A stretch of DNA of 61,400 bases, the filler included, from Deltaproteobacteria bacterium (lineage in GTDB: Bacteria; JACQOV01), in assembly GCA_016202395.1 (NCBI GenBank). It is 3 parts of 3 records of this genome, joined end to end, with 100 filler letters (N's around TTAATTAATTAA, not from the genome) between each part and the next. Parts side by side here need not be neighbours in the genome. Positions count along the whole stretch, not along the records: positions 30,482 to 52,849 come from JACQOV010000040.1; 2 more parts are not named here. The stretch is one strand, 5' to 3'. This document shows, in pieces, positions 1 to 61,400 of this stretch (its first letter is position 1; the number at the start of each line of letters is the position of its first letter). The notes beneath the pieces were generated by a model. That model made no database searches and had not been told where the DNA came from. It worked only from the letters and a program-made list of their open reading frames with translations. The translations under genes and the position numbers were made by a program.

Positions 1-7
1 CCAAGAG

Positions 8-76
8 GGGTACCCCAAAAATCTTGCGACGTTCGCTCATAAAAACATTCCCGTGAACTTTTTCCACCTCTACCAA
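8..76 (+). repeat. Dispersed repeat arm (GGGTACCCCAAAAAT...CATTCCCGTGAAC family) fused to a GAACTTTTTCCACCTCT end
   Basis: Similar to 26055-26102 and to the reverse complements of 40140-40187 and 25781-25829; 56-76 matches the reverse complement of 26117-26138. Confidence 0.75.
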
Positions 77-89
77 TAGTTTCTCTTCC

Positions 90-184
90 TTGGCCTCGCG
101 GGTGGCATGGGGCGGGGGACCCCCAGGCGCGCGGACTGTGGAGCACGCCTGGGGGAAGCCCCGTGACAGGACCCGCGAGGCCAA
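90..184. mobile_element. 95-nt GC-rich nested-hairpin element (MITE-like), copy 1
   Basis: Terminal IR TTGGCCTCGCGGGT/ACCCGCGAGGCCAA, inner stem CCCCCAGGCG/CGCCTGGGGG; near-identical inverted copy at 52770-52849. Confidence 0.75.
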
Positions 185-191
185 TGACTCC

Positions 192-2138
192 TTAAATGAC
201 AAATCCAATGTATAACAAAATCAAAACCAATCCCAATAAGATCGAGAAAGCGTAACTTTGCACAAACCCGGTTTGCATCGCTCTAAGACGTTGAGCTACA
301 GAGCGAACGAGAGAACCCGCTCCATTCACCGCTCCATCCACAATCTTTGCATCAAAGAATCGCCACAAAAATCGATCCGAAAGAGAGACCAGAGGTCGAA
401 CCATCCATCTGTTATAAACTTCATCCACAAAATATTTATTCCAAAGGAGCCGATGAAGCCTCGCGAACCGTTCTTGAATTTTCAGCGCCGCATCAGGTCG
501 CGCCAAAAAGAAATGACGCGCAAGAAACAATCCGGCTGCCGCAATTCCCACTGAAACAAAAACCAAAGTCCACTCTAAAGAAAGAAGAGGCAGATCTATC
601 GAAGGCCCCTCCCCTACCACCGGTTCCAGAAAATGATGAAATTGATTCCCCCAATGAGCAAAATCGAAGAGGTGGGGAAGTCCCCAAAAGCCCGCAATGG
701 CTGACAATAGGGCAAGCGCCGCAAGAGGCAATGTCATCATCTTCGGAGATTCATGAGCATGAGCCAAGACCTCGGCCTCGCCTCGAAAAGTTCCATAGAA
801 AGTCAGGAAAAGGAGACGAAACATGTAAAGCGCTGTAAGCCCTGCCGTCACAATCCCAATTCCCCACAAAAGGGGACTTCCCCAAGGAGAAGCAAAAGCG
901 TTCCACAGAATCTCATCTTTGCTAATAAAACCGGACAGTGGCGGGATCCCAGCAATGGCAACTGTTCCGACAAGCATCGTCCCATGAGTCCAGGGAAGTT
1001 TTTTCCGAAGCCCCCCCATCTGCGCCATATCGGTTCTTCCACCCAAGGCATGCATCACAGAACCGGCTCCTAAAAAGAGAAGCGCCTTAAAAAAAGCGTG
1101 GGTTACAAGATGAAAAATCCCGGCCGAGAAAGCCCCTACCCCTAAAGCTAAAAACATATAACCGAGCTGACTGATCGTGGAATAGGCTAACACTCGTTTG
1201 ATGTCTCGTTGGACTAATCCGATCGTTGCGGCAAAGAAAGCAGTGGCAGCGCCAACTCCAGCAACGACTGAAAGAGCCAAGGGAGAAAGGAGATACAAGA
1301 AATGAAGACGCGTAACCATATAAACGCCGGCCGTCACCATGGTGGCCGCATGAATCAAGGCGCTCACGGGGGTTGGCCCTTGCATCGCATCAGGGAGCCA
1401 GACATAAAGAGGGATCTGCGCCGATTTCCCGCAAGCCCCCACAAATAAAAGCAAAGCCGCTGCCGTAATGACCGTGGGATCCAGTGCAGGGACCCATTTC
1501 TCAAGTTCCGTGAACCGAAGAGTCCAATGCCCCACGGAACCCACCGACCAAAAGAGGAGAAAGATCCCCACCAAAAACCCAAAATCGCCGATCCGATTCA
1601 CAATGAAAGCCTTATTCCCGGCGTTCGTATTGATTTTCTCCTCATACCAAAAACCGATCAATAAATAAGAGCAAAGCCCCACCCCTTCCCAACCCACAAA
1701 GAGGAGGAGCAGATTATCCGCCATAACGAGCAAAAGCATGAAAAAGACGAAAAGATTCAGATAAGCAAAATAGCGGCTGAACCCTTTGTCGCCATGCATA
1801 TAGCCCACGGAGTAAAGATGGATTAGGAACCCTACGCCGGTGATGATCAAAACCATTACCATGGAAAGAGGATCGATCTGAAGCGAGAAATCGGACCGAA
1901 ATGAATCAGCTGCAATCCAATGATAGAGCCGATCCACCAGTAAACGACTGTGAGGCTCCAAGGAGATGAGATGGAAAAAAGTAATGGCCCCGAAAACAAA
2001 CGAAAGCCCAATCATCCCCGCACCCATCGCCCCCACCCCTTTCTCCGGCAAGCGACGCCCCAAGAAAAGATTCACCCCAAACCCCACCAAAGGCCAAATC
2101 AAAATCCATCTCAATAATGAATCAATCTGTGGTTCCAT
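192..2138 (-). CDS. nuoL: NADH-quinone oxidoreductase subunit L
   Basis: Motifs GWEGVGLCSYLLIGF, GKSAQIPLYVWLPDAMQGPTPVSALIHAATMV, HAFFKALLFL; operon position. Confidence 0.98.
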   Translation of the reverse strand: MEPQIDSLLRWILIWPLVGFGVNLFLGRRLPEKGVGAMGAGMIGLSFVFGAITFFHLISLEPHSRLLVDRLYHWIAADSFRSDFSLQIDPLSMVMVLIITGVGFLIHLYSVGYMHGDKGFSRYFAYLNLFVFFMLLLVMADNLLLLFVGWEGVGLCSYLLIGFWYEEKINTNAGNKAFIVNRIGDFGFLVGIFLLFWSVGSVGHWTLRFTELEKWVPALDPTVITAAALLLFVGACGKSAQIPLYVWLPDAMQGPTPVSALIHAATMVTAGVYMVTRLHFLYLLSPLALSVVAGVGAATAFFAATIGLVQRDIKRVLAYSTISQLGYMFLALGVGAFSAGIFHLVTHAFFKALLFLGAGSVMHALGGRTDMAQMGGLRKKLPWTHGTMLVGTVAIAGIPPLSGFISKDEILWNAFASPWGSPLLWGIGIVTAGLTALYMFRLLFLTFYGTFRGEAEVLAHAHESPKMMTLPLAALALLSAIAGFWGLPHLFDFAHWGNQFHHFLEPVVGEGPSIDLPLLSLEWTLVFVSVGIAAAGLFLARHFFLARPDAALKIQERFARLHRLLWNKYFVDEVYNRWMVRPLVSLSDRFLWRFFDAKIVDGAVNGAGSLVRSVAQRLRAMQTGFVQSYAFSILLGLVLILLYIGFVI

Positions 2139-2147
2139 GATGAAAAA

Positions 2148-2459
2148 TTATCCTTTCAACTCCTTTGCCTCATCCACATTCACCGTCCCCAACACCCGAC
2201 GCAACAACACCGCAATCGCCAATCCCACCCCCGCCTCCGCCGCCGCCACCGTAATAATAATCAAAACATAAACATGTCCACTCATATCCAAAAGGAAACG
2301 GGAGGCTCCCATAAATGAGAGACTGGCTGCGTTCAACATCAGCTCAATGGACATCAAAACAATCAAGGCGTTTCGCCGAACCATAAATCCACAGACACCG
2401 ATCCCAAATAGAACGGCGCTTAAAGTCAAAATGTGGGAAAGGGGGATCGATCCGGTCAT
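2148..2459 (-). CDS. nuoK: NADH-quinone oxidoreductase subunit K
   Basis: RRNALIVLMSIELMLNA, VAAAEAGVGLAI. Confidence 0.97.
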   Translation of the reverse strand: MTGSIPLSHILTLSAVLFGIGVCGFMVRRNALIVLMSIELMLNAASLSFMGASRFLLDMSGHVYVLIIITVAAAEAGVGLAIAVLLRRVLGTVNVDEAKELKG

Positions 2460-2959
2460 GCCACCCTCCGTTTGACGAGCGCAATAATACCCACGATCGC
2501 TCCCAATAAAAGGAAGGAAACCAATTCAAAAAGCAACACTGAGTCGGTAAAGAGAAGCTCTCCAACCCGCTCAACCTCTCCGAAACTGGGATCGTTCAAA
2601 ACAGGGAGATCTTCCACGCGCCTCCCCGCGGCTTGAATCAGTTTCCAAACTAAGAAGAGAATCAATCCAAAACTCAAAATCTTGGTGGAAGTGATTCTCT
2701 CTCGAGGAAGGGCCGAATCGGGAAGGTTCAAAAGCATCACAATAAAAACAAAAAGGACCACGATCGCTCCGGCGTAAATCAAGATCTGCATGGCGGCTAA
2801 GAAATGCCCCCCCAATACCACAAAGATCACGGCGACATTAACGAGAACAAGGGCCAACCCTAAAGCGCTATGCATCGGATTGCGCCGGCTGATAACGACG
2901 AGCGCCGAGAGAACCGAAAGAGAGGCAGCGATGTAGAACGCAATTTGCATCTCAGTCAA
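2456..2959 (-). CDS. nuoJ: NADH-quinone oxidoreductase subunit J
   Basis: NPMHSAL, QILIYAGAIVVLFVFIVMLL, FELVSFLLL. Confidence 0.96.
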   Translation of the reverse strand: MTEMQIAFYIAASLSVLSALVVISRRNPMHSALGLALVLVNVAVIFVVLGGHFLAAMQILIYAGAIVVLFVFIVMLLNLPDSALPRERITSTKILSFGLILFLVWKLIQAAGRRVEDLPVLNDPSFGEVERVGELLFTDSVLLFELVSFLLLGAIVGIIALVKRRVA

Positions 2960-3432
2960 CCCTTCAACAAGAAATCGATGTCCACCACCATGTTCTTTAA
3001 CTGGTACGATGGCGAACCCAACTTTCCTGTATCCATTCGAATGGCATCACAAGGACAAGCCTCCACACAGAGGCCGCAGAAAACGCATCGCGAGAGATCG
3101 ATCTCAAATCGAGCTGGGCGTTTCTCAATCGTTGGATCGGAATGCTCTTGGGGCTCGATATGGATACAGTTCGCCGGACAGGCGGTCGGACAACACATGC
3201 AGGCCACGCAGCGAGGGGTCCCATCCTCTCGTTTTGTGAGACGATGGCGAAACCGAAGCTGGGGAGAGATGGGGCGTCGCTCCTCCGGATATTGGACCGT
3301 GACTAAATTTTCTGGGTGAAAAAGATTCCGGAAAAAGCGGCGCGTGGTCACCACTAATCCCCCAAGCAAAATAGGGATGTAGAGCCTTTCGGCCAGGGAT
3401 AATCTTTCTTTTCTTTGAACAACGATCGCCAT
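2956..3432 (-). CDS. nuoI: NADH-quinone oxidoreductase subunit I
   Basis: TVQYPEE and two 4Fe-4S motifs (CVACMCCPTACP, CVFCGLCVEACP). Confidence 0.96.
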   Translation of the reverse strand: MAIVVQRKERLSLAERLYIPILLGGLVVTTRRFFRNLFHPENLVTVQYPEERRPISPQLRFRHRLTKREDGTPRCVACMCCPTACPANCIHIEPQEHSDPTIEKRPARFEIDLSRCVFCGLCVEACPCDAIRMDTGKLGSPSYQLKNMVVDIDFLLKG

Positions 3433-3434
3433 AA

Positions 3435-4514
3435 TTAGTTAAAAATTAACAAAACGATTCCGGTAACCACAATATTGGCCAACGCCAATGGCAGAATCAT
3501 CTTCCAACCCATTCTCATCACCTGATCGTATCGGAATCGGGGAAACGTCCACCGTGTTAACACCAACAGCCAACAAAAGAAAAGAACTTTAATAGAAAAC
3601 GACCCCACCTGTAAGAGAGAGACTGCCCAAGGAACGATGGCGAGTTCAGCCCCCCAAGGGAAATGGAATCCATTTCCATAAAGATAGGGGATCTGCCATC
3701 CTCCAAAGAAGAGGGTTGTCACCAACGCAGAGATCACGACGATCTCAGCATATTCCCCCAAAAAAAACATCCCGAAACGGAAGCCGCTGTACTCCAAATG
3801 ATAACCTGCGACGATCTCGCTATCCCCTTCCGGAAGATCAAAAGGGATCCGCTTATTCTCGGCCATCGCTGTGGCCAAAAAAAGGAAGAAGGAGATCGGT
3901 TGGACCAAGATTCCCCACTTCGGGATCCACCCTCCTATCAACTCTCCTTGATATCGAACGAGGTCATCCAATTCCACCGTCCCAAAAATCATGAAGAGCC
4001 CCACCAGAGTGACCCCCATACAAACCTCATAGGAGATCATCTGAGAAGCGGCGCGCATTCCTCCCAACAATGAGTATTTATTGTTCGAAGCCCATCCTCC
4101 GATAATCACGCCATACACCGCTAACGAGGACAAGGCAAAGATGTAGAGAATCCCCACATTGAGATCTGCGATCTGCAGTTTGATCACTCGTTCTCCGATT
4201 TGCAGAACATCCCCAAAGGGGATCACTGCAAAAACAACGAAAACGGGGAAGACCGCTAAGGCTGGAGCGATCTTAAACAAGAACCGATTGGCATGCTGAG
4301 GGACAAAATCTTCCTTCATGATCATCTTGATCGCATCGGCCACAGGGTGCAAAAGTCCAATGAGGCTCATCCCAAAAATTGAGGCGCGATTCGGCCCCAC
4401 TCGATCCTGAACAAGGGCCGACTCTTTTCGTTCGACCCACGTAAGGATCGCCGCCATGTTGAGAAGCATGATCGCCACAACGAACACTTTGATGACTTCG
4501 ATCAAAAAATCCAT
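3435..4514 (-). CDS. nuoH: NADH-quinone oxidoreductase subunit H
   Basis: ERK..QDRVGPN, GWASNNKYSLLGGMRAASQMISYE, PFDLPEGDSEIVAGY, PRFRYDQ. Confidence 0.98.
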   Translation of the reverse strand: MDFLIEVIKVFVVAIMLLNMAAILTWVERKESALVQDRVGPNRASIFGMSLIGLLHPVADAIKMIMKEDFVPQHANRFLFKIAPALAVFPVFVVFAVIPFGDVLQIGERVIKLQIADLNVGILYIFALSSLAVYGVIIGGWASNNKYSLLGGMRAASQMISYEVCMGVTLVGLFMIFGTVELDDLVRYQGELIGGWIPKWGILVQPISFFLFLATAMAENKRIPFDLPEGDSEIVAGYHLEYSGFRFGMFFLGEYAEIVVISALVTTLFFGGWQIPYLYGNGFHFPWGAELAIVPWAVSLLQVGSFSIKVLFFCWLLVLTRWTFPRFRYDQVMRMGWKMILPLALANIVVTGIVLLIFN

Positions 4515-4523
4515 CGTTGAATC

Positions 4524-6251
4524 CTACGGGTTGAACCCCTCACCCTTAGCCCTCTCCCCGCTTTGCGGGGAGAGGGTTTGGGTGAGGGGAAGCATGACCC
4601 CCTTCGAGCCAATCATCTCATACGTCATCCCATGAAACGCGGGGATTTCTTGAGCTAACGCCTCAAAGATTCCTTCCGCCGAAGAGAACTCCCCTCCCTC
4701 GAATCGCTTTACAAACTCTGAGAGAATCTCCCAATCTGCCTTGGCTTCTCCTAAAGGCTCAATGGCTTTCCGAATCCTCTGAACTCTCCCTTGGAAGTTT
4801 GTAAAAGTCCCCTCTTTCTCTGCAAACGTTACACCGGGCAAAACCCACGTGGCGCGGCTTGCAAGGTCACTTGGGTAAGCATCTTGAACCACCAAAAGTT
4901 CCAACCGCTCCATCGCCGAAAGAGCCGAAAGAAAAGTCTCTTTATTCTGAAGATCACGGAGCGGATCTCCTAAACAATAGAGGGCCTTGATCTCTCCCCG
5001 CTCGATCGCTGGCAACAAACCCGCGCCATCCAGAGTGAACTCTTTGTGAAATCCAACGGCCTGCACGCCACGCGTGTTGGGATTCTTGTCCTTTTGAATC
5101 AAGAGATTGTCCTCGAACTCCCCCCAATCGACATCTCCATGAAACCCCGGCCTACCCCCTTTTGGAACGGCCCGATGATACACCGTGGGAGAGGTCCCCA
5201 TCTTCTTCATCCAACGCCACAAAAGATAGTTTTCCTCGTTGGTATGCTGCGCGGAGCCCAAGGCTGCCACGGACGAGGGGCCGCTCTTTTGAGCAATCCC
5301 GCGCATCCGAGAAGCGATGTCCTCAAAAGCATCGGCCCAACCCTTTGCCTGTAATCCGCGAGGCCCCTTCTTGAGAGGCTGACTTAAACGACTCTCCGTA
5401 TGAATCTGTTTGTAACTATATCGACCCACATCGCAGATCCAGTAGCTATTCACGTCGGCATGGAGACGAGGCTTGATGCGATACACCTCGTTGGTCGGAT
5501 GGAAAACGGTATTCTGGACCTGGCCCCCTTTCTTTCGAACATGAAGTTGGATATTGCAACCCCTGCTGCATTGATTGCAGATCGAATCGACTGGCTCCAC
5601 CCACCACACGCGGACCTTAAATCGAAAGTCTTTACTCAGAAGGGCCCCCACGGGACAAACATCGACGAGATTCTCCTGATAATTTCCGGTTAAAGGACGG
5701 TTCTCAAACGTTCCGATCTCCGTGTGATTGCCACGATTGAACCGATTGAGCTCGTAATTTTTCGTGATCTCGTTACAAAAGCGGACGCAACGATCACAAA
5801 GGATGCAACGCTCGGTATCCAAAACGATCTTCTCTCCCAAATGGACCACTTTTCTCTTTTGGACCTTCTCCGCCGTGTTTTTAAAGGCGCTCTTATAGCG
5901 ACCGACCTGCATGTAGTAATTTTGGAGAACACACTCTCCGCTCTGATCGCACACAGGACAGTCGATGGGATGATTGGCCATGTGAAGCTCGTAAATCCCT
6001 TTGCGAGTCTCTTGGATCTCAGGGGTGTTGGTGTAGACCACCATCCCTTCCGCAACGGGCGTGTTACAGGAGATGGCCCCCTTCTTCTGTCCTTCGATGG
6101 CCACTGTGCAAAGACGGCAGACCCCCGCAATCGACAAAGCGGGATGGTAACAAAAGCGAGGGATCGTAATCCCCGCTTTTTGGGCGGCCTCAATGACTTT
6201 AGTCCCCTCCGGAACCTCTACTTTTTTTCCGTCAATCGTGAGTGTCATCAT
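4524..6251 (-). CDS. nuoG: NADH-quinone oxidoreductase subunit G (compact form; start moved to MMTLTIDG)
   Basis: Fe-S motifs CYHPALSIAGVCRLC, HPIDCPVCDQSGEC, CILCDRCVRFC, CNQCSRGC; molybdopterin-oxidoreductase-like C-terminus (EKEGTFTNFQGRVQ). Confidence 0.93.
   Translation of the reverse strand: MMTLTIDGKKVEVPEGTKVIEAAQKAGITIPRFCYHPALSIAGVCRLCTVAIEGQKKGAISCNTPVAEGMVVYTNTPEIQETRKGIYELHMANHPIDCPVCDQSGECVLQNYYMQVGRYKSAFKNTAEKVQKRKVVHLGEKIVLDTERCILCDRCVRFCNEITKNYELNRFNRGNHTEIGTFENRPLTGNYQENLVDVCPVGALLSKDFRFKVRVWWVEPVDSICNQCSRGCNIQLHVRKKGGQVQNTVFHPTNEVYRIKPRLHADVNSYWICDVGRYSYKQIHTESRLSQPLKKGPRGLQAKGWADAFEDIASRMRGIAQKSGPSSVAALGSAQHTNEENYLLWRWMKKMGTSPTVYHRAVPKGGRPGFHGDVDWGEFEDNLLIQKDKNPNTRGVQAVGFHKEFTLDGAGLLPAIERGEIKALYCLGDPLRDLQNKETFLSALSAMERLELLVVQDAYPSDLASRATWVLPGVTFAEKEGTFTNFQGRVQRIRKAIEPLGEAKADWEILSEFVKRFEGGEFSSAEGIFEALAQEIPAFHGMTYEMIGSKGVMLPLTQTLSPQSGERAKGEGFNP
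4536..4589. repeat. CCCTCACCC/CCCTCTCCC palindromic element translated as the NuoG C-terminal tail
   Basis: cccctcaccc..ccctctccccgc-ttt-gcggggagaggg..gggtgagggg; encodes PLTQTLSPQSGERAKGEG. Confidence 0.85.
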
Positions 6252-7506
6252 AGGAGCAACCGTGTTCTCGAATGTGTTCTTCAAATTCATTTCGAAACTT
6301 TGCGATAAAACTCTGGATCGGCATGGCATCGGCATCCGCCAAGGGACAAATCGTGGTCCCCATCATGTATTTTGAGAGACGGAGCAGCAAATCGATATCC
6401 TCCAACCTCCCCTCCCCTTGGTCGATCCGTTCCAAAATCTGTAAAACGAGTCCTGTTCCTTCGCGACAGGGGGTACACTGCCCACACGACTCTTCCTTGT
6501 AAAATCGGGCAAGAACCCTCAGAGCATGCACCATGCACGTGGCCTCATCCATCACAATCACCCCACCCGACCCCAGCATCGTTCCCGCGTTCTGCATCGA
6601 TTCAAAATCGAGCCGGATATTGCGCACCTCCATCTCCGTTAAAACGGGAACGGAAGATCCCCCAGGAATCACCGCTTTAAGTTTGCGACCCTTTAAGATT
6701 CCGCCTCCCTCTTTTTCAATGAGATCCATCAGAGGGGTTCCCATCTCCAGTTCATAGACGCCCGGGCGATGAACGTGGCCACTTAAAGAAAAAAGGCGCG
6801 TCCCAGAACTTTTTGGGGTTCCGAATTGAGCATACTTGGCTCCACCGTTCAAAACAATGTAGGGGAGATTGGCCAACGTCTCGACATTGTTAACAATGGT
6901 GGGACAATTAAAAAGACCGACGACCGCGGGAAAGGGGGGCTTTAATCGGGGGAAACCTTTTTTCCCTTCGAGGGATTGAATCAATGCTGTCTCCTCGCCA
7001 CAGATGTAGGCCCCCATCCCTCGGTGAAGAAAAACATGGAGATCAAAGCCGCTCTTTAGAATATCTTTGCCAAGGAAACCGGAGGCATAGGCTTCATCAA
7101 GGGCCTTCTGAAGAACACGGGCGCCATGGAAGAACTCCCCCCGAATGTAAATATAAGCGGTGTGAGCTCCGATAGCGCAGCAAGCGATGGCAATCCCTTC
7201 GATGAGCTGATGGGGATTCCTTTCAATAATGAGACGATCTTTGAAAGTTCCCGGCTCGCTCTCGTCGGCGTTGCAACAGAGATAAATCGGCTTCCCGGTG
7301 TTTTTAGCCAGGAAAGTCCACTTCATACCTGTGGGAAATCCCGCTCCCCCTCTCCCACGAAGCCCCGACTTTTTTACCTCTTCGATAATCTCGTCCGGCT
7401 TCATGGAAAGGGCTTTGCGAAGGCCTTCGTATCCCCCGTAGAATCGATACGTCTCGATCTGCGAAAGATTCAGATCATCCATGTGTTTTGTTAAAATCTT
7501 TTCCAT
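6232..7506 (-). CDS. nuoF: NADH-quinone oxidoreductase subunit F
   Basis: SGLRGRGGAGFPTGMKW, NADESEPGTFKDR, GAYICGEETAL, ESCGQCTPCREG. Confidence 0.98.
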   Translation of the reverse strand: MEKILTKHMDDLNLSQIETYRFYGGYEGLRKALSMKPDEIIEEVKKSGLRGRGGAGFPTGMKWTFLAKNTGKPIYLCCNADESEPGTFKDRLIIERNPHQLIEGIAIACCAIGAHTAYIYIRGEFFHGARVLQKALDEAYASGFLGKDILKSGFDLHVFLHRGMGAYICGEETALIQSLEGKKGFPRLKPPFPAVVGLFNCPTIVNNVETLANLPYIVLNGGAKYAQFGTPKSSGTRLFSLSGHVHRPGVYELEMGTPLMDLIEKEGGGILKGRKLKAVIPGGSSVPVLTEMEVRNIRLDFESMQNAGTMLGSGGVIVMDEATCMVHALRVLARFYKEESCGQCTPCREGTGLVLQILERIDQGEGRLEDIDLLLRLSKYMMGTTICPLADADAMPIQSFIAKFRNEFEEHIREHGCSYDDTHD

Positions 7507-7991
7507 CAAGTCAATTTATCCAAAATTTGATGGATCTTTTCCTCCGTCAAATTTTCATAATACGTGTCGTTAATCTGCATCGCCGGCGCCGTTCCGCACG
7601 AGGCCAAACACTCCACACCACTCAACGTGAATTTTTTATCCGGCGTGGTCTCTCCCATCCGAATTCCTAACTTCTTCGAAACACAATCCACAATGGAGCT
7701 AGCGCCTCGCAAACTACACGAGATGTTCCAACAAACCTGAATGTGGTACTTCCCCACCGGCTTCTTGTTGCACATCGTGTAGAAACTGGCGACCCCTTGC
7801 ACATGAGAAACCGGAAGCTCCAGGAGCTTTGCAATAGACTCCATTCCTTCGGCGCTAACCCACCCCCATTCCTCTTGAGCAATCCACAAAGCGGGAATGA
7901 GCGCCGCCTGTTTGTTGGGATAATGCGTTAAGAGCTCCTTGACCCGCTCCTTCCCTTTGGGAGAAAGTTCCACACTCATCGCCACACTCAT
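7506..7991 (-). CDS. nuoE: NADH-quinone oxidoreductase subunit E
   Basis: VASFY, CWNISC, ECLASCGTAP 2Fe-2S ligands. Confidence 0.96.
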   Translation of the reverse strand: MSVAMSVELSPKGKERVKELLTHYPNKQAALIPALWIAQEEWGWVSAEGMESIAKLLELPVSHVQGVASFYTMCNKKPVGKYHIQVCWNISCSLRGASSIVDCVSKKLGIRMGETTPDKKFTLSGVECLASCGTAPAMQINDTYYENLTEEKIHQILDKLT

Positions 7992-9190
7992 CGGTCCAGC
8001 TCCCCCGCAATCATGTTGATGTTGCCAAACGTTGGCATAATATCGGCGATCATCGACCCTTGGATCATCTCGGGGAGGGCCGCGATGCCAAAAAAACAGG
8101 GGGGACGAACACGAATTCGATAGGGTCGCCCCGATCCATCACTCACCACATAAAAGCCGAGTTCCCCATTAGCCCCTTCCACCAACTGATAGATCTCTCC
8201 GGAAGGAACCTGAATCCCTTCCATAACAATCTTAAAATGGTTCATAAGCCCTTCGATCGTCCCATAAACCTCCTCTTTCTTGGGAAGAGCTACTCTGGGA
8301 TCATCGACAATAATGGGCCCCTCTGGAATACTCACTAAAGCCTGTTCCACAATGCGGGCCGATTGACGCATCTCCTCCATCCGGACGAGATAGCGATCGT
8401 AGTTGTCTCCAACCGTTCCGATAGGGATATCAAAATCGAGATCCTTGTAAACACAGTAAGGGACCGCTTTCCGAACGTCGTATTCTACCCCGGCCGCCCG
8501 TAATAAGGGGCCCGTTAAGCTGTAGGAAATAGCATCCTCCTTGGAAAAGATTCCCGTCCCCTTCACGCGATCCAAAAAGATCCGGTTCCCATTCAGGAGC
8601 TTCTCCACCTTCTCCATCGTATCCCGAAGCTCTCGCAACGCTCTGCGAGTTTTCTCAGCATACCCTTCGGGAAGATCTCGAGCGACCCCCCCCACACGAG
8701 TGTAGCTAGTGGTGAGTCGGGCTCCACAAATATCCTCGATCAATTCCCAAAGGAACTCCCGCACTCGAATAAACCAAAAGAGGACGGTGAAGGCCCCCAG
8801 GTCCATGGCCAAAGCTCCGATGCAGGTGAGATGATCCCCGATTCGGGAAAGCTCACTGGTGATCACGCGAAGGTATTGGGCTCGGGGTGGAGCTTGAATC
8901 TGGAGGAGTTTTTCAACGGCTAAAACATACCCCACGTTGTTAATAATGGGGGAGTTGTAATTGAGTCGATCGGTGTAAGGGAGAACTAGGGTCCAACAGA
9001 CCACTTCCGACATCTTCTCGAAGCAACGATGAAGATAGCCAATCTCCACATCGGAGCTCACCACCTTCTCTCCATCGAGCTTGAGATCGAGGCGGATCAC
9101 CCCATGCATCGTGGGATGAGAAGGCCCCATGTGAAGAAACATCTCTTTGTCACGAAACTTTGCCTCGGTTATCTCTTCTTGTAATTCCAT
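7988..9190 (-). CDS. nuoD: NADH-quinone oxidoreductase subunit D
   Basis: GPSHPTMHGVIRL, IGYLHR, DRLNY, GELDR terminus. Confidence 0.98.
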   Translation of the reverse strand: MELQEEITEAKFRDKEMFLHMGPSHPTMHGVIRLDLKLDGEKVVSSDVEIGYLHRCFEKMSEVVCWTLVLPYTDRLNYNSPIINNVGYVLAVEKLLQIQAPPRAQYLRVITSELSRIGDHLTCIGALAMDLGAFTVLFWFIRVREFLWELIEDICGARLTTSYTRVGGVARDLPEGYAEKTRRALRELRDTMEKVEKLLNGNRIFLDRVKGTGIFSKEDAISYSLTGPLLRAAGVEYDVRKAVPYCVYKDLDFDIPIGTVGDNYDRYLVRMEEMRQSARIVEQALVSIPEGPIIVDDPRVALPKKEEVYGTIEGLMNHFKIVMEGIQVPSGEIYQLVEGANGELGFYVVSDGSGRPYRIRVRPPCFFGIAALPEMIQGSMIADIMPTFGNINMIAGELDR

Positions 9191-9193
9191 AAA

Positions 9194-9772
9194 CTACCTC
9201 TTGGGTCGCGCCACGCGCTCTAAAGGGACAAAGTTCTCCGGACGCCGAAGCGGAATCAACGGCTGCCGCTTGTCCACCGGATAATCTTTTCGCAACGGAT
9301 GCCCTTCAAATTCGGGATACATTAAAATTCTTCGCAAGTTAGGATGCCCAATAAACTTCACGCCAAACATGTCCCAAACCTCTCGCTCCAACCAATTAGC
9401 CCCTTTCCAAAGAGGGACCAGGCTATCGATGGTAAGATCTTCTTCGGAAAGTGGAACCTTCAACCGAACCCAATATCCCTGGGGAACGGAATGAAGATGA
9501 TAGACTACCTCAAAACGCAGTTTCCCCTCACCCTCCCCTCTCCCCAGAGGGGAGAGGGTTAAGGGTGAGGGGTTCATCTGAAGATAATCCACTGCCGTAA
9601 TGTCACTCAACCTATCGTATTGGAGTTGCGGATCCTCCCGCAAAAACCGACAGATGGGAACCAGACCTTCTTTTCGAAGGGTAACGGCCTCCTGCCCCAA
9701 AAGGAAAGAGTGGTAAAGGATTTGATCCTGAAACCTTTCAAGAAGCTTCGTAAGAGTATGTGATTCGTTCAT
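9194..9772 (-). CDS. nuoC: NADH-quinone oxidoreductase subunit C (carries an in-frame palindromic insertion)
   Basis: DITAVDY, RFEVVYHL, ANWLEREVWDMFG, GHPLRKDYP. Confidence 0.96.
   Translation of the reverse strand: MNESHTLTKLLERFQDQILYHSFLLGQEAVTLRKEGLVPICRFLREDPQLQYDRLSDITAVDYLQMNPSPLTLSPLGRGEGEGKLRFEVVYHLHSVPQGYWVRLKVPLSEEDLTIDSLVPLWKGANWLEREVWDMFGVKFIGHPNLRRILMYPEFEGHPLRKDYPVDKRQPLIPLRRPENFVPLERVARPKR
9524..9572. repeat. CCCTCACCC/CCCTCTCCC palindromic element in frame inside nuoC
   Basis: cccctcaccct..ccctctcccc-aga-ggggagaggg..agggtgagggg; encodes PSPLTLSPLGRGEGEG between AVDY and RFEVVY. Confidence 0.88.
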
Positions 9773-10272
9773 CCGCTTAAAGAACCCTTCTCCACTTTCG
9801 CTCCGATATTGCGTTCTCGACTGACCTTCTCCTGAAGCATGAGCAAAGCATCAAAAAATTGCTCCGGCCGAGGGGGACAGCCAGGGATGTAGACATCCAC
9901 GGGAATAATTGTATCGATTCCTTGCACCACAGAGTAATTGTTGTAAAAACCGCCAGAGGTGGCGCACACGCCAAAAGAGATGACCCATTTGGGTTCACAC
10001 ATCTGTTCATAAATCCTTTTCAAGATGGGGGCTATTTTATGATTGATCGTTCCCGCAACGATTAAAAGATCGGATTGTCGGGGTGAAAAACGGGGAAGCT
10101 CGGCTCCAAAGCGAGCGATATCGTAATGGGAGCAAACCGCCGCCATCAACTCCATTCCGCAACAAGCGGTTCCAAAGGGATACTGAAAGAAAGAAAACTT
10201 CCTCCCCCAGTTGACCATCTCGTTTACTTGGGTGGTTAAAACATTTTCGCCAAAGAGATCGCCTAATCCCAC
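9769..10272 (-). CDS. nuoB: NADH-quinone oxidoreductase subunit B (GTG start at 10272)
   Basis: GTACCGMEL, SPRQSD, PKWVISFGVCATSGG, VDVYIPGCPPRPE. Confidence 0.97.
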   Translation of the reverse strand: MGLGDLFGENVLTTQVNEMVNWGRKFSFFQYPFGTACCGMELMAAVCSHYDIARFGAELPRFSPRQSDLLIVAGTINHKIAPILKRIYEQMCEPKWVISFGVCATSGGFYNNYSVVQGIDTIIPVDVYIPGCPPRPEQFFDALLMLQEKVSRERNIGAKVEKGSLSG

Positions 10273-10616
10273 TCTAAAGCCCCCTTCTTCCAAACGTAAA
10301 TTAAACCTAGAACGAGAACTCCTAGGAAAACCGCCATCTCCGCAAATCCATACCAACCCAAACTTTTAAAGAGAACCGCCCAGGGAAAGAGAAAAACCAG
10401 TTCGATATCAAAAAGGATGAAAAGAAGCCCCACGATGTAGAATTTAACGGAGAATGGCTCACGCGAAAGGCCGCTGGGAGGCATGCCACATTCAAACGGA
10501 TCCAGCTTAACAGGGGTGATTTTTTTAGGACCCAAAAACGCAGCCAGAGCGATCATGGCACTCACCGCTACCGCCGCAAAAGCGAACAAGATCAGAACTG
10601 AGATGTAAGGATTCAT
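10263..10616 (-). CDS. nuoA: NADH-quinone oxidoreductase subunit A
   Basis: PFECG, KFYIVGLLFILFDIELVFLFPWA, KKGALEWD. Confidence 0.97.
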   Translation of the reverse strand: MNPYISVLILFAFAAVAVSAMIALAAFLGPKKITPVKLDPFECGMPPSGLSREPFSVKFYIVGLLFILFDIELVFLFPWAVLFKSLGWYGFAEMAVFLGVLVLGLIYVWKKGALEWD

Positions 10617-10631
10617 GGGCCGTCGTGGAGT

Positions 10632-10660
10632 AAACTATCGAACCCCCTCCTCCTTGTCAA
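10632..10660 (-). promoter_or_regulatory. Putative sigma70 promoter of the nuo operon
   Basis: Minus strand TTGACA-17 nt-TAGTTT just upstream of nuoA. Confidence 0.6.
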
Positions 10661-10706
10661 GATCCATGACGCACCATTCCATAAGGCCATGAGGTGAAAA
10701 ATTACC

Positions 10707-11816
10707 TTACTGGCTTTCTGGCAGTGGTAGGATGGCCCTCGCTTCTTCGATAGATCGAATCGCCTCCCCACGGAAGTATATTACGTCACGGGCATAGCCA
10801 CTGATAAAAGGAACAAAAGGGGTTCCCGTGAGTTGATACACCTCCCAATAGTCATCAGAATATTCATACCAGTAAACACCCAAATCGACAAACGCAAGCA
10901 CTGTGGCCCCAGCCAGAAAGCACCACCCAAAGCCCCTTCCAAGGGCCATTAATCTCGTTGGAAGAGGCGGGAGCGGTTGAAAGCGCAATCGATACCTTTC
11001 CACTTCCGTCGGTGGTTCTGGTGGCTCATATATAAACTCCAAAAAAATTCTCCCAACCACCGCAGCAACTCCCCCCCCCAACATCGAAACGGCTGCACCC
11101 ATACCACTCAATTTCTCAAAAGAGATCTCCTCCGCCTTGGTTTGATTCGTCTGCAACTTCCCTTGCAAAGGGGGAATTAAACGATCCAATCCACCGAGGT
11201 AAGCCTGCAAAACCTCAAGTCGTCGCTCTGGATCCGAGATGCCTTGAATCGCTTGGAACCCTTCGGTTAAGGTCGTTGAATCCAAGGTTTCTACGGTTGA
11301 AAAGATCATGGTAGCAATCGGTTCTACTGCTTCAGCTCGTTTGTTCGCTGTTTGTGCTTCAAGATATCGATCCAATACCTCTTGGATGCTGCCGACCTCT
11401 TCCTCCGCTCTTCCAGAGGGGTCCACCTGTCTCAGGGGATTCCCCCAGGCGTAGGCATAAAGGTTCAAGTCAGGCGGGTTCGTCGGCTCTCTCAAAGGAT
11501 CCGGGCTCAAGAATCGAGCCACGGTAGGGTCATAGTATCGGGCCTCGGCATAGAGAAGGCCCACCTCGGGATCCGCCTCATAAGTGGCAAATCGAGAAGC
11601 GAGAGAGATTCCTCCCCGCGACAAAACTTGGGAGACCTCCCCAAAAGGGGAATAAGTCACGACCTGCAAAATATTCCTCTCGGAATCAGTGACAACACTC
11701 AAGGATTGCACAGAATCGGGATGATAATAGAGAACCCCTCCTACCCCCTTTCCACAGAGAACCCCCACAAGAAGAAAAAGAAGGACAGCCCATTCTTTTG
11801 AAAAGATAATGCCCAT
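10707..11816 (-). CDS. RHS repeat-associated core domain protein with N-terminal signal-like segment and hydrophobic C-terminal extension
   Basis: YYHPD..S...VTD, YSPFGE, GLLYAEARYYDPTVARFLSPDP, NLYAYAWGNPLRQVDPSG. Confidence 0.85.
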   Translation of the reverse strand: MGIIFSKEWAVLLFLLVGVLCGKGVGGVLYYHPDSVQSLSVVTDSERNILQVVTYSPFGEVSQVLSRGGISLASRFATYEADPEVGLLYAEARYYDPTVARFLSPDPLREPTNPPDLNLYAYAWGNPLRQVDPSGRAEEEVGSIQEVLDRYLEAQTANKRAEAVEPIATMIFSTVETLDSTTLTEGFQAIQGISDPERRLEVLQAYLGGLDRLIPPLQGKLQTNQTKAEEISFEKLSGMGAAVSMLGGGVAAVVGRIFLEFIYEPPEPPTEVERYRLRFQPLPPLPTRLMALGRGFGWCFLAGATVLAFVDLGVYWYEYSDDYWEVYQLTGTPFVPFISGYARDVIYFRGEAIRSIEEARAILPLPESQ

Positions 11817-11941
11817 GAACTTTGCTATTCTAATTAAATTTTACAAAAATGCAATGGGTAGGAACCTCTGACATCTCAAAGAATTTGATCGCAGAATGGC
11901 GCCCCTGAAAAGAATTCTCCCTCATGGTATAATGGCCAACG

Positions 11942-12910
11942 ATGACCTATCCCGAACTTCGCCGCCAAATCCAAACAACCCTTTTCTCGGCTCAGGAACA
12001 GATCCAGAGAATCAAGGTCGAGGCCTACTGGCAAGCGGGACACCACATTCGTCAACACATTCTGGAACACAAAGAGAGGGCAGAATACGGCCAAGAAGTC
12101 CTCCAACGACTCGCTGAGGACACGGGGATCCACAGAACGGCGCTGAACCGCCTGGTCAAATTCTCCCAGGCCTGGCCTCAAAAGGCAATAAGTGCCGCGC
12201 GGCACCAATTGGGATGGAGCCATTACCGAGCCCTCCTCCCGCTCAAAGATCCCAAAAGAGTTAAGATTCTCACCCGCCAAGCGATCCAACTTCATTGGAC
12301 GACCCGAGAACTGGAAGCGAAAGTTCGGGAAGCGAGGTGGACTTCACAACAAAAACGTTTAGAAATCTCACTCCTCGAAAAACCGACCCTGGGGCCCCCC
12401 TATACTTACAAAATCGTCGGTCCTGAAAAACTCCTCGCCCCGCAGGGGGATCTTTTCATCGATCTCGGGTTTACGCTCTACCTCCACACGACCCCCTTTG
12501 AAACAAAGCCCCTCCAAGAAGGAGACATCGTCACCGCGCATCAGGACACTCGCAACCACTTCCAACTCCAGAAGGCCTTGGATCTCACATCGGAAGAGCT
12601 CTTCACCTACCCCGCCACCGTTGAGAAGGTCGTCGATGGCGACACACTGCGCGCCCAGATCGATCTCGGTTTTGGCATTCGAATCCGTCAATATTTAAGA
12701 CTGCGTGGCATCAACACCCCCGAACTAGGAACCCCGCGGGGCGATGCCGCTCATGCTTTTGTTCAGAAGGAACTTGCCAAAGGTTCCCCCATCCTCATCA
12801 AAACGACAAAACCGGAAAAATACGACCGCTACCTCTCCGACGTCTTCTACAAAAACGGCCTTTATCTCAACCAACGCCTCCTCGATAGCGGCCACGCCAT
12901 CCCCGTTTGA
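11942..12910 (+). CDS. DUF1016(YhcG)-N-terminal-like domain fused to a thermonuclease (SNase) domain
   Basis: N-terminal YWQAGHHI..RAEYGQEVLQRLAED..LGWSHYRALL..WTTRELE; C-terminal VVDGDT, RLRGINTPE, KYDRYL, LNQRLLDSGHA. Confidence 0.85.
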   Translation: MTYPELRRQIQTTLFSAQEQIQRIKVEAYWQAGHHIRQHILEHKERAEYGQEVLQRLAEDTGIHRTALNRLVKFSQAWPQKAISAARHQLGWSHYRALLPLKDPKRVKILTRQAIQLHWTTRELEAKVREARWTSQQKRLEISLLEKPTLGPPYTYKIVGPEKLLAPQGDLFIDLGFTLYLHTTPFETKPLQEGDIVTAHQDTRNHFQLQKALDLTSEELFTYPATVEKVVDGDTLRAQIDLGFGIRIRQYLRLRGINTPELGTPRGDAAHAFVQKELAKGSPILIKTTKPEKYDRYLSDVFYKNGLYLNQRLLDSGHAIPV

Positions 12911-12925
12911 AAATGAATCGCCACA

Positions 12926-12956
12926 TTGACTTTGAATAGTATAACTGTTATACATT
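12926..12956 (+). promoter_or_regulatory. Putative brnTA promoter with overlapping palindromic operator
   Basis: TTGACT -35; perfect palindrome GTATAAC-T-GTTATAC (12939-12953) over the -10 region. Confidence 0.55.
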
Positions 12957-12960
12957 CCTT

Positions 12961-13245
12961 GTGCCTCTATTTGAATACGACCCCAACAAAAGCGAGATCA
13001 ATGAGAAACAGCACGGGGTCAACTTCGTAGAAGCTCAAGAGTTATGGGAGGGAAACTATGTGATGATTCCGGCGAAGGATGTAAAAGGAGAAAATCGATC
13101 CTCGATCTTAGGAAAGATCGAGGGTAAGATCTACGTCGCTATCTTTACCCAAAGAGGTGAAAAGCTTCGGATCATCAGCTGCCACAGAGCAGGCAAAAAA
13201 TGGGAGAAAATCTATGAGCAATACCTCCAAGAAGAAAAGAACTAA
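12961..13245 (+). CDS. brnT: BrnT family type II toxin
   Basis: FEYDPNKSEINEKQHGVNF..EA, R..LG, T.RGEKLRIISC.RA. Confidence 0.9.
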   Translation: MPLFEYDPNKSEINEKQHGVNFVEAQELWEGNYVMIPAKDVKGENRSSILGKIEGKIYVAIFTQRGEKLRIISCHRAGKKWEKIYEQYLQEEKN

Positions 13246-13471
13246 GAAAATCTCATCCGCCGAATTCGACGCAAAGTTTGAGCGAGAAGAAGACATCTTT
13301 AGACATCTTGATTTTGAAAAGGCGACGGTTGTAAAACGGGTCAATGTTGATTTTCCAACATGGATGCTGGAACTCTTAGATAAGGAAGCCATAAAACTGA
13401 ACATCTCTCGGCAGGCAATCATTAAGATGTGGCTTCATGATCGTCTAACTTCTCACGAAAAGATCTCCTAG
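13214..13471 (+). CDS. BrnA/CopG-like antitoxin
   Basis: EFDAKFE..EDI..LD, KRVNVDFPTWMLELLDKEA..LNISRQAIIKMWL ribbon-helix-helix; overlaps the toxin. Confidence 0.85.
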   Translation: MSNTSKKKRTKKISSAEFDAKFEREEDIFRHLDFEKATVVKRVNVDFPTWMLELLDKEAIKLNISRQAIIKMWLHDRLTSHEKIS

Positions 13472-13686
13472 GATAAGCCAACGAAAGAGATTTCCAATGA
13501 TCCAGAAGGCGCGGCTGTTGCTTAAAAAATTCCCCTATGAAAAAAATTCTGAATCCCAAAGGGATGGCTTAGCCATTCAGTATCGTGTCCCCCGAACTTG
13601 CAGAGAATATCCTGACCTAAAAACTAGCGGTGGGCAAGTAAGCTCTCTTGATCAATCTTTCAAAAGGGCTATAATCTACAAGCTCT

Positions 13687-13842
13687 AGCAGGGTGTTGAA
13701 AAACCCGTGTTTTAACAGGCTGTTCAAAAAGCTCCAGATGCGAGGCGGCCGACTGAAGCCGAGCGAAGCGTACTTTGTAGCGTACGCTGAGCGAGCGCTG
13801 AAGGAGGCCAACGAAGCAGATGGACTTTTTCAACAGCCTGCT
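13687..13842. mobile_element. MITE with CAGGCTGTTGAAAAA-type terminal inverted repeats and a central CGTAC..GTACG hairpin
   Basis: Left AGCAGGGTGTTGAAAAA plus an inner CAGGCTGTTCAAAAAGCTCCA; right TGGACTTTTTCAACAGCCTGCT; 13717-13736 recurs exactly at 61381-61400. Confidence 0.75.
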
Positions 13843-13851
13843 CGGATAAAA

Positions 13852-14856
13852 ATGGCTTCCATTACAGTCATAGGGGGAGGGGCGTGGGGAACAGCTTTGG
13901 CGAATCTCCTGGCGGAGAAAGGGGAAGAGGTTTGCCTCTGGATCTATGAGAAAGAACTTCTTCCGATCTTAGAGAAAGAACGGGAAAATAAGTGGTACCT
14001 GCCCGGGATTCGGTTACATCAGAATCTCAGATTCACCAACGATCTTTCTAAAGCGATCCAAAAACAGGAGATCATTCTGTGGGCGACCCCTTCCCAACAC
14101 GCCCGCTCCCTGATGGAAAAAGCGGCCCACTCTCTTCAACCGGGGGCCACGGTCATTGTAGCCACCAAAGGGATCGACGGATCGTCGCTCAAAACCGTGG
14201 GGCTCGCCATCGAAGAGATCGTCCCTAAAGATAAAAAGGCCATTTTTGCCTCTCTTTCGGGACCCACTTTTGCCAAGGATGTGGCTCAAAAAAAGCCGAC
14301 CGGCTTGGCGCTGGCGATGAGCGACATCTCGATGGCTCAAAGGCTCCAAAAACTTTTGAGCGCTCATTATTTTAAGGTTTACATTAATCAAGATCGGATC
14401 GGAACCGAGCTGGGTGGGGCGCTCAAGAACGTAATCGCTATTGGAGCAGGAGTTTGTGATGGTTTTGGCTTTGGCTACAGCGCTCGGGCGGCACTCATTA
14501 CCCGAGGGCTCGCTGAGATTAGCCGATTGGGGCTCAGGATGGGAGCCGATCCACGCACCTTTACGGGGCTTGCCGGCTTGGGAGACCTGGTTCTCACGGC
14601 CACGGGAGATCTCAGCCGAAACCGAAGACTGGGCATAGCGCTCGCTCAAGGGAAGAGGCTCGAAGAGGTCACACAGGAAACTAAAGAGGTGATCGAGGGG
14701 GTGGAGGCGGCACGCCATGGCTATCTTTTATCGCAAAAATACAGAGTCGACATGCCTAATACGACCGCGACCTATCAAGTCCTGTACGAAGGAAAGTCTC
14801 CCAGAGACGCCGTGCAAGAACTGCTTTCACGTCCCCCCAAAGAAGAATGGCTATAA
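13852..14856 (+). CDS. gpsA: NAD(P)H-dependent glycerol-3-phosphate dehydrogenase
   Basis: IGGGAWGTALA, LSGPTFA, GGALKNVIAI, GLAGLGDLVLT..SRN; start taken at MASITV because the upstream extension lies in the MITE. Confidence 0.96.
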   Translation: MASITVIGGGAWGTALANLLAEKGEEVCLWIYEKELLPILEKERENKWYLPGIRLHQNLRFTNDLSKAIQKQEIILWATPSQHARSLMEKAAHSLQPGATVIVATKGIDGSSLKTVGLAIEEIVPKDKKAIFASLSGPTFAKDVAQKKPTGLALAMSDISMAQRLQKLLSAHYFKVYINQDRIGTELGGALKNVIAIGAGVCDGFGFGYSARAALITRGLAEISRLGLRMGADPRTFTGLAGLGDLVLTATGDLSRNRRLGIALAQGKRLEEVTQETKEVIEGVEAARHGYLLSQKYRVDMPNTTATYQVLYEGKSPRDAVQELLSRPPKEEWL

Positions 14857-14896
14857 CAGACAAGCATTTAATGCGTCTGTTGAGGATGCTCTATTC

Positions 14897-17800
14897 ATGA
14901 CACTGGCATCGGCAAAATCTGTTGTGGAAACGAAAACAGAGAATCTCCTCCAAACAGTCCGGGAACGACTGGACCGTGGAGAAAGGGAGTTGCATTGGGT
15001 GGGGCTCAAAGGAGGAGCGCTGGCCTACCTTCTCAGTAAGCTCATTGTGGAACAACGTTTACCATGCGTGGTTTTGACCTCCTCGAGCCAACGGGCGAGC
15101 GAACTTTTTGACGAGGCCCATTTTTTTCTTCAGGGGATTGAGGAGATCAAACCTCTCTTTTTCCCGTCACGACGGTCCAAGCCATTTTACCTAAGCCCCC
15201 CTTCTCTCCCACGCTTCGAGCAAAGAGCGGAGACCCTTCTGGCCCTTTCTTTGCAACAAAAAATCCCGATTCTCTTTACCTCCATCCATGGGTTGATCGA
15301 GAAAACGCTCCCTCGGAAAGAGTTCCAATCTTTAATTCAACCGGTTTCTTTAGGCGACTCCATCGATCGAGAGATCTTGTCAGAGGCCCTCCACCAACGG
15401 GGCTACACCCGAACATCGCTCGTTCAGGGAAAAGGGGAGTTCTCGGTCAAAGGGGGGATTGTCGATTATTTTCCAATAGGGGCCTCTCTTCCCATCCGGA
15501 TCGAATTTGGGGAAGAGAGGATCGAATCGCTCCGTTCTTTCGATCCTAAGACACAAAGATCTCTGACTTCGGTTGAGGAAGTCACACTTGCCCCTCGAAC
15601 TGAGTTTGTGTGGGGAAGCGCCCAACAAGATCGCCTGAAACACAAGCTCAAAGAGCGGGCCGACGAGATTGGATTTCCAAAACCGACACGCGACTCTCTC
15701 ATGAGCGAAATGGAGAATCCTAATTTCTCTCCGCAGATCCCTCCTCTCCTCCCATTTTTCCAAGATTCTCTGGCAAACTTGCTTGATTACCTCTCTCCCA
15801 CTACACAATGGATTCTTGAGGATCCCATCGATTTAGATCGGGAATGGGAAAGGCTTAAAAATGAGATGGCGGAGAACTATCGCTTGGCCTCGGAGTCGCT
15901 CCTTCTCCCCGCTCCAGAGAAGATTTTCTCCTCTTTCGAAGAGATCAAAAGGGATCTCCAATCTTACCCTAAAATTTTTGTCGATAAGATCGATCTTTAC
16001 CAGGTGGAATCTCATTTCGGTGAGACTCTCTATTTTCAGTGTCGAGATCACAAGGGGCTTCGCAAAGAGATGTCGGAACACCGAGATCAGGGGCTCGCTC
16101 CTCTCGTTCAACAATTGCGAGAATGGAGCTCTGAAGGGATTCAAACCTTTATTGTGGGACATACGGAAGAGCGGCTGAACCAACTGGCTCCACTACTGCA
16201 AGGCCATGGTCTCCCTACTCATCTACGAACACATTCTCCTCACCCTTCCCCCTCTCCCTTATGGGAAGAGGGAAAGGGTAAGGGGATAACTTTGATTCCA
16301 GGGAATCTCAAAGAGGGCTTTGTTCTTATCGACGAGCGAATCTCTATCCTTACTGAAGAAGAGATTTTTGGTTCCCGTCCTCATCCCCCCTCCACGCGAT
16401 CGGGCCGTCAAGCTTTTTTGAACACCTTCTCCCAGTTGAAAATGGGCGACCTCGTAGTCCATCTGGAACATGGGATTGGAGCCTACCAAGGGCTCCAACA
16501 TCTCGTGGTCGATGGAATCCCCAATGATTTTCTTCTCATCGGTTACGCCAATAACGATCGACTCTACCTTCCTGTGGATCGGCTTCGGCTCCTCCAAAAA
16601 CATATCGGGGCTGGAGGCAAAAAGCTTAAGCTCGATCGGTTGGGAGGGGAACAATGGGAACGGACCCAGGCTAAGGTCGCTCGATCGGTTCAAGAAGTTG
16701 CTAAAGACTTGGTGGAGCTTTATGCAACTCGTTGCCAAGTTCGAGGGCATGCTTACTCCCCGCGAGATCCCCTCTTTCAAGAGTTTGAGGCCTCGTTCCC
16801 TTATGAAGAAACCCCCGATCAACAAACAGCCATTGAAGATGTTTTGACCGACATGGGAAGCGAGAAGCCGATGGATCGACTCCTCTGTGGAGAGGTCGGC
16901 TACGGAAAAACCGAGGTGGCCACACGCGCCGCCTTCCGCGCGGCAAGCGATGGAAAACAGGTTGCTTTTCTGGTTCCGACCACGATTTTGGCCCAGCAAC
17001 ACTATCGAACTTTTATCGAACGACTTCAAGGCCTTCCCGTAAGAGTGGAGGTGCTCAATCGTTTCGTCCCTAACCGAAAACAGAAGGAGATACTCCAAGA
17101 TCTCAAACTGGGAAGGATCGACATTCTCATCGGCACGCAACGGATCCTCCAGAAAGATGTGATCTTCCGAGATCTCGGCGCCCTGATTCTTGACGAAGAA
17201 CACCGATTTGGTGTCCGAGACAAAGAGAAGATCAAGCAACTCAAAAAATCGATCGACGTTCTCGCAATGACTGCGACCCCCATTCCCCGAACGCTGCAAC
17301 TCTCTCTGATCGGAGCCCGAGATTTGAGCGTCATCAACACCCCTCCCATTGGAAGGCAACCGATCGAGACATTCCTAGTCCCTGACAACGATAAGATGAT
17401 CCAAGAGGGGATTCTAAAAGAACTGGAAAGGAAGGGGCAGATCTTCTTTGTTCACAACCGAATCGAGACACTCACCGAAACGGCCAATCGTTTAAAACAG
17501 TTAATTCCACAACTCCGTATCGGGGTTGCTCATGGACAGATGTCCTCTCAACAACTGGAGAAGGTGATTATCGATTTTATCGATCAACGAACCGATTGCC
17601 TGGTCTGCACCAGCATCATCGGATCGGGAATCGATATCCCTTCGGCCAATACCCTCTTTATCGATCGAGCCGATCGCTTTGGCCTCTCCGATCTCCACCA
17701 GCTCCGAGGGCGTGTGGGGCGAAGCTCTGAGAAGGCCTATGCCTATTTGCTCGTTCCGACTTCGTTGATCTTGACCCCGGAGGCCCAAAAGCGGCTTCAG

Positions 17801-18466
17801 GCCATACAAGAACACAGTGATCTGGGTTCTAGCTTTAAACTCGCCATGGAGGACCTCGACATCCGGGGAGCAGGCCATCTCTTAGGAGAGACCCAATCGG
17901 GACACATTGCCGTTCTCGGCTATGAGCTCTATCAACAGATGCTAGAGAAAGCCCTCTCTGAACTTAAAGGGGAAACATTAGAGCACGAAGAGATGGAACC
18001 CGAGATTCAGCTCAAGGTTCCGGCCTACATTCCCGAAGCGTTCATCCCTGAGGTTAGTGAGCGGCTCTCGCTCTACAAACGCCTCTCCGGCCTGTTAACT
18101 TCTGAAGAGATTGCTCTATGCCAAGAGGAATTGGAAGATCGCTATGGTCCACTGCCTCCCCCTTTCCAGAACCTGATGCGGGTCCTTACGATTAAAACAA
18201 TCCTTCGTCCTCTTCGAATCCAGAAGATCGAGTTCCATCGGAATCAGATCTCGTATCTCTTTGATCCGAAAACCCCTCTTCATTCGGAGGTCCTGTTGCG
18301 GCAGCTTCATCAAAATAAAACCCAATTCCGGTTTGTCTCCAGTCACCAATTGGTTACTTCGGCCCGAAACCAGATCGGGATTGCGATACTGGGAGAAGTT
18401 GAAAACCAACTCGAGAAATGGCTTTCTTTGTTAGAGAAGGAGGAATCCCTTGAAAAACGGACTTAA
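14897..18466 (+). CDS. mfd: Transcription-repair coupling factor
   Basis: UvrB-homology region, CarD/RID (GDLVVHLEHGIG), helicase motifs GEVGYGKT, DEEH, TATPIPRTL, QLRGRVGR, TRCF domain; start approximate. Confidence 0.97.
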   Translation: MTLASAKSVVETKTENLLQTVRERLDRGERELHWVGLKGGALAYLLSKLIVEQRLPCVVLTSSSQRASELFDEAHFFLQGIEEIKPLFFPSRRSKPFYLSPPSLPRFEQRAETLLALSLQQKIPILFTSIHGLIEKTLPRKEFQSLIQPVSLGDSIDREILSEALHQRGYTRTSLVQGKGEFSVKGGIVDYFPIGASLPIRIEFGEERIESLRSFDPKTQRSLTSVEEVTLAPRTEFVWGSAQQDRLKHKLKERADEIGFPKPTRDSLMSEMENPNFSPQIPPLLPFFQDSLANLLDYLSPTTQWILEDPIDLDREWERLKNEMAENYRLASESLLLPAPEKIFSSFEEIKRDLQSYPKIFVDKIDLYQVESHFGETLYFQCRDHKGLRKEMSEHRDQGLAPLVQQLREWSSEGIQTFIVGHTEERLNQLAPLLQGHGLPTHLRTHSPHPSPSPLWEEGKGKGITLIPGNLKEGFVLIDERISILTEEEIFGSRPHPPSTRSGRQAFLNTFSQLKMGDLVVHLEHGIGAYQGLQHLVVDGIPNDFLLIGYANNDRLYLPVDRLRLLQKHIGAGGKKLKLDRLGGEQWERTQAKVARSVQEVAKDLVELYATRCQVRGHAYSPRDPLFQEFEASFPYEETPDQQTAIEDVLTDMGSEKPMDRLLCGEVGYGKTEVATRAAFRAASDGKQVAFLVPTTILAQQHYRTFIERLQGLPVRVEVLNRFVPNRKQKEILQDLKLGRIDILIGTQRILQKDVIFRDLGALILDEEHRFGVRDKEKIKQLKKSIDVLAMTATPIPRTLQLSLIGARDLSVINTPPIGRQPIETFLVPDNDKMIQEGILKELERKGQIFFVHNRIETLTETANRLKQLIPQLRIGVAHGQMSSQQLEKVIIDFIDQRTDCLVCTSIIGSGIDIPSANTLFIDRADRFGLSDLHQLRGRVGRSSEKAYAYLLVPTSLILTPEAQKRLQAIQEHSDLGSSFKLAMEDLDIRGAGHLLGETQSGHIAVLGYELYQQMLEKALSELKGETLEHEEMEPEIQLKVPAYIPEAFIPEVSERLSLYKRLSGLLTSEEIALCQEELEDRYGPLPPPFQNLMRVLTIKTILRPLRIQKIEFHRNQISYLFDPKTPLHSEVLLRQLHQNKTQFRFVSSHQLVTSARNQIGIAILGEVENQLEKWLSLLEKEESLEKRT
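16236..16285. repeat. Degenerate CCTCACCC/CCCTCTCCC palindromic element in frame inside mfd
   Basis: ctcctcacccttccccctctccc-ttat-gggaagagggaaagggtaagggg; encodes SPHPSPSPLWEEGKGKG. Confidence 0.8.
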
Positions 18467-19283
18467 TTTTTTCCCAATTCTTCTATTGATCTTGGCTCAA
18501 TGCCCCTCTGAAAAAGAGCCTTCGGGATCCGAAACCTTAGTCACTTTTAGAGGAGGAAAGATCACACAAGAAGAATTCCAGCAGGAGCTAGGACTTCTCT
18601 CCCCTGATCAACGCCTCTTCTTTCAATCACCGGAGGGAAGGCGTCAGTTTCTGGAACGCCTCATCGATCGAAAACTTTTAGTCCAAGCCTCTGTCAAAAG
18701 AGGGATCCCGGATGAGATCAAGGTGCAAAAGCGAATCGATCAGTGTCGTGAAGAGATTTTAACGGAGGAGTTTTTAAAACGGTCTCTTTCGGAATCGGAG
18801 ATGCTCACCGATGCGATGGTTCAGGAATACTACGAAACCCATCTCGATGAATTTAGGAATTCCGACAAGATCCTGGCGCGACAGATTGTGGTCAGCAATC
18901 GGGCCCAAGCAGAACAGCTTCTTTCACGAATCCAAAATGGGGCCGATTTTTCATTAATGGCCCGCCAGTTCTCCATCGATCCTTCCACCCGAACTCGAGG
19001 GGGAGAGATGGATCCCATAGCGCGAGGGCAACTGGAATCTCGACTTGAAGAAGCGACCTTCTCTCTCACAGTTCCTGGAGAAGTGAGCGACATCGTGACA
19101 AGCCCTTTCGGATACCATATCTTTCAATTGATCTCCCGAGAAGAAGGGGAAACTCTCCCATTAGAGGAAGTCCGCTCTGAAATCGAGCAACGATTAAGGG
19201 GAGAGCAGGGAGACAATCATTATGAAAAAATGATCGAGCGACTTCGCCAGGAGGCCAAAGTAGAATATGCCCAGGGGCTTTAA
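18450..19283 (+). CDS. Parvulin-type peptidyl-prolyl isomerase (PrsA-like), probably exported
   Basis: N-terminal hydrophobic segment plus Cys; ARQIVV, FSLMARQFSID, GGEM, SPFGYHIF. Confidence 0.88.
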   Translation: MKNGLNFFPILLLILAQCPSEKEPSGSETLVTFRGGKITQEEFQQELGLLSPDQRLFFQSPEGRRQFLERLIDRKLLVQASVKRGIPDEIKVQKRIDQCREEILTEEFLKRSLSESEMLTDAMVQEYYETHLDEFRNSDKILARQIVVSNRAQAEQLLSRIQNGADFSLMARQFSIDPSTRTRGGEMDPIARGQLESRLEEATFSLTVPGEVSDIVTSPFGYHIFQLISREEGETLPLEEVRSEIEQRLRGEQGDNHYEKMIERLRQEAKVEYAQGL

Positions 19284-20178
19284 ATTTTTTCCGTTAATCT
19301 TTTTCTGCCTGCTAATCCTTTTTGGGGTGACAGCATGTCACCGTGAAAAGGACTTTCTCCTGGCAACGGTCAATGGGGAATCGATCCGGAAGAGCGACAT
19401 TGTTCCTGAAGAGATCCCAATCCAAACGGTGGAGCTTTCAGAACAAACGGAATGGCTAGCGGAAAGAAAGCAACTCCTCAAAAATCTCCTCGATCAGGAG
19501 ATCGATCAGGTCCTTCTCATTCAAGAGGCTCACCGACTGAAGATCTCTCCTTCCCCACAAGAGATTGACCACTACATTCAATCTCTCAAGGCTGGAAAAC
19601 CCAAGGAGAAAACGACCTCGTGGAGATCGGAAGCGATCCACCAAGCAACCATTGCCGCTCTTCTGGACAATGTCCTCTACAAAAACGATAAGCCGGACCT
19701 CGAGGATTTTCGAAAATACTATCAAGAGCATCCCGAGAGATTTCAAAAACCTGAACAGATTCGCCTGCGCCAGATCGTTCTTTCTTCCTACGAACAAGCG
19801 GTTCAGATTAAACAGCGGATCTTAACAGGAGAAAACTTTGAGAGGCTCGCCCGCGAGTTCTCTGTAGGGCCGGAGGCTGCCCACGGAGGGGACATGGGAT
19901 ATTTTTCCAAAGGAGAGCTGCCGCTAGAGATTGAAAAGGAGTGTTTCAATCTCCCCACCGAGGCATTGAGCCCTATCGTTTCCACCTCTTACGGTTACCA
20001 TCTTTTTCGAGTGGAAAAGCGCTATCCTGCGGGACTGGCTCCTTTGGATTCGGTCTTGCCAGAGATCATGGAGATCCTCTATAACGAATTGGATGAGCGA
20101 ACGGAGCTCCTCCTAGAAAGGCTGAGAGAACGTGCTAAGATTGTTATTTATGAAAAGAATCTGGATGAAATTTTGTAG
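19267..20178 (+). CDS. Parvulin-type peptidyl-prolyl isomerase, lipoprotein
   Basis: Lipobox VTAC; ATVNGE; FERLAREFS..GGDMG; SYGYHLF. Confidence 0.88.
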   Translation: MPRGFKFFPLIFFCLLILFGVTACHREKDFLLATVNGESIRKSDIVPEEIPIQTVELSEQTEWLAERKQLLKNLLDQEIDQVLLIQEAHRLKISPSPQEIDHYIQSLKAGKPKEKTTSWRSEAIHQATIAALLDNVLYKNDKPDLEDFRKYYQEHPERFQKPEQIRLRQIVLSSYEQAVQIKQRILTGENFERLAREFSVGPEAAHGGDMGYFSKGELPLEIEKECFNLPTEALSPIVSTSYGYHLFRVEKRYPAGLAPLDSVLPEIMEILYNELDERTELLLERLRERAKIVIYEKNLDEIL

Positions 20179-21088
20179 TTTAGCGGGAATCCTTTGGATC
20201 TCGAATTTGGCTTGGGGAGCTCCCATCGTGGATCGAGTGGTTGCGGTCGTCAACAAAGAGCCGATTACCCTTTGGAACTTGGAACGATCCAAGCTCTTTA
20301 CAGAGCTTCAAAGGGAGTTGTCCGGCTATTCTGAAATGGAAGCTGTTTCTTCCGATCCCCAGATATTGCTGGAATCGCTCATCGAAGAGATCCTCCTCAA
20401 TCAGCAGGCCCAAACAGAGAAGATCGAGATCCGCTCCGAAGAAATTGAACAAGCCATGAATCAACTCCTAGAACAAAAAGAGTGGAAGAGAGAGGACCTC
20501 CAAAAACTTTTAGATTCAAAAGGATTCTCAGAGGAAGAGTATCGCCACTCCGTTGAAAAACAGATCGCCCGTTACCGACTCGTTTCAAGTCACGTGCGGG
20601 CGGAGGTTCAAGTCGATGAAACGGACCTCCAGGAGTACTATCGAATTCACAAAAAAGAGTTTTCAAAAGGTGAAAAATGGCACCTTCAGCAAATCTTGTT
20701 GAAAGATGAAAAAGAAGGATGGCCCCAGGCCCAATCGATTCATCGAGAGATCTCTCAAGGAAAGGACTTTGCAGAACTGGCCCAACAATATTCCATCGGA
20801 CCGGGGCGTGAGGCAGGAGGAGACTTAGGATGGGTGAGAGGAGAAGACCTGTTGCCGGAGTTGAGAGAAAAAGTGGAAGGATTAAGACCGGGAGAGATTA
20901 GCAAACCGTTTCGGACCTCCGCAGGGATCCATATCGTTCGGCTAATCCAGCGAGTCCCCGATGAACCGATCCCTTTCCCGGAGGTGAAACGAAAGATTCA
21001 AGAACAGCTCTTCCAAGAAAAGAGCCAGCAGGCCATGGAACGTTACATCGACTCTTTAAAAGCAACCGCTACCATCGAGCGCCGATGA
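20165..21088 (+). CDS. surA: SurA-like chaperone/PPIase
   Basis: DRVVAVVNKEPITL N-domain; FAELAQQYS..GGDLGW; GIHIV; directly upstream of pdxA; start 20150 or 20165. Confidence 0.82.
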   Translation: MKFCSLAGILWISNLAWGAPIVDRVVAVVNKEPITLWNLERSKLFTELQRELSGYSEMEAVSSDPQILLESLIEEILLNQQAQTEKIEIRSEEIEQAMNQLLEQKEWKREDLQKLLDSKGFSEEEYRHSVEKQIARYRLVSSHVRAEVQVDETDLQEYYRIHKKEFSKGEKWHLQQILLKDEKEGWPQAQSIHREISQGKDFAELAQQYSIGPGREAGGDLGWVRGEDLLPELREKVEGLRPGEISKPFRTSAGIHIVRLIQRVPDEPIPFPEVKRKIQEQLFQEKSQQAMERYIDSLKATATIERR

Positions 21089-22038
21089 AGACACCTCGTA
21101 TTGCCATCACGATGGGGGATCCTCGGGGGATCGGCCCAGAGATCATCGCTGCTTTGATGGCAAATCCACAACGACTCCCGAAAGGGATCTACCTTGTGTT
21201 GGGAGACGATCAGATCCTCTCGGGCAGAGGCGCTCAAAAAACCGATCGATCTCCCACAAAACCCGGATTCTATATTTTACCGGTCACCTCCTATGCCCCA
21301 AAATCCCTTTCCCCCCAAAAGGCTGCTCAGGCCTCATTCCTCTATATCCAGAAAGCGGCCGACCTGGCTTTGGATGGCGGGGCAGACGCCATAGTAACCG
21401 GCCCTGTGGATAAAAAGGCGATCACCGCCTCAGGGCAGAAATTCTCAGGCCATACCGAGTACCTGGCAGGGCGGAGTGGAAGCAAAGAGGTCACCATGAT
21501 GTTTGTGGGACCTCGATTAAAAGTTTCATTGGTGACCCTCCATATCCCTCACCATCGAGTCGCTCAAGAGCTGGATCGGTCGAAAATCCTTAAAACTGCA
21601 AGACAAACCTTGGAGGCTCTTCAAACCTATTTCAAGATCCGAAAACCCAAGCTGGCGTTGGCCGCTCTTAATCCTCATGCGGGGGAAGGAGGGCTCACAG
21701 GGAAAGAAGAAAAGGAGATCCTGATGCCAGCGGTTGCGCAAGCCCAAGCTCATGGGATCAATCTCCAAGGCCCCTTCCCTGCCGACACCTTATTTCATCG
21801 TGCGGTCCAGGGAGAGTTTGATGCGGTGATTTCTCTGTATCATGACCAAGCTTTGATTCCGGCGAAGCTTCTTGATTTTGAAAAAACGGTTAATGTCACT
21901 TTGGGATTGCCTTTTATTCGAACCTCGGTGGATCATGGAGTGGCCTACGACATCGCGGGACGCGGCATTGCTTCCTCCGAAAGCATGTTCGCCGCCCTCC
22001 GCCTCGCCGTGAAAATGGCTAAAACGAAAGGGAGGTAG
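21085..22038 (+). CDS. pdxA: 4-hydroxythreonine-4-phosphate dehydrogenase
   Basis: TMGDPRGIGPE, GHTEYLA, LNPHAGE, GPFPADT, YHDQ, RTSVDHGVAYDIAG. Confidence 0.97.
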   Translation: MKTPRIAITMGDPRGIGPEIIAALMANPQRLPKGIYLVLGDDQILSGRGAQKTDRSPTKPGFYILPVTSYAPKSLSPQKAAQASFLYIQKAADLALDGGADAIVTGPVDKKAITASGQKFSGHTEYLAGRSGSKEVTMMFVGPRLKVSLVTLHIPHHRVAQELDRSKILKTARQTLEALQTYFKIRKPKLALAALNPHAGEGGLTGKEEKEILMPAVAQAQAHGINLQGPFPADTLFHRAVQGEFDAVISLYHDQALIPAKLLDFEKTVNVTLGLPFIRTSVDHGVAYDIAGRGIASSESMFAALRLAVKMAKTKGR

Positions 22039-22211
22039 GTCTCTGAACTCGCTAGTGTAGTGTCCCATTAATCTCTTTACAGTCGTCATCCCCGTGCAAA
22101 CGGGGATCCAGTCCTTTCGATAGGCTGGATTCCCGCTTTCGCGGGAATGACGATCATCGTAAAGAAGTGTTGGTTACACTACACTAGCGAGTTCAGAGAT
22201 CTACCTCCCTT
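22028..22211. mobile_element. Nested palindromic element: 36-bp outer IR enclosing a REP-like doublet
   Basis: AAGGGAGGTAGGTCTCTGAACTCGCTAGTGTAGTGT (22028-22063) versus 22176-22211, one mismatch; inner GTCATCCCCG..CGGGGATCCAG (22085-22111) and CTGGATTCCCGC..GCGGGAATGAC (22125-22151). Confidence 0.8.
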
Positions 22212-22229
22212 GGACGACTGCCCTAAAAC

Positions 22230-24737
22230 ATGGACAAAATAGTAATTAGAGGCGCTAAAGAACACAACCTCAAAGAGATCAACCTTGAGATCCCACGAGA
22301 TCAACTTGTCGTGATCACAGGGGTCTCAGGATCAGGAAAATCGTCGCTCGCCTTTGACACCCTCTACGCCGAAGGACAACGACGCTACGTCGAATCCCTC
22401 TCAGCCTACGCGCGCCAGTTCTTAGAACAGATGGACAAACCTGACGTCCAATCGATCGAGGGACTCTCCCCCGCCATCTCGATCGAACAGAAAACAACCA
22501 GCCGCAATCCTCGATCGACAGTGGCAACCGTCACCGAAATCTACGATTATCTCCGTCTCCTCTATGCCCGTCTTGGAGTCCCTCATTGTCCCGAATGCAG
22601 AAGAAAAATCTTTTCACAGTCCCCCTCGCAAATCATCCAGCAATTGCTGGAGTTCTCAGAAGGGACCAAACTTCGGATCTTAGCGCCAATGGTTCGAGGT
22701 CGAAAAGGGGAATATCGCAAGGAGCTTGAGAAATGGCAACGAGCCGGATTCGTTCGCGTCTCGATCGATGGAGAGGTCCAAGAAATCTCCGAAGAGATCC
22801 ATCTCGAAAAAACCAAGAAGCACGATATCTCGCTGGTAATCGATCGTCTCATTCTGAGAAAAGGGATCGAGAAGAGGCTCGCGGACTCCGTAGAAACGGC
22901 GCTCCGGATGAGTGAAGGGGTCTTGCAAGTTCAGATTGTTGACGGTGAAGAGCTGTTTTTTAGCGAGCAGTTTGCCTGTGTTTATTGTGGCGTGAGTCTG
23001 CCCGAACTGAGCCCTCGCCTCTTTTCCTTTAATAGCCCCTATGGGGCTTGCTCTAACTGTGACGGACTGGGAGTCCTCCACACTGGGGACCCCAACGAAA
23101 AAGAGCCTTCAGAGCCTCTCCCCCTGTTGATTTGTGACACTTGTCACGGATCCCGCCTTCGCAAAGAGGCGTTGTCCGTTCTTTTTCGGGATCGATCGAT
23201 TATGGATCTCTGCCAACTTTCGATTGCTGGGGCACTTGAGCTTTTTAAAAATCTCTCTCTCACTCCTCGAGAAGAAGAGATCGGAAAACGGATCTTTAAA
23301 GAGATCACCGATCGATTGCTCTTCCTCAAAAACGTAGGACTCGATTACCTTACCTTAGATCGTTCCGCCACCACTCTCTCTGGAGGAGAAGGACAACGGA
23401 TTCGACTGGCGACTCAGATTGGATCGTCACTCACTGGCGTTCTCTACATCTTAGATGAGCCGAGCATCGGACTCCACCATCGAGACAACCGACGATTGAT
23501 CGATACGCTCAAACGCCTGCGAAACATGGGGAATACGGTGTTAGTCGTGGAGCATGATGAGGAAACAATACGGAATGCCGATCATCTCATCGAAATGGGA
23601 CCTGGCGCCGGTTTTCATGGAGGAGAGGTCGTTGCCCAAGGAACGCTGGAGGAGTTCTGTAAAAACCCACGCTCGCTCACAGGCCAATATCTTTCAGGAA
23701 AGCGATCCATCCCCATCCCTGCGAGGCGCCGGAGCGGAAACGGTAAAAAACTGAGAATCTCGGGGGCCCGTGGAAATAACTTAAAGAACCTCAATGTCTC
23801 GATCCCTTTGGGAATCTTTACCTGCGTGACCGGTGTGTCGGGCTCAGGGAAAAGCACCTTGGTTGTGGACACACTCTACCGCGCGCTCGCCCAAAAACTC
23901 TATCGCTGCCCGATTGAACCCCTTCCCTTCGACCGGATCGAAGGGATCGAGCAGGTGGATAAAGTGATCGACATCGATCAGTCCCCCATCGGTCGAACTC
24001 CTCGGTCCAATCCTGTCACCTACACCGGGGCTTTCACACCGATTCGAGAGCTCTTCGCTCAACTCCCTGAAGCTCGCGCTCGAGGTTACGGCGCTGGAAG
24101 ATTCAGCTTCAACGTAAAAGGGGGACGCTGCGAAACGTGCCAAGGAGGAGGCCAACTCAAGATCGAGATGCATTTTCTTCCCGATGTCCACGTCACCTGC
24201 GACGCCTGCCAAGGGCTCCGTTACAACCGAGAAACTCTCGATATTCTCTACAAAGGGAAAAACATCGCTGAGGTGTTGAAAATGACCGTCGAAGAGGCCT
24301 CCCCATTCTTTGAGCGGGTTCCCATGGTGCGGCAAAAACTCCAGACCTTAAACGAGGTCGGCCTTGGATACATCGAACTGGGGCAAGCAGCCACCACTCT
24401 CTCTGGAGGCGAGGCTCAACGGATTAAACTCGCCAAAGACCTTTCAAAACGTTCTACAGGGAGTACGCTCTACATCCTGGATGAACCGACGACGGGGCTT
24501 CACTTCGCAGACATCGAAAAGCTTCTTGATGTTCTTAACCGGATCGTGGACACGGGAAACACGGTGGTGGTCATTGAACATCAACTGGACGTCATCCAAT
24601 CGGCCGATTACCTCATCGACCTGGGTCCTGAAGGGGGAGAGGCTGGAGGAGAGCTCGTCGCTTGCGGCGCTCCCGAAGAGGTGACCCGGATTCCCCATTC
24701 TTACACCGGCCAAGCCTTGAAAGAAACCCAACAATGA
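22230..24737 (+). CDS. uvrA: Excinuclease ABC subunit A (short variant)
   Basis: Two Walker A motifs [13 protein letters not shown] signatures, zinc fingers, UvrB-binding region present. Confidence 0.97.
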
Positions 24738-25762
24738 ATCTCGATCTTTTCGATTATTCGCTTCCCAAAGAGTGGATTGCTCAAGAACCCCTACCGGAAC
24801 GGGATCAATCGAGACTTCTCGTTCTGGATCGTAAAACGGGAAAGCGGGAGCATCGGTACTTCCGCGATCTTTTGGGCCATCTCGAATCTGGAGATTTGAT
24901 CGTTTTGAACGACACAAAAGTCGTTCCGGCGCGACTCTACGCTCAATCGGAAAAGGGGGTGCGTTTTGAGGTGTTCTTCTTGGAATATGAGAACGAAGTT
25001 GGCCACTGCCTCATCCAACCTTCGCGAAAGATAAAACCTCACGCTTTACTACAACTCCCCGGCTCCGAAAAAATCCGTGTTCTTGAATCGATCGGTGAAG
25101 GAGAATGGAAAGTGAAGACCGAGGCGGGTGAAACGGTTGAATCGCTCCTTGAAAAACAGGGCGAGACCCCCCTTCCCCCTTACATCGAACGCCCCAAAGG
25201 CCCCAGTTGCATCGATCGAGAACGCTACCAAACCGTCTTTGCCCAAAAAGCGGGGGCCGTAGCGGCTCCAACCGCTGGACTCCACTTTACCAAAGAGATC
25301 TTACAACAATGCCACCGTCAAGGAATTGCCATCGCTACGATCACTCTCCATGTGGGGATTGGAACCTTTCTCCCTTTACGAAATGCGGAGATCAGAAAAA
25401 ACAAACTCCGGCCAGAGCGTTTCGAGATTCCACAAGGGACCGCAAAAGCCATTTTGAAAACCAAAAAAGAGAAAAGAAAAGTCATCGCCGTTGGGACCAC
25501 GGTCGCACGAACATTAGAAAGTCAAGCGATCGGTGGTCCAGAGATTCGGGCGGGAGTTGGATCCACAGATCTGTTTATTACCCCTGGATTTCAGTTCCAA
25601 ATCATCGATGGTTTGATCACCAACTTTCATCTTCCACGATCAAGCTTACTCTTACTCGTTTCAGCCTTTGCTGGGAGAGAACAGGTATTGGAGATTTATC
25701 GAGAGGCCATCGAAAAACAGTATCGATTTTACAGTTATGGCGACGCTATGCTAATTCTATAA
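24734..25762 (+). CDS. queA: S-adenosylmethionine:tRNA ribosyltransferase-isomerase
   Basis: [51 protein letters not shown]. Confidence 0.97.
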
Positions 25763-25780
25763 TAATGATGCTATTGTGAG

Positions 25781-27776
<1,996 letters not shown>

Positions 27777-27797
27777 CCTTTCAGAGATAACTACCTT

Positions 27798-29471
27798 ATG
27801 AAAAGTTTCGGCGGGAGAGCCATTGTCATCGCTGCTGTATTTTTGGGGATCACTGTTTTCTTCGTCCCAATCTTTGTGAAGAACCTCCCCTCTTGGTGGA
27901 AAAACGTCCTCCCCTCCGAAGGGCTCCGTTTGGGGCTCGATCTTCAAGGAGGAGTACATCTGGTGCTCGAAGTCGATGTTCAAAAGGCGGTTGAGATTCA
28001 GAGAGATCGAGCCATAGAAAACATTAAAGAAAAGTTCCAAGCAGAGAAGGTGGAGATGATTTCCATCCATCTGATTGATGAAAAGTCCTTTGGTATCCAA
28101 CTGGCTCAAGAGGATCAAACCGCGCAGGTTGAAGAGATCATCCAGAAAGAGTTTCCAAACCTAACGCTGCCCATCACCGATTCGATCGATATCGATACAG
28201 TGATCGTCTCTTTTAATGAGCCTTACGTGACGTTGGTGAAAGATTCCGCGATTCATCAAGCGATTGACACCATTCGAAATCGGATCGACCAGTTTGGGGT
28301 TGCTGAGCCGATTGTTCAACGACAAGGAACGGATCAGATTGTCATTCAGCTCCCGGGAATGAAAGATCCACGTCGCGCCATCGAGCTGGTGGGACGGACT
28401 GCGCAACTGGAATTTAAGATCGTCGATACCAGCCCTTTCAAATCGGCCTCTCAAATGTATTCGGAATTAGACCAGTGGATCGAAGAGGCGGGGTTGACCT
28501 CTCTCTCCTCCCCTGAAGAGATCTCCAGCGCTCTTCAAGGAAAGATTCCAGAGGGGAGTGAAATCCTATTTTCAAGCGAGGTGGATCCTCGAACCCAACG
28601 GAGAAGTGTCTCCAAACCTTACCTTGTCAAGGCCATTCCAGCCCTTACGGGAGACCTCATTGAAGACGCCGCCGTTCGAATTGGCGGACAATACAACACC
28701 CCCTATGTCTCGATCGACTTTAGCAAAGAAGGGGCTACGATCTTTGAAAAAGTTACGGGGGAAAACGTCGAAAAACAGATGGCCATCGTTCTCGATGGAA
28801 CTGTTTACTCAGCCCCGGTGATTCGAGAGAAGATTGGCGGCGGAAAAGCGGTGATTGAGGGACGGTTTACCACCGATGAAGCTCGAGATCTTGCTATCGT
28901 GCTCCGTTCCGGCGCTCTCCCCGCCCCCGTGACCATCTTGGAGCGAAGGACCGTGGGACCTTCTTTAGGGCAAGATTCGATCCAACAAGGGGTTCGAGCG
29001 ACTCTGATCGGAGCTGCTTCGGTGGTTCTATTTATGGGGATCTACTACCAGGTTTGTGGTTTGATTGCCGATGCAGCCCTTCTCCTAAACCTCTTTTTGA
29101 TTTTAGGCCTGCTCTCGGCTTTTGGAGCCACCCTCACCCTTCCCGGAATCGCCGGGATCGCTTTAACCCTTGGAATGGCCGTGGATGCTAACGTTTTAAT
29201 CAACGAGAGGATTCGAGAAGAGCTCCGCTTAGGAAAAACGCCACGCGCTGCTATCGATGCCGGCTATGATCGCGTCTTCTGGACGATCATGGATTCTAAC
29301 CTCACCACGCTCCTTGCGGGAGTCATCCTGTTCCAGTTCGGCACAGGTCCCATTAAAGGATTTGCAGTCACGTTGAGCATTGGAATTGTAACAACCCTTT
29401 TTACCTCCCTCTTTGTCACTCGATTAATATTCGATGGTTTAAGCCAAAAGTGGAGCACAGTACGGATTTAA
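27798..29471 (+). CDS. secD: Protein translocase subunit SecD
   Basis: LGLDLQGG, RNRIDQFGVAEP, LRSGALPAP, VGPSLG, GMAVDANVLINERIREE. Confidence 0.98.
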   Translation: MKSFGGRAIVIAAVFLGITVFFVPIFVKNLPSWWKNVLPSEGLRLGLDLQGGVHLVLEVDVQKAVEIQRDRAIENIKEKFQAEKVEMISIHLIDEKSFGIQLAQEDQTAQVEEIIQKEFPNLTLPITDSIDIDTVIVSFNEPYVTLVKDSAIHQAIDTIRNRIDQFGVAEPIVQRQGTDQIVIQLPGMKDPRRAIELVGRTAQLEFKIVDTSPFKSASQMYSELDQWIEEAGLTSLSSPEEISSALQGKIPEGSEILFSSEVDPRTQRRSVSKPYLVKAIPALTGDLIEDAAVRIGGQYNTPYVSIDFSKEGATIFEKVTGENVEKQMAIVLDGTVYSAPVIREKIGGGKAVIEGRFTTDEARDLAIVLRSGALPAPVTILERRTVGPSLGQDSIQQGVRATLIGAASVVLFMGIYYQVCGLIADAALLLNLFLILGLLSAFGATLTLPGIAGIALTLGMAVDANVLINERIREELRLGKTPRAAIDAGYDRVFWTIMDSNLTTLLAGVILFQFGTGPIKGFAVTLSIGIVTTLFTSLFVTRLIFDGLSQKWSTVRI

Positions 29472-29472
29472 A

Positions 29473-30378
29473 ATGATGCTGGAAATTATTAAACCCAATA
29501 CGAACATCAATTTTATTGGCAAGCTCAAATACACGGTTATCTTGTCGACTGTCATTATTCTTGGAGGTCTCTTCTCTATTATTTCCAAAGGGGGTTTAAA
29601 TTATGGGGTCGATTTTTCCGGTGGAACTCTAATTCAGGCGCGATTTAGCCAATCTACCACCGCCTCCGAGATTAAAAAAGGGTTGGAGCCCCTTAACGCC
29701 GAAGGACTTGTGGTTCAAAATTTTGGTGGAGGCAATAATTCGGAGTTCCTCATCCGGGCCTCAGGGCTTCCAGAAAACCTGGAGCAATTCTCAGATCAAA
29801 CTCTGAAGCTTCTTCAAGAGGCCTATCCTAACGGCAGCATCGAAATTCGACGATCCGAAACAGTGGGCCCCAAGATTAGCGCAAGCCTTCGGAAAAAAGG
29901 GTTCTGGGCCGTTGCTCTTTCGATCCTGGGCATGCTGATTTACGTCACTTGGAGATTCGAGTTTCGATTTGGAGTGGGAGCCATTGTCGCTCTTACCCAT
30001 GATGTTCTGATCACGCTAGCTGCGATCTCTTTGAAAGGGATTCCTATTGATCTTTCGATTATCGCGGCGTTCTTGACCGTGGTCGGTTACTCTGTGAACG
30101 ACACGATTGTTGTGAGTGACCGTATCCGTGAAAATCTCCGCAAACTTGGAACTCGGGATGAAACCGGCGTCATCAATAAAAGTATCAACGAAACCCTAGG
30201 CCGCACCATCCTTACCTCAGGCGTAACGCTCCTCTCCGTCCTCGCCCTCTATCTCTTTGGAGGGGGAGTGATCCAAGATTTCGCATTCGCATTACTAGTC
30301 GGTTTTATTGCAGGGGTTTACTCCACGATCTATATTGCAAGTCCAATCGTCCTCCTCTTTAAAAAGAAGAAAAAATAA
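29473..30378 (+). CDS. secF: Protein translocase subunit SecF
   Basis: GVDFSGG, VGP, HDV, GYSVNDTIVVSDRIREN. Confidence 0.97.
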   Translation: MMLEIIKPNTNINFIGKLKYTVILSTVIILGGLFSIISKGGLNYGVDFSGGTLIQARFSQSTTASEIKKGLEPLNAEGLVVQNFGGGNNSEFLIRASGLPENLEQFSDQTLKLLQEAYPNGSIEIRRSETVGPKISASLRKKGFWAVALSILGMLIYVTWRFEFRFGVGAIVALTHDVLITLAAISLKGIPIDLSIIAAFLTVVGYSVNDTIVVSDRIRENLRKLGTRDETGVINKSINETLGRTILTSGVTLLSVLALYLFGGGVIQDFAFALLVGFIAGVYSTIYIASPIVLLFKKKKK

Positions 30379-30381
30379 TCG

Positions 30382-30481
30382 NNNNNNNNNNNNNNNNNNN
30401 NNNNNNNNNNNNNNNNNNNNNNNNNTTAATTAATTAANNNNNNNNNNNNNNNNNNNNNNNNNNNNNNNNNNNNNNNNNNNN
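30382..30481. other. Artificial contig-join spacer
   Basis: N run with a central TTAATTAATTAA (stops in all six frames). Confidence 0.95.
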
Positions 30482-30624
30482 CGGAGACCAGATTCCCAGC
30501 CTTTGCAGGCATGACATAGGTGAGGCTCATCATAGCCCCACTATACCTCCCTCTACCCCATCTTCCCATCAATACTCCCACTGTTACCGATGTATCTCAA
30601 CCTCTTCAGAGACCTAGAGGCGCC

Positions 30625-30714
30625 CTACAATAACTTCATACCGGAAAAGAAGTAAGCGATTTCCCAGTGGGCGGTCTCAGGGCTGTCGGAGCCATGAACG
30701 ATATTGTGCTCAAT
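30625..30714 (-). pseudogene. Displaced copy of the ndk 3' end (att-like direct repeat)
   Basis: 30646-30714 is identical to 32130-32198; reads [29 protein letters not shown]. Confidence 0.85.
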
Positions 30715-30734
30715 AAATTAGGGGGGGAGATCTC

Positions 30735-30780
30735 TTGACAATCGTTCTATTTTCTGTATAATTTGATACAGGAAATGGAA
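30735..30780 (+). promoter_or_regulatory. abiE promoter with inverted-repeat operator
   Basis: TTGACA-16 nt-TATAAT; imperfect 15-bp IR TTCTATTTTCTGTAT (30745-30759)/ATACAGGAAATGGAA (30766-30780). Confidence 0.75.
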
Positions 30781-30785
30781 TCTAT

Positions 30786-31367
30786 ATGAGATTGGATCGC
30801 ACCATAAAACGGCTACAACAATGCAAACGCAAAACTTTTACTACCCAGGATCTTAAGAAACTCTTAGAGATCCAGCAGGACAATACGGCCTACAAAACAG
30901 CAGAAAGTTTGGTAAGAAAAGAATTCCTTCTGCGATTAAGAAAAGGACTTTTTGCTTTTGCTTTTTCTCCACCTGAGGATTTCGAGGTCGCCAATGCCCT
31001 CTATTCTCCCTCTTATATCTCGCTGGAAACAGCTCTAAACGTGCATGGCATTCTGTCGCAGTTTCCATACCCTATTACCTCGGTGACTCCAAGAAAAACG
31101 AGAAAGTTTCAAACTCTGGATAAAGAGTTTGAATACGTTCACCTTCAAAAAGGGCTATTTTGGGGGTATGAGAAAAAAGGGGCCTTTTTGATAGCGCAAC
31201 CTGAAAAGGCTTTGATGGATCAAATTTATCTCGTATCCAAAGGCTGGAGAAAAATAAATTTCGAAGAACTGGACTACTCAGGATGTGATAGAAAGATCCT
31301 CAAAACGATGGCCTCAAAAATCGCCTATCCTCCTTTCCAGGCTCTTTGGAAGGAGTTGAAATTATGA
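30786..31367 (+). CDS. Type IV TA antitoxin, AbiEi family
   Basis: N-terminal wHTH (LLRLRKGLF), PSYISLETAL..HG, ITSVT, IAQPEKALMD..Y. Confidence 0.88.
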   Translation: MRLDRTIKRLQQCKRKTFTTQDLKKLLEIQQDNTAYKTAESLVRKEFLLRLRKGLFAFAFSPPEDFEVANALYSPSYISLETALNVHGILSQFPYPITSVTPRKTRKFQTLDKEFEYVHLQKGLFWGYEKKGAFLIAQPEKALMDQIYLVSKGWRKINFEELDYSGCDRKILKTMASKIAYPPFQALWKELKL

Positions 31368-32128
31368 TTACAGAAGAACAAACGCAAAAACTATCCCGCC
31401 GATTCTCTATCGATTCCTATTCTATTTTAAGAGAATATCTCCAACTCCTTTTCCTGAAATACCTTTATGAACTTGATGGAAGCGCAAAGATCTATTTTAA
31501 AGGGGGAACGGCAATCCATTTTTTATACGGTTCTTTTCGGTTTTCGGAAGACCTTGATTTCACCTCTCTGCATTCTCCATCCGAATTGAAAAAACTCTCA
31601 AAAGAAGTAGCACAACGACTTATCGTGGAAATGGAAGGGATTGAACTCAAAGACCTGGATTCGAAAGGCCATTCTTTTTCTCAAATGCTCAAATATCGCG
31701 GCCCATTGAAATTTCCACTCACCATTCGTCTGGAGTTTTCATTGAGAGAAAAACCCTTAACCTCTCAAGTGAGCCCTATTGAAACAATTTTCCCAATTAC
31801 CCCTTACCCTCTGGTGACTCATTTAAGCTCTGAAGAGCTTCTTGCAGAAAAAGTGCGAGCCCTGCTCATAAGACATAAGGGGAGAGATCTTTTTGATCTC
31901 TGGTTCTTACTTTCCAAAGGGGTTTCGCTTAGAGAAGATTATGTCGAAGAGAAGATGAAGTGGTATAAAACAACTTATCACCGTCCTGATCTTATCTCCT
32001 CAATCAAAAATTTTAAGGAAAAGGAACTCGAAATGGATCTTAGGAAATTTCTTCCCAAAAATTATCGTTCATTTATTAAAGAGCTCCTAAACAGAACCTT
32101 AAGGCACCTCTCTGTTACAAAATCTTAG
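31364..32128 (+). CDS. Type IV TA toxin, AbiEii/AbiGii nucleotidyltransferase
   Basis: [33 protein letters not shown] overlap with the antitoxin. Confidence 0.92.
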
Positions 32129-32525
32129 GAAAGAAGTAAGCGATTTCCCAGTGGGCGGTCTCAGGGCTGTCGGAGCCATGAACGATATTGTGCTCAATGC
32201 TATCGGCGTATTGGGCGCGCAAAGTGCCTGGAGCCGCTTTTTTAGGGTCGGTGGCTCCCATCAGCTCTCGATTCTTAGCAATGGCATCTTCCCCCTCCAA
32301 CACCATCACCACGCAAGGCCCCGAGCTCATGAAGTCGGTCAAACTTGGGAAAAAGGGCCTGTTTTTGTGAACCTGATAAAACCCTTCCGCCTCTCGCTTG
32401 GAAAGACAAATCATTTTCGCTGCAACGATTTTCAAACCGTTCTTTTCAAAACGAGCCAAGATCTCCCCAATGAGATTCTTCTTCACCGCATCTGGTTTCA
32501 CAATCGATAAGGTTCGCTCTTTCAT
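32115..32525 (-). CDS. ndk: Nucleoside-diphosphate kinase
   Basis: [30 protein letters not shown]. Confidence 0.98.
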
Positions 32526-33421
32526 GACGCTACACTCCTTTGCCGTTCTTCTCCCCTTAAGATACGAACCATCGTCGCACCAATCTCATTAGCGCTCGGC
32601 GCCATCACCACACCTGCCGCCTGAAGGGCCTCCATCTTTTCTTTCGCTGTCCCCTTTCCCCCCGCAATAATCGCTCCTGCATGCCCCATCCGCTTACCTT
32701 TTGGAGCGGTCTGTCCTGCGATGAACCCCACCACCGGCTTGGTCACATTTTTCTTAATAAATTTTGCGGCTTGTTCTTCAGCCTCACCGCCAATCTCACC
32801 AATCATCACAATCGCTTCCGTTCCCGGATCTTTCTCAAAGAGCTTTAAAACATCGATGAAAGAACTTCCAATAATGGGGTCTCCTCCAATCCCCACACAG
32901 GTCGATTGCCCTAAACCGCTCCGTGTGAGTTGATCGACCGCCTCGTAGGTCAGTGTCCCGCTTCGAGAAATAACCCCCACGGTTCCAGGTTTATGAATGA
33001 CCCCAGGCATGATCCCTACCTTGCATTCCCCTGGAGTGATCACACCGGGACAATTGGGACCCACCAACCGACTCTTTGTCCTTTGCAAAAAGTGGTAAAC
33101 ACGGGTCATATCGAGAACAGGGATCCCTTCTGTAATGCAAATAATCAAAGGAACCTTGGCATCCGCTGCCTCCAGGATGGCATCGGCCGCGAAGGGAGGT
33201 GGCACAAAAATGAGAGACACATCCGCCTTCATTTTCCGAACCGCTTTATCAACGGTATCGAAGACAGAGATCCCCTCAACCTGGGTTCCACCCTTGCCCG
33301 GCGTGACCCCAGCAACAATACGGGTTCCATAGGCTAAACACTGTTGAGTGTGGAAAAGGCCGGTTTTACCCGTGATTCCTTGAACAACGACCCGCGAGCT
33401 TTTGTTAACGAGAATCGACAT
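32522..33421 (-). CDS. sucD: Succinate-CoA ligase subunit alpha
   Basis: [30 protein letters not shown]. Confidence 0.98.
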
Positions 33422-33450
33422 AACCTCACACCTCTAATCTATTTAAAAAA

Positions 33451-33477
33451 CTGGATTCCCGCTTGCGCGGGAATGAC
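33451..33477. repeat. REP-like hairpin CTGGATTCCCGC..GCGGGAATGAC
   Basis: Same family as 22125-22151; lies in the sucC-sucD spacer. Confidence 0.8.
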
Positions 33478-33483
33478 GGCAAA

Positions 33484-34647
33484 CTAGCCCTTAGCAACAA
33501 ATGAGACAGCCTTTTGAGCCCCTTCGGCCATACTCTCAGCGGGCTCAATCTTTAAACCCGAACTCTTCAAAATCTCTCTCCCTTTTTCCACGTGGGTTCC
33601 CTCCAAACGAACCACTAACGGAACCTGAATGTGAGCCTCTTTTACAGCATCCACAATCCCTTGAGCCAACACATCGCACTTTAAGATTCCTCCAAAGATA
33701 TTGACAAAGATCGCACTCACATTAGGATCGGCAAGGATGATCTGAAAAGCTTGGCTCACCTGTTCTTTGGAAGCGCCACCGCCAACATCCAAGAAATTGG
33801 CCGGCTCCCCTCCATAGAGTTTGATCGTGTCCATGGTCGCCATGGCTAATCCCGCGCCATTCACTAAGCAGCCGATGTTGCCATTGAGCTTCACATAGCT
33901 TAGGCCGGCTCGATTCGCCTCGAGCTCTGTCGGATCCTCTTCGCGGGTGTCTTGCATCGCAGCAAGCTCTTTCTGCCGAAACAGAGCATTGTTGTCGATG
34001 TTAAACTTAGCATCTAATGCAACAAGATCGCCACTTTTTGTTTTGACCAAAGGGTTTACTTCCAAAAGCGAGCCGTCAGAGGCTTGAAAGGTTTTGCAGA
34101 GCGCTTTTAAGATCGATGTAAACTGACTCGCGGTGCTCCCCGTGAACCCTAGTTTCTCAGCCAGTTTTCTTCCTTGGTAATCCCCCAACCCCATCGAAGG
34201 ATCGACAGGCTCCTTAAGGATCTTTCGTGGCGATTGGGAGGCCACCTCTTCAATATCCATCCCACCGGCCACGCTCGCAATAACCACAGGACAGGCCTTC
34301 GCACGATCCATCACCATCCCTAAATAGTACTCCTTTTCAATCTCCGAAGGTTGTTCCACCCACAGCTGATGAACGATCTTCCCTTGAGGGCCTGTTTGCG
34401 GAGTGATCAAAGGCTTTCCCAAAAGATCCTGAGCAGCAGATCTAGCCTCCTCGGCTGTTTTCACAAGACGAATCCCTCCCCCTTTTCCTCTTCCGCCGGC
34501 ATGGATCTGGGCTTTAACGACACAAGGGCCTCCCAAACGCTGAGCGATGGCATAAACCTCATCGGGGGTTGAGGCTACTTCCCCCTGAGGAACCGGAATT
34601 CCATTCTTCTTGAAGATCTCTTTGGTCTGATATTCGTGAAGTAACAT
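33484..34647 (-). CDS. sucC: Succinate-CoA ligase subunit beta
   Basis: LHEYQ.K, KAQIHAGGRGKGGG, GAGLAMATMD, NIFGGI. Confidence 0.98.
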   Translation of the reverse strand: MLLHEYQTKEIFKKNGIPVPQGEVASTPDEVYAIAQRLGGPCVVKAQIHAGGRGKGGGIRLVKTAEEARSAAQDLLGKPLITPQTGPQGKIVHQLWVEQPSEIEKEYYLGMVMDRAKACPVVIASVAGGMDIEEVASQSPRKILKEPVDPSMGLGDYQGRKLAEKLGFTGSTASQFTSILKALCKTFQASDGSLLEVNPLVKTKSGDLVALDAKFNIDNNALFRQKELAAMQDTREEDPTELEANRAGLSYVKLNGNIGCLVNGAGLAMATMDTIKLYGGEPANFLDVGGGASKEQVSQAFQIILADPNVSAIFVNIFGGILKCDVLAQGIVDAVKEAHIQVPLVVRLEGTHVEKGREILKSSGLKIEPAESMAEGAQKAVSFVAKG

Positions 34648-34649
34648 AG

Positions 34650-35402
34650 CTAGAATCCTAACAATTTTTTAATCGCGTGTTGGGTGACTTGCCACTCCAC
34701 CTCTCCAATCGAGGTCGTCAGAGGAATCTCCTTCGGGCAAACCTTGACACAGTTCTGAGCATTTCCACAATTTGAAACACCGCCGGGCCCCATCAAAGCC
34801 TCTAATCGCTCTCCTGCATTCATGGCCCCGCTCGGATGCAGGTTGAATAGACGAACTTGACTGATCGCCGCCGCTCCAATGAATTGGGAGCGAGAGTGAT
34901 ATTGAGGGCAAGCCTCTAAACAGCAACCACAGGTCATACAACGGGAAAGGGCATAGGCCTTTTGCTGTGTCTCGGGACTCACTTTGGGCCCCGCCCCTAA
35001 GGCGTGCGTTCCATCGAGAGGAACCCAAGCTCCCACTTTTTTAAGCCCTTCAAACATCCGAGAACGATCGACTTTAAGATCCCGAAGGTTGGGAAACTTC
35101 GACATCGGCCGAAGCTCAATGGGCTGTGAGAGATTTACAACCAACGCGGAGCAAGCCTGACGAACAGCGCCATTAATCACCATCGTGCAAGAGCCACAAA
35201 CCTCTTCCAAACAGTTGGCCTCCCAGGCAGGCGGTGTCGTGGGTTTCCCATCGGCAGTGGCAGGATTTTTTTGAATCTCCATCAAAGCGCCGATCACATT
35301 CATTCCAGGATAATAGGAGACCTCAAACTCTTCCCAACGAGGAGGAGCCGATGGATTTTCCCGCCTGTGAATCCGAAAACGAACGTTTTTACCAGAATTC
35401 AT
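34650..35402 (-). CDS. sdhB: Succinate dehydrogenase iron-sulfur subunit (Bacillus-type)
   Basis: CLEEVCGSC, CMTCGCCLEACP, CGNAQNCVKVCPK. Confidence 0.96.
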   Translation of the reverse strand: MNSGKNVRFRIHRRENPSAPPRWEEFEVSYYPGMNVIGALMEIQKNPATADGKPTTPPAWEANCLEEVCGSCTMVINGAVRQACSALVVNLSQPIELRPMSKFPNLRDLKVDRSRMFEGLKKVGAWVPLDGTHALGAGPKVSPETQQKAYALSRCMTCGCCLEACPQYHSRSQFIGAAAISQVRLFNLHPSGAMNAGERLEALMGPGGVSNCGNAQNCVKVCPKEIPLTTSIGEVEWQVTQHAIKKLLGF

Positions 35403-35413
35403 TTAAAACCTTT

Positions 35414-35444
35414 CGTTCATGGTTCGACAAGCTCACCATGAACG
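35414..35444. repeat. REP-like hairpin CATGGTTCGACAAGCTCACCATG
   Basis: Identical core at 44629-44655; fills most of the sdhA-sdhB spacer. Confidence 0.8.
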
Positions 35445-35446
35445 GA

Positions 35447-37198
35447 CTATTTTTTCACTCCGGCTGTCGCCTGATCGTACCGACGCGGTCTCGGCTTCAA
35501 ATATTGAATATCCACTGCCTCATATTCCAACCGTGGCCCCTGCGAGGTGTAGGTCGCTTTAGTGGTCTTAAGCCACTCTTCATCATTTCGATCGGGGAAC
35601 CCCGGCTTGTAATGGGCGCCACGAGATTCATCTCTCTGGAGAGCCCCCAATGTAATCAACTCTGCAAGAACGAGCATGTTCCAAAGCTGCCGTGTGAAAA
35701 GGACCTCCCCGTTAGCCCAGCGATTCGTATCGGAAAGTCCGATCTTTTGATAACGGACCATCAGATCTCGAATCTTTCCACAAACCACCTCAATCTTTTT
35801 GTTCTCTCGGACTATCGTGACATGAGAGGTCATCATCTCACTTAATTCTTGATGAAGTCGATGCGGATTTTCCACCCCTTGCATGTTGTAGATCTCTTCG
35901 ATCGTCTGTTTCTGCTCCAAAACCTGGGAATCGACCTCAGAGCTTGTGATGGAGCCCGCTTTGCTTTTTACAAACTCTACCGACTTGGGTCCCGCAATCA
36001 TTCCGCCATAAATACACGAAAGGAGTGAATTGGCTCCCAAACGATTGGCGCCATGATACTGATACTCGCATTCTCCCGCAGCAAAAAGTCCGGAGATGTT
36101 TGTCATCTGATCAAAATCAACCCATAACCCTCCCATCGAGTAGTGAACTGCGGGAAAAACCTTCATAGGAACTTCATAGGGACTTTCCCCCATGAATTTT
36201 TCATAAATTTCTAAAACTCCACCCAATCGCTCCCGCAGCCGTTTTTTATCGATGTGAGTGACATCCAGGTAAACCTGATCTTTTCCATCGATCCCCAATC
36301 CGAGTTCACGACACACCTTGTAGATGGCGCGACTGGCGATGTCTCGTGGAACAAGGTTCCCGTAAGCGGGGTACCATTCTTCCAAGAAATACCATCGCTT
36401 CCCATCCTTCAGTGTCCAAACACGCCCCCCCTCCCCTCGCACCGACTCTGAGATGAGCCGGAGTTTATCTCCACCGGAAATCGCTGTGGGGTGAACCTGA
36501 ATAAACTCTCCGTTGGCGTAGATGGCTCCCTCTTGGTACACGGAGCCGGCAGCTCCTCCCGTGTTCGTTAAAGAATTCGTGGTCTTACCAAAGATTAAGC
36601 CCGGTCCACCGGTTGCAAGAACAACCGCCCCCGCAAGAAACGGATGAATCTCCATTCGGATGAGATCGAGAGCAACGATCCCGCAACAACTCCCCTTCCC
36701 ATCCTTGAGGATCGAAAGGAACTCCCAACCCTCGTACTTTTTCACTTTTCCTTCAGCCTCAAATCGACGAACCTGCTCATCCAAAGCGTAAAGGAGTTGC
36801 TGACCCGTTGTGGCTCCGGCAAATGCGGTTCGGTGATAACGGCTCCCACCGAATCGGCGAAAATCAAGGTTTCCTTCTGGGGTTCGGTTGAAGGGGACTC
36901 CCATGCGATCTAAAAGATAGACGATATTGGGAGAGGCCTCGCACATCCCTTTGACCGGAAGTTGGTTGCCAAGAAAGTCTCCGCCGTAAATCGTTTCTTC
37001 AAAATGGATCTGTGGGGAATCCCCCTCCCCCTTCGTGTTAACAGAGGCGTTAATTCCTCCCTGAGCACAGACCGAGTGGGAACGTTTCACAGGAACGATC
37101 GAAAAAATGTCGACCATGGCGCCGGCCTCAACCGCTTTAATCGTGGTCATTAAGCCCGCAAGTCCCCCCCCAACAATAATAATTTTTGTCTCTGCCAT
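35447..37198 (-). CDS. sdhA: Succinate dehydrogenase flavoprotein subunit
   Basis: GGGLAG, RSHSVCAQGG, EFIQVHPT, HYSMGG, HGANRLGANSL. Confidence 0.97.
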   Translation of the reverse strand: MAETKIIIVGGGLAGLMTTIKAVEAGAMVDIFSIVPVKRSHSVCAQGGINASVNTKGEGDSPQIHFEETIYGGDFLGNQLPVKGMCEASPNIVYLLDRMGVPFNRTPEGNLDFRRFGGSRYHRTAFAGATTGQQLLYALDEQVRRFEAEGKVKKYEGWEFLSILKDGKGSCCGIVALDLIRMEIHPFLAGAVVLATGGPGLIFGKTTNSLTNTGGAAGSVYQEGAIYANGEFIQVHPTAISGGDKLRLISESVRGEGGRVWTLKDGKRWYFLEEWYPAYGNLVPRDIASRAIYKVCRELGLGIDGKDQVYLDVTHIDKKRLRERLGGVLEIYEKFMGESPYEVPMKVFPAVHYSMGGLWVDFDQMTNISGLFAAGECEYQYHGANRLGANSLLSCIYGGMIAGPKSVEFVKSKAGSITSSEVDSQVLEQKQTIEEIYNMQGVENPHRLHQELSEMMTSHVTIVRENKKIEVVCGKIRDLMVRYQKIGLSDTNRWANGEVLFTRQLWNMLVLAELITLGALQRDESRGAHYKPGFPDRNDEEWLKTTKATYTSQGPRLEYEAVDIQYLKPRPRRYDQATAGVKK

Positions 37199-37201
37199 AA
37201 G

Positions 37202-37846
37202 TTATATAAACCGCGTCAAAATATGGATTCCCCAAACCGCCATTGAAACAAAAATTCCTAAACAGATTAGGCTTGAAACGCGCTGCGCCCTCTCCCCACG
37301 CGTAATCCCCCAAGTGATCAAGAAACTCCATAAGCCATTCCCAAAATGATAGGCCACGCAAACAATCCCAATGGCATAGCAAAGAAAAATCCATGGCTGT
37401 GAAAGATCAATGGCCATGAGTTGAAAATTAACCTCTCGCCCGTAGAGATAGTCCTGCATCGTCGTGCGATAGACATGAAAAACGATGTAGGCCAATGCCA
37501 CAACGCCGGTGAGTCTCTGGAAAACGTAGCGCCAGTTGGCTAGGTAGGGATAGGCCCTCACATTGGGAGCCCCCCACCGGAGGATCGCAAAGCCATAGAG
37601 CGCATGATAGAGAATTGGAAGAGCGATGACGCCAAGCTCTAAGATGAAGCGATAAGGGATTCCCTGAAGCGCATGAACAACCTCATTATATCTCTCGGGG
37701 CCGTGCTGGGCATAAGAGTTTTGAAAAAAATGGAACACCACGTAGGCTCCAATGGGGAGAATGCCACTGAGCGAATGAAGGCGTTTGAGCCAAAATTCGT
37801 TACGAACTAAAAATCCCGGCGCGGTGTTGTTAAAGGAAGAACTCAT
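37202..37846 (-). CDS. sdhC: Succinate dehydrogenase cytochrome b558 subunit
   Basis: [34 protein letters not shown]. Confidence 0.92.
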
Positions 37847-38781
37847 GACGATAAGATTTGTTCCACCTCTTTGCAGAGCTCCTTCACCTGTCCCACCGAG
37901 GCATCCAAAAGTTTTCTCTCCTCAGAGGCAAGATCAATCTCAATCACCTTTTCCATCCCTCGAGAACCCAAAACGACAGGAACGCCAATAAAGTAGCCCC
38001 CAACGCCGTACTCTTTATCACAATAAGCGGCGCAAGGAAGGATCCGTCGTTTGTCTTTAAGAATGGACTCGACCATCTGAATGATGGAGGCCGATGGGGC
38101 ATAATAAGCGGAGCCTGTTTTCAATAAATTCACGATCTCGGCCCCTCCATTACGAGCCCGATCCACAAGAGCTTTAATCCGATCGGCGCTCAAAAGCTGA
38201 GGGAGCGGGATCCCAGAAACCGTTGCGTAACGGGGAAGAGGAACCATCGAGTCTCCGTGCCCTCCTAAAACAAACCCTTGGATGTCCTCCACAGAAACCC
38301 CTAACTCCATGGCAATAAAAGCCCTAAATCGCGCCGAATCCAAAACGCCGGCCATTCCCAGAATTCTCTCCCTAGGAAAGCCAGTGACACGATGAGCGAC
38401 GTAAACCATGGCGTCCAGAGGGTTGGATACGATGATAAGGATCGCCTTGGGGCTTGTCTTTGCAACCTTCTGACAAACCTCTTTAACAATGCCCGTGTTA
38501 GTTTTGATCAGATCGCTTCGACTCATCCCCGGCTTGCGCGCAATCCCCGCGGTAACCACAACGATGTCAGAATCTTGAGTCTCTTTATAATCGTTGGTCC
38601 CCACAATTCGAACATCGATCCCCTCCACAGGGCAGGCCTCCAAAAGATCCAGAGCTTTCCCTTGAGGAACCCCTTCGATCACATCGATCAAAACCACATC
38701 GGCGAGCTCCTTAGTTATGATCCAATGAGCTGCTGTGGCTCCGACGTTGCCTGCTCCAACGATGGTAATCTTTTTTCTCAT
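37843..38781 (-). CDS. mdh: Malate dehydrogenase (LDH-like)
   Basis: [36 protein letters not shown]. Confidence 0.97.
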
Positions 38782-38782
38782 G

Positions 38783-40039
38783 TTAGGCCGCCTTTAATCC
38801 AGAGTCCATATTTTTAACAATCGCTCTCCCGAATTCCGAGCACTTCAATAACTTTGCCCCTGGCATCTGTCTTTCCAAATCATAGGTCACTGTTTTTTGA
38901 CGGATCGTTTCTTCAATGGCCTTCACAATAAGATTGGAAGCCTCCCCCCACCCCAAATAATCTAAAAGCATCACTCCTGAAAGGAGAAGCGAGCTCGGAT
39001 TCACCTTATCTTGTCCCGCGTATTTGGGGGCTGTGCCATGGGTCGCTTCAAAAATGGCGTAAGGAAATCCGATATTGGCTCCCGGAGCCATCCCCAATCC
39101 CCCGACTTGGGCGGCACAGGCATCCGAAAGATAGTCCCCATTGAGATTGGGTGTGACAATCACATCATACTCGTCAGGACGAAGAAGAATCTGCTGAAAC
39201 ATCGCATCGGCGATTCGATCCTTGACGATAACCTTCCCTTTATCGGAGGCCCCTTTCCAAATCTCGCTCTCTAGAACCACCTTATCTCGAAATTCCTCTT
39301 TTGCCACCTCATAGCCCCAATCGCGGAAGGCCCCTTCCGTAAATTTCATGATATTCCCTTTGTGAACCAATGTGACCGATTTACGATGGTGCTGGATGGC
39401 GTGTTCAATGGCCATTCGGACGAGACGTTTAGTCCCTGAAGGGCTCATCGGTTTGATTCCGAGCCCTGCCTTTTCAGGAATTTTCTTCCCAAAATCTTTG
39501 ATGAGGATGTCTCGAAGTTTTTCAGCCTCCGGAGAACCAGAGGCCCATTCAATGCCCGCATAAACATCCTCCGTGTTCTCACGAAAAATGATAACGTCCA
39601 GTTTCCCGGGCTCTTTTACGGGACTAGGAACCCCTTCGAAATAGCGAACAGGGCGGACACAAGCAAAAAGATCGAGTTTTTGTCGGAGGGTAACATTGAG
39701 GCTTCGAATCCCCCCTCCCACGGGCGTGGTCAAAGGCCCTTTGATCGCCACTTTATAATCTCGAATGAGATCAAGCGTCTTTTCAGGGAGCCATTCGTTA
39801 AAAAGATTCTGAGCCTTCTCCCCGGTGTAGACCTCAAACCAAGAGGCTTTCCGTTTAGGGCCATAGGCTTTTTCAACCGCAGCATCTAAGACTAGACGGG
39901 TGGCCGCCCAGATATCGGGGCCAATCCCATCCCCTTCGATAAAACAAAGAATCGGGCGATCAGGGATTTGAAGTTGACCGTTCTTGACTGTAATCTTTTC
40001 CCCATCAACGGGGGGTTGCCATGGATCTTTCTTTTTCAT
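38783..40039 (-). CDS. icd: NADP-dependent isocitrate dehydrogenase
   Basis: [53 protein letters not shown]; start at MKKKDP. Confidence 0.97.
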
Positions 40040-40076
40040 GGATTTTGATGAAATAATTTTATCAGAAACGGGGGTT

Positions 40077-40105
40077 ACTGTACTCAACCCGCCGCGCTGT
40101 GTCAA
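40077..40105 (-). promoter_or_regulatory. Putative sigma70 promoter of the icd-mdh-sdh-suc-ndk run
   Basis: Minus strand TTGACA-17 nt-TACAGT. Confidence 0.55.
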
Positions 40106-40139
40106 GTTTTGCTTCATAAAATTTCCTCCTGTCCAATAA

Positions 40140-40187
40140 GTCACGGGAGTGTTTTTTCGCTTCACTCACGAGATTTTTGGGGGACCC
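40140..40187 (-). repeat. Dispersed repeat arm (GGGTCCCCCAAAAATCT...CACTCCCGTGA)
   Basis: Reverse complement resembles 8-58 and 26055-26102. Confidence 0.7.
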
Positions 40188-40193
40188 GTCTAG

Positions 40194-40286
40194 GGAGGAT
40201 GGGGTCAGTTTTAAGTTTTTAAGTAACGCTGACCCCATCCTCCTCACTAATCGTTACTTAAAAACTTAAAACTGACCCCATCCTCC
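40194..40286. repeat. Perfect 35-bp inverted repeat with an extra internal arm
   Basis: 40194-40228 is the exact reverse complement of 40252-40286; CTGACCCCATCCTCC also occurs at 40229-40243. Confidence 0.9.
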
Positions 40287-40358
40287 TCCTTATGGGATGA
40301 CACTAACATAAATGAATAGAATCCATATGAGGGGGATCAGCGATTGACCTGATGGGGA

Positions 40359-41387
40359 TCAGGCAACATCCCAAGCCGTCAAACGTTGGAGAGTTTGGAC
40401 GTTTCGATTTGCCCAATCTTGAATCAGAGCCACCTCTTTCTCACGCCCTTTCACAACAGCAGGCTCGCCGTTCTTTTCATGAACGAGATGGTGAAAGCGT
40501 CGCTGAGGGGCAAGAAAGCGCAGAATGGGAGTTCGTTGTTTGGAATCCAACGAAACATGCCTTAGAGATCCTGCCTTCCCTTTTTCCTTTAAGAAGGTCG
40601 GGAATAGCCCCGTTTCAGAAGCCAGCTTGGCAAGCTCAATGGTTCTCCCCTCCTTAAATTTCCAGCCGGCGATACAGGGGGACGGAACAAAAATAACGGC
40701 CGTCTCGGAGCAACTCAGGGCCCTCTCACAAGCCTCTGTAAAATCCTTCGGAAAAGCCGGAGAGACCTGAGCGACAAACTCGGCTCCTGCCATTAAAGCA
40801 AGCCCAACGTGGTTCATCGGCTCCTCCAGATTGCCCGGAATAAAATCTCCTGGCGGTGTGGTGGATGTCTCCGAATAAGGGGTTGCTGTGACAGCGTATT
40901 GAAAGCCGGTGTTGGCAAAGAATTCGTTAATCAACACCACCACCGTGACACGGGAACGACGATGGATCGTATGAAGGAGGGAACGAAGACCGATCACAAG
41001 AGCCCCACCATCCCCTGAATTGGCAACCACCTGAATCGGTTTTTTAAGAGCGCCCAGTTCCAAAAGGATATCGGCGGTATCCCGAATCCCTTCCGCCACA
41101 GTAGAGGCCGATTCAAAAACGTTGTGGATGATCGAAAACGACTTTTCGAACTGAGTCGCCTCCTGATCCCCTCGTCCCCAAGCCACCACCGTGGGCCACA
41201 AAAGGGTTGAAACCTCGCCACAAAAGGTTCCCATCGTATAGATGGTTTTGATCCCGTTGTCGGTGGCGCGCCCCACATTTTGAAAGGCAATCGACTCCAT
41301 GCAATCGACGCACAGGGTTGACCCCGGACGAAAACAGCTCTCTTTTTGGGCCATCTCCATAAAGGGAGCCAATCGTTTCTCACTCAT
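40359..41387 (-). CDS. 2-oxoacid:ferredoxin oxidoreductase beta subunit (divergent PorB-like)
   Basis: CVDC, TFC and PC cluster ligands; TPP motif GDGG..NEFFANTG. Confidence 0.85.
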   Translation of the reverse strand: MSEKRLAPFMEMAQKESCFRPGSTLCVDCMESIAFQNVGRATDNGIKTIYTMGTFCGEVSTLLWPTVVAWGRGDQEATQFEKSFSIIHNVFESASTVAEGIRDTADILLELGALKKPIQVVANSGDGGALVIGLRSLLHTIHRRSRVTVVVLINEFFANTGFQYAVTATPYSETSTTPPGDFIPGNLEEPMNHVGLALMAGAEFVAQVSPAFPKDFTEACERALSCSETAVIFVPSPCIAGWKFKEGRTIELAKLASETGLFPTFLKEKGKAGSLRHVSLDSKQRTPILRFLAPQRRFHHLVHEKNGEPAVVKGREKEVALIQDWANRNVQTLQRLTAWDVA

Positions 41388-42679
41388 AAAACCTCTCCTT
41401 CATGAACAAAGCGGCTCTCACCCGGCTTCAAAACAGAGAGAAGGTCGATCATCTTCTCCCAGGAGCGGACCGAAATGTCAGCCCCTCCTAGGCCAGCAAA
41501 GAAACCGGTCGTTTGAATGGGAAGCCCACTAACAGCCTCTGAAACCAACGCGGTAAGGTGCCCCCTTTCGCTATGAAAGGCGTTATTGACCACTCCAATA
41601 ACACCCGCAGATTTCAAGGCTTCACGCAGAAGGGACGATGGAAAGGGGGTCAAAAGCCGAACTACGACTAAGCCAAGCCTCTCCCCTTCTTTGCGCCTTC
41701 GACGGATTACCTCGTAAGCAGTTCCGGCATCCGGCCCCATAGCCACCAAAACGCGCGGCGGCCGATCTTCCATGAAGTAAGCCTCAAACGGAACGATTCC
41801 AGGACGGCCAAACACCTCCTCAAATTTTTTAGAGGACGCCGTCAAAACCGATAGCACTTGATCCATTCTCTTCTTTTGTTCCCATTTGAAACCTTGAAAA
41901 TGGGCACTGGTGACACAATTCCCCATCGCGGTCTCTCCAACAATGAGCCCTGGCAATGGACACCGCCATGGAATCAAAGAATCCTGAAACTCATGGATTT
42001 TCGAATCGGGTTCTACAAAAAAAGGCTCGCTTCGATGGCTATCCTTAATCCCGTAATAGCCCGGCATCGTTGGGATCAATACCCTAGGATCCATTCCAAC
42101 AACGGGGAGCTGGATTAAGGTGTCGTAGATCTGTTGTTTCCCACGACAAACCACTTGGATCCATCCATCGTCTCGATGGGCAAAGGCATCGGAAGGATCC
42201 CCTTCAATACATAAAGGATAATTCGCTGTGGCCCGATAAACGTTGATCAAAACAACGTTCCCCAAGCCGCTGGCTCCCAGAGAGCGGGTTGTTTCCGTCA
42301 TGTGATCGAGCCCCACCGAAGAAGTTGCGGTCATAAAGATCAGCTCTCGGCAAGCGGCTGCGGCTCCCACCAAGTAGTCGGCAACGGCGTGTTCCGCCTC
42401 CAGAAGTTTGACCCGCTTGGCGCTCACTTTACGGCCATTTTCTTCCACAACAAATCTCCCCGCATTGATGTAAGTCGAGATCATCTCAAGCCATTTGGTG
42501 GAAGGAGTAATGGGAAAACCGGCGTAGATGGGGGCCCTCCAGAATTGGAGCGAGGCAATGGCTGCGGCACCGTTTCCGTCCATCTGGATCCGCTCTTGAC
42601 GCCGATAGAGAGGAATATGCTTTTTTCGAAGCGGCTCCAGATCGAGGACCTCTGGAAATATCGATCCGTAAGGATTCAT
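41384..42679 (-). CDS. 2-oxoacid:ferredoxin oxidoreductase alpha subunit (PorA-like)
   Basis: MDGNGAAA, FPITPST, EAEH, TATSSVGL, RA..PLCIEGD.SD, GLGGAD. Confidence 0.87.
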   Translation of the reverse strand: MNPYGSIFPEVLDLEPLRKKHIPLYRRQERIQMDGNGAAAIASLQFWRAPIYAGFPITPSTKWLEMISTYINAGRFVVEENGRKVSAKRVKLLEAEHAVADYLVGAAAACRELIFMTATSSVGLDHMTETTRSLGASGLGNVVLINVYRATANYPLCIEGDPSDAFAHRDDGWIQVVCRGKQQIYDTLIQLPVVGMDPRVLIPTMPGYYGIKDSHRSEPFFVEPDSKIHEFQDSLIPWRCPLPGLIVGETAMGNCVTSAHFQGFKWEQKKRMDQVLSVLTASSKKFEEVFGRPGIVPFEAYFMEDRPPRVLVAMGPDAGTAYEVIRRRRKEGERLGLVVVRLLTPFPSSLLREALKSAGVIGVVNNAFHSERGHLTALVSEAVSGLPIQTTGFFAGLGGADISVRSWEKMIDLLSVLKPGESRFVHEGEVL

Positions 42680-43635
42680 ACGAGGGCCCCTTCCACCTCT
42701 TCAAAAAGGTCAAGTGGACAGGCCTCAATGCACTCGCGACAGAGTTTGCAAAAATGATTCACATCGGCCCCCGTCACCCGGATTCCGCGCTTCTCATCCG
42801 GCACAAACTGGATGATCCCCTCCGGACAATTCACGATACAAAGAGAGCAACCGGTGCATCGATCTTGAGGATCTTGAAAAACGAGCCGCCTTCCTGTGCG
42901 GGCATAGTTGGCGGTTAGATTCTGGAGACTGCTTCTCAAAGCGCTTTGGGCTCCAATAGGATAGCCCTCATATCCTGCAAAGGAAGGAAGAGGATGCTCC
43001 CACGCCTCTTCTCCCTGGACCACGGCTGAAGAAACCTCCTTGAGAGAGGCCAGCAAACAATCCTGATTGGCCTGGATCGCTTTTAGCGGAAGTCGTCTTT
43101 TTTCGCCGTTATGTTTTAGCGCCTGAACCACTTGCTGAACAGAAACAAGAGGGAGAGCTTTGTGAAGAGCCGCTAGGACCGAGATATTCGGAATGGGATG
43201 ATGAAGATACTCCTGCCCCAATCGATCCCCCGACACCGTAAAAACCTCGCCACGCAGGCGAAATTTTTGCGCTGCTTCAATAGCATGATAAGCGGTGTTC
43301 AAGACAAAGATCCCTTTTGAGACTCCGCTTGCAAAATCGATCTCTTCTCCTGTCTTCTCCGTAAAAAGTAGGGCCACATGAGGGGACTCCACCTGACAGG
43401 TCATAAAGAGAGGCCCCTTGCCGACTCTCATGAACCCGCGAACATTAGCCCCTTTGCGGGCCGAACTAAAGAACGGCCACTCTTGAACCTGATAGGTCCC
43501 TTCTAGGGAAACAGCCTCCGCAAAAACCTGGAGTGTCATTACTAAACCACTCCCCGCTTTCCCGTCGGCCCGAAGATCCAACGCCTCCCCTTTCTTTAAC
43601 TGGGCGACAAGTTCCTTCTGAAGAGATGCCATCAT
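42676..43635 (-). CDS. 2-oxoacid:ferredoxin oxidoreductase gamma subunit fused to a 2x4Fe-4S (delta) domain
   Basis: GKAGSG, PFFSSARKGA.V..F.R; C-terminal CTGCSLCIVNCP and CKLCRECIEACP. Confidence 0.85.
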   Translation of the reverse strand: MMASLQKELVAQLKKGEALDLRADGKAGSGLVMTLQVFAEAVSLEGTYQVQEWPFFSSARKGANVRGFMRVGKGPLFMTCQVESPHVALLFTEKTGEEIDFASGVSKGIFVLNTAYHAIEAAQKFRLRGEVFTVSGDRLGQEYLHHPIPNISVLAALHKALPLVSVQQVVQALKHNGEKRRLPLKAIQANQDCLLASLKEVSSAVVQGEEAWEHPLPSFAGYEGYPIGAQSALRSSLQNLTANYARTGRRLVFQDPQDRCTGCSLCIVNCPEGIIQFVPDEKRGIRVTGADVNHFCKLCRECIEACPLDLFEEVEGALV

Positions 43636-43659
43636 TTGGGATTATTCCACATTTCCTAT

Positions 43660-44538
43660 TTACAAAGCAACGAGCAAAACACCCATGAGCATGAGAGCCC
43701 CTCCAAAAAGCCGCTGCCGGAGGTTCCTCTCCTTAAAGAAAATCCCTCCATAAACAATGGCAAAAAAGAGGCTTGTTCTCTTGATGGCTATAAAGTAACT
43801 GACATCGGTCTGTAGTATTCCTGTAAAGTTTGTCCAATAACCTAGGGCGTCGAATAATGCCATGGGCAAATAACGAAAAGGTCGATCCACTATCATTTTG
43901 AAGGGCTTCGGTCCAAAACGGAAAAGCGTGTAAAGCATGAGCGTTAAAGTGGACAAGAGGGAGTAAAGAGCAATGAGAGAAAGAGTGGGAGAAGACAAAA
44001 ACATCTTCTTGCCTATTCCGGCCGCAAAAGCATAGAGGAACGCCGCTAAAACCATACAGCGGACTCCGGGATCTCGATAAATATTCCAAGGAGCTCTTTT
44101 TCCTGGGGATGTATTCCTCTGATTCAGAAAAAACGATCCCACAACCACGAGGAGAACGCCCAGGATCCCAAACAAGTGGGGAACCTCTCCTAACAAGAAG
44201 TACGAAACAAAAAAGAGAAAAACAGGGGTTAAACTGGTAAATGGCGCCACCATCGACAGCGGAGAGGTTTTTAAAGCCTTCATATAAAAGGAGATGGCGA
44301 ACACTTCAAGCGGCATGACAACAACAAACCAACTCATTAAGGCTGAAGACCACGGAATGGGCTCCAGAAACAGTAGCGGTGAAAGAAAGAGAGAGGCGTA
44401 AAACCACCGAACTAATGCGACAACGGAAGACTCTCTCTTTTCAAGAAAGTGCTTCGAGAAAGCATCGGCAGTGGCCACACAAAAAGCGCAAGCCAAAGCA
44501 ATCCACACCCAAGTGGGGAAAAAACTCAGTAGAGACAT
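43660..44538 (-). CDS. EamA/DMT family transporter
   Basis: About 10 TM segments, internal duplication, PLS...P...LTP, IAIKRTS..F...G..FFKE. Confidence 0.85.
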   Translation of the reverse strand: MSLLSFFPTWVWIALACAFCVATADAFSKHFLEKRESSVVALVRWFYASLFLSPLLFLEPIPWSSALMSWFVVVMPLEVFAISFYMKALKTSPLSMVAPFTSLTPVFLFFVSYFLLGEVPHLFGILGVLLVVVGSFFLNQRNTSPGKRAPWNIYRDPGVRCMVLAAFLYAFAAGIGKKMFLSSPTLSLIALYSLLSTLTLMLYTLFRFGPKPFKMIVDRPFRYLPMALFDALGYWTNFTGILQTDVSYFIAIKRTSLFFAIVYGGIFFKERNLRQRLFGGALMLMGVLLVAL

Positions 44539-44544
44539 CTTATA

Positions 44545-44673
44545 GGCACCTCTAAAAACCTATAAATTGCCCGTTCGTCCTGAGCCTGTCGAAGGATGAA
44601 CCGTTATAAATCAACGTGTTGCAGTTTTCATGGTTCGACAAGCTCACCATGAACGGAGGTTTTTAGAGGTGCC
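44545..44673. mobile_element. MITE with 17-bp TIR GGCACCTCTAAAAACCT enclosing a REP-like doublet
   Basis: 44545-44561 is the perfect reverse complement of 44657-44673; inner CTGAGCCTGTCGAAG and TTCGACAAGCTCAC hairpins in inverted orientation. Confidence 0.8.
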
Positions 44674-44722
44674 CTTATCTATCTCAGCAAAGAAAAGAGG
44701 TTACGTCAACTTCTTATGGTAA

Positions 44723-44985
44723 AGGGCACCTCTAAAAACTATGTTCGTCACGAAAAAACAGGATCTGAACCGAGACAAGGAAGATGAGCAAAAAGCCCAG
44801 AAACGTACCTGGAAGGTACGTTGAGGACTTTTTGTGAAAATCCAATCGCGAGCGGTTAGCGAGCGACCTAACAACAATGGTTTTTTCCTTTCATTTCGGA
44901 GCTCCCTTTGAGGGAGCTTCAAATCTGACGCCGTCACAGGCCAGAGCCTGTTTTTGCAGTAGAAGATAGTTTTTAGAGGTACCCT
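44723..44985. mobile_element. Second MITE of the GGCACCTCTAAAAAC family with a central CGTAC..GTACG hairpin
   Basis: 20-bp TIR with one mismatch; AAAAACAGG/CCTGTTTTT inner stem; AACGTACC-TGGAA-GGTACGTT. Confidence 0.78.
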
Positions 44986-46334
44986 AAAGTGTGTTGGGAG
45001 AGCCAATCGAGGATAAGAGGATAAACCTCGGTTTTGGCATTCAAACCGGTCGGGAGATCGACATGCCCTGTCTCTGGAATGGCAGGCTCAAGCCATTTGT
45101 CGATCCCTTCTGGCAATTGGTTGTATTGCAGTTCGACATTGATGGGAGAAACCACGCCATCTTGATCCCCAACCACAAAGAGAACTGGAAGCGTGATGGC
45201 GCTTAAGGCGTTTAGATAATGGAACTGAACTCCTCCATTGGCTTGAGTAAAGTCGGAATCCTCCAGAGATTGCATCCCTGGGTTCTCCAGTTCTGGATCG
45301 GCTCCATAGCCAAATTGACGAAGTTCCCCTGCGGTCATCCCTTCCACATTCTTTAGTAAAATGGCATCTGCCACCTCAGGATCGATATTGGTGGGGCTCC
45401 ACAAAAACTTTTCTAAGAACGCTTGCTCGATCGTGATCTTATCCTCTCCCTGAGGAATCAAGGCCAAATCCATCAGCTTTAACGTAAATTGATTCAGCAA
45501 ATTTTCGAATGGAAGATAGACATCATTAGGAGCCAAAGCTAACAGGAAACGGTTTTCCACAAAATTCTGAGAGGCCCAGGTGATGAGTTTCTGAAGAGGA
45601 AAATCGGCATAGCTTTGATCTACATCCATCTCTCCAACCACCAGAGCAGGGGCTAAACCGATCATCCCAGAGATAAATCCATCTTGATAGTGAGTCGCCA
45701 AATCCTGAATCGCTTTCTCAGGGTTGGCCCGCAGTGTTGCGACATAGCCCAAATAACCTAGAGCCACCGTTCCCCCTTCGCTATACCCAACCAAAATGGC
45801 ATGTTCGGCCTGTGTAAAATCTCGAACGAATTGAAGGACAGCGGGGAGATCCTTATGGATGAAGTCATCGATCGACCAACACCCTTCTCGAAGAAACACC
45901 TCCTTGACGTCTCGACAAGCGGGGTCCCCTTCCTTTTCCGCAACCCCTTTCCAAGAATCCCCGCGCCCTCGCCAATCAACCAGCCAAACCTCATACCCTT
46001 CATTAGCCAGCGTGCGAGCCAGGCTATAATCGGGATGAATATCAAAAATAAGATGATTCTGTGTGGCTCCCGGAAGCAGGATTAAGGGCTCACGCTCAGG
46101 GACGAGAGCCTGTGGATGAACGTAGCGCTTTAAAGCAATGCGCACCGAGGGCTTTGAATCTCCGAGATGGAATTGAGCCAGCGTCTCAAAAGACTCAACC
46201 GTTACGAGATCGGCCGGAGCAGGTTGAGGCTCGGTGCTTGAAGCTATTGGCGTCCCTTCCTCATCTCCGCAAGCCGAGAGAAGCGCTAAACCTAAAAAGA
46301 GAAGACTCCATCCCTTGAAACCATTGTTTCGCAT
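44973..46334 (-). CDS. Alpha/beta-hydrolase-fold lipoprotein (lipase/esterase-like)
   Basis: Lipobox LSAC; LLPG..QN, DWRGRG.S, GYSEGG nucleophile elbow, G.QDGVV, GHVDL. Confidence 0.85.
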   Translation of the reverse strand: MRNNGFKGWSLLFLGLALLSACGDEEGTPIASSTEPQPAPADLVTVESFETLAQFHLGDSKPSVRIALKRYVHPQALVPEREPLILLPGATQNHLIFDIHPDYSLARTLANEGYEVWLVDWRGRGDSWKGVAEKEGDPACRDVKEVFLREGCWSIDDFIHKDLPAVLQFVRDFTQAEHAILVGYSEGGTVALGYLGYVATLRANPEKAIQDLATHYQDGFISGMIGLAPALVVGEMDVDQSYADFPLQKLITWASQNFVENRFLLALAPNDVYLPFENLLNQFTLKLMDLALIPQGEDKITIEQAFLEKFLWSPTNIDPEVADAILLKNVEGMTAGELRQFGYGADPELENPGMQSLEDSDFTQANGGVQFHYLNALSAITLPVLFVVGDQDGVVSPINVELQYNQLPEGIDKWLEPAIPETGHVDLPTGLNAKTEVYPLILDWLSQHTLGYL

Positions 46335-46353
46335 CGATCTCGCATAGAAATAA

Positions 46354-46370
46354 TGCAACATCCATGCCAA
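46354..46370 (-). promoter_or_regulatory. Putative sigma54 (-24/-12) promoter
   Basis: Minus strand TTGGCATGGATGTTGCA with canonical GG-N10-GC spacing, 20 nt upstream of the hydrolase ATG. Confidence 0.7.
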
Positions 46371-46563
46371 AAAGAGGCAATGCGAGGCCTCCTTATAACC
46401 TGTTGAAATTTAAAATCTTTTCTGTAGAGCATTATGACGCTTCAAGCCAAAGCGGTGTATTTTTTTAACAGTCAAAACGCAAGATCGTCAAAAACCTTTT
46501 TAATTTCAAGTCATTGTTGTGTGGATTCTTTTTGACACCAGGAGTGTTAACAAAACTTCACAA

Positions 46564-47232
46564 TCAGCGAAGTTTGGGGGCATAACAACGCATCAGAAGG
46601 TAGCCACCGATAAACCCACCAATGTGGGCAAACCAGGCAACTCCTCCTAAATTCACCCCCCAGGAAAAAATGCCATTAAAGATTTGGAGGAGAAACCAAA
46701 ACCCAAGAACGATCGAAGCAGGGAGAACGAGGACCTCCATGTAAAAGAAGATGGGGATGAGGGTGTAGACATGGGCTCGAGGATAGAGAAGAAAATAAGC
46801 CCCTAGAACTCCAGCAATAGAACCACTAGCCCCTACGGTCGGAATGGTGGAATCCATACTAGAAAAGATGTGCGTGCCAGCCGCAATCAAGCCGCAAACG
46901 ATATAAAAAATCAGAAAACGAAAATGCCCTAAAGCATCCTCCACATTGTCTCCAAAGATCCAAAGGTAGAGCATATTGCCAATCAGATGGAGCCAGCCTC
47001 CATGGAGAAACATGGAGGTTAACAATGTGAGGTAGGGGGGCAAAGAAGGTGAAACAGGAAGATTGACACCGTGAGTGACTTCAAAAGGGATCATGCCAAG
47101 TTCAAATATAAAAGCCTGGGTTTGAGGCCCTAAAAGAACCTCGTATAGAAAAATAAGGCTGTTGATCGCAATCAGGCCGAGGGTCACGAAAGGGAAGGTG
47201 CGAGTGGGATTGTCATCTTTGTAGGGGATCAT
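46564..47232 (-). CDS. Rhomboid family intramembrane serine protease
   Basis: SMFLHGGWLHLIGNM, GASG, AWFAHIGGF. Confidence 0.95.
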   Translation of the reverse strand: MIPYKDDNPTRTFPFVTLGLIAINSLIFLYEVLLGPQTQAFIFELGMIPFEVTHGVNLPVSPSLPPYLTLLTSMFLHGGWLHLIGNMLYLWIFGDNVEDALGHFRFLIFYIVCGLIAAGTHIFSSMDSTIPTVGASGSIAGVLGAYFLLYPRAHVYTLIPIFFYMEVLVLPASIVLGFWFLLQIFNGIFSWGVNLGGVAWFAHIGGFIGGYLLMRCYAPKLR

Positions 47233-47244
47233 GTTTATCAGGGA

Positions 47245-48099
47245 TCAGGGATGGAGATGTTCAAAGAGCCAGGAATGAACTGCCTCAAACACCTTGTTCC
47301 GCTCCACCTCGTTGAAGATCTCGTGATACATCCCTGGCCACTGAATCCATTTTTTGTCCTTGAAGAACATCGCCTGATAGAACTCTTGCGTCGCTTTGGG
47401 ATCGGTGAGCGGATCCTCCCCACCATGCATAAACAACGTGGGAACTCTCAACTGCGACGCAGATCGGAGAATCCGTTCGCCGGCAGCCATCCCCTCTGTG
47501 AACCAACGCGTGCTCGCAACATCGTGAACCAACGGATCTTCGGCTCGAGCCTGAATCACCTTGGGATCGTGAGAGAGCATCCTGGCATCGAGATCACTGG
47601 CAAGGGTAACTCGAGGGAGCCATTTGGAGAGAATCTTTCCCGCTATCACCTTGACTGCGGGAAGTTTGACCTTGAGTCGAAGCATCGGCCCTGAGACCAC
47701 AATTCCCGCTAATCGTTCGGGATGATGAAGGGCATAGTCCAGTGTAATAAGCCCTCCCATGCTATGTCCGATCAAAAAGAAAGGGAGCGATTTTTTCTCG
47801 ACGTCGATGACCTGTTGAATCCATTGGTGAAGATCCCAACGATATTGATCGAAACGATCCACATGCCCAGGAAGCCCCTGAGAGCGACCGTGTCCGCGAT
47901 GATCGATGGCATAAATCGAAAAGCCATGAGGTAGAAGCGCATCCACGAGAAATTGGTAGCGGCTGCTGTGTTCTGAAAAACCATGAACCACGCCTAGAAC
48001 CGCATGAACCTTTTGATGAACCGGCCTCCAATGCTGCCAATAAAGCTCGCATTGATCGAGATTGCTAAAAATACGCCCTTCGTCATGTTCCATCGTCAT
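47245..48099 (-). CDS. Lysophospholipase/monoacylglycerol lipase family hydrolase
   Basis: [41 protein letters not shown] overlap with tyrS. Confidence 0.92.
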
Positions 48100-49322
48100 A
48101 TAAACCGAACCTTTCGGAATCGTCTTTTGCCAACCTGAATCTGACAATCCCCCTTCGCAGAAACAGCTTCTTGAATATCGCTAATACGATGCCCTTCGAC
48201 CATCACCCCTCCTTGTTGAATCAATCTTCGAGCCTCGGAGCGGCTAGAAACCAATCCCGTTTCTGAAAGGAGAAGAGCAACAGGGATCGTCTCTTCGGCC
48301 CATTTCAGAGGAGTCGTTTCGATCTCTTCCGGTGATTGCTTTGTTCTAAACACTCGATCAAACTCTTGAGAGGCCCGCAAGGCCTCCTCCTTTCCTTGAA
48401 AACGGGTGGTCAACTCCAGGGCAAGTTGGGCTTTCAGATCTCTTGGATGGACACTCCCTGCCTGAGCCTCTTCCTTCCAGCGAGAAATTTCTTCCACGGA
48501 TCGATCTGTCAATAAGGAATAATAGCGCCACATCAACTCATCGGAGATCGACATCACCTTGCCATAAATCTCTTTAGCGGACTCTGTGATTCCGATGGTG
48601 TTTCCCAGCGATTTGCTCATCTTTTGAACGCCATCCGTCCCTTCCAACAGGGGAAAAAGCATCACCACCTGAGGCTCTTGACCATACTCTCGCTGAAGTT
48701 CTCGTCCCACCAAAAGGTTGAAACGCTGATCGGTCCCTCCCAACTCGATATCGGCCTTCAGCATCACGGAATCGTACCCTTGGATCAAGGGATAGAGGAA
48801 CTCGTGGATATGGATGGGGGAGCCTTCTCGGTGCCGCTTGGAGAAATCGTCCCGCTCCAACATCCGAGCCACGGTGTGCTTCGCGGCGAGTTTTACCAAA
48901 TCCGAGGCTTGCATCTTTTCCATCCACTCCCCATTAAAAACAATCTTGACCTTTTTAATATCGAGAATTCGGCCGACTTGATTTTGATAGGTTTCAGAAT
49001 TCTTCCGAATCTCCTCAATGCTCAAGGGCCTTCGAATCTCAGACCTCCCGGTCGGGTCCCCGATCCGAGCGGTAAAATCACCGATTAAAAAATGAACCTC
49101 ATGCCCCAGATCCTGAAAATTTTTTAGACATCTCAAAAGAATCGTATGCCCCAGATGGAGATCGGGGGCTGTGGGATCAAAACCGGCCTTGATCCGAAGG
49201 GGACGCTTTTGGCGCAAGCTTTGCTGTAGTTTCTCCCTTAACCCGTTTTCCGGGATAATCTCAACCACACCGCAAGTGAGCCTCTTCAACGCCTCTTCGA
49301 TGGAGCTATTTTCTCTCTTCAA
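48096..49322 (-). CDS. tyrS: Tyrosine-tRNA ligase
   Basis: [32 protein letters not shown]4 domain. Confidence 0.98.
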
Positions 49323-50112
49323 CGCTTTGTTGAATCCTCTCTATAGAAATCGCTTTCCCTGTCTTCTCATCCATCCGAATCACGGCCCCATGTAGCTGAA
49401 TATTCCCCTCTGCAACCTTTTTGTCTCCTGGCATCTGATAAAGGAAACGTTGGATGGAGTATTCCGGGGTCATTCCGATAACCGAATGGTGAGGTCCCGT
49501 CATCCCAAGATCGGTAATGTAAGCCGTTCCTTTTGGAAGAATCTGTTCATCGGCTGTTTGCACATGGGTATGGGTTCCAAAAACCGCGCTCACTCGACCA
49601 TCCAAATACCACCCCATTGCCCTCTTCTCAGAGGTGGTTTCCGCATGCATATCCACGATCACAATCGGCGTGGTTCCCTCGATTCTCTTCAGTTCCTTGT
49701 CAGCCGCTCGAAAAGGACAGTCGTAATTCCCCATAAAAACGCGACCGATCAGATTCAACACCACTAACTTCTGACCAAAGACCGTCTGAAAAGGGGCGCA
49801 ACCCTTCCCTGGCGATCCTTCCACAAAATTGGCTGGCCTCAAAAGATGAGGAGAATGGCTGATAAAAGGGATAATCTCCTTTTTATCCCACAGGTGATTG
49901 CCAGAGGTCATACAATCGACTCCCAGGTTGCGAAACTCCTCGACCATCTCGGGGGTTACCCCAAACCCACCCGCCGCATTTTCAACATTGGCGATGACAA
50001 AATCGATCTTATAAGAATTAACGATCCGCGGGAGAACTTCGCGGAGTGCGGTCCTTCCGGGTTTTCCCATCACATCTCCAATCGCCAATAGATTGAAAGT
50101 TCCTTGACTCAC
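49306..50112 (-). CDS. ymdB: YmdB/TIGR00282 metallophosphoesterase
   Basis: [43 protein letters not shown]. Confidence 0.93.
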
Positions 50113-51677
50113 GAAGCCACTTCTTTCACGAAGCCCACCGGAGGCGCTTCACGAACGACGTTAACCCGCAGCTCCCCAGGAGCCAATTTTTCCTCTCGGA
50201 TCTTGCGCGTGATTTCGTTAACCAGGAGAGTGGCTTCCCCATTGGCCATCTCCTCAGGAAACACAACAACCCTTGTCTCTTTTCCTGTCTCCACCGCATA
50301 GCAACGTTGAACCCCTTTTACTGAAGAGATAAGTTTCTCCACCTGGTCCAACCTTTGAACCGCATGATGGAATCGGTCATCCCGAGCCCCCGGCCTTTTA
50401 TTGGAAAGTTGATCGGCGGCCTGAACTAAAAGGGCCAAAACGCTCTCGGGATCCGTTTCATGATGCCCTCGAATCGCCTCCACCACCTCGGCCGGCTCTC
50501 CATACTGCGCGGCGATATCGGCCCCAACGACCGCATGGGAGGCATTCTCTCTCTCTTCAACGGCTTTGCCAATATCATGGAGAAGACCGGCTCGACGCGC
50601 CAGTTTTTCATCGAGCCCTAGTTCCGCGGCCATAGCCCCCGCAAAGGTGGCCACTTCTAGCGAATGCTGAAGGATATCTTGAGATTCGGTATATCGGAAT
50701 TTCAAGGAACCCAGAAGATCCACCAGACGAGGATCCATCCCAACCACCCCCACTTCAGCAAGAACCTTCTTCCCAACCTCAACCCTCTCTGCTTCCATCT
50801 CTTTCTCTGCAATCTTTACCACCTCCTCGACTCTTGCAGGATGGATTTTCCCCTCTGCGATCAGTTTCTCTAAAGTCCTCTTCGCGATCTCTCTGCGAAC
50901 AGGGTTATGAGAAGAGATCACCACCAATTGGGGCGTGTCATCAATAATGATGTCCGTGGAGGTAGCCATCTCGAGCGCCCGAATATTCCTCCCTTCCCTC
51001 CCAATAATCCTCCCTTTCAGCTCATCGCTTGGCAAAGTCAACAAAGAGACGGTTCTCTCCGCCGCAAAATCCCCTGAGATGCGCTGAATGGCATGGGAAA
51101 CAATCCTCTGAGCCCGATGCTCGGCCTGAGCCATTGTCTCTTCCTCGATCGCCTGAACTTTTTCCGCCGCTTGCCTCCGAGCCTCCTCCGCAATCTTCTC
51201 TACCAACTCTTGCTTGGCTTGCTCCGCAGAAAGCCCTGCAATCTCCTCTAATTTAAGCCTCAAGGCCTCACGACGCTGTTCTAAATCTGCTTCGGCTTGT
51301 TCTAGCCCTCTCTTTTTCTGCTCCAGATCTTTTTCTCGAGTGACTAATGCCTGTTCCTTGTCCGCCAAAGTCCCTAAACGTTTATCGAGCGTCTGAAGCT
51401 GGACTTCGACTCGTCTCTCCATTCGCAACACCTCCGCTCGTCGGTTCCGAAGCTCCCGCTCCCCCATCTCTAAAGAGGCCACGCTTTCATCCTTTGCGCG
51501 CGCCAAAGTTTCTTTTCGGATCTCCTCCGACTCTCTTCGAGCTAGATCTAACAGACGATGGGCAGACTCTCGAGCCTTCCTCATTCCCCCTTCGATCCAA
51601 ACCATGCGAAGGATAAGACCCAGGAGAACGCCTGCTAACAAACCCACGATACTAAAAAGTATACTCACAAGAATCAT
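50109..51677 (-). CDS. rny: Ribonuclease Y
   Basis: N-terminal TM, coiled coil, KH (KGRIIGREGRNIR), HD (LHDIGK), RPGAR. Confidence 0.95.
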   Translation of the reverse strand: MILVSILFSIVGLLAGVLLGLILRMVWIEGGMRKARESAHRLLDLARRESEEIRKETLARAKDESVASLEMGERELRNRRAEVLRMERRVEVQLQTLDKRLGTLADKEQALVTREKDLEQKKRGLEQAEADLEQRREALRLKLEEIAGLSAEQAKQELVEKIAEEARRQAAEKVQAIEEETMAQAEHRAQRIVSHAIQRISGDFAAERTVSLLTLPSDELKGRIIGREGRNIRALEMATSTDIIIDDTPQLVVISSHNPVRREIAKRTLEKLIAEGKIHPARVEEVVKIAEKEMEAERVEVGKKVLAEVGVVGMDPRLVDLLGSLKFRYTESQDILQHSLEVATFAGAMAAELGLDEKLARRAGLLHDIGKAVEERENASHAVVGADIAAQYGEPAEVVEAIRGHHETDPESVLALLVQAADQLSNKRPGARDDRFHHAVQRLDQVEKLISSVKGVQRCYAVETGKETRVVVFPEEMANGEATLLVNEITRKIREEKLAPGELRVNVVREAPPVGFVKEVAS

Positions 51678-52258
51678 TTTATTCCCCCTTCCTGATGCGG
51701 ATTAATTTCCATCCACCCTTGTTCTGTTACGACCGCGTTGAGAGAAAAATCCCCTTTTTCCGCTGGTAAGCGATCCACACACTGAAAGGAGTAAACCAAA
51801 CCGAGTCGAAATGGATTTTTCCCTTTTAACCATCTATCATAATATCCACCCCCATACCCCAAACGATTTCCCAAACGATCCACTCCCAAACAAGGGATCG
51901 CCACAAACTCCACCGGTTGAGCCTCATAAATTGAATCTGAAATGGGTTCTAAGATGCGAAAAGTCCCCAGAGCAAACTGATCCCTTGCTGTAACGCAGTG
52001 GAAATTTATCTTCTGCCGTTTGAGATCGACTTTGGGATAAAGAAGGGTCTTCCTTTGACGAATTCCCTCTTCAAATAGAAGATCGGTTTGAACCTCATTC
52101 CGAATACTCTGGTAAAGGGCAATAACAGAGGACTGAAAAAAGATTCTGGAGGCAAGAACACACTCCTGGATTCGGAGGCTCCGCTCCATAACCTCTTTAG
52201 GATTCAATCTTTGACGTTCCTTTAGGAAACGCTTACGAAAGATAGATTTCTCTTCCAT
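51674..52258 (-). CDS. ygfA: 5-formyltetrahydrofolate cyclo-ligase
   Basis: ILEP, P.LG.D..GNRLGYGGGYYDR, VTE. Confidence 0.93.
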   Translation of the reverse strand: MEEKSIFRKRFLKERQRLNPKEVMERSLRIQECVLASRIFFQSSVIALYQSIRNEVQTDLLFEEGIRQRKTLLYPKVDLKRQKINFHCVTARDQFALGTFRILEPISDSIYEAQPVEFVAIPCLGVDRLGNRLGYGGGYYDRWLKGKNPFRLGLVYSFQCVDRLPAEKGDFSLNAVVTEQGWMEINPHQEGGIK

Positions 52259-52500
52259 GGTCTTTGATCAGGGGCTTGCCATGGAAAAGAGAGTTGGGCA
52301 ATGTTGGTGTTAATGGAGGAAATCCATTTTTCAGAGTGACAACGTTAAGATGTCCTGGAAAATTCATGAAACACCTGGAATTGCTTAAATTTCCTAAAAA
52401 CACCAAAATTTTCATGTTACTTGCAATCAAGCAAACCCTCTACACTCTCTTGGAGCCGACGTCTTAGCATCGACTCGTGGCAAGCGTCAAAAATTTAACG

Positions 52501-52652
52501 CCCCGTTACTGCCGTGTGAGCAGCTCCCATGAACCGAATTTTAAGGTGGGCGCCCTATTGCTGGAGCCTCTGGCTATCCTGGCAAGGAAGGACTCCCGTT
52601 CGGTTTATATTGGTTCTAAATAGATCCACCCATCACGCACAGAACAGGGAAA
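52501..52652 (-). ncRNA. ssrS: 6S RNA
   Basis: Minus strand CCCTGTTCTGTGCGTG..GAACCAA..GGGAG..GCGCCCACCT..GGTTCA..CACACGGCAG..ACGGGG rod with pairing termini and a central bubble; canonical position upstream of ygfA-rny; ends approximate. Confidence 0.8.
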
Positions 52653-52715
52653 CCTATAAACTCCTCTCTGGTTCAAAAAACTCTTTTCACCTCTACCGAG
52701 GTCTGAAACAACCCA

Positions 52716-52744
52716 ATTGTAGAAACTCTTCTCCCAGAAGTCAA
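52716..52744 (-). promoter_or_regulatory. Putative sigma70 promoter for ssrS-ygfA-rny
   Basis: Minus strand TTGACT-17 nt-TACAAT. Confidence 0.6.
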
Positions 52745-52769
52745 GATTTTCCCAAACTGTTTGTGCCGC

Positions 52770-52849
52770 TTGACCTCGCGGGTCCTGTCATGGGGCTTCC
52801 CCCAGGCGTGCTCCACAGTCCGCGCGCCTGGGGGTCCCCCGCCCCATGC
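52770..52849. mobile_element. Nested-hairpin element, copy 2 (truncated at contig end)
   Basis: Reverse complement of 105-184 with two substitutions. Confidence 0.8.
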
Positions 52850-52949
52850 NNNNNNNNNNNNNNNNNNNNNNNNNNNNNNNNNNNNNNNNNNNNTTAATTA
52901 ATTAANNNNNNNNNNNNNNNNNNNNNNNNNNNNNNNNNNNNNNNNNNNN
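52850..52949. other. Artificial contig-join spacer
   Basis: N run with a central TTAATTAATTAA. Confidence 0.95.
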
Positions 52950-52950
52950 G

Positions 52951-54588
52951 GCCGACTCCTCACTCACCCGAAAGTACGGAGGCACTGGGATGGGATTGGC
53001 GTTAGCGACGGAACTGGTGGAGTTGCATGGAGGCAAGAGAGGGCTGACGAGTGACTTGGGAAAAGGGACGACGGTGGAGTTTACATTACCGATAGAATCC
53101 CCCTATGGTCCCCCTTTAGAAAAGGGGGACAAAGAGTGGGTTAAAGGAGAGGTCGTGGAGGCGGGGGAGTGGACGAAGAAGCTTTACTCGGAGGCGGAGA
53201 GGAGTAGTTTTGGTTTGGTGCAGTCGGGGGGGGAGCAGATTGGGGAGGAGATTGCTTCGTCGCCTTTGGCTCCTCGCAATGACAGAGTCCCCTCACCTCA
53301 GTCCTCTCCCCAAAGGGGAGAGGAAGAAGGAGAGGGGGACAAGCAGCATCGGATCCTCATTGTGGAAGACAATGCGGAGATGCGGGGATTTATTAAATTT
53401 GAGCTTCACAAGCACTATCGAATCTTGGAGGCGGGTGATGGGCAAAAGGGGCTTGAAAGAGCGGCGAAGGAACTTCCCGATCTCATCGTTTCCGACATCA
53501 TGATGCCGGGGGTCGATGGCTACGAGCTCGCTCGCCGGATCAAGGCGGATGTGCACACCCAACACATTCCCGTGATTTTGCTCACCGCTAAAGCCGAGCT
53601 GGCCGATAAAATCGAGGGGCTTGGGATCGGCGCCGATGATTATCTCATCAAGCCGTTCAACCCCAAGGAGCTTCGCGCGCGCGTGAAAAATCTCATTAAC
53701 GTAAGGTCGTTGCAGCGCGAGATTCAACTCCGCAGTAACGAACTCGAAAAAACTTTGAAGCAACTTCAAGAGACGCAGGCCGAGCTCATTCACGCCGAAA
53801 AGATGGCCGCGCTCGGCCAGCTCGTGGCCGGTGTGGCACATGAAGTTAACAACCCAGTTAGCTTTGCCATCAATAGCCTGCTCAATGTGCAGAAGTACGT
53901 AAAACGAATCCGAACGTTGTTGGACGAGTACATGGGCTTAAGTCCTTCCGACAAAGATCGGTTGGAGGAATTCCTTTCCAAAGTAGAGAAAATCAAGCAA
54001 GAGATCTATTTTCCGCAGCTTTTGCAGGATCTCGAAAAATCGCTCCAGATTGTTCACAATGGGCTGGACCGAACCCAAAATATCGTGTCGGATCTCAAAA
54101 CCTTTGCGCAGAAGGATCGCGGAGGGTTCGTGCAGGCCGATATCCATGTAGGGATCGATTCCACGTTGAGCCTGCTCAAGCATGAGTTGGACGGGCGAAT
54201 CAAGGTGCATCGGGATTACGGGCCGCTTTCGCAGATTGAATGTATGCCGGGCCAGATCAATCAGGTGCTCATGAATGTGTTTCACAACGCGATTGGAGCC
54301 ATGCCTAACAAAGGGGATATTTTCATTCGGACGCGCCAGCTCAATGAGCATGTGGAGATTTCCATTAAAGACACCGGCGTTGGCATTGCTCCCGAGGTGA
54401 AGCGCAAAATTTTTGACCCTTTCTTCACCACAAAGGAGGTTGGCAAAGGCATGGGGCTGGGCTTAAGCGTTTCGTATCGTATTATCGAATCGCACGGTGG
54501 AAAGATCCGTGTGGAAAGCGACCCCGGCCGCGGCGCCGAATTTATCATCCTCCTCCCTCTCCGCCAACCTGCTTCCAATGTTCATTGA
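52951..54588 (+). CDS. Hybrid sensor histidine kinase, 5'-partial (HATPase tail - receiver - HisKA - HATPase)
   Basis: TRKYGGTGMGLA G2 box; REC (IVEDN, SDIMMP, KPF); AGVAHEVNNP; DPFFTTK..GMGLGL. Confidence 0.93.
   Translation, partial: ADSSLTRKYGGTGMGLALATELVELHGGKRGLTSDLGKGTTVEFTLPIESPYGPPLEKGDKEWVKGEVVEAGEWTKKLYSEAERSSFGLVQSGGEQIGEEIASSPLAPRNDRVPSPQSSPQRGEEEGEGDKQHRILIVEDNAEMRGFIKFELHKHYRILEAGDGQKGLERAAKELPDLIVSDIMMPGVDGYELARRIKADVHTQHIPVILLTAKAELADKIEGLGIGADDYLIKPFNPKELRARVKNLINVRSLQREIQLRSNELEKTLKQLQETQAELIHAEKMAALGQLVAGVAHEVNNPVSFAINSLLNVQKYVKRIRTLLDEYMGLSPSDKDRLEEFLSKVEKIKQEIYFPQLLQDLEKSLQIVHNGLDRTQNIVSDLKTFAQKDRGGFVQADIHVGIDSTLSLLKHELDGRIKVHRDYGPLSQIECMPGQINQVLMNVFHNAIGAMPNKGDIFIRTRQLNEHVEISIKDTGVGIAPEVKRKIFDPFFTTKEVGKGMGLGLSVSYRIIESHGGKIRVESDPGRGAEFIILLPLRQPASNVH
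53097..53340. repeat. Three different palindromic repeat types in frame in the kinase linker
   Basis: GTCCCCCTTT-AGA-AAAGGGGGAC (53108-53130); GAGATTGCTTCGTCGC..GCTCCTCGCAATGAC (53248-53283); CCCCTCACC..CCTCTCCCC-AAA-GGGGAGAGG (53287-53340). Confidence 0.8.
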
Positions 54589-54624
54589 GAAGCATCAAAA
54601 GTTTTCGGATTCTTAAAGGGCCTC

Positions 54625-54664
54625 TTTACATGTCAGTACAAATGTATTACAATAAGAATTGTAT
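54625..54664 (+). promoter_or_regulatory. TA promoter with short palindromic operators
   Basis: TTTACA-17 nt-TACAAT; TACA-AA-TGTA and TACAAT-AAGA-ATTGTA. Confidence 0.55.
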
Positions 54665-54919
54665 ATGAAAGAGATCCAATGGGATGTTAAAAAGAGCGAG
54701 ACATTAAAGCAAACTCGTGGCGTTTCTTTTGAGGAGATCCTTCAATCCAAATTAATAGCAGTGAAAAAACATCCCAAGCGGTCTCATCAAAATATTATGC
54801 TCTTTGAGTGTAATAATTATGTTTGGGTGGTGCCGTATGTGGAAAAACAAGACATTATTTTTCTAAAGACGCTTTTTCCAAGTCGGAAATACACGAAATT
54901 ATACAAAGGAGGCATTTAA
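54665..54919 (+). CDS. BrnT-like type II toxin
   Basis: WD..K...LKQTRGVSFEEI, YVWVVPYV, FLKTLFPSRK. Confidence 0.8.
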   Translation: MKEIQWDVKKSETLKQTRGVSFEEILQSKLIAVKKHPKRSHQNIMLFECNNYVWVVPYVEKQDIIFLKTLFPSRKYTKLYKGGI

Positions 54920-54920
54920 T

Positions 54921-55169
54921 ATGAAAAACATTCGTCTCCATCGTCAAGAAAAAGAAATTGAACAGGCTCTTTTAGAAGGAGAGTACATGGATATAGGCTC
55001 GAAAGAATTTGAGGAGATTGCTAGTGCTGTGGCCGTAAGGAAAAAAGATGCGGTTTTAAACATTCGAGTCAATGGTCAAGATTTAAAACGGGTCAAGCAG
55101 AAAGCCAAACGTTTGGGTGTCAAATATCAAACCTTAATCTCTGAGTTTATTCACCGCCTTGCTGCTTAG
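54921..55169 (+). CDS. CopG/RHH-type antitoxin
   Basis: KKDAVLNIRV...DL..VK.KA..LGVKYQTLI. Confidence 0.8.
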   Translation: MKNIRLHRQEKEIEQALLEGEYMDIGSKEFEEIASAVAVRKKDAVLNIRVNGQDLKRVKQKAKRLGVKYQTLISEFIHRLAA

Positions 55170-55307
55170 CATGGCACACATCATCAGGCTTCTGAACATC
55201 ATCTTGTTCGTATTGTTGATGAGTCAGGTCAATCTTATCTCTATCCTGAAGATTATTTTGTTGCCATTCAATTGCCTCAACCCGTCTTGGAAGCGCTAGC
55301 TGCCTAA
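55170..55307 (+). pseudogene. Start-less 45-codon remnant in frame with the antitoxin stop
   Basis: HGTHHQASEHHLVRIVDESGQSYLYPEDYFVAIQLPQPVLEALAA*; the RIVDESG..YLYP..YF pattern resembles the C-half of a small conserved hypothetical protein. Confidence 0.5.
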
Positions 55308-55382
55308 GGGGGACTCTGTCGTACGGATTATCGAATCGTTGCCCATTGACGATATCGGCTTGCAAATGGTACACTCCGAAAC

Positions 55383-55823
55383 ATGAAGATGAAGTTGACG
55401 GTGGCTTTCTTAGGATTGCTGACTCTGTTTTTTCTTCCTTCTTTGGCTGTTGCGGTTGAGGTGGCACCCCACATCACCGATAGGGAGATTATAGAGCGCC
55501 TAACCCGATTAGAGGAAGGTCAGCAGAACCTTGAGAAACGGATCGATGATCTTAGATCGGAGATGAATGGTCGTTTTTCGGAGGTGAACGGTCGTTTTAG
55601 TGACCTGCGTTCCGAAATGAACAGCCGCTTCGACACTCTCCAATGGATGATGAGTTTGTTTATTACAATCTCACTGGTGATTCTCGGTTTTGTGCTTCGG
55701 ATGCAATGGCAGATGCAAAAAAGACAGGCCCATGTAGAAACGGCTTTGGAGACTCAAAAAGATGAGCTCGCCTTCCTGAAGGGGCTCATCCAAAAACTCC
55801 TTCCCCCCAAAGGCGTGCTTTAG
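55383..55823 (+). CDS. Exported/membrane coiled-coil protein with heptad repeats
   Basis: Signal peptide, (SE)MNGRF repeats (21-bp tandem 55557-55598), one TM helix, C-terminal coil. Confidence 0.75.
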   Translation: MKMKLTVAFLGLLTLFFLPSLAVAVEVAPHITDREIIERLTRLEEGQQNLEKRIDDLRSEMNGRFSEVNGRFSDLRSEMNSRFDTLQWMMSLFITISLVILGFVLRMQWQMQKRQAHVETALETQKDELAFLKGLIQKLLPPKGVL

Positions 55824-55859
55824 CAAGATTAAAGATTGGGTATTATAGAAGGGAATGAA

Positions 55860-55944
55860 TGCCGCGGGAGGGAGTCGAACCCTCACACCCACGAGGGGCT
55901 TCGGATTTTGAGTCCGACGCGTCTGCCAATTCCGCCACCGCGGC
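55860..55944 (-). tRNA. tRNA-Leu(CAA)
   Basis: Cloverleaf GCCGCGG acceptor, TCGGA-CTCAAAA-TCCGA anticodon arm, long variable arm, GGTTCGACTCC; CCA not encoded. Confidence 0.96.
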
Positions 55945-56040
55945 AACGGTGAGATAGGGGATAACATAGTCGATATTGGATTGCAATCCCTCGCTTAATT
56001 GACAAAGATCCAACATTTTTAATACGATGGAACTTGCATT

Positions 56041-56113
<73 letters not shown>

Positions 56114-56129
56114 CTTTTTTTATTCTATT

Positions 56130-56795
56130 GTGAAACCTAGAAAACATCTGTTCGTTTTCTTCATTTTTTCGTTGGGGGCGATTCAAAACGCGCCATCTCA
56201 ACCGAACGACGCCTGTCTCCATTCTTTTCGCGAGCAGATTGCGGGGAAGGACTATCTCCAGCAGTTCGAGGTTGTTAAGAGCTTGAAGAAAGCGGAGATG
56301 GCCTGCCTTTTTTATGCGACTCAAAATGAGCCTCTTTTAGAGCCCGACTTTTTGATCGATTCTGAAAATCCCCAGAAGGTTCAGAAATTTTATGGGAAAA
56401 ACAGCTTGATCCTTTTTAATCAGTTTGAGAAGCACTTTTTCTCTGTGGACTCGGCGGGTTCTGAAAAGGTTTATGGATACAACCTCTTTCTCGTGGGGAA
56501 GATTTTTAGAAGCTATGGGTTTTTCTATGCGGATGCTGGCCAAAGGCCGGAAGAGCTCGTTTTAGAGTACGATCTGGATTTTCCGGAGTTGATTCCTCAA
56601 GAGCGATGGGATACGTTGGGCAATCGAGCGGGGAGTGTGAAAAAGATCAAAGGGAATCGAGGGGATCTCATTTTCGATCGCATTAAAGATATCCTTCATC
56701 CCGTCGCGGAAAATGTCGCTGTGGGGCGAGCGGTTCGTGTCCGAAACGGAAAAGAACAACATCTTACCTATTTTGTGATCTTGCGTGTCCCGTGA
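56130..56795 (+). CDS. Hypothetical exported protein
   Basis: GTG start after the tRNA, signal-peptide-like N-terminus, GTGA overlap with the next gene. Confidence 0.65.
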   Translation: MKPRKHLFVFFIFSLGAIQNAPSQPNDACLHSFREQIAGKDYLQQFEVVKSLKKAEMACLFYATQNEPLLEPDFLIDSENPQKVQKFYGKNSLILFNQFEKHFFSVDSAGSEKVYGYNLFLVGKIFRSYGFFYADAGQRPEELVLEYDLDFPELIPQERWDTLGNRAGSVKKIKGNRGDLIFDRIKDILHPVAENVAVGRAVRVRNGKEQHLTYFVILRVP

Positions 56796-57778
56796 AAAAT
56801 AATCCCCAAGCCCAGTTTGCGATAGAGGCCGTTTGCAAGGGGGCCCAGCTCGCCCAGCAGATTCAAGACGAGATTGGCGCCTCTTCCATTACAAAAAGCG
56901 ATCGATCTCCTGTCACGATGGCTGATTTTGCGGTTCAAGCATTTATCGGCGCGCAGTTTGAAAAATACTTTCCGAACGAGCTTCTTGTTGGGGAAGAAGA
57001 GATCTCCTTTTTCGAAGGTTCGCACGGAGAGATTGTTTTAAAGAAGGTTGTCGATTTTGTTCGCCGTTACTTTCCTAAAGCCGACTCAGAGGCCGTTCGT
57101 TCCTGGGTTCATCGTGGAGCGTCCGAGCCGGCGGAGCGTTTTTGGACACTCGATCCGATCGATGGGACCAAAGGATATTTACGAGGGGAGCAGTACGCGG
57201 TGGCTTTGGCCCTGGTTGAGAAAGGGGAGGTGCAGATCGGCGCTCTCGGTTGTCCCCATCTGACTCCGGAGGGGAGGCCCCAAAAGAGGGGGAGTGGGGC
57301 GGTATTCGTTGCTGTTCGGGGGGAAGGGGCATGGGGAACCTCCCTGCAAAAGATGAAGCAGCTTCATCGCCTCTCTGTTTCGGATTGTGCCGATCCAAAG
57401 CGGGCTTGTCTGCTCCGTTCTGTGGAGAAGAGCCACACCGATGTGGAGCGAATCGATCGTCTGTTAGAGGCCCTGGGGACTTCGGTTGAGCCGATCTTCA
57501 TGGACAGCCAAGCCAAGTACGCTGTTTTGGCAGCCGGTGGAGGGGATTTTTTGATCCGATTTCCTTCGTTGAGCCGAGCCGCAGGGCAGATGCAGATCTG
57601 GGATCATGCTGCGGGCGGATTAATCATCGAAGAGGCGGGAGGACGGATTACCGACATCGATGGAAAGCCACTGGACTTTACCACCGGCCGACTTCTTCTT
57701 CGGAATCGTGGAATTTTGGCGACCAATCGTCATCTTCATGATGTGCTTCTTGAGGCGATTCAAAAGATACTTCCATGA
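56792..57778 (+). CDS. 3'(2'),5'-bisphosphate nucleotidase, HAL2/SAL1-like
   Basis: K.D.SPVT.AD, VGEE, FWTLDPIDGTKGYLRGEQYAVALAL, LGCP, DSQAKY, IWDHAAG. Confidence 0.9.
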   Translation: MKNNPQAQFAIEAVCKGAQLAQQIQDEIGASSITKSDRSPVTMADFAVQAFIGAQFEKYFPNELLVGEEEISFFEGSHGEIVLKKVVDFVRRYFPKADSEAVRSWVHRGASEPAERFWTLDPIDGTKGYLRGEQYAVALALVEKGEVQIGALGCPHLTPEGRPQKRGSGAVFVAVRGEGAWGTSLQKMKQLHRLSVSDCADPKRACLLRSVEKSHTDVERIDRLLEALGTSVEPIFMDSQAKYAVLAAGGGDFLIRFPSLSRAAGQMQIWDHAAGGLIIEEAGGRITDIDGKPLDFTTGRLLLRNRGILATNRHLHDVLLEAIQKILP

Positions 57779-58821
57779 CGAAGAATACGTCAAAACAGGA
57801 TGTCCGAAATCTATCCTATGAAGAACTGACTCAGCGCTTGGAAAGTATGGGGGAAAAGTCTTTTCGGGCTCAGCAGATCTTTGAATGGATTTACCAAAAG
57901 GGGGCCGTCTCCTTCGATGTCATGACCAATCTTTCGAACAGGCTTCGCGAAGGTCTTAAGCAGGAATGGGACCTTTCACCCCCAATGATTGCCTCGAAGC
58001 AGGTCTCCAAAGACGGCGCCACCAAATTTTTGTTGGACTTGGAAGATCATGAAAAGGTGGAAACCGTATTAATCCCTACAGCGAATAGAACGACCGTGTG
58101 TGTTTCCACTCAAGCCGGATGTAAATTCGGCTGTCGTTTTTGCGCGAGCGGTCTGGGTGGATGGACGCGTAATCTCACCGTGGCCGAGATTCTCGCCCAA
58201 ATTTTGCATGTGAAAGAAGAGGCTAAAAAGCGCAAAAAGCCTTTGTCTCACGTTGTGTTTATGGGAACAGGGGAAAATCTAGACACCTATGAAAATTTGA
58301 TGAAGGCCATTCGGATTATTAATTCTAAGGAAGGGCTCCACATCGGGGCTCGGCGCATCACGATATCCACAGTCGGCATCATTCCTAAAATCAAACGGTT
58401 GGCTCAGGAGCGTATTCAGGTGGAGTTGGCTGTTTCATTGCATGGTTACAATGATGAATCTAGAAATAAACTGATGCCCGTCAACAAAAGATATCCCTTC
58501 ACCGATTTGATTCAAGCCTGTCGAGACTATATCGAGGAGACGAATCGCCAAATCACTTTTGAATATATTTTAATTCAAGGTTTAACCTGCACGGAAGAGG
58601 CTGCTCAAGAGTTGGCCAAACATTTAAAAGGGATGCTTTGTAAAATGAATCTCATCCCTTACAATCCTGTCTCCGAATTTGACCACAACCCCCCCACCGA
58701 ATCAGAAATGCTCGCGTTCAAAGAATCTCTTTTTCAACGCGGGATTCATGCCACCCTCCGAACTCCCCGCGGTCAAGATGTGTCGGCCGCCTGCGGGCAA
58801 TTAAGGCATGCCTCAAAATAG
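57775..58821 (+). CDS. rlmN: Dual-specificity RNA methyltransferase RlmN
   Basis: FRAQQI..W, CKFGCRFC radical SAM motif, FMGTGE, NLIPYN, AACGQL. Confidence 0.95.
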   Translation: MTKNTSKQDVRNLSYEELTQRLESMGEKSFRAQQIFEWIYQKGAVSFDVMTNLSNRLREGLKQEWDLSPPMIASKQVSKDGATKFLLDLEDHEKVETVLIPTANRTTVCVSTQAGCKFGCRFCASGLGGWTRNLTVAEILAQILHVKEEAKKRKKPLSHVVFMGTGENLDTYENLMKAIRIINSKEGLHIGARRITISTVGIIPKIKRLAQERIQVELAVSLHGYNDESRNKLMPVNKRYPFTDLIQACRDYIEETNRQITFEYILIQGLTCTEEAAQELAKHLKGMLCKMNLIPYNPVSEFDHNPPTESEMLAFKESLFQRGIHATLRTPRGQDVSAACGQLRHASK

Positions 58822-58834
58822 AGGTGCCCTAAAG

Positions 58835-60370
58835 TTAACCTCGTTCAAAATGTTGCAAGCGGCGGTCGAGCGACCGAAGTTGGATGGCCTCCGCTAGATG
58901 ACGAGGCAGGATCTCTTCGCTAGCATCGAGATCGGCGATCGTTCGCGCCACTTTAAGGATGCGGTTAAACCCGCGAGCGCTGAGCTGCAATCGCTCCATC
59001 GCCTTTTCCATCAAGAACTTCCCTTGAGAAGGCAAAGGGCAGAGCCGACGGAGCCATCGCAGCGGGATCTCGGAATTCCATCGAAACTCAAAGGGCCTCC
59101 AACGTTCTCGTTGAATCTTTTGAGCCTCCACCACGCGGCATTGAACCCTTGCAGAGCTTTCTCCGGTCCCGCCGCCGAGCAGCTCATGAGAGGGGAGTGG
59201 AGGGACCTCCACGTGAAGATCGATCCGATCGAGAAGCGGCCCTGAGAGTCGAGATCGATACCGAACGATTTGAGGAAGCAGACACTGGCATTCTTTGGTG
59301 GGATCGGTAAAAAATCCGCAGGGGCAAGGGTTCATCGCGGCGACCAACAAAAATCGAGAAGGATAAGTGATGGAACCCGAAGCGCGGGCGATTCGAACCA
59401 CTCCTTCTTCCAGAGGTTGACGGAGAGCTTCCAATCCGTTTCTGCGAAACTCCGGGAGTTCATCTAAAAAGAGGATGCCATTGTGAGCCAGGCTCACCTC
59501 GCCTGGGCGAAGCTCTGTTCCTCCTCCGATGAGGGCAATATCGGAGGTGGTGTGATGGGGAGCGCGGAAAGGAGGATGGCGGAGTAACCCGCTGGAAGGG
59601 GGAAGCCCGTGAACGCTATAGATCTTGGTTGTTTCCAGACTCTCCTCGAAAGTAAGAGGGGAGAGGATGGTAGGAAACCGTTGCGCAAGCAAGGTCTTGC
59701 CAGAGCCGGGGGGACCTACGAAAAGGATGTTGTGACGTCCCGCAGCAGCAATTTCCATGGCTCTTCTAGCGAATGCTTGGCCTTGGATCTCTTGAAGATC
59801 GACTAGATAGGAGGGGGTTTTTTCGTGTTCTGGATCTAAAACATGCGGTGGAATCTCCAGATTCCCATTGAGAAAGTCGACCACCTCGGGGAGTGTTTCA
59901 ATGGGGATCGTCTGAATCCCTTTAATGGCCGCCGCTTCGTTGGCATTGATTCGGGGCAGCACAATCCCCTTGAGTTTTAGGTGGGGGACGGCTGCGGCAA
60001 TGCAGAGAACCCCTGGCACCGATTTCACTTGACCATCGAGGGAAAGCTCCCCCAAGAAAAGATAATCTCCAACTCTTTCACTCGCAATAACCCCTGTGGC
60101 GGCCAAGATGCCGATGGCGATCGGGAGATCGAAGGCGCTCCCCCCTTTCTTTTGGTCGGCTGGGGCAAGGTTGACGGTGATCTTTCGTCTTGGCAGATCA
60201 TAACCGCAGTTTTTGAGAGCGCTCCGGACCCGTTCTTTACTCTCCCGAACCGCCCCTTCGACGAGGCCGACCAATGCGAATTGGGGAAGCCCCAGATGAA
60301 GGTCGACCTGTACCTCGACAGGGGAGGCCTCAATCCCTTGAGCGGTGCCGCTTAATACCTTTGCAACCAT
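58835..60370 (-). CDS. comM: YifB/ComM family Mg-chelatase-like AAA+ ATPase
   Basis: ITVNLAPA, GPPGSGKT, FRAPHH, PGEVSLAHNGILFLDELPEF, AMNPCPCG, VARTIADL. Confidence 0.93.
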   Translation of the reverse strand: MVAKVLSGTAQGIEASPVEVQVDLHLGLPQFALVGLVEGAVRESKERVRSALKNCGYDLPRRKITVNLAPADQKKGGSAFDLPIAIGILAATGVIASERVGDYLFLGELSLDGQVKSVPGVLCIAAAVPHLKLKGIVLPRINANEAAAIKGIQTIPIETLPEVVDFLNGNLEIPPHVLDPEHEKTPSYLVDLQEIQGQAFARRAMEIAAAGRHNILFVGPPGSGKTLLAQRFPTILSPLTFEESLETTKIYSVHGLPPSSGLLRHPPFRAPHHTTSDIALIGGGTELRPGEVSLAHNGILFLDELPEFRRNGLEALRQPLEEGVVRIARASGSITYPSRFLLVAAMNPCPCGFFTDPTKECQCLLPQIVRYRSRLSGPLLDRIDLHVEVPPLPSHELLGGGTGESSARVQCRVVEAQKIQRERWRPFEFRWNSEIPLRWLRRLCPLPSQGKFLMEKAMERLQLSARGFNRILKVARTIADLDASEEILPRHLAEAIQLRSLDRRLQHFERG

Positions 60371-60455
60371 AGCTCCTCTATACTCTATCGATCGCTCAGA
60401 GCCCAATGTTGCCTCCTTTTGACAAATAAATCGTGCGAATTTACAATGAAGTCCC

Positions 60456-61301
60456 ATGAAACAACTCCTTCCTGCTTGGATTCGTTCCTTTTTTCGGATA
60501 GTTCGCCTTGTTTTTCAGCGGATTCATAGCGACAGAATTCTGGGCCGGTCGGCGGAGATGGCCTACCTCACCCTCTTGGCCCTGGTCCCTGTAGCCGCTA
60601 TCCTTCTTTCTCTCCTTGCGCGCGTTTGGACGGTTTCCGAAAAGATGGTTCAGATCCAACAAAGGCTATTCGAGTTGGTGATCCCTTCTACGGCTGTGGT
60701 TGTGATTGATTACATCCATAGCTTCGCGCAGAACGCTACGGCCGTGAGCTACGTGGGGTTCATTTTCTTTCTCCTTGCGGCCGCAGGCCTTTTCAATGGG
60801 ATTGAAGCCACCTTTAACAACATTTGGGGATTGAAACGTTCTCGACCCCGGTATGTGAAGCTTCTCGCATTTTGCGGTTTTTTCACTGTGGCCCCATTTC
60901 TTCTGGGGCTTTCGACCTACGTGACTGTCTATGTGGCCGATTTGGAGGTGTTTCGAGAGATGCTGGGTGTGGGCTTTGTTCACAGGATTTTACGTGTGGG
61001 GATCCCCTATCTCCTTACTTTTTTAGGGTTTTCTGTGGCCTATTTCGTGATGCCTCACTCGAAAGTTCGAAAAGAGGCGGCTTTGATCGGAGGAGGGGTA
61101 GCAGCCCTCCTTTGGGAAGGGGCCAAAGAGGGGTTCGATTACTACATCTCCCATGTGGTGGACTATAGCCATCTCTATGGGGCCTTAGGGGTTATCCCGA
61201 TTTTCCTCGTATGGCTCTACGTTTCTTGGTTGGCGATCCTTTTCGGGGCCGAACTGAGTTTTGTCCTCCATAACCATACGAAGGGGATGGATATTATTTA
61301 A
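60456..61301 (+). CDS. YihY/virulence factor BrkB family membrane protein
   Basis: AY.TLLALVP, FNNIW, LWE.AK..F..Y, YGALG.IP.FL.WLY.SW...L.GAE. Confidence 0.92.
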   Translation: MKQLLPAWIRSFFRIVRLVFQRIHSDRILGRSAEMAYLTLLALVPVAAILLSLLARVWTVSEKMVQIQQRLFELVIPSTAVVVIDYIHSFAQNATAVSYVGFIFFLLAAAGLFNGIEATFNNIWGLKRSRPRYVKLLAFCGFFTVAPFLLGLSTYVTVYVADLEVFREMLGVGFVHRILRVGIPYLLTFLGFSVAYFVMPHSKVRKEAALIGGGVAALLWEGAKEGFDYYISHVVDYSHLYGALGVIPIFLVWLYVSWLAILFGAELSFVLHNHTKGMDII

Positions 61302-61380
61302 CCATTTGATTTTAAATGATATTTTTATATTGACAAACTTCGATGGAAGTGTTAATTTAAGGATGTAGCTTTGTTTTGAT

Positions 61381-61400
61381 AGGCTGTTCAAAAAGCTCCA
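61381..61400 (+). repeat. Start of another copy of the 13687-13842 MITE
   Basis: AGGCTGTTCAAAAAGCTCCA is identical to 13717-13736. Confidence 0.7.

Follow-up and report, generated by a model that had tools for sequence, protein, structure and literature searches.

A compact abiE toxin-antitoxin cassette in the 3' end of ndk, flanked by a perfect 69-nt direct repeat, in a deltaproteobacterial genome

The abiE cassette and the duplicated end of ndk

The window analyzed here (the whole stretch of DNA under study, 61,400 nt, filler included) comes from the genome of a Deltaproteobacteria bacterium (GCA_016202395.1) and is made of three contigs joined by N-linkers; the second contig (JACQOV010000040.1) begins at position 30482. 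This contig contains an intact ndk gene, the last gene after sucC-sucD, with an abiEi-abiEii operon placed at its 3' end and a second copy of the terminal part of ndk on the far side of the operon (Table 1). The Ndk protein scores 210 bits against NF001908, above the cutoff of 155, and its catalytic-His motif reads NIVHGSD.

Table 1. Features of the ndk-abiE locus, in order of position within the window.
Feature	Position	Strand	Evidence
Left flank; presumably native sequence that followed the original ndk stop	30482..30624	.	GC 51.2%, host-like
Displaced ndk tail, SGMKLL and stop	30625..30645	-	Translation; length as in the two closest relatives
Left (orphan) 69-nt copy, attR-like	30646..30714	-	100% identity to 32130-32198
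Inserted cassette, 1,415 nt: promoter, operator, abiEi, abiEii, nothing else	30715..32129	+	ORFs, GC
abiE promoter, TTGACA-16 nt-TATAAT	30735..30762	+	12/12 match to the sigma-70 consensus
Candidate AbiEi operator: inverted repeat, 15-nt arms, 6-nt spacer, over the -10 box	30745..30780	+	Arms 87% complementary
abiEi, antitoxin / transcriptional repressor, 193 aa	30786..31367	+	PADLOC AbiEi 4.1e-35, residues 16-191 (176 residues)
abiEii, DUF1814 nucleotidyltransferase toxin, 254 aa	31364..32128	+	PF08843 7.9e-32; PADLOC AbiEii 2.7e-39
New ndk tail, PKIL and stop	32115..32129	-	Antisense of the last abiEii codons (VTKS and stop)
ndk, 136 aa, intact, last gene after sucC-sucD	32115..32525	-	PF00334 3.7e-59, residues 3-134
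Right 69-nt copy, attL-like, within the working ndk	32130..32198	-	Carries the NxxHGSD catalytic-His motif

AbiEii scores 111.5 bits against PF08843 (cutoff 22.5) and aligns over its full length with 14 homologs; in the resulting 15-sequence alignment, residues G47 G48, R59, D63, D65, K163, R170 and R174-D175..D178 are invariant, and all four nucleotidyltransferase (NTase) motifs, as they are defined for AbiE toxins (Dy et al., 2014; PMC3985639), are intact: I (hGG), II (R..DhD), III (K..A...R) and IV (+DxxD). AbiEi was recognized by PADLOC, while a Pfam search of the protein gave no match and its score against NCBIfam NF047376 (3.7e-15, 56.1 bits) was below the cutoff of 150. The ATG of abiEii overlaps the stop codon of abiEi (ATGA), so that the genes are coupled in one operon. 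In Streptococcus agalactiae, AbiEi is described as repressing its own promoter via inverted repeats (PMC3985639). With its consensus promoter, operator-like inverted repeat, coupled genes and intact NTase motifs, the cassette appears functionally complete as judged from sequence, and the AbiE pair is predicted to be active.

The cassette has little besides these elements: 20 nt separate its left edge from the -35 box of the promoter, and the abiEii stop is followed by 1 nt before the right repeat begins. No integrase or transposase was found in the cassette, nor in any ORF scanned across the window (58 of the 59 with at least 90 aa). Its GC content is 39.6%, compared to 50.0±1.9% in 553 other windows of 1,415 nt; this is 5.5 SD below their mean and lower than in every one of them (minimum 43.4%), and the cassette is therefore foreign.

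The two copies of the direct repeat are identical at 69 of 69 positions, with starts 1,484 nt apart, and form the longest natural repeat of the window, the artificial N-linkers aside. On the minus strand both encode the same 23 residues, including the catalytic His. In 80 other species, the homologous 69 nt are identical to this sequence at only 40-49 of 69 positions (58-71%), the longest exact run being 16 nt; the repeat is therefore a true duplication, caused neither by chance nor by conservation. The two copies are therefore of recent common origin within this lineage. No significant homology extends past the 69 nt: the score of a local alignment of the 60-nt flanks was reached by 651 of 5,000 shuffles on the tail side and by 3,492 of 5,000 on the 5' side. 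Folding of the 69-mer revealed no structure beyond that of shuffled sequences (z -0.76 and -0.29). A single palindrome inside the 69-mer was noticed by eye and was not counted as significant.

The copies differ in what follows them. The right copy belongs to the intact ndk, which ends in FFPKIL with the stop codon at 32115-32117; as the abiEii stop lies at 32126-32128, the two genes are convergent and overlap by 14 nt. The left copy reads on into FFSGMKLL with the stop at 30625-30627. It has no start codon and an in-frame TAA lies two codons upstream, hence it is a dead fragment that is not expressed as a gene. The original prediction had described a perfect 69-bp direct repeat with the catalytic-His motif, the two different Ndk endings, and, between the repeats, an integrase-less segment of about 1.4 kb with nothing but a promoter/operator and a type IV AbiE pair. 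These statements hold throughout, and the observation itself is confirmed; the interpretation given with it is supported in part.

Beyond the left copy, the flank is short, as the repeat lies only 164 nt from the start of the contig. Over its first ~35 nt, the flank consists of a dispersed 28-nt palindromic element in diverged form; an alignment to the copies at 22125 and 33451 has 21 invariant columns. A tRNA, tmRNA or other RNA gene was considered as the real target in this flank and rejected, since no tRNA or Rfam match was found there.

The two Ndk tails and the relatives of the locus

The SGMKLL tail is probably the original end of the gene, judging from its relatives. The two closest Ndk relatives end in PLLGHL and PGTKLL; the orphan tail has the same length as both, which is the reason for favoring it, and shares four of six residues with PGTKLL (P0003, whose Ndk is 89% identical). 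An ending in PKIL was found in none of 12 fetched homologs and in none of 80 ndk loci. The earlier proposal that the displaced copy preserves the ancestral end is supported by these data, with two qualifications. First, a proline follows FF in all three closest relatives and in the intact copy, and is absent from the orphan one. Second, the last three codons of the new and old tails (K-I-L-stop and K-L-L-stop) match at 7 of 9 nt, a level equaled by 6 of 4,128 control 9-mers in a post hoc comparison; therefore, the "replacement" tail may itself be derived from ndk. The exchange of tails is expected to be harmless to the enzyme. In 13 natural Ndk sequences, between 2 and 10 residues follow the FF, which places the 4-residue tail within the natural range, and Ndk-PKIL should still be active because the conserved residues are kept up to YFF and only a variable 6-residue tail is replaced by one of four residues.

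No near-identical cassette was found in a set of 5.8 billion proteins, the best matches being 65% identical: this is the identity of the closest AbiEii homolog and likewise of the closest AbiEi. The AbiE relatives that bear a source name belong to several different phyla, as do the named Ndk relatives at 70-76% identity. AbiEii relatives from plasmids were at most 33% identical, and a comparison of the cassette DNA with plasmids and phages gave no match. Occurrence on cassette-sized contigs was considered as a sign of mobility but fails to convince: of the 20 best AbiEii relatives, 11 are on contigs of 1.3-2.0 kb, compared to 2 of 20 Ndk relatives, but so are only 3 of 19 AbiEi relatives.

It had also been suggested that ndk may be an unrecognized integration hotspot. 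For this comparison we used 80 ndk loci, mostly from Betaproteobacteria, with Ndk 68-75% identical. None of them has a second ndk 3' end, as determined by blastn-short of each locus against its own last 100 nt of ndk; the only extra matches were four chance ones of 14 nt. One locus (L014) has two complete tandem ndk genes according to tblastn, and not a 3' fragment. AbiE genes were not found at ndk in any of the 80 loci, nor was an integrase-bearing element beside it. Of the 80 loci, 73 have rlmN at a distance of at most 400 nt from the ndk stop; in the other seven there were ubiD (three Nitrospirota), a second ndk, a holA-like gene, an ORF without a Pfam family (L028, which lacks rlmN) and, in one case, a flank that was too short. 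Among the ORFs chosen downstream of ndk, 25 of 79 had no Pfam family. In E. coli, the ndk 3' end was single-copy in every one of the 5,425 matching genomes. The literature searched contained no natural ndk att site, an engineered Bacillus subtilis vector locus turning up instead, and the titles and abstracts revealed no analogous TA islet. The idea of a general hotspot is thus rejected as unsupported, with a duplicated 3' end in none of the 80 loci and none of the 5,425 E. coli genomes. What the locus offers is one neat instance of gene insertion, and not evidence for a general insertion hotspot.

Routes of insertion

The repeats are arranged as the attL and attR sites of an integrated circle would be. 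The best explanation, on which our confidence is evenly balanced, is that a horizontally acquired abiEi-abiEii operon entered the 3' end of ndk by one reciprocal crossover with a circle of about 1,484 nt. Such a circle would have consisted of the abiE operon and a 69-nt segment matching ndk exactly, and the crossover would have been a single Campbell-type event between this segment and the chromosomal gene. Since it is precisely the shared segment that becomes duplicated in a Campbell-type event, the topology is fixed: the PKIL and stop following the first copy, which are the antisense of the abiEii end, would be derived from the circle, and the distal copy would retain the native SGMKLL end together with the native downstream DNA. 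In laboratory insertion-duplication (Campbell) the duplicated segment is likewise the homology present on the circle, and the distal part of the gene is displaced. As the cassette has no recombinase, the crossover would depend on host homologous recombination or on a recombinase encoded elsewhere, and 69 nt exceed the minimal homology for RecA recombination. A second recombination between the repeats could bring back the original ndk and set the circle free, while the loss of the cassette would be opposed by toxin-antitoxin addiction. We infer the circle, the single crossover and its reversibility from this arrangement.

The exact flanking repeat, the foreign GC content, the complete operon, the absence of a recombinase from the scanned ORFs and a distal tail like those of relatives all argue for the crossover. 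Several points were counted against it. There is one locus only; neither a circle junction nor an empty site was seen, nor a further example. A circle with 69 nt identical to ndk of this very host implies an origin in the same lineage, and this requires an earlier, unexplained event. The edges of the cassette are so tight that they leave no room for the arm-type sites of a lambda-like attP. The lack of structure in the 69-mer, the position of the left repeat close to the contig start, the absence of duplicated ndk 3' ends from the 80 loci and the 5,425 E. coli genomes, and the absence of a near-identical cassette from the 5.8-billion-protein set also count against this model.

A one-step illegitimate insertion, which we consider unlikely, would need neither a circle nor an att site. 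A linear abiE fragment could have been captured at a break in ndk with nicks 69 nt apart, or joined by a template switch during replication, with fill-in duplicating the 69 nt; the PKIL ending would then be whatever the inserted end happened to encode. The complete identity of the repeats would be a direct outcome, as both copies would be the host's own DNA, and the minimal edges (from the promoter to the stop codon plus 1 nt), a new tail read exactly from the antisense strand of the abiEii end, the lack of any recombinase, the absence of a further example at ndk and the lack of significant alignment between the 60-nt flanks are all in agreement with such an event. However, bacterial insertion mechanisms are not known to produce target duplications of 69 nt, and the resemblance of the new tail to the old one would be unexpected for a random end, although that comparison was made post hoc.

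The cassette could also be what is left of a larger island, a true CIME, in which an integrase-bearing element at the ndk 3' end later suffered internal deletions sparing only abiE and the att repeats. In the literature, CIMEs are att-flanked elements that arise when an ICE or IME decays and loses its genes for integration and transfer (PMC6323972; PMC5704250), and this definition fits the outline of the locus; moreover, AbiE systems are reported to be carried by ICEs (PMC11062541) and to stabilize mobile elements (PMC3985639). Against this, there is no remnant of any other gene, the promoter, abiEi and abiEii accounting for all 1,415 nt. As functional sequence comes within 20 nt of one edge and 1 nt of the other, such decay would have required two deletions of great precision, and none of the 80 ndk loci has an integrase-bearing element nearby. 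Such an origin is quite improbable.

An assembly artefact appears very doubtful. Strain variants with and without the cassette could have been threaded through the shared 69 nt, in which case the left copy and its flank would not truly lie beside the cassette; the composition of the window from linker-joined contigs and the proximity of the contig start to the left copy would allow for it. However, the junction of ndk-derived sequence with the abiE promoter region (30714/30715) is beyond what an assembler would invent and must presumably be carried by some real molecule, and a dispersed palindromic repeat, such as the one at which this contig begins, is an ordinary cause of a break. Finally, a transposon or insertion sequence was dismissed, as no transposase was found among the scanned ORFs, none of the inverted-repeat pairs reported is terminal at 30715/32129, and the duplication is 69 nt long.

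Significance and comparison with known systems

Many defense systems sit in chromosomal spots without mobility genes nearby, and the route of their arrival is often unclear. The ndk locus is a very clean case of this kind, the smallest possible functional unit (promoter, antitoxin and toxin) being placed in the final, dispensable codons of a core gene, with a perfect duplication that records the joining event and could permit precise loss. It stands as a single, unreplicated example. Should the source population contain circles or empty sites, the locus would offer a directly testable model for the movement of defense cassettes without a recombinase or with one acting in trans, and would also show a TA pair locking itself into an essential-pathway operon. 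One may speculate further, with little confidence, about an unrecognized class of minimal defense/addiction cassettes, in which one self-promoted TA operon and a short copy of a conserved housekeeping-gene 3' end as the sole integration module would move within a lineage as circles of about 1.5 kb that lack mobility genes, entering and leaving the chromosome via host homologous recombination or a borrowed simple-site recombinase. In that case, the resemblance of the element-borne tail to the ndk ending would be a remnant of the gene end that travels with the element.

Among known AbiE systems, those of S. agalactiae and Lactococcus, as described by Dy et al. (2014; PMC3985639), share with the present pair the bicistronic abiEi-abiEii organization, the DUF1814 NTase motifs I-IV and inverted repeats at the promoter, which are here a candidate operator. 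In contrast to them, the ndk-borne pair belongs to a distant subfamily, as suggested by the missing Pfam match and the sub-cutoff NCBIfam score of AbiEi; it is also chromosomal, located within the end of a core gene, and known here as a predicted system.

Several types of integrated elements have features in common with the cassette. First, CIMEs, e.g., those described at the 3' ends of streptococcal housekeeping genes, resemble it in the attL/attR-like repeats that include the end of a housekeeping gene, in the lack of integration and transfer genes of their own and in their beneficial cargo; unlike the ndk cassette, which is only 1.4 kb long and has neither a remnant nor a cognate integrase-bearing element, they have a known cognate element. 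Thus, flanking repeats and the absence of mobility genes are found here, while no sign of decay from an ICE or IME was seen, given that the 1,415 nt contain no spare sequence, that no such element is present at ndk in the 80 loci and that plasmids and phages gave no DNA match. Second, the cassette is similar to islands that rebuild the 3' end of their target gene, such as SGI1 at trmE, in the insertion into the last codons of a conserved gene and in the direct repeats; these islands, however, have an integrase of their own and span tens of kilobases, while the ndk cassette has no integrase, and ndk has been rebuilt with a shorter, different tail. Third, like an integron gene cassette, it is a small single-function unit that would rely on a recombinase encoded elsewhere. 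An integron cassette with an attC-like hairpin was nevertheless rejected, as the repeat begins 1 nt after the abiEii stop, the 69-mer folds no better than shuffled sequences, and there is no intI, no attI and no array. Finally, the topology is that of the laboratory Campbell integration of non-replicating circles, from which the ndk case differs in being natural and in having no vector backbone, replicon or marker.

The abiE cassette and its flanking repeats

As originally predicted, the abiEi-abiEii operon is enclosed by a perfect 69-nt direct repeat (see table), the sole long natural one returned by a repeat search of the window. On the minus strand, both copies translate into the same 23 residues. 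The right copy lies within a complete 136-aa Ndk (PF00334, 3.7e-59; NF001908 score above its cutoff) ending in FFPKIL*, and the left copy reads on in frame into FFSGMKLL*, both endings agreeing with the prediction. The left copy is a stranded gene end, since it lacks a start codon and is preceded, two codons upstream, by an in-frame stop. Counterparts of the 69-mer in 80 other species are identical at 40-49 of 69 positions, and no exact run exceeds 16 nt; therefore, the 69/69 match is due neither to chance nor to conservation and represents a real duplication of the lineage's own sequence.

Features of the ndk/abiE locus and of its surroundings (positions in the window)
Feature	Position	Strand	Details
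Contigs 1, 2 and 3	1-30381; 30482-52849; 52950-61400		100-nt N-linkers between them
80-nt inverted repeat	105-184; 52770-52849		98% identity; contig 1 start, very end of contig 2
DUF1016 / nuclease-like protein	11942-12910	+	PF17761, 2.8e-20; between nuo operon and gpsA
Palindromic element, ~28 nt	22125-22152; 33451-33478		GC-rich, dispersed, intergenic; CTGGATTCCCGC..GCGGGAATGACG
Palindromic element, third, diverged copy	30482-30516		first bases of contig 2
SGMKLL* tail	30625-30645	-
69-nt repeat, left copy	30646-30714
Inter-repeat DNA	30715-32129		1,415 nt
Cassette start	30715-30724		AAATTAGG
abiE promoter			TTGACA-16-TATAAT; starts 20 nt from cassette edge
Inverted repeat, 15 nt			overlaps -10 box of abiE promoter
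abiEi			193 aa; PADLOC AbiEi 4.1e-35; no Pfam match; NCBIfam score below cutoff
abiEii			ATG overlaps abiEi stop; PF08843 7.9e-32; PADLOC 2.7e-39
PKIL* tail	32115-32129	-
Cassette finish	32120-32129		AAATCTTAGG
69-nt repeat, right copy	32130-32198
35-nt perfect inverted repeat	40194-40286		23-nt spacer; between icd and oxidoreductase genes
6S RNA gene	52496-52653	-	RF00013, 56.3 bits, gathering score 46.4; near contig 2 end
rlmN	57775-58821	+

The expectation that the repeats enclose only the operon with its promoter and operator was borne out by the profile matches and by a 12/12 promoter consensus match, the operator being a candidate based on the 15-nt inverted repeat. In an alignment with 14 homologues, AbiEii is full length and retains the NTase motif I-IV residues, described as required for AbiE toxicity by Dy et al. 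(PMC3985639). The right repeat begins only 1 nt past the abiEii stop. The convergent genes ndk and abiEii overlap by 14 nt, the final abiEii codons being read in antisense as PKIL*. By eye, the two ends of the cassette form a short imperfect direct repeat inside the 69-nt copies.

The insert has a GC content of 39.6% versus 50.0±1.9% in 553 equally sized windows elsewhere (minimum 43.4%). The nearest relatives of AbiEi and AbiEii are at most 65% identical, AbiE relatives with a source name span several phyla, and no DNA match to the insert was found in plasmid or phage collections. The insert is foreign DNA, and its TA/Abi system adds a new member to the AbiE family. In the best-match tables, contigs of 1.3-2.0 kb, about the cassette size, account for 11 of the 20 top-ranking AbiEii relatives, for 2 of 20 in the case of Ndk and for just 3 of 19 in that of AbiEi.

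Origin of the two Ndk tails

The closest Ndk proteins in a set of 5.8 billion (90%, 89% and 82% identical) end in FFPLLGHL, FFPGTKLL and FFPGASFPA, respectively. The displaced copy had been proposed to be the ancestral end, and the comparison of C-termini suggested for this question was partly favorable: SGMKLL has the length of the tails in the 90% and 89% relatives and has G, K, L and L in common with PGTKLL, and the PKIL ending was found in none of 12 fetched homologues and none of the 80 loci; however, the proline after FF, present in all three closest relatives, occurs only in the intact copy. Under a single crossover, the topology itself requires the distal tail, SGMKLL, to be the native one.

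The two tails agree at 7/9 nt over their final three codons (K-I-L-stop versus K-L-L-stop), and in a post hoc test only 6 of 4,128 control 9-mers preceding stop triplets of the window matched equally well. Together with the proline, this match indicates that the element-borne tail may descend from ndk and have diverged, rather than being read by chance; the match suggests that the inserted DNA brought along its own ndk end. Local alignment of the 60-nt flanks was not significant, the score being attained by 651 of 5,000 shuffles. Since natural Ndk tails comprise 2 to 10 residues after FF, Ndk-PKIL is probably functional.

Mode of insertion

The locus has the same topology as the attL/attR sites of integrative elements and as laboratory insertion-duplication. 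Its favored origin is one reciprocal crossover between ndk and a circle of ~1,484 nt carrying the operon and the 69-nt segment (the Campbell model), mediated by RecA or by a recombinase encoded elsewhere. The crossover would duplicate the common segment, place circle sequence after the first copy and displace the native end. We consider this about equally likely to be right or wrong, because the perfect identity implies that the circle's ndk segment came from the same lineage, and hence an earlier event. The cassette edges leave no room for arm sites, which counts against a lambda-type attP. Against an integron-type site, the 69-mer folds no better than its shuffles.

An illegitimate insertion in a single step, duplicating 69 nt of the target, would be an unlikely alternative. 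Whatever the origin, recombination between the repeats could restore the SGMKLL gene, and the TA pair would penalize the loss; AbiE is described as stabilizing plasmids (PMC3985639) and an ICE (PMC11062541). Decay of a larger island is improbable, as its remnants are totally absent. The predicted lack of an integrase was confirmed: of the window's 59 ORFs with a length of 90 aa or more, 58 were scanned (5 + 53; one entering an N-linker was left out), and none encodes an integrase, transposase or relaxase.

The locus lies at the left end of contig 2, with a 164-nt left flank of host-like GC content (51.2%), in which no tRNA or Rfam family was found. The contig starts with a copy of a dispersed palindromic element, an ordinary cause of an assembly break. 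An assembly artefact is very improbable, since the ndk-promoter junction must be present in real reads. Given the 80-nt inverted repeat, contigs 1 and 2 may adjoin in the genome or have a dispersed element in common. The 35-nt inverted repeat would form a long hairpin. Two ORFs without a family adjoin the DUF1016 / nuclease-like gene, and this region may be another small accessory insert.

ndk as a target and comparison with known elements

The original suggestion that ndk may be an unrecognized integration hotspot found no support. Species-representative genomes yielded 80 ndk loci (Ndk 68-75% identical), mostly from Betaproteobacteria, with a few from Nitrospirota and others. None carries its own ndk 3' end twice, and AbiE is absent from all of them. 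Of 5,426 complete E. coli genomes, 5,425 contain a single copy of the last 120 nt of ndk, and a literature search on ndk and att sites found no paper on a natural integration site. Thus, ndk is no hotspot among the loci sampled. In E. coli NZ_CP044293.1, the match to the 120-nt query is confined to its final 39 nt, with no annotated feature there, and ndk appears to be largely deleted. A Chlamydiae MAG (L014) has two complete tandem ndk genes (3876-4301 and 4327-4884; identity with the query 73% and 62%).

In 73 of the 80 loci, rlmN directly follows ndk, within 400 nt of its stop. Here rlmN is on a different contig, and ndk is instead the final gene of a TCA-cycle cluster, comprising rightward the 2-oxoacid:ferredoxin oxidoreductase genes, icd, mdh, sdh and sucCD. 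In three Nitrospirota loci ndk is followed by ubiD.

Cis-mobilizable elements (CIMEs), described as att-flanked and lacking integration genes (PMC6323972, PMC5704250), work alike in insertion; however, CIMEs are defined by descent from an ICE or IME that has decayed, a feature that the abiE insert fails to show, and no cognate element is known for it. SGI1 at trmE, described as an island rebuilding the 3' end of its target gene (PMC6531882), is likewise similar, but such islands carry an integrase, which the abiE insert lacks. What is new here, at one locus and at a gene without a natural att site found in the literature, is an insert that is minimal, recombinase-less and made of a single operon.
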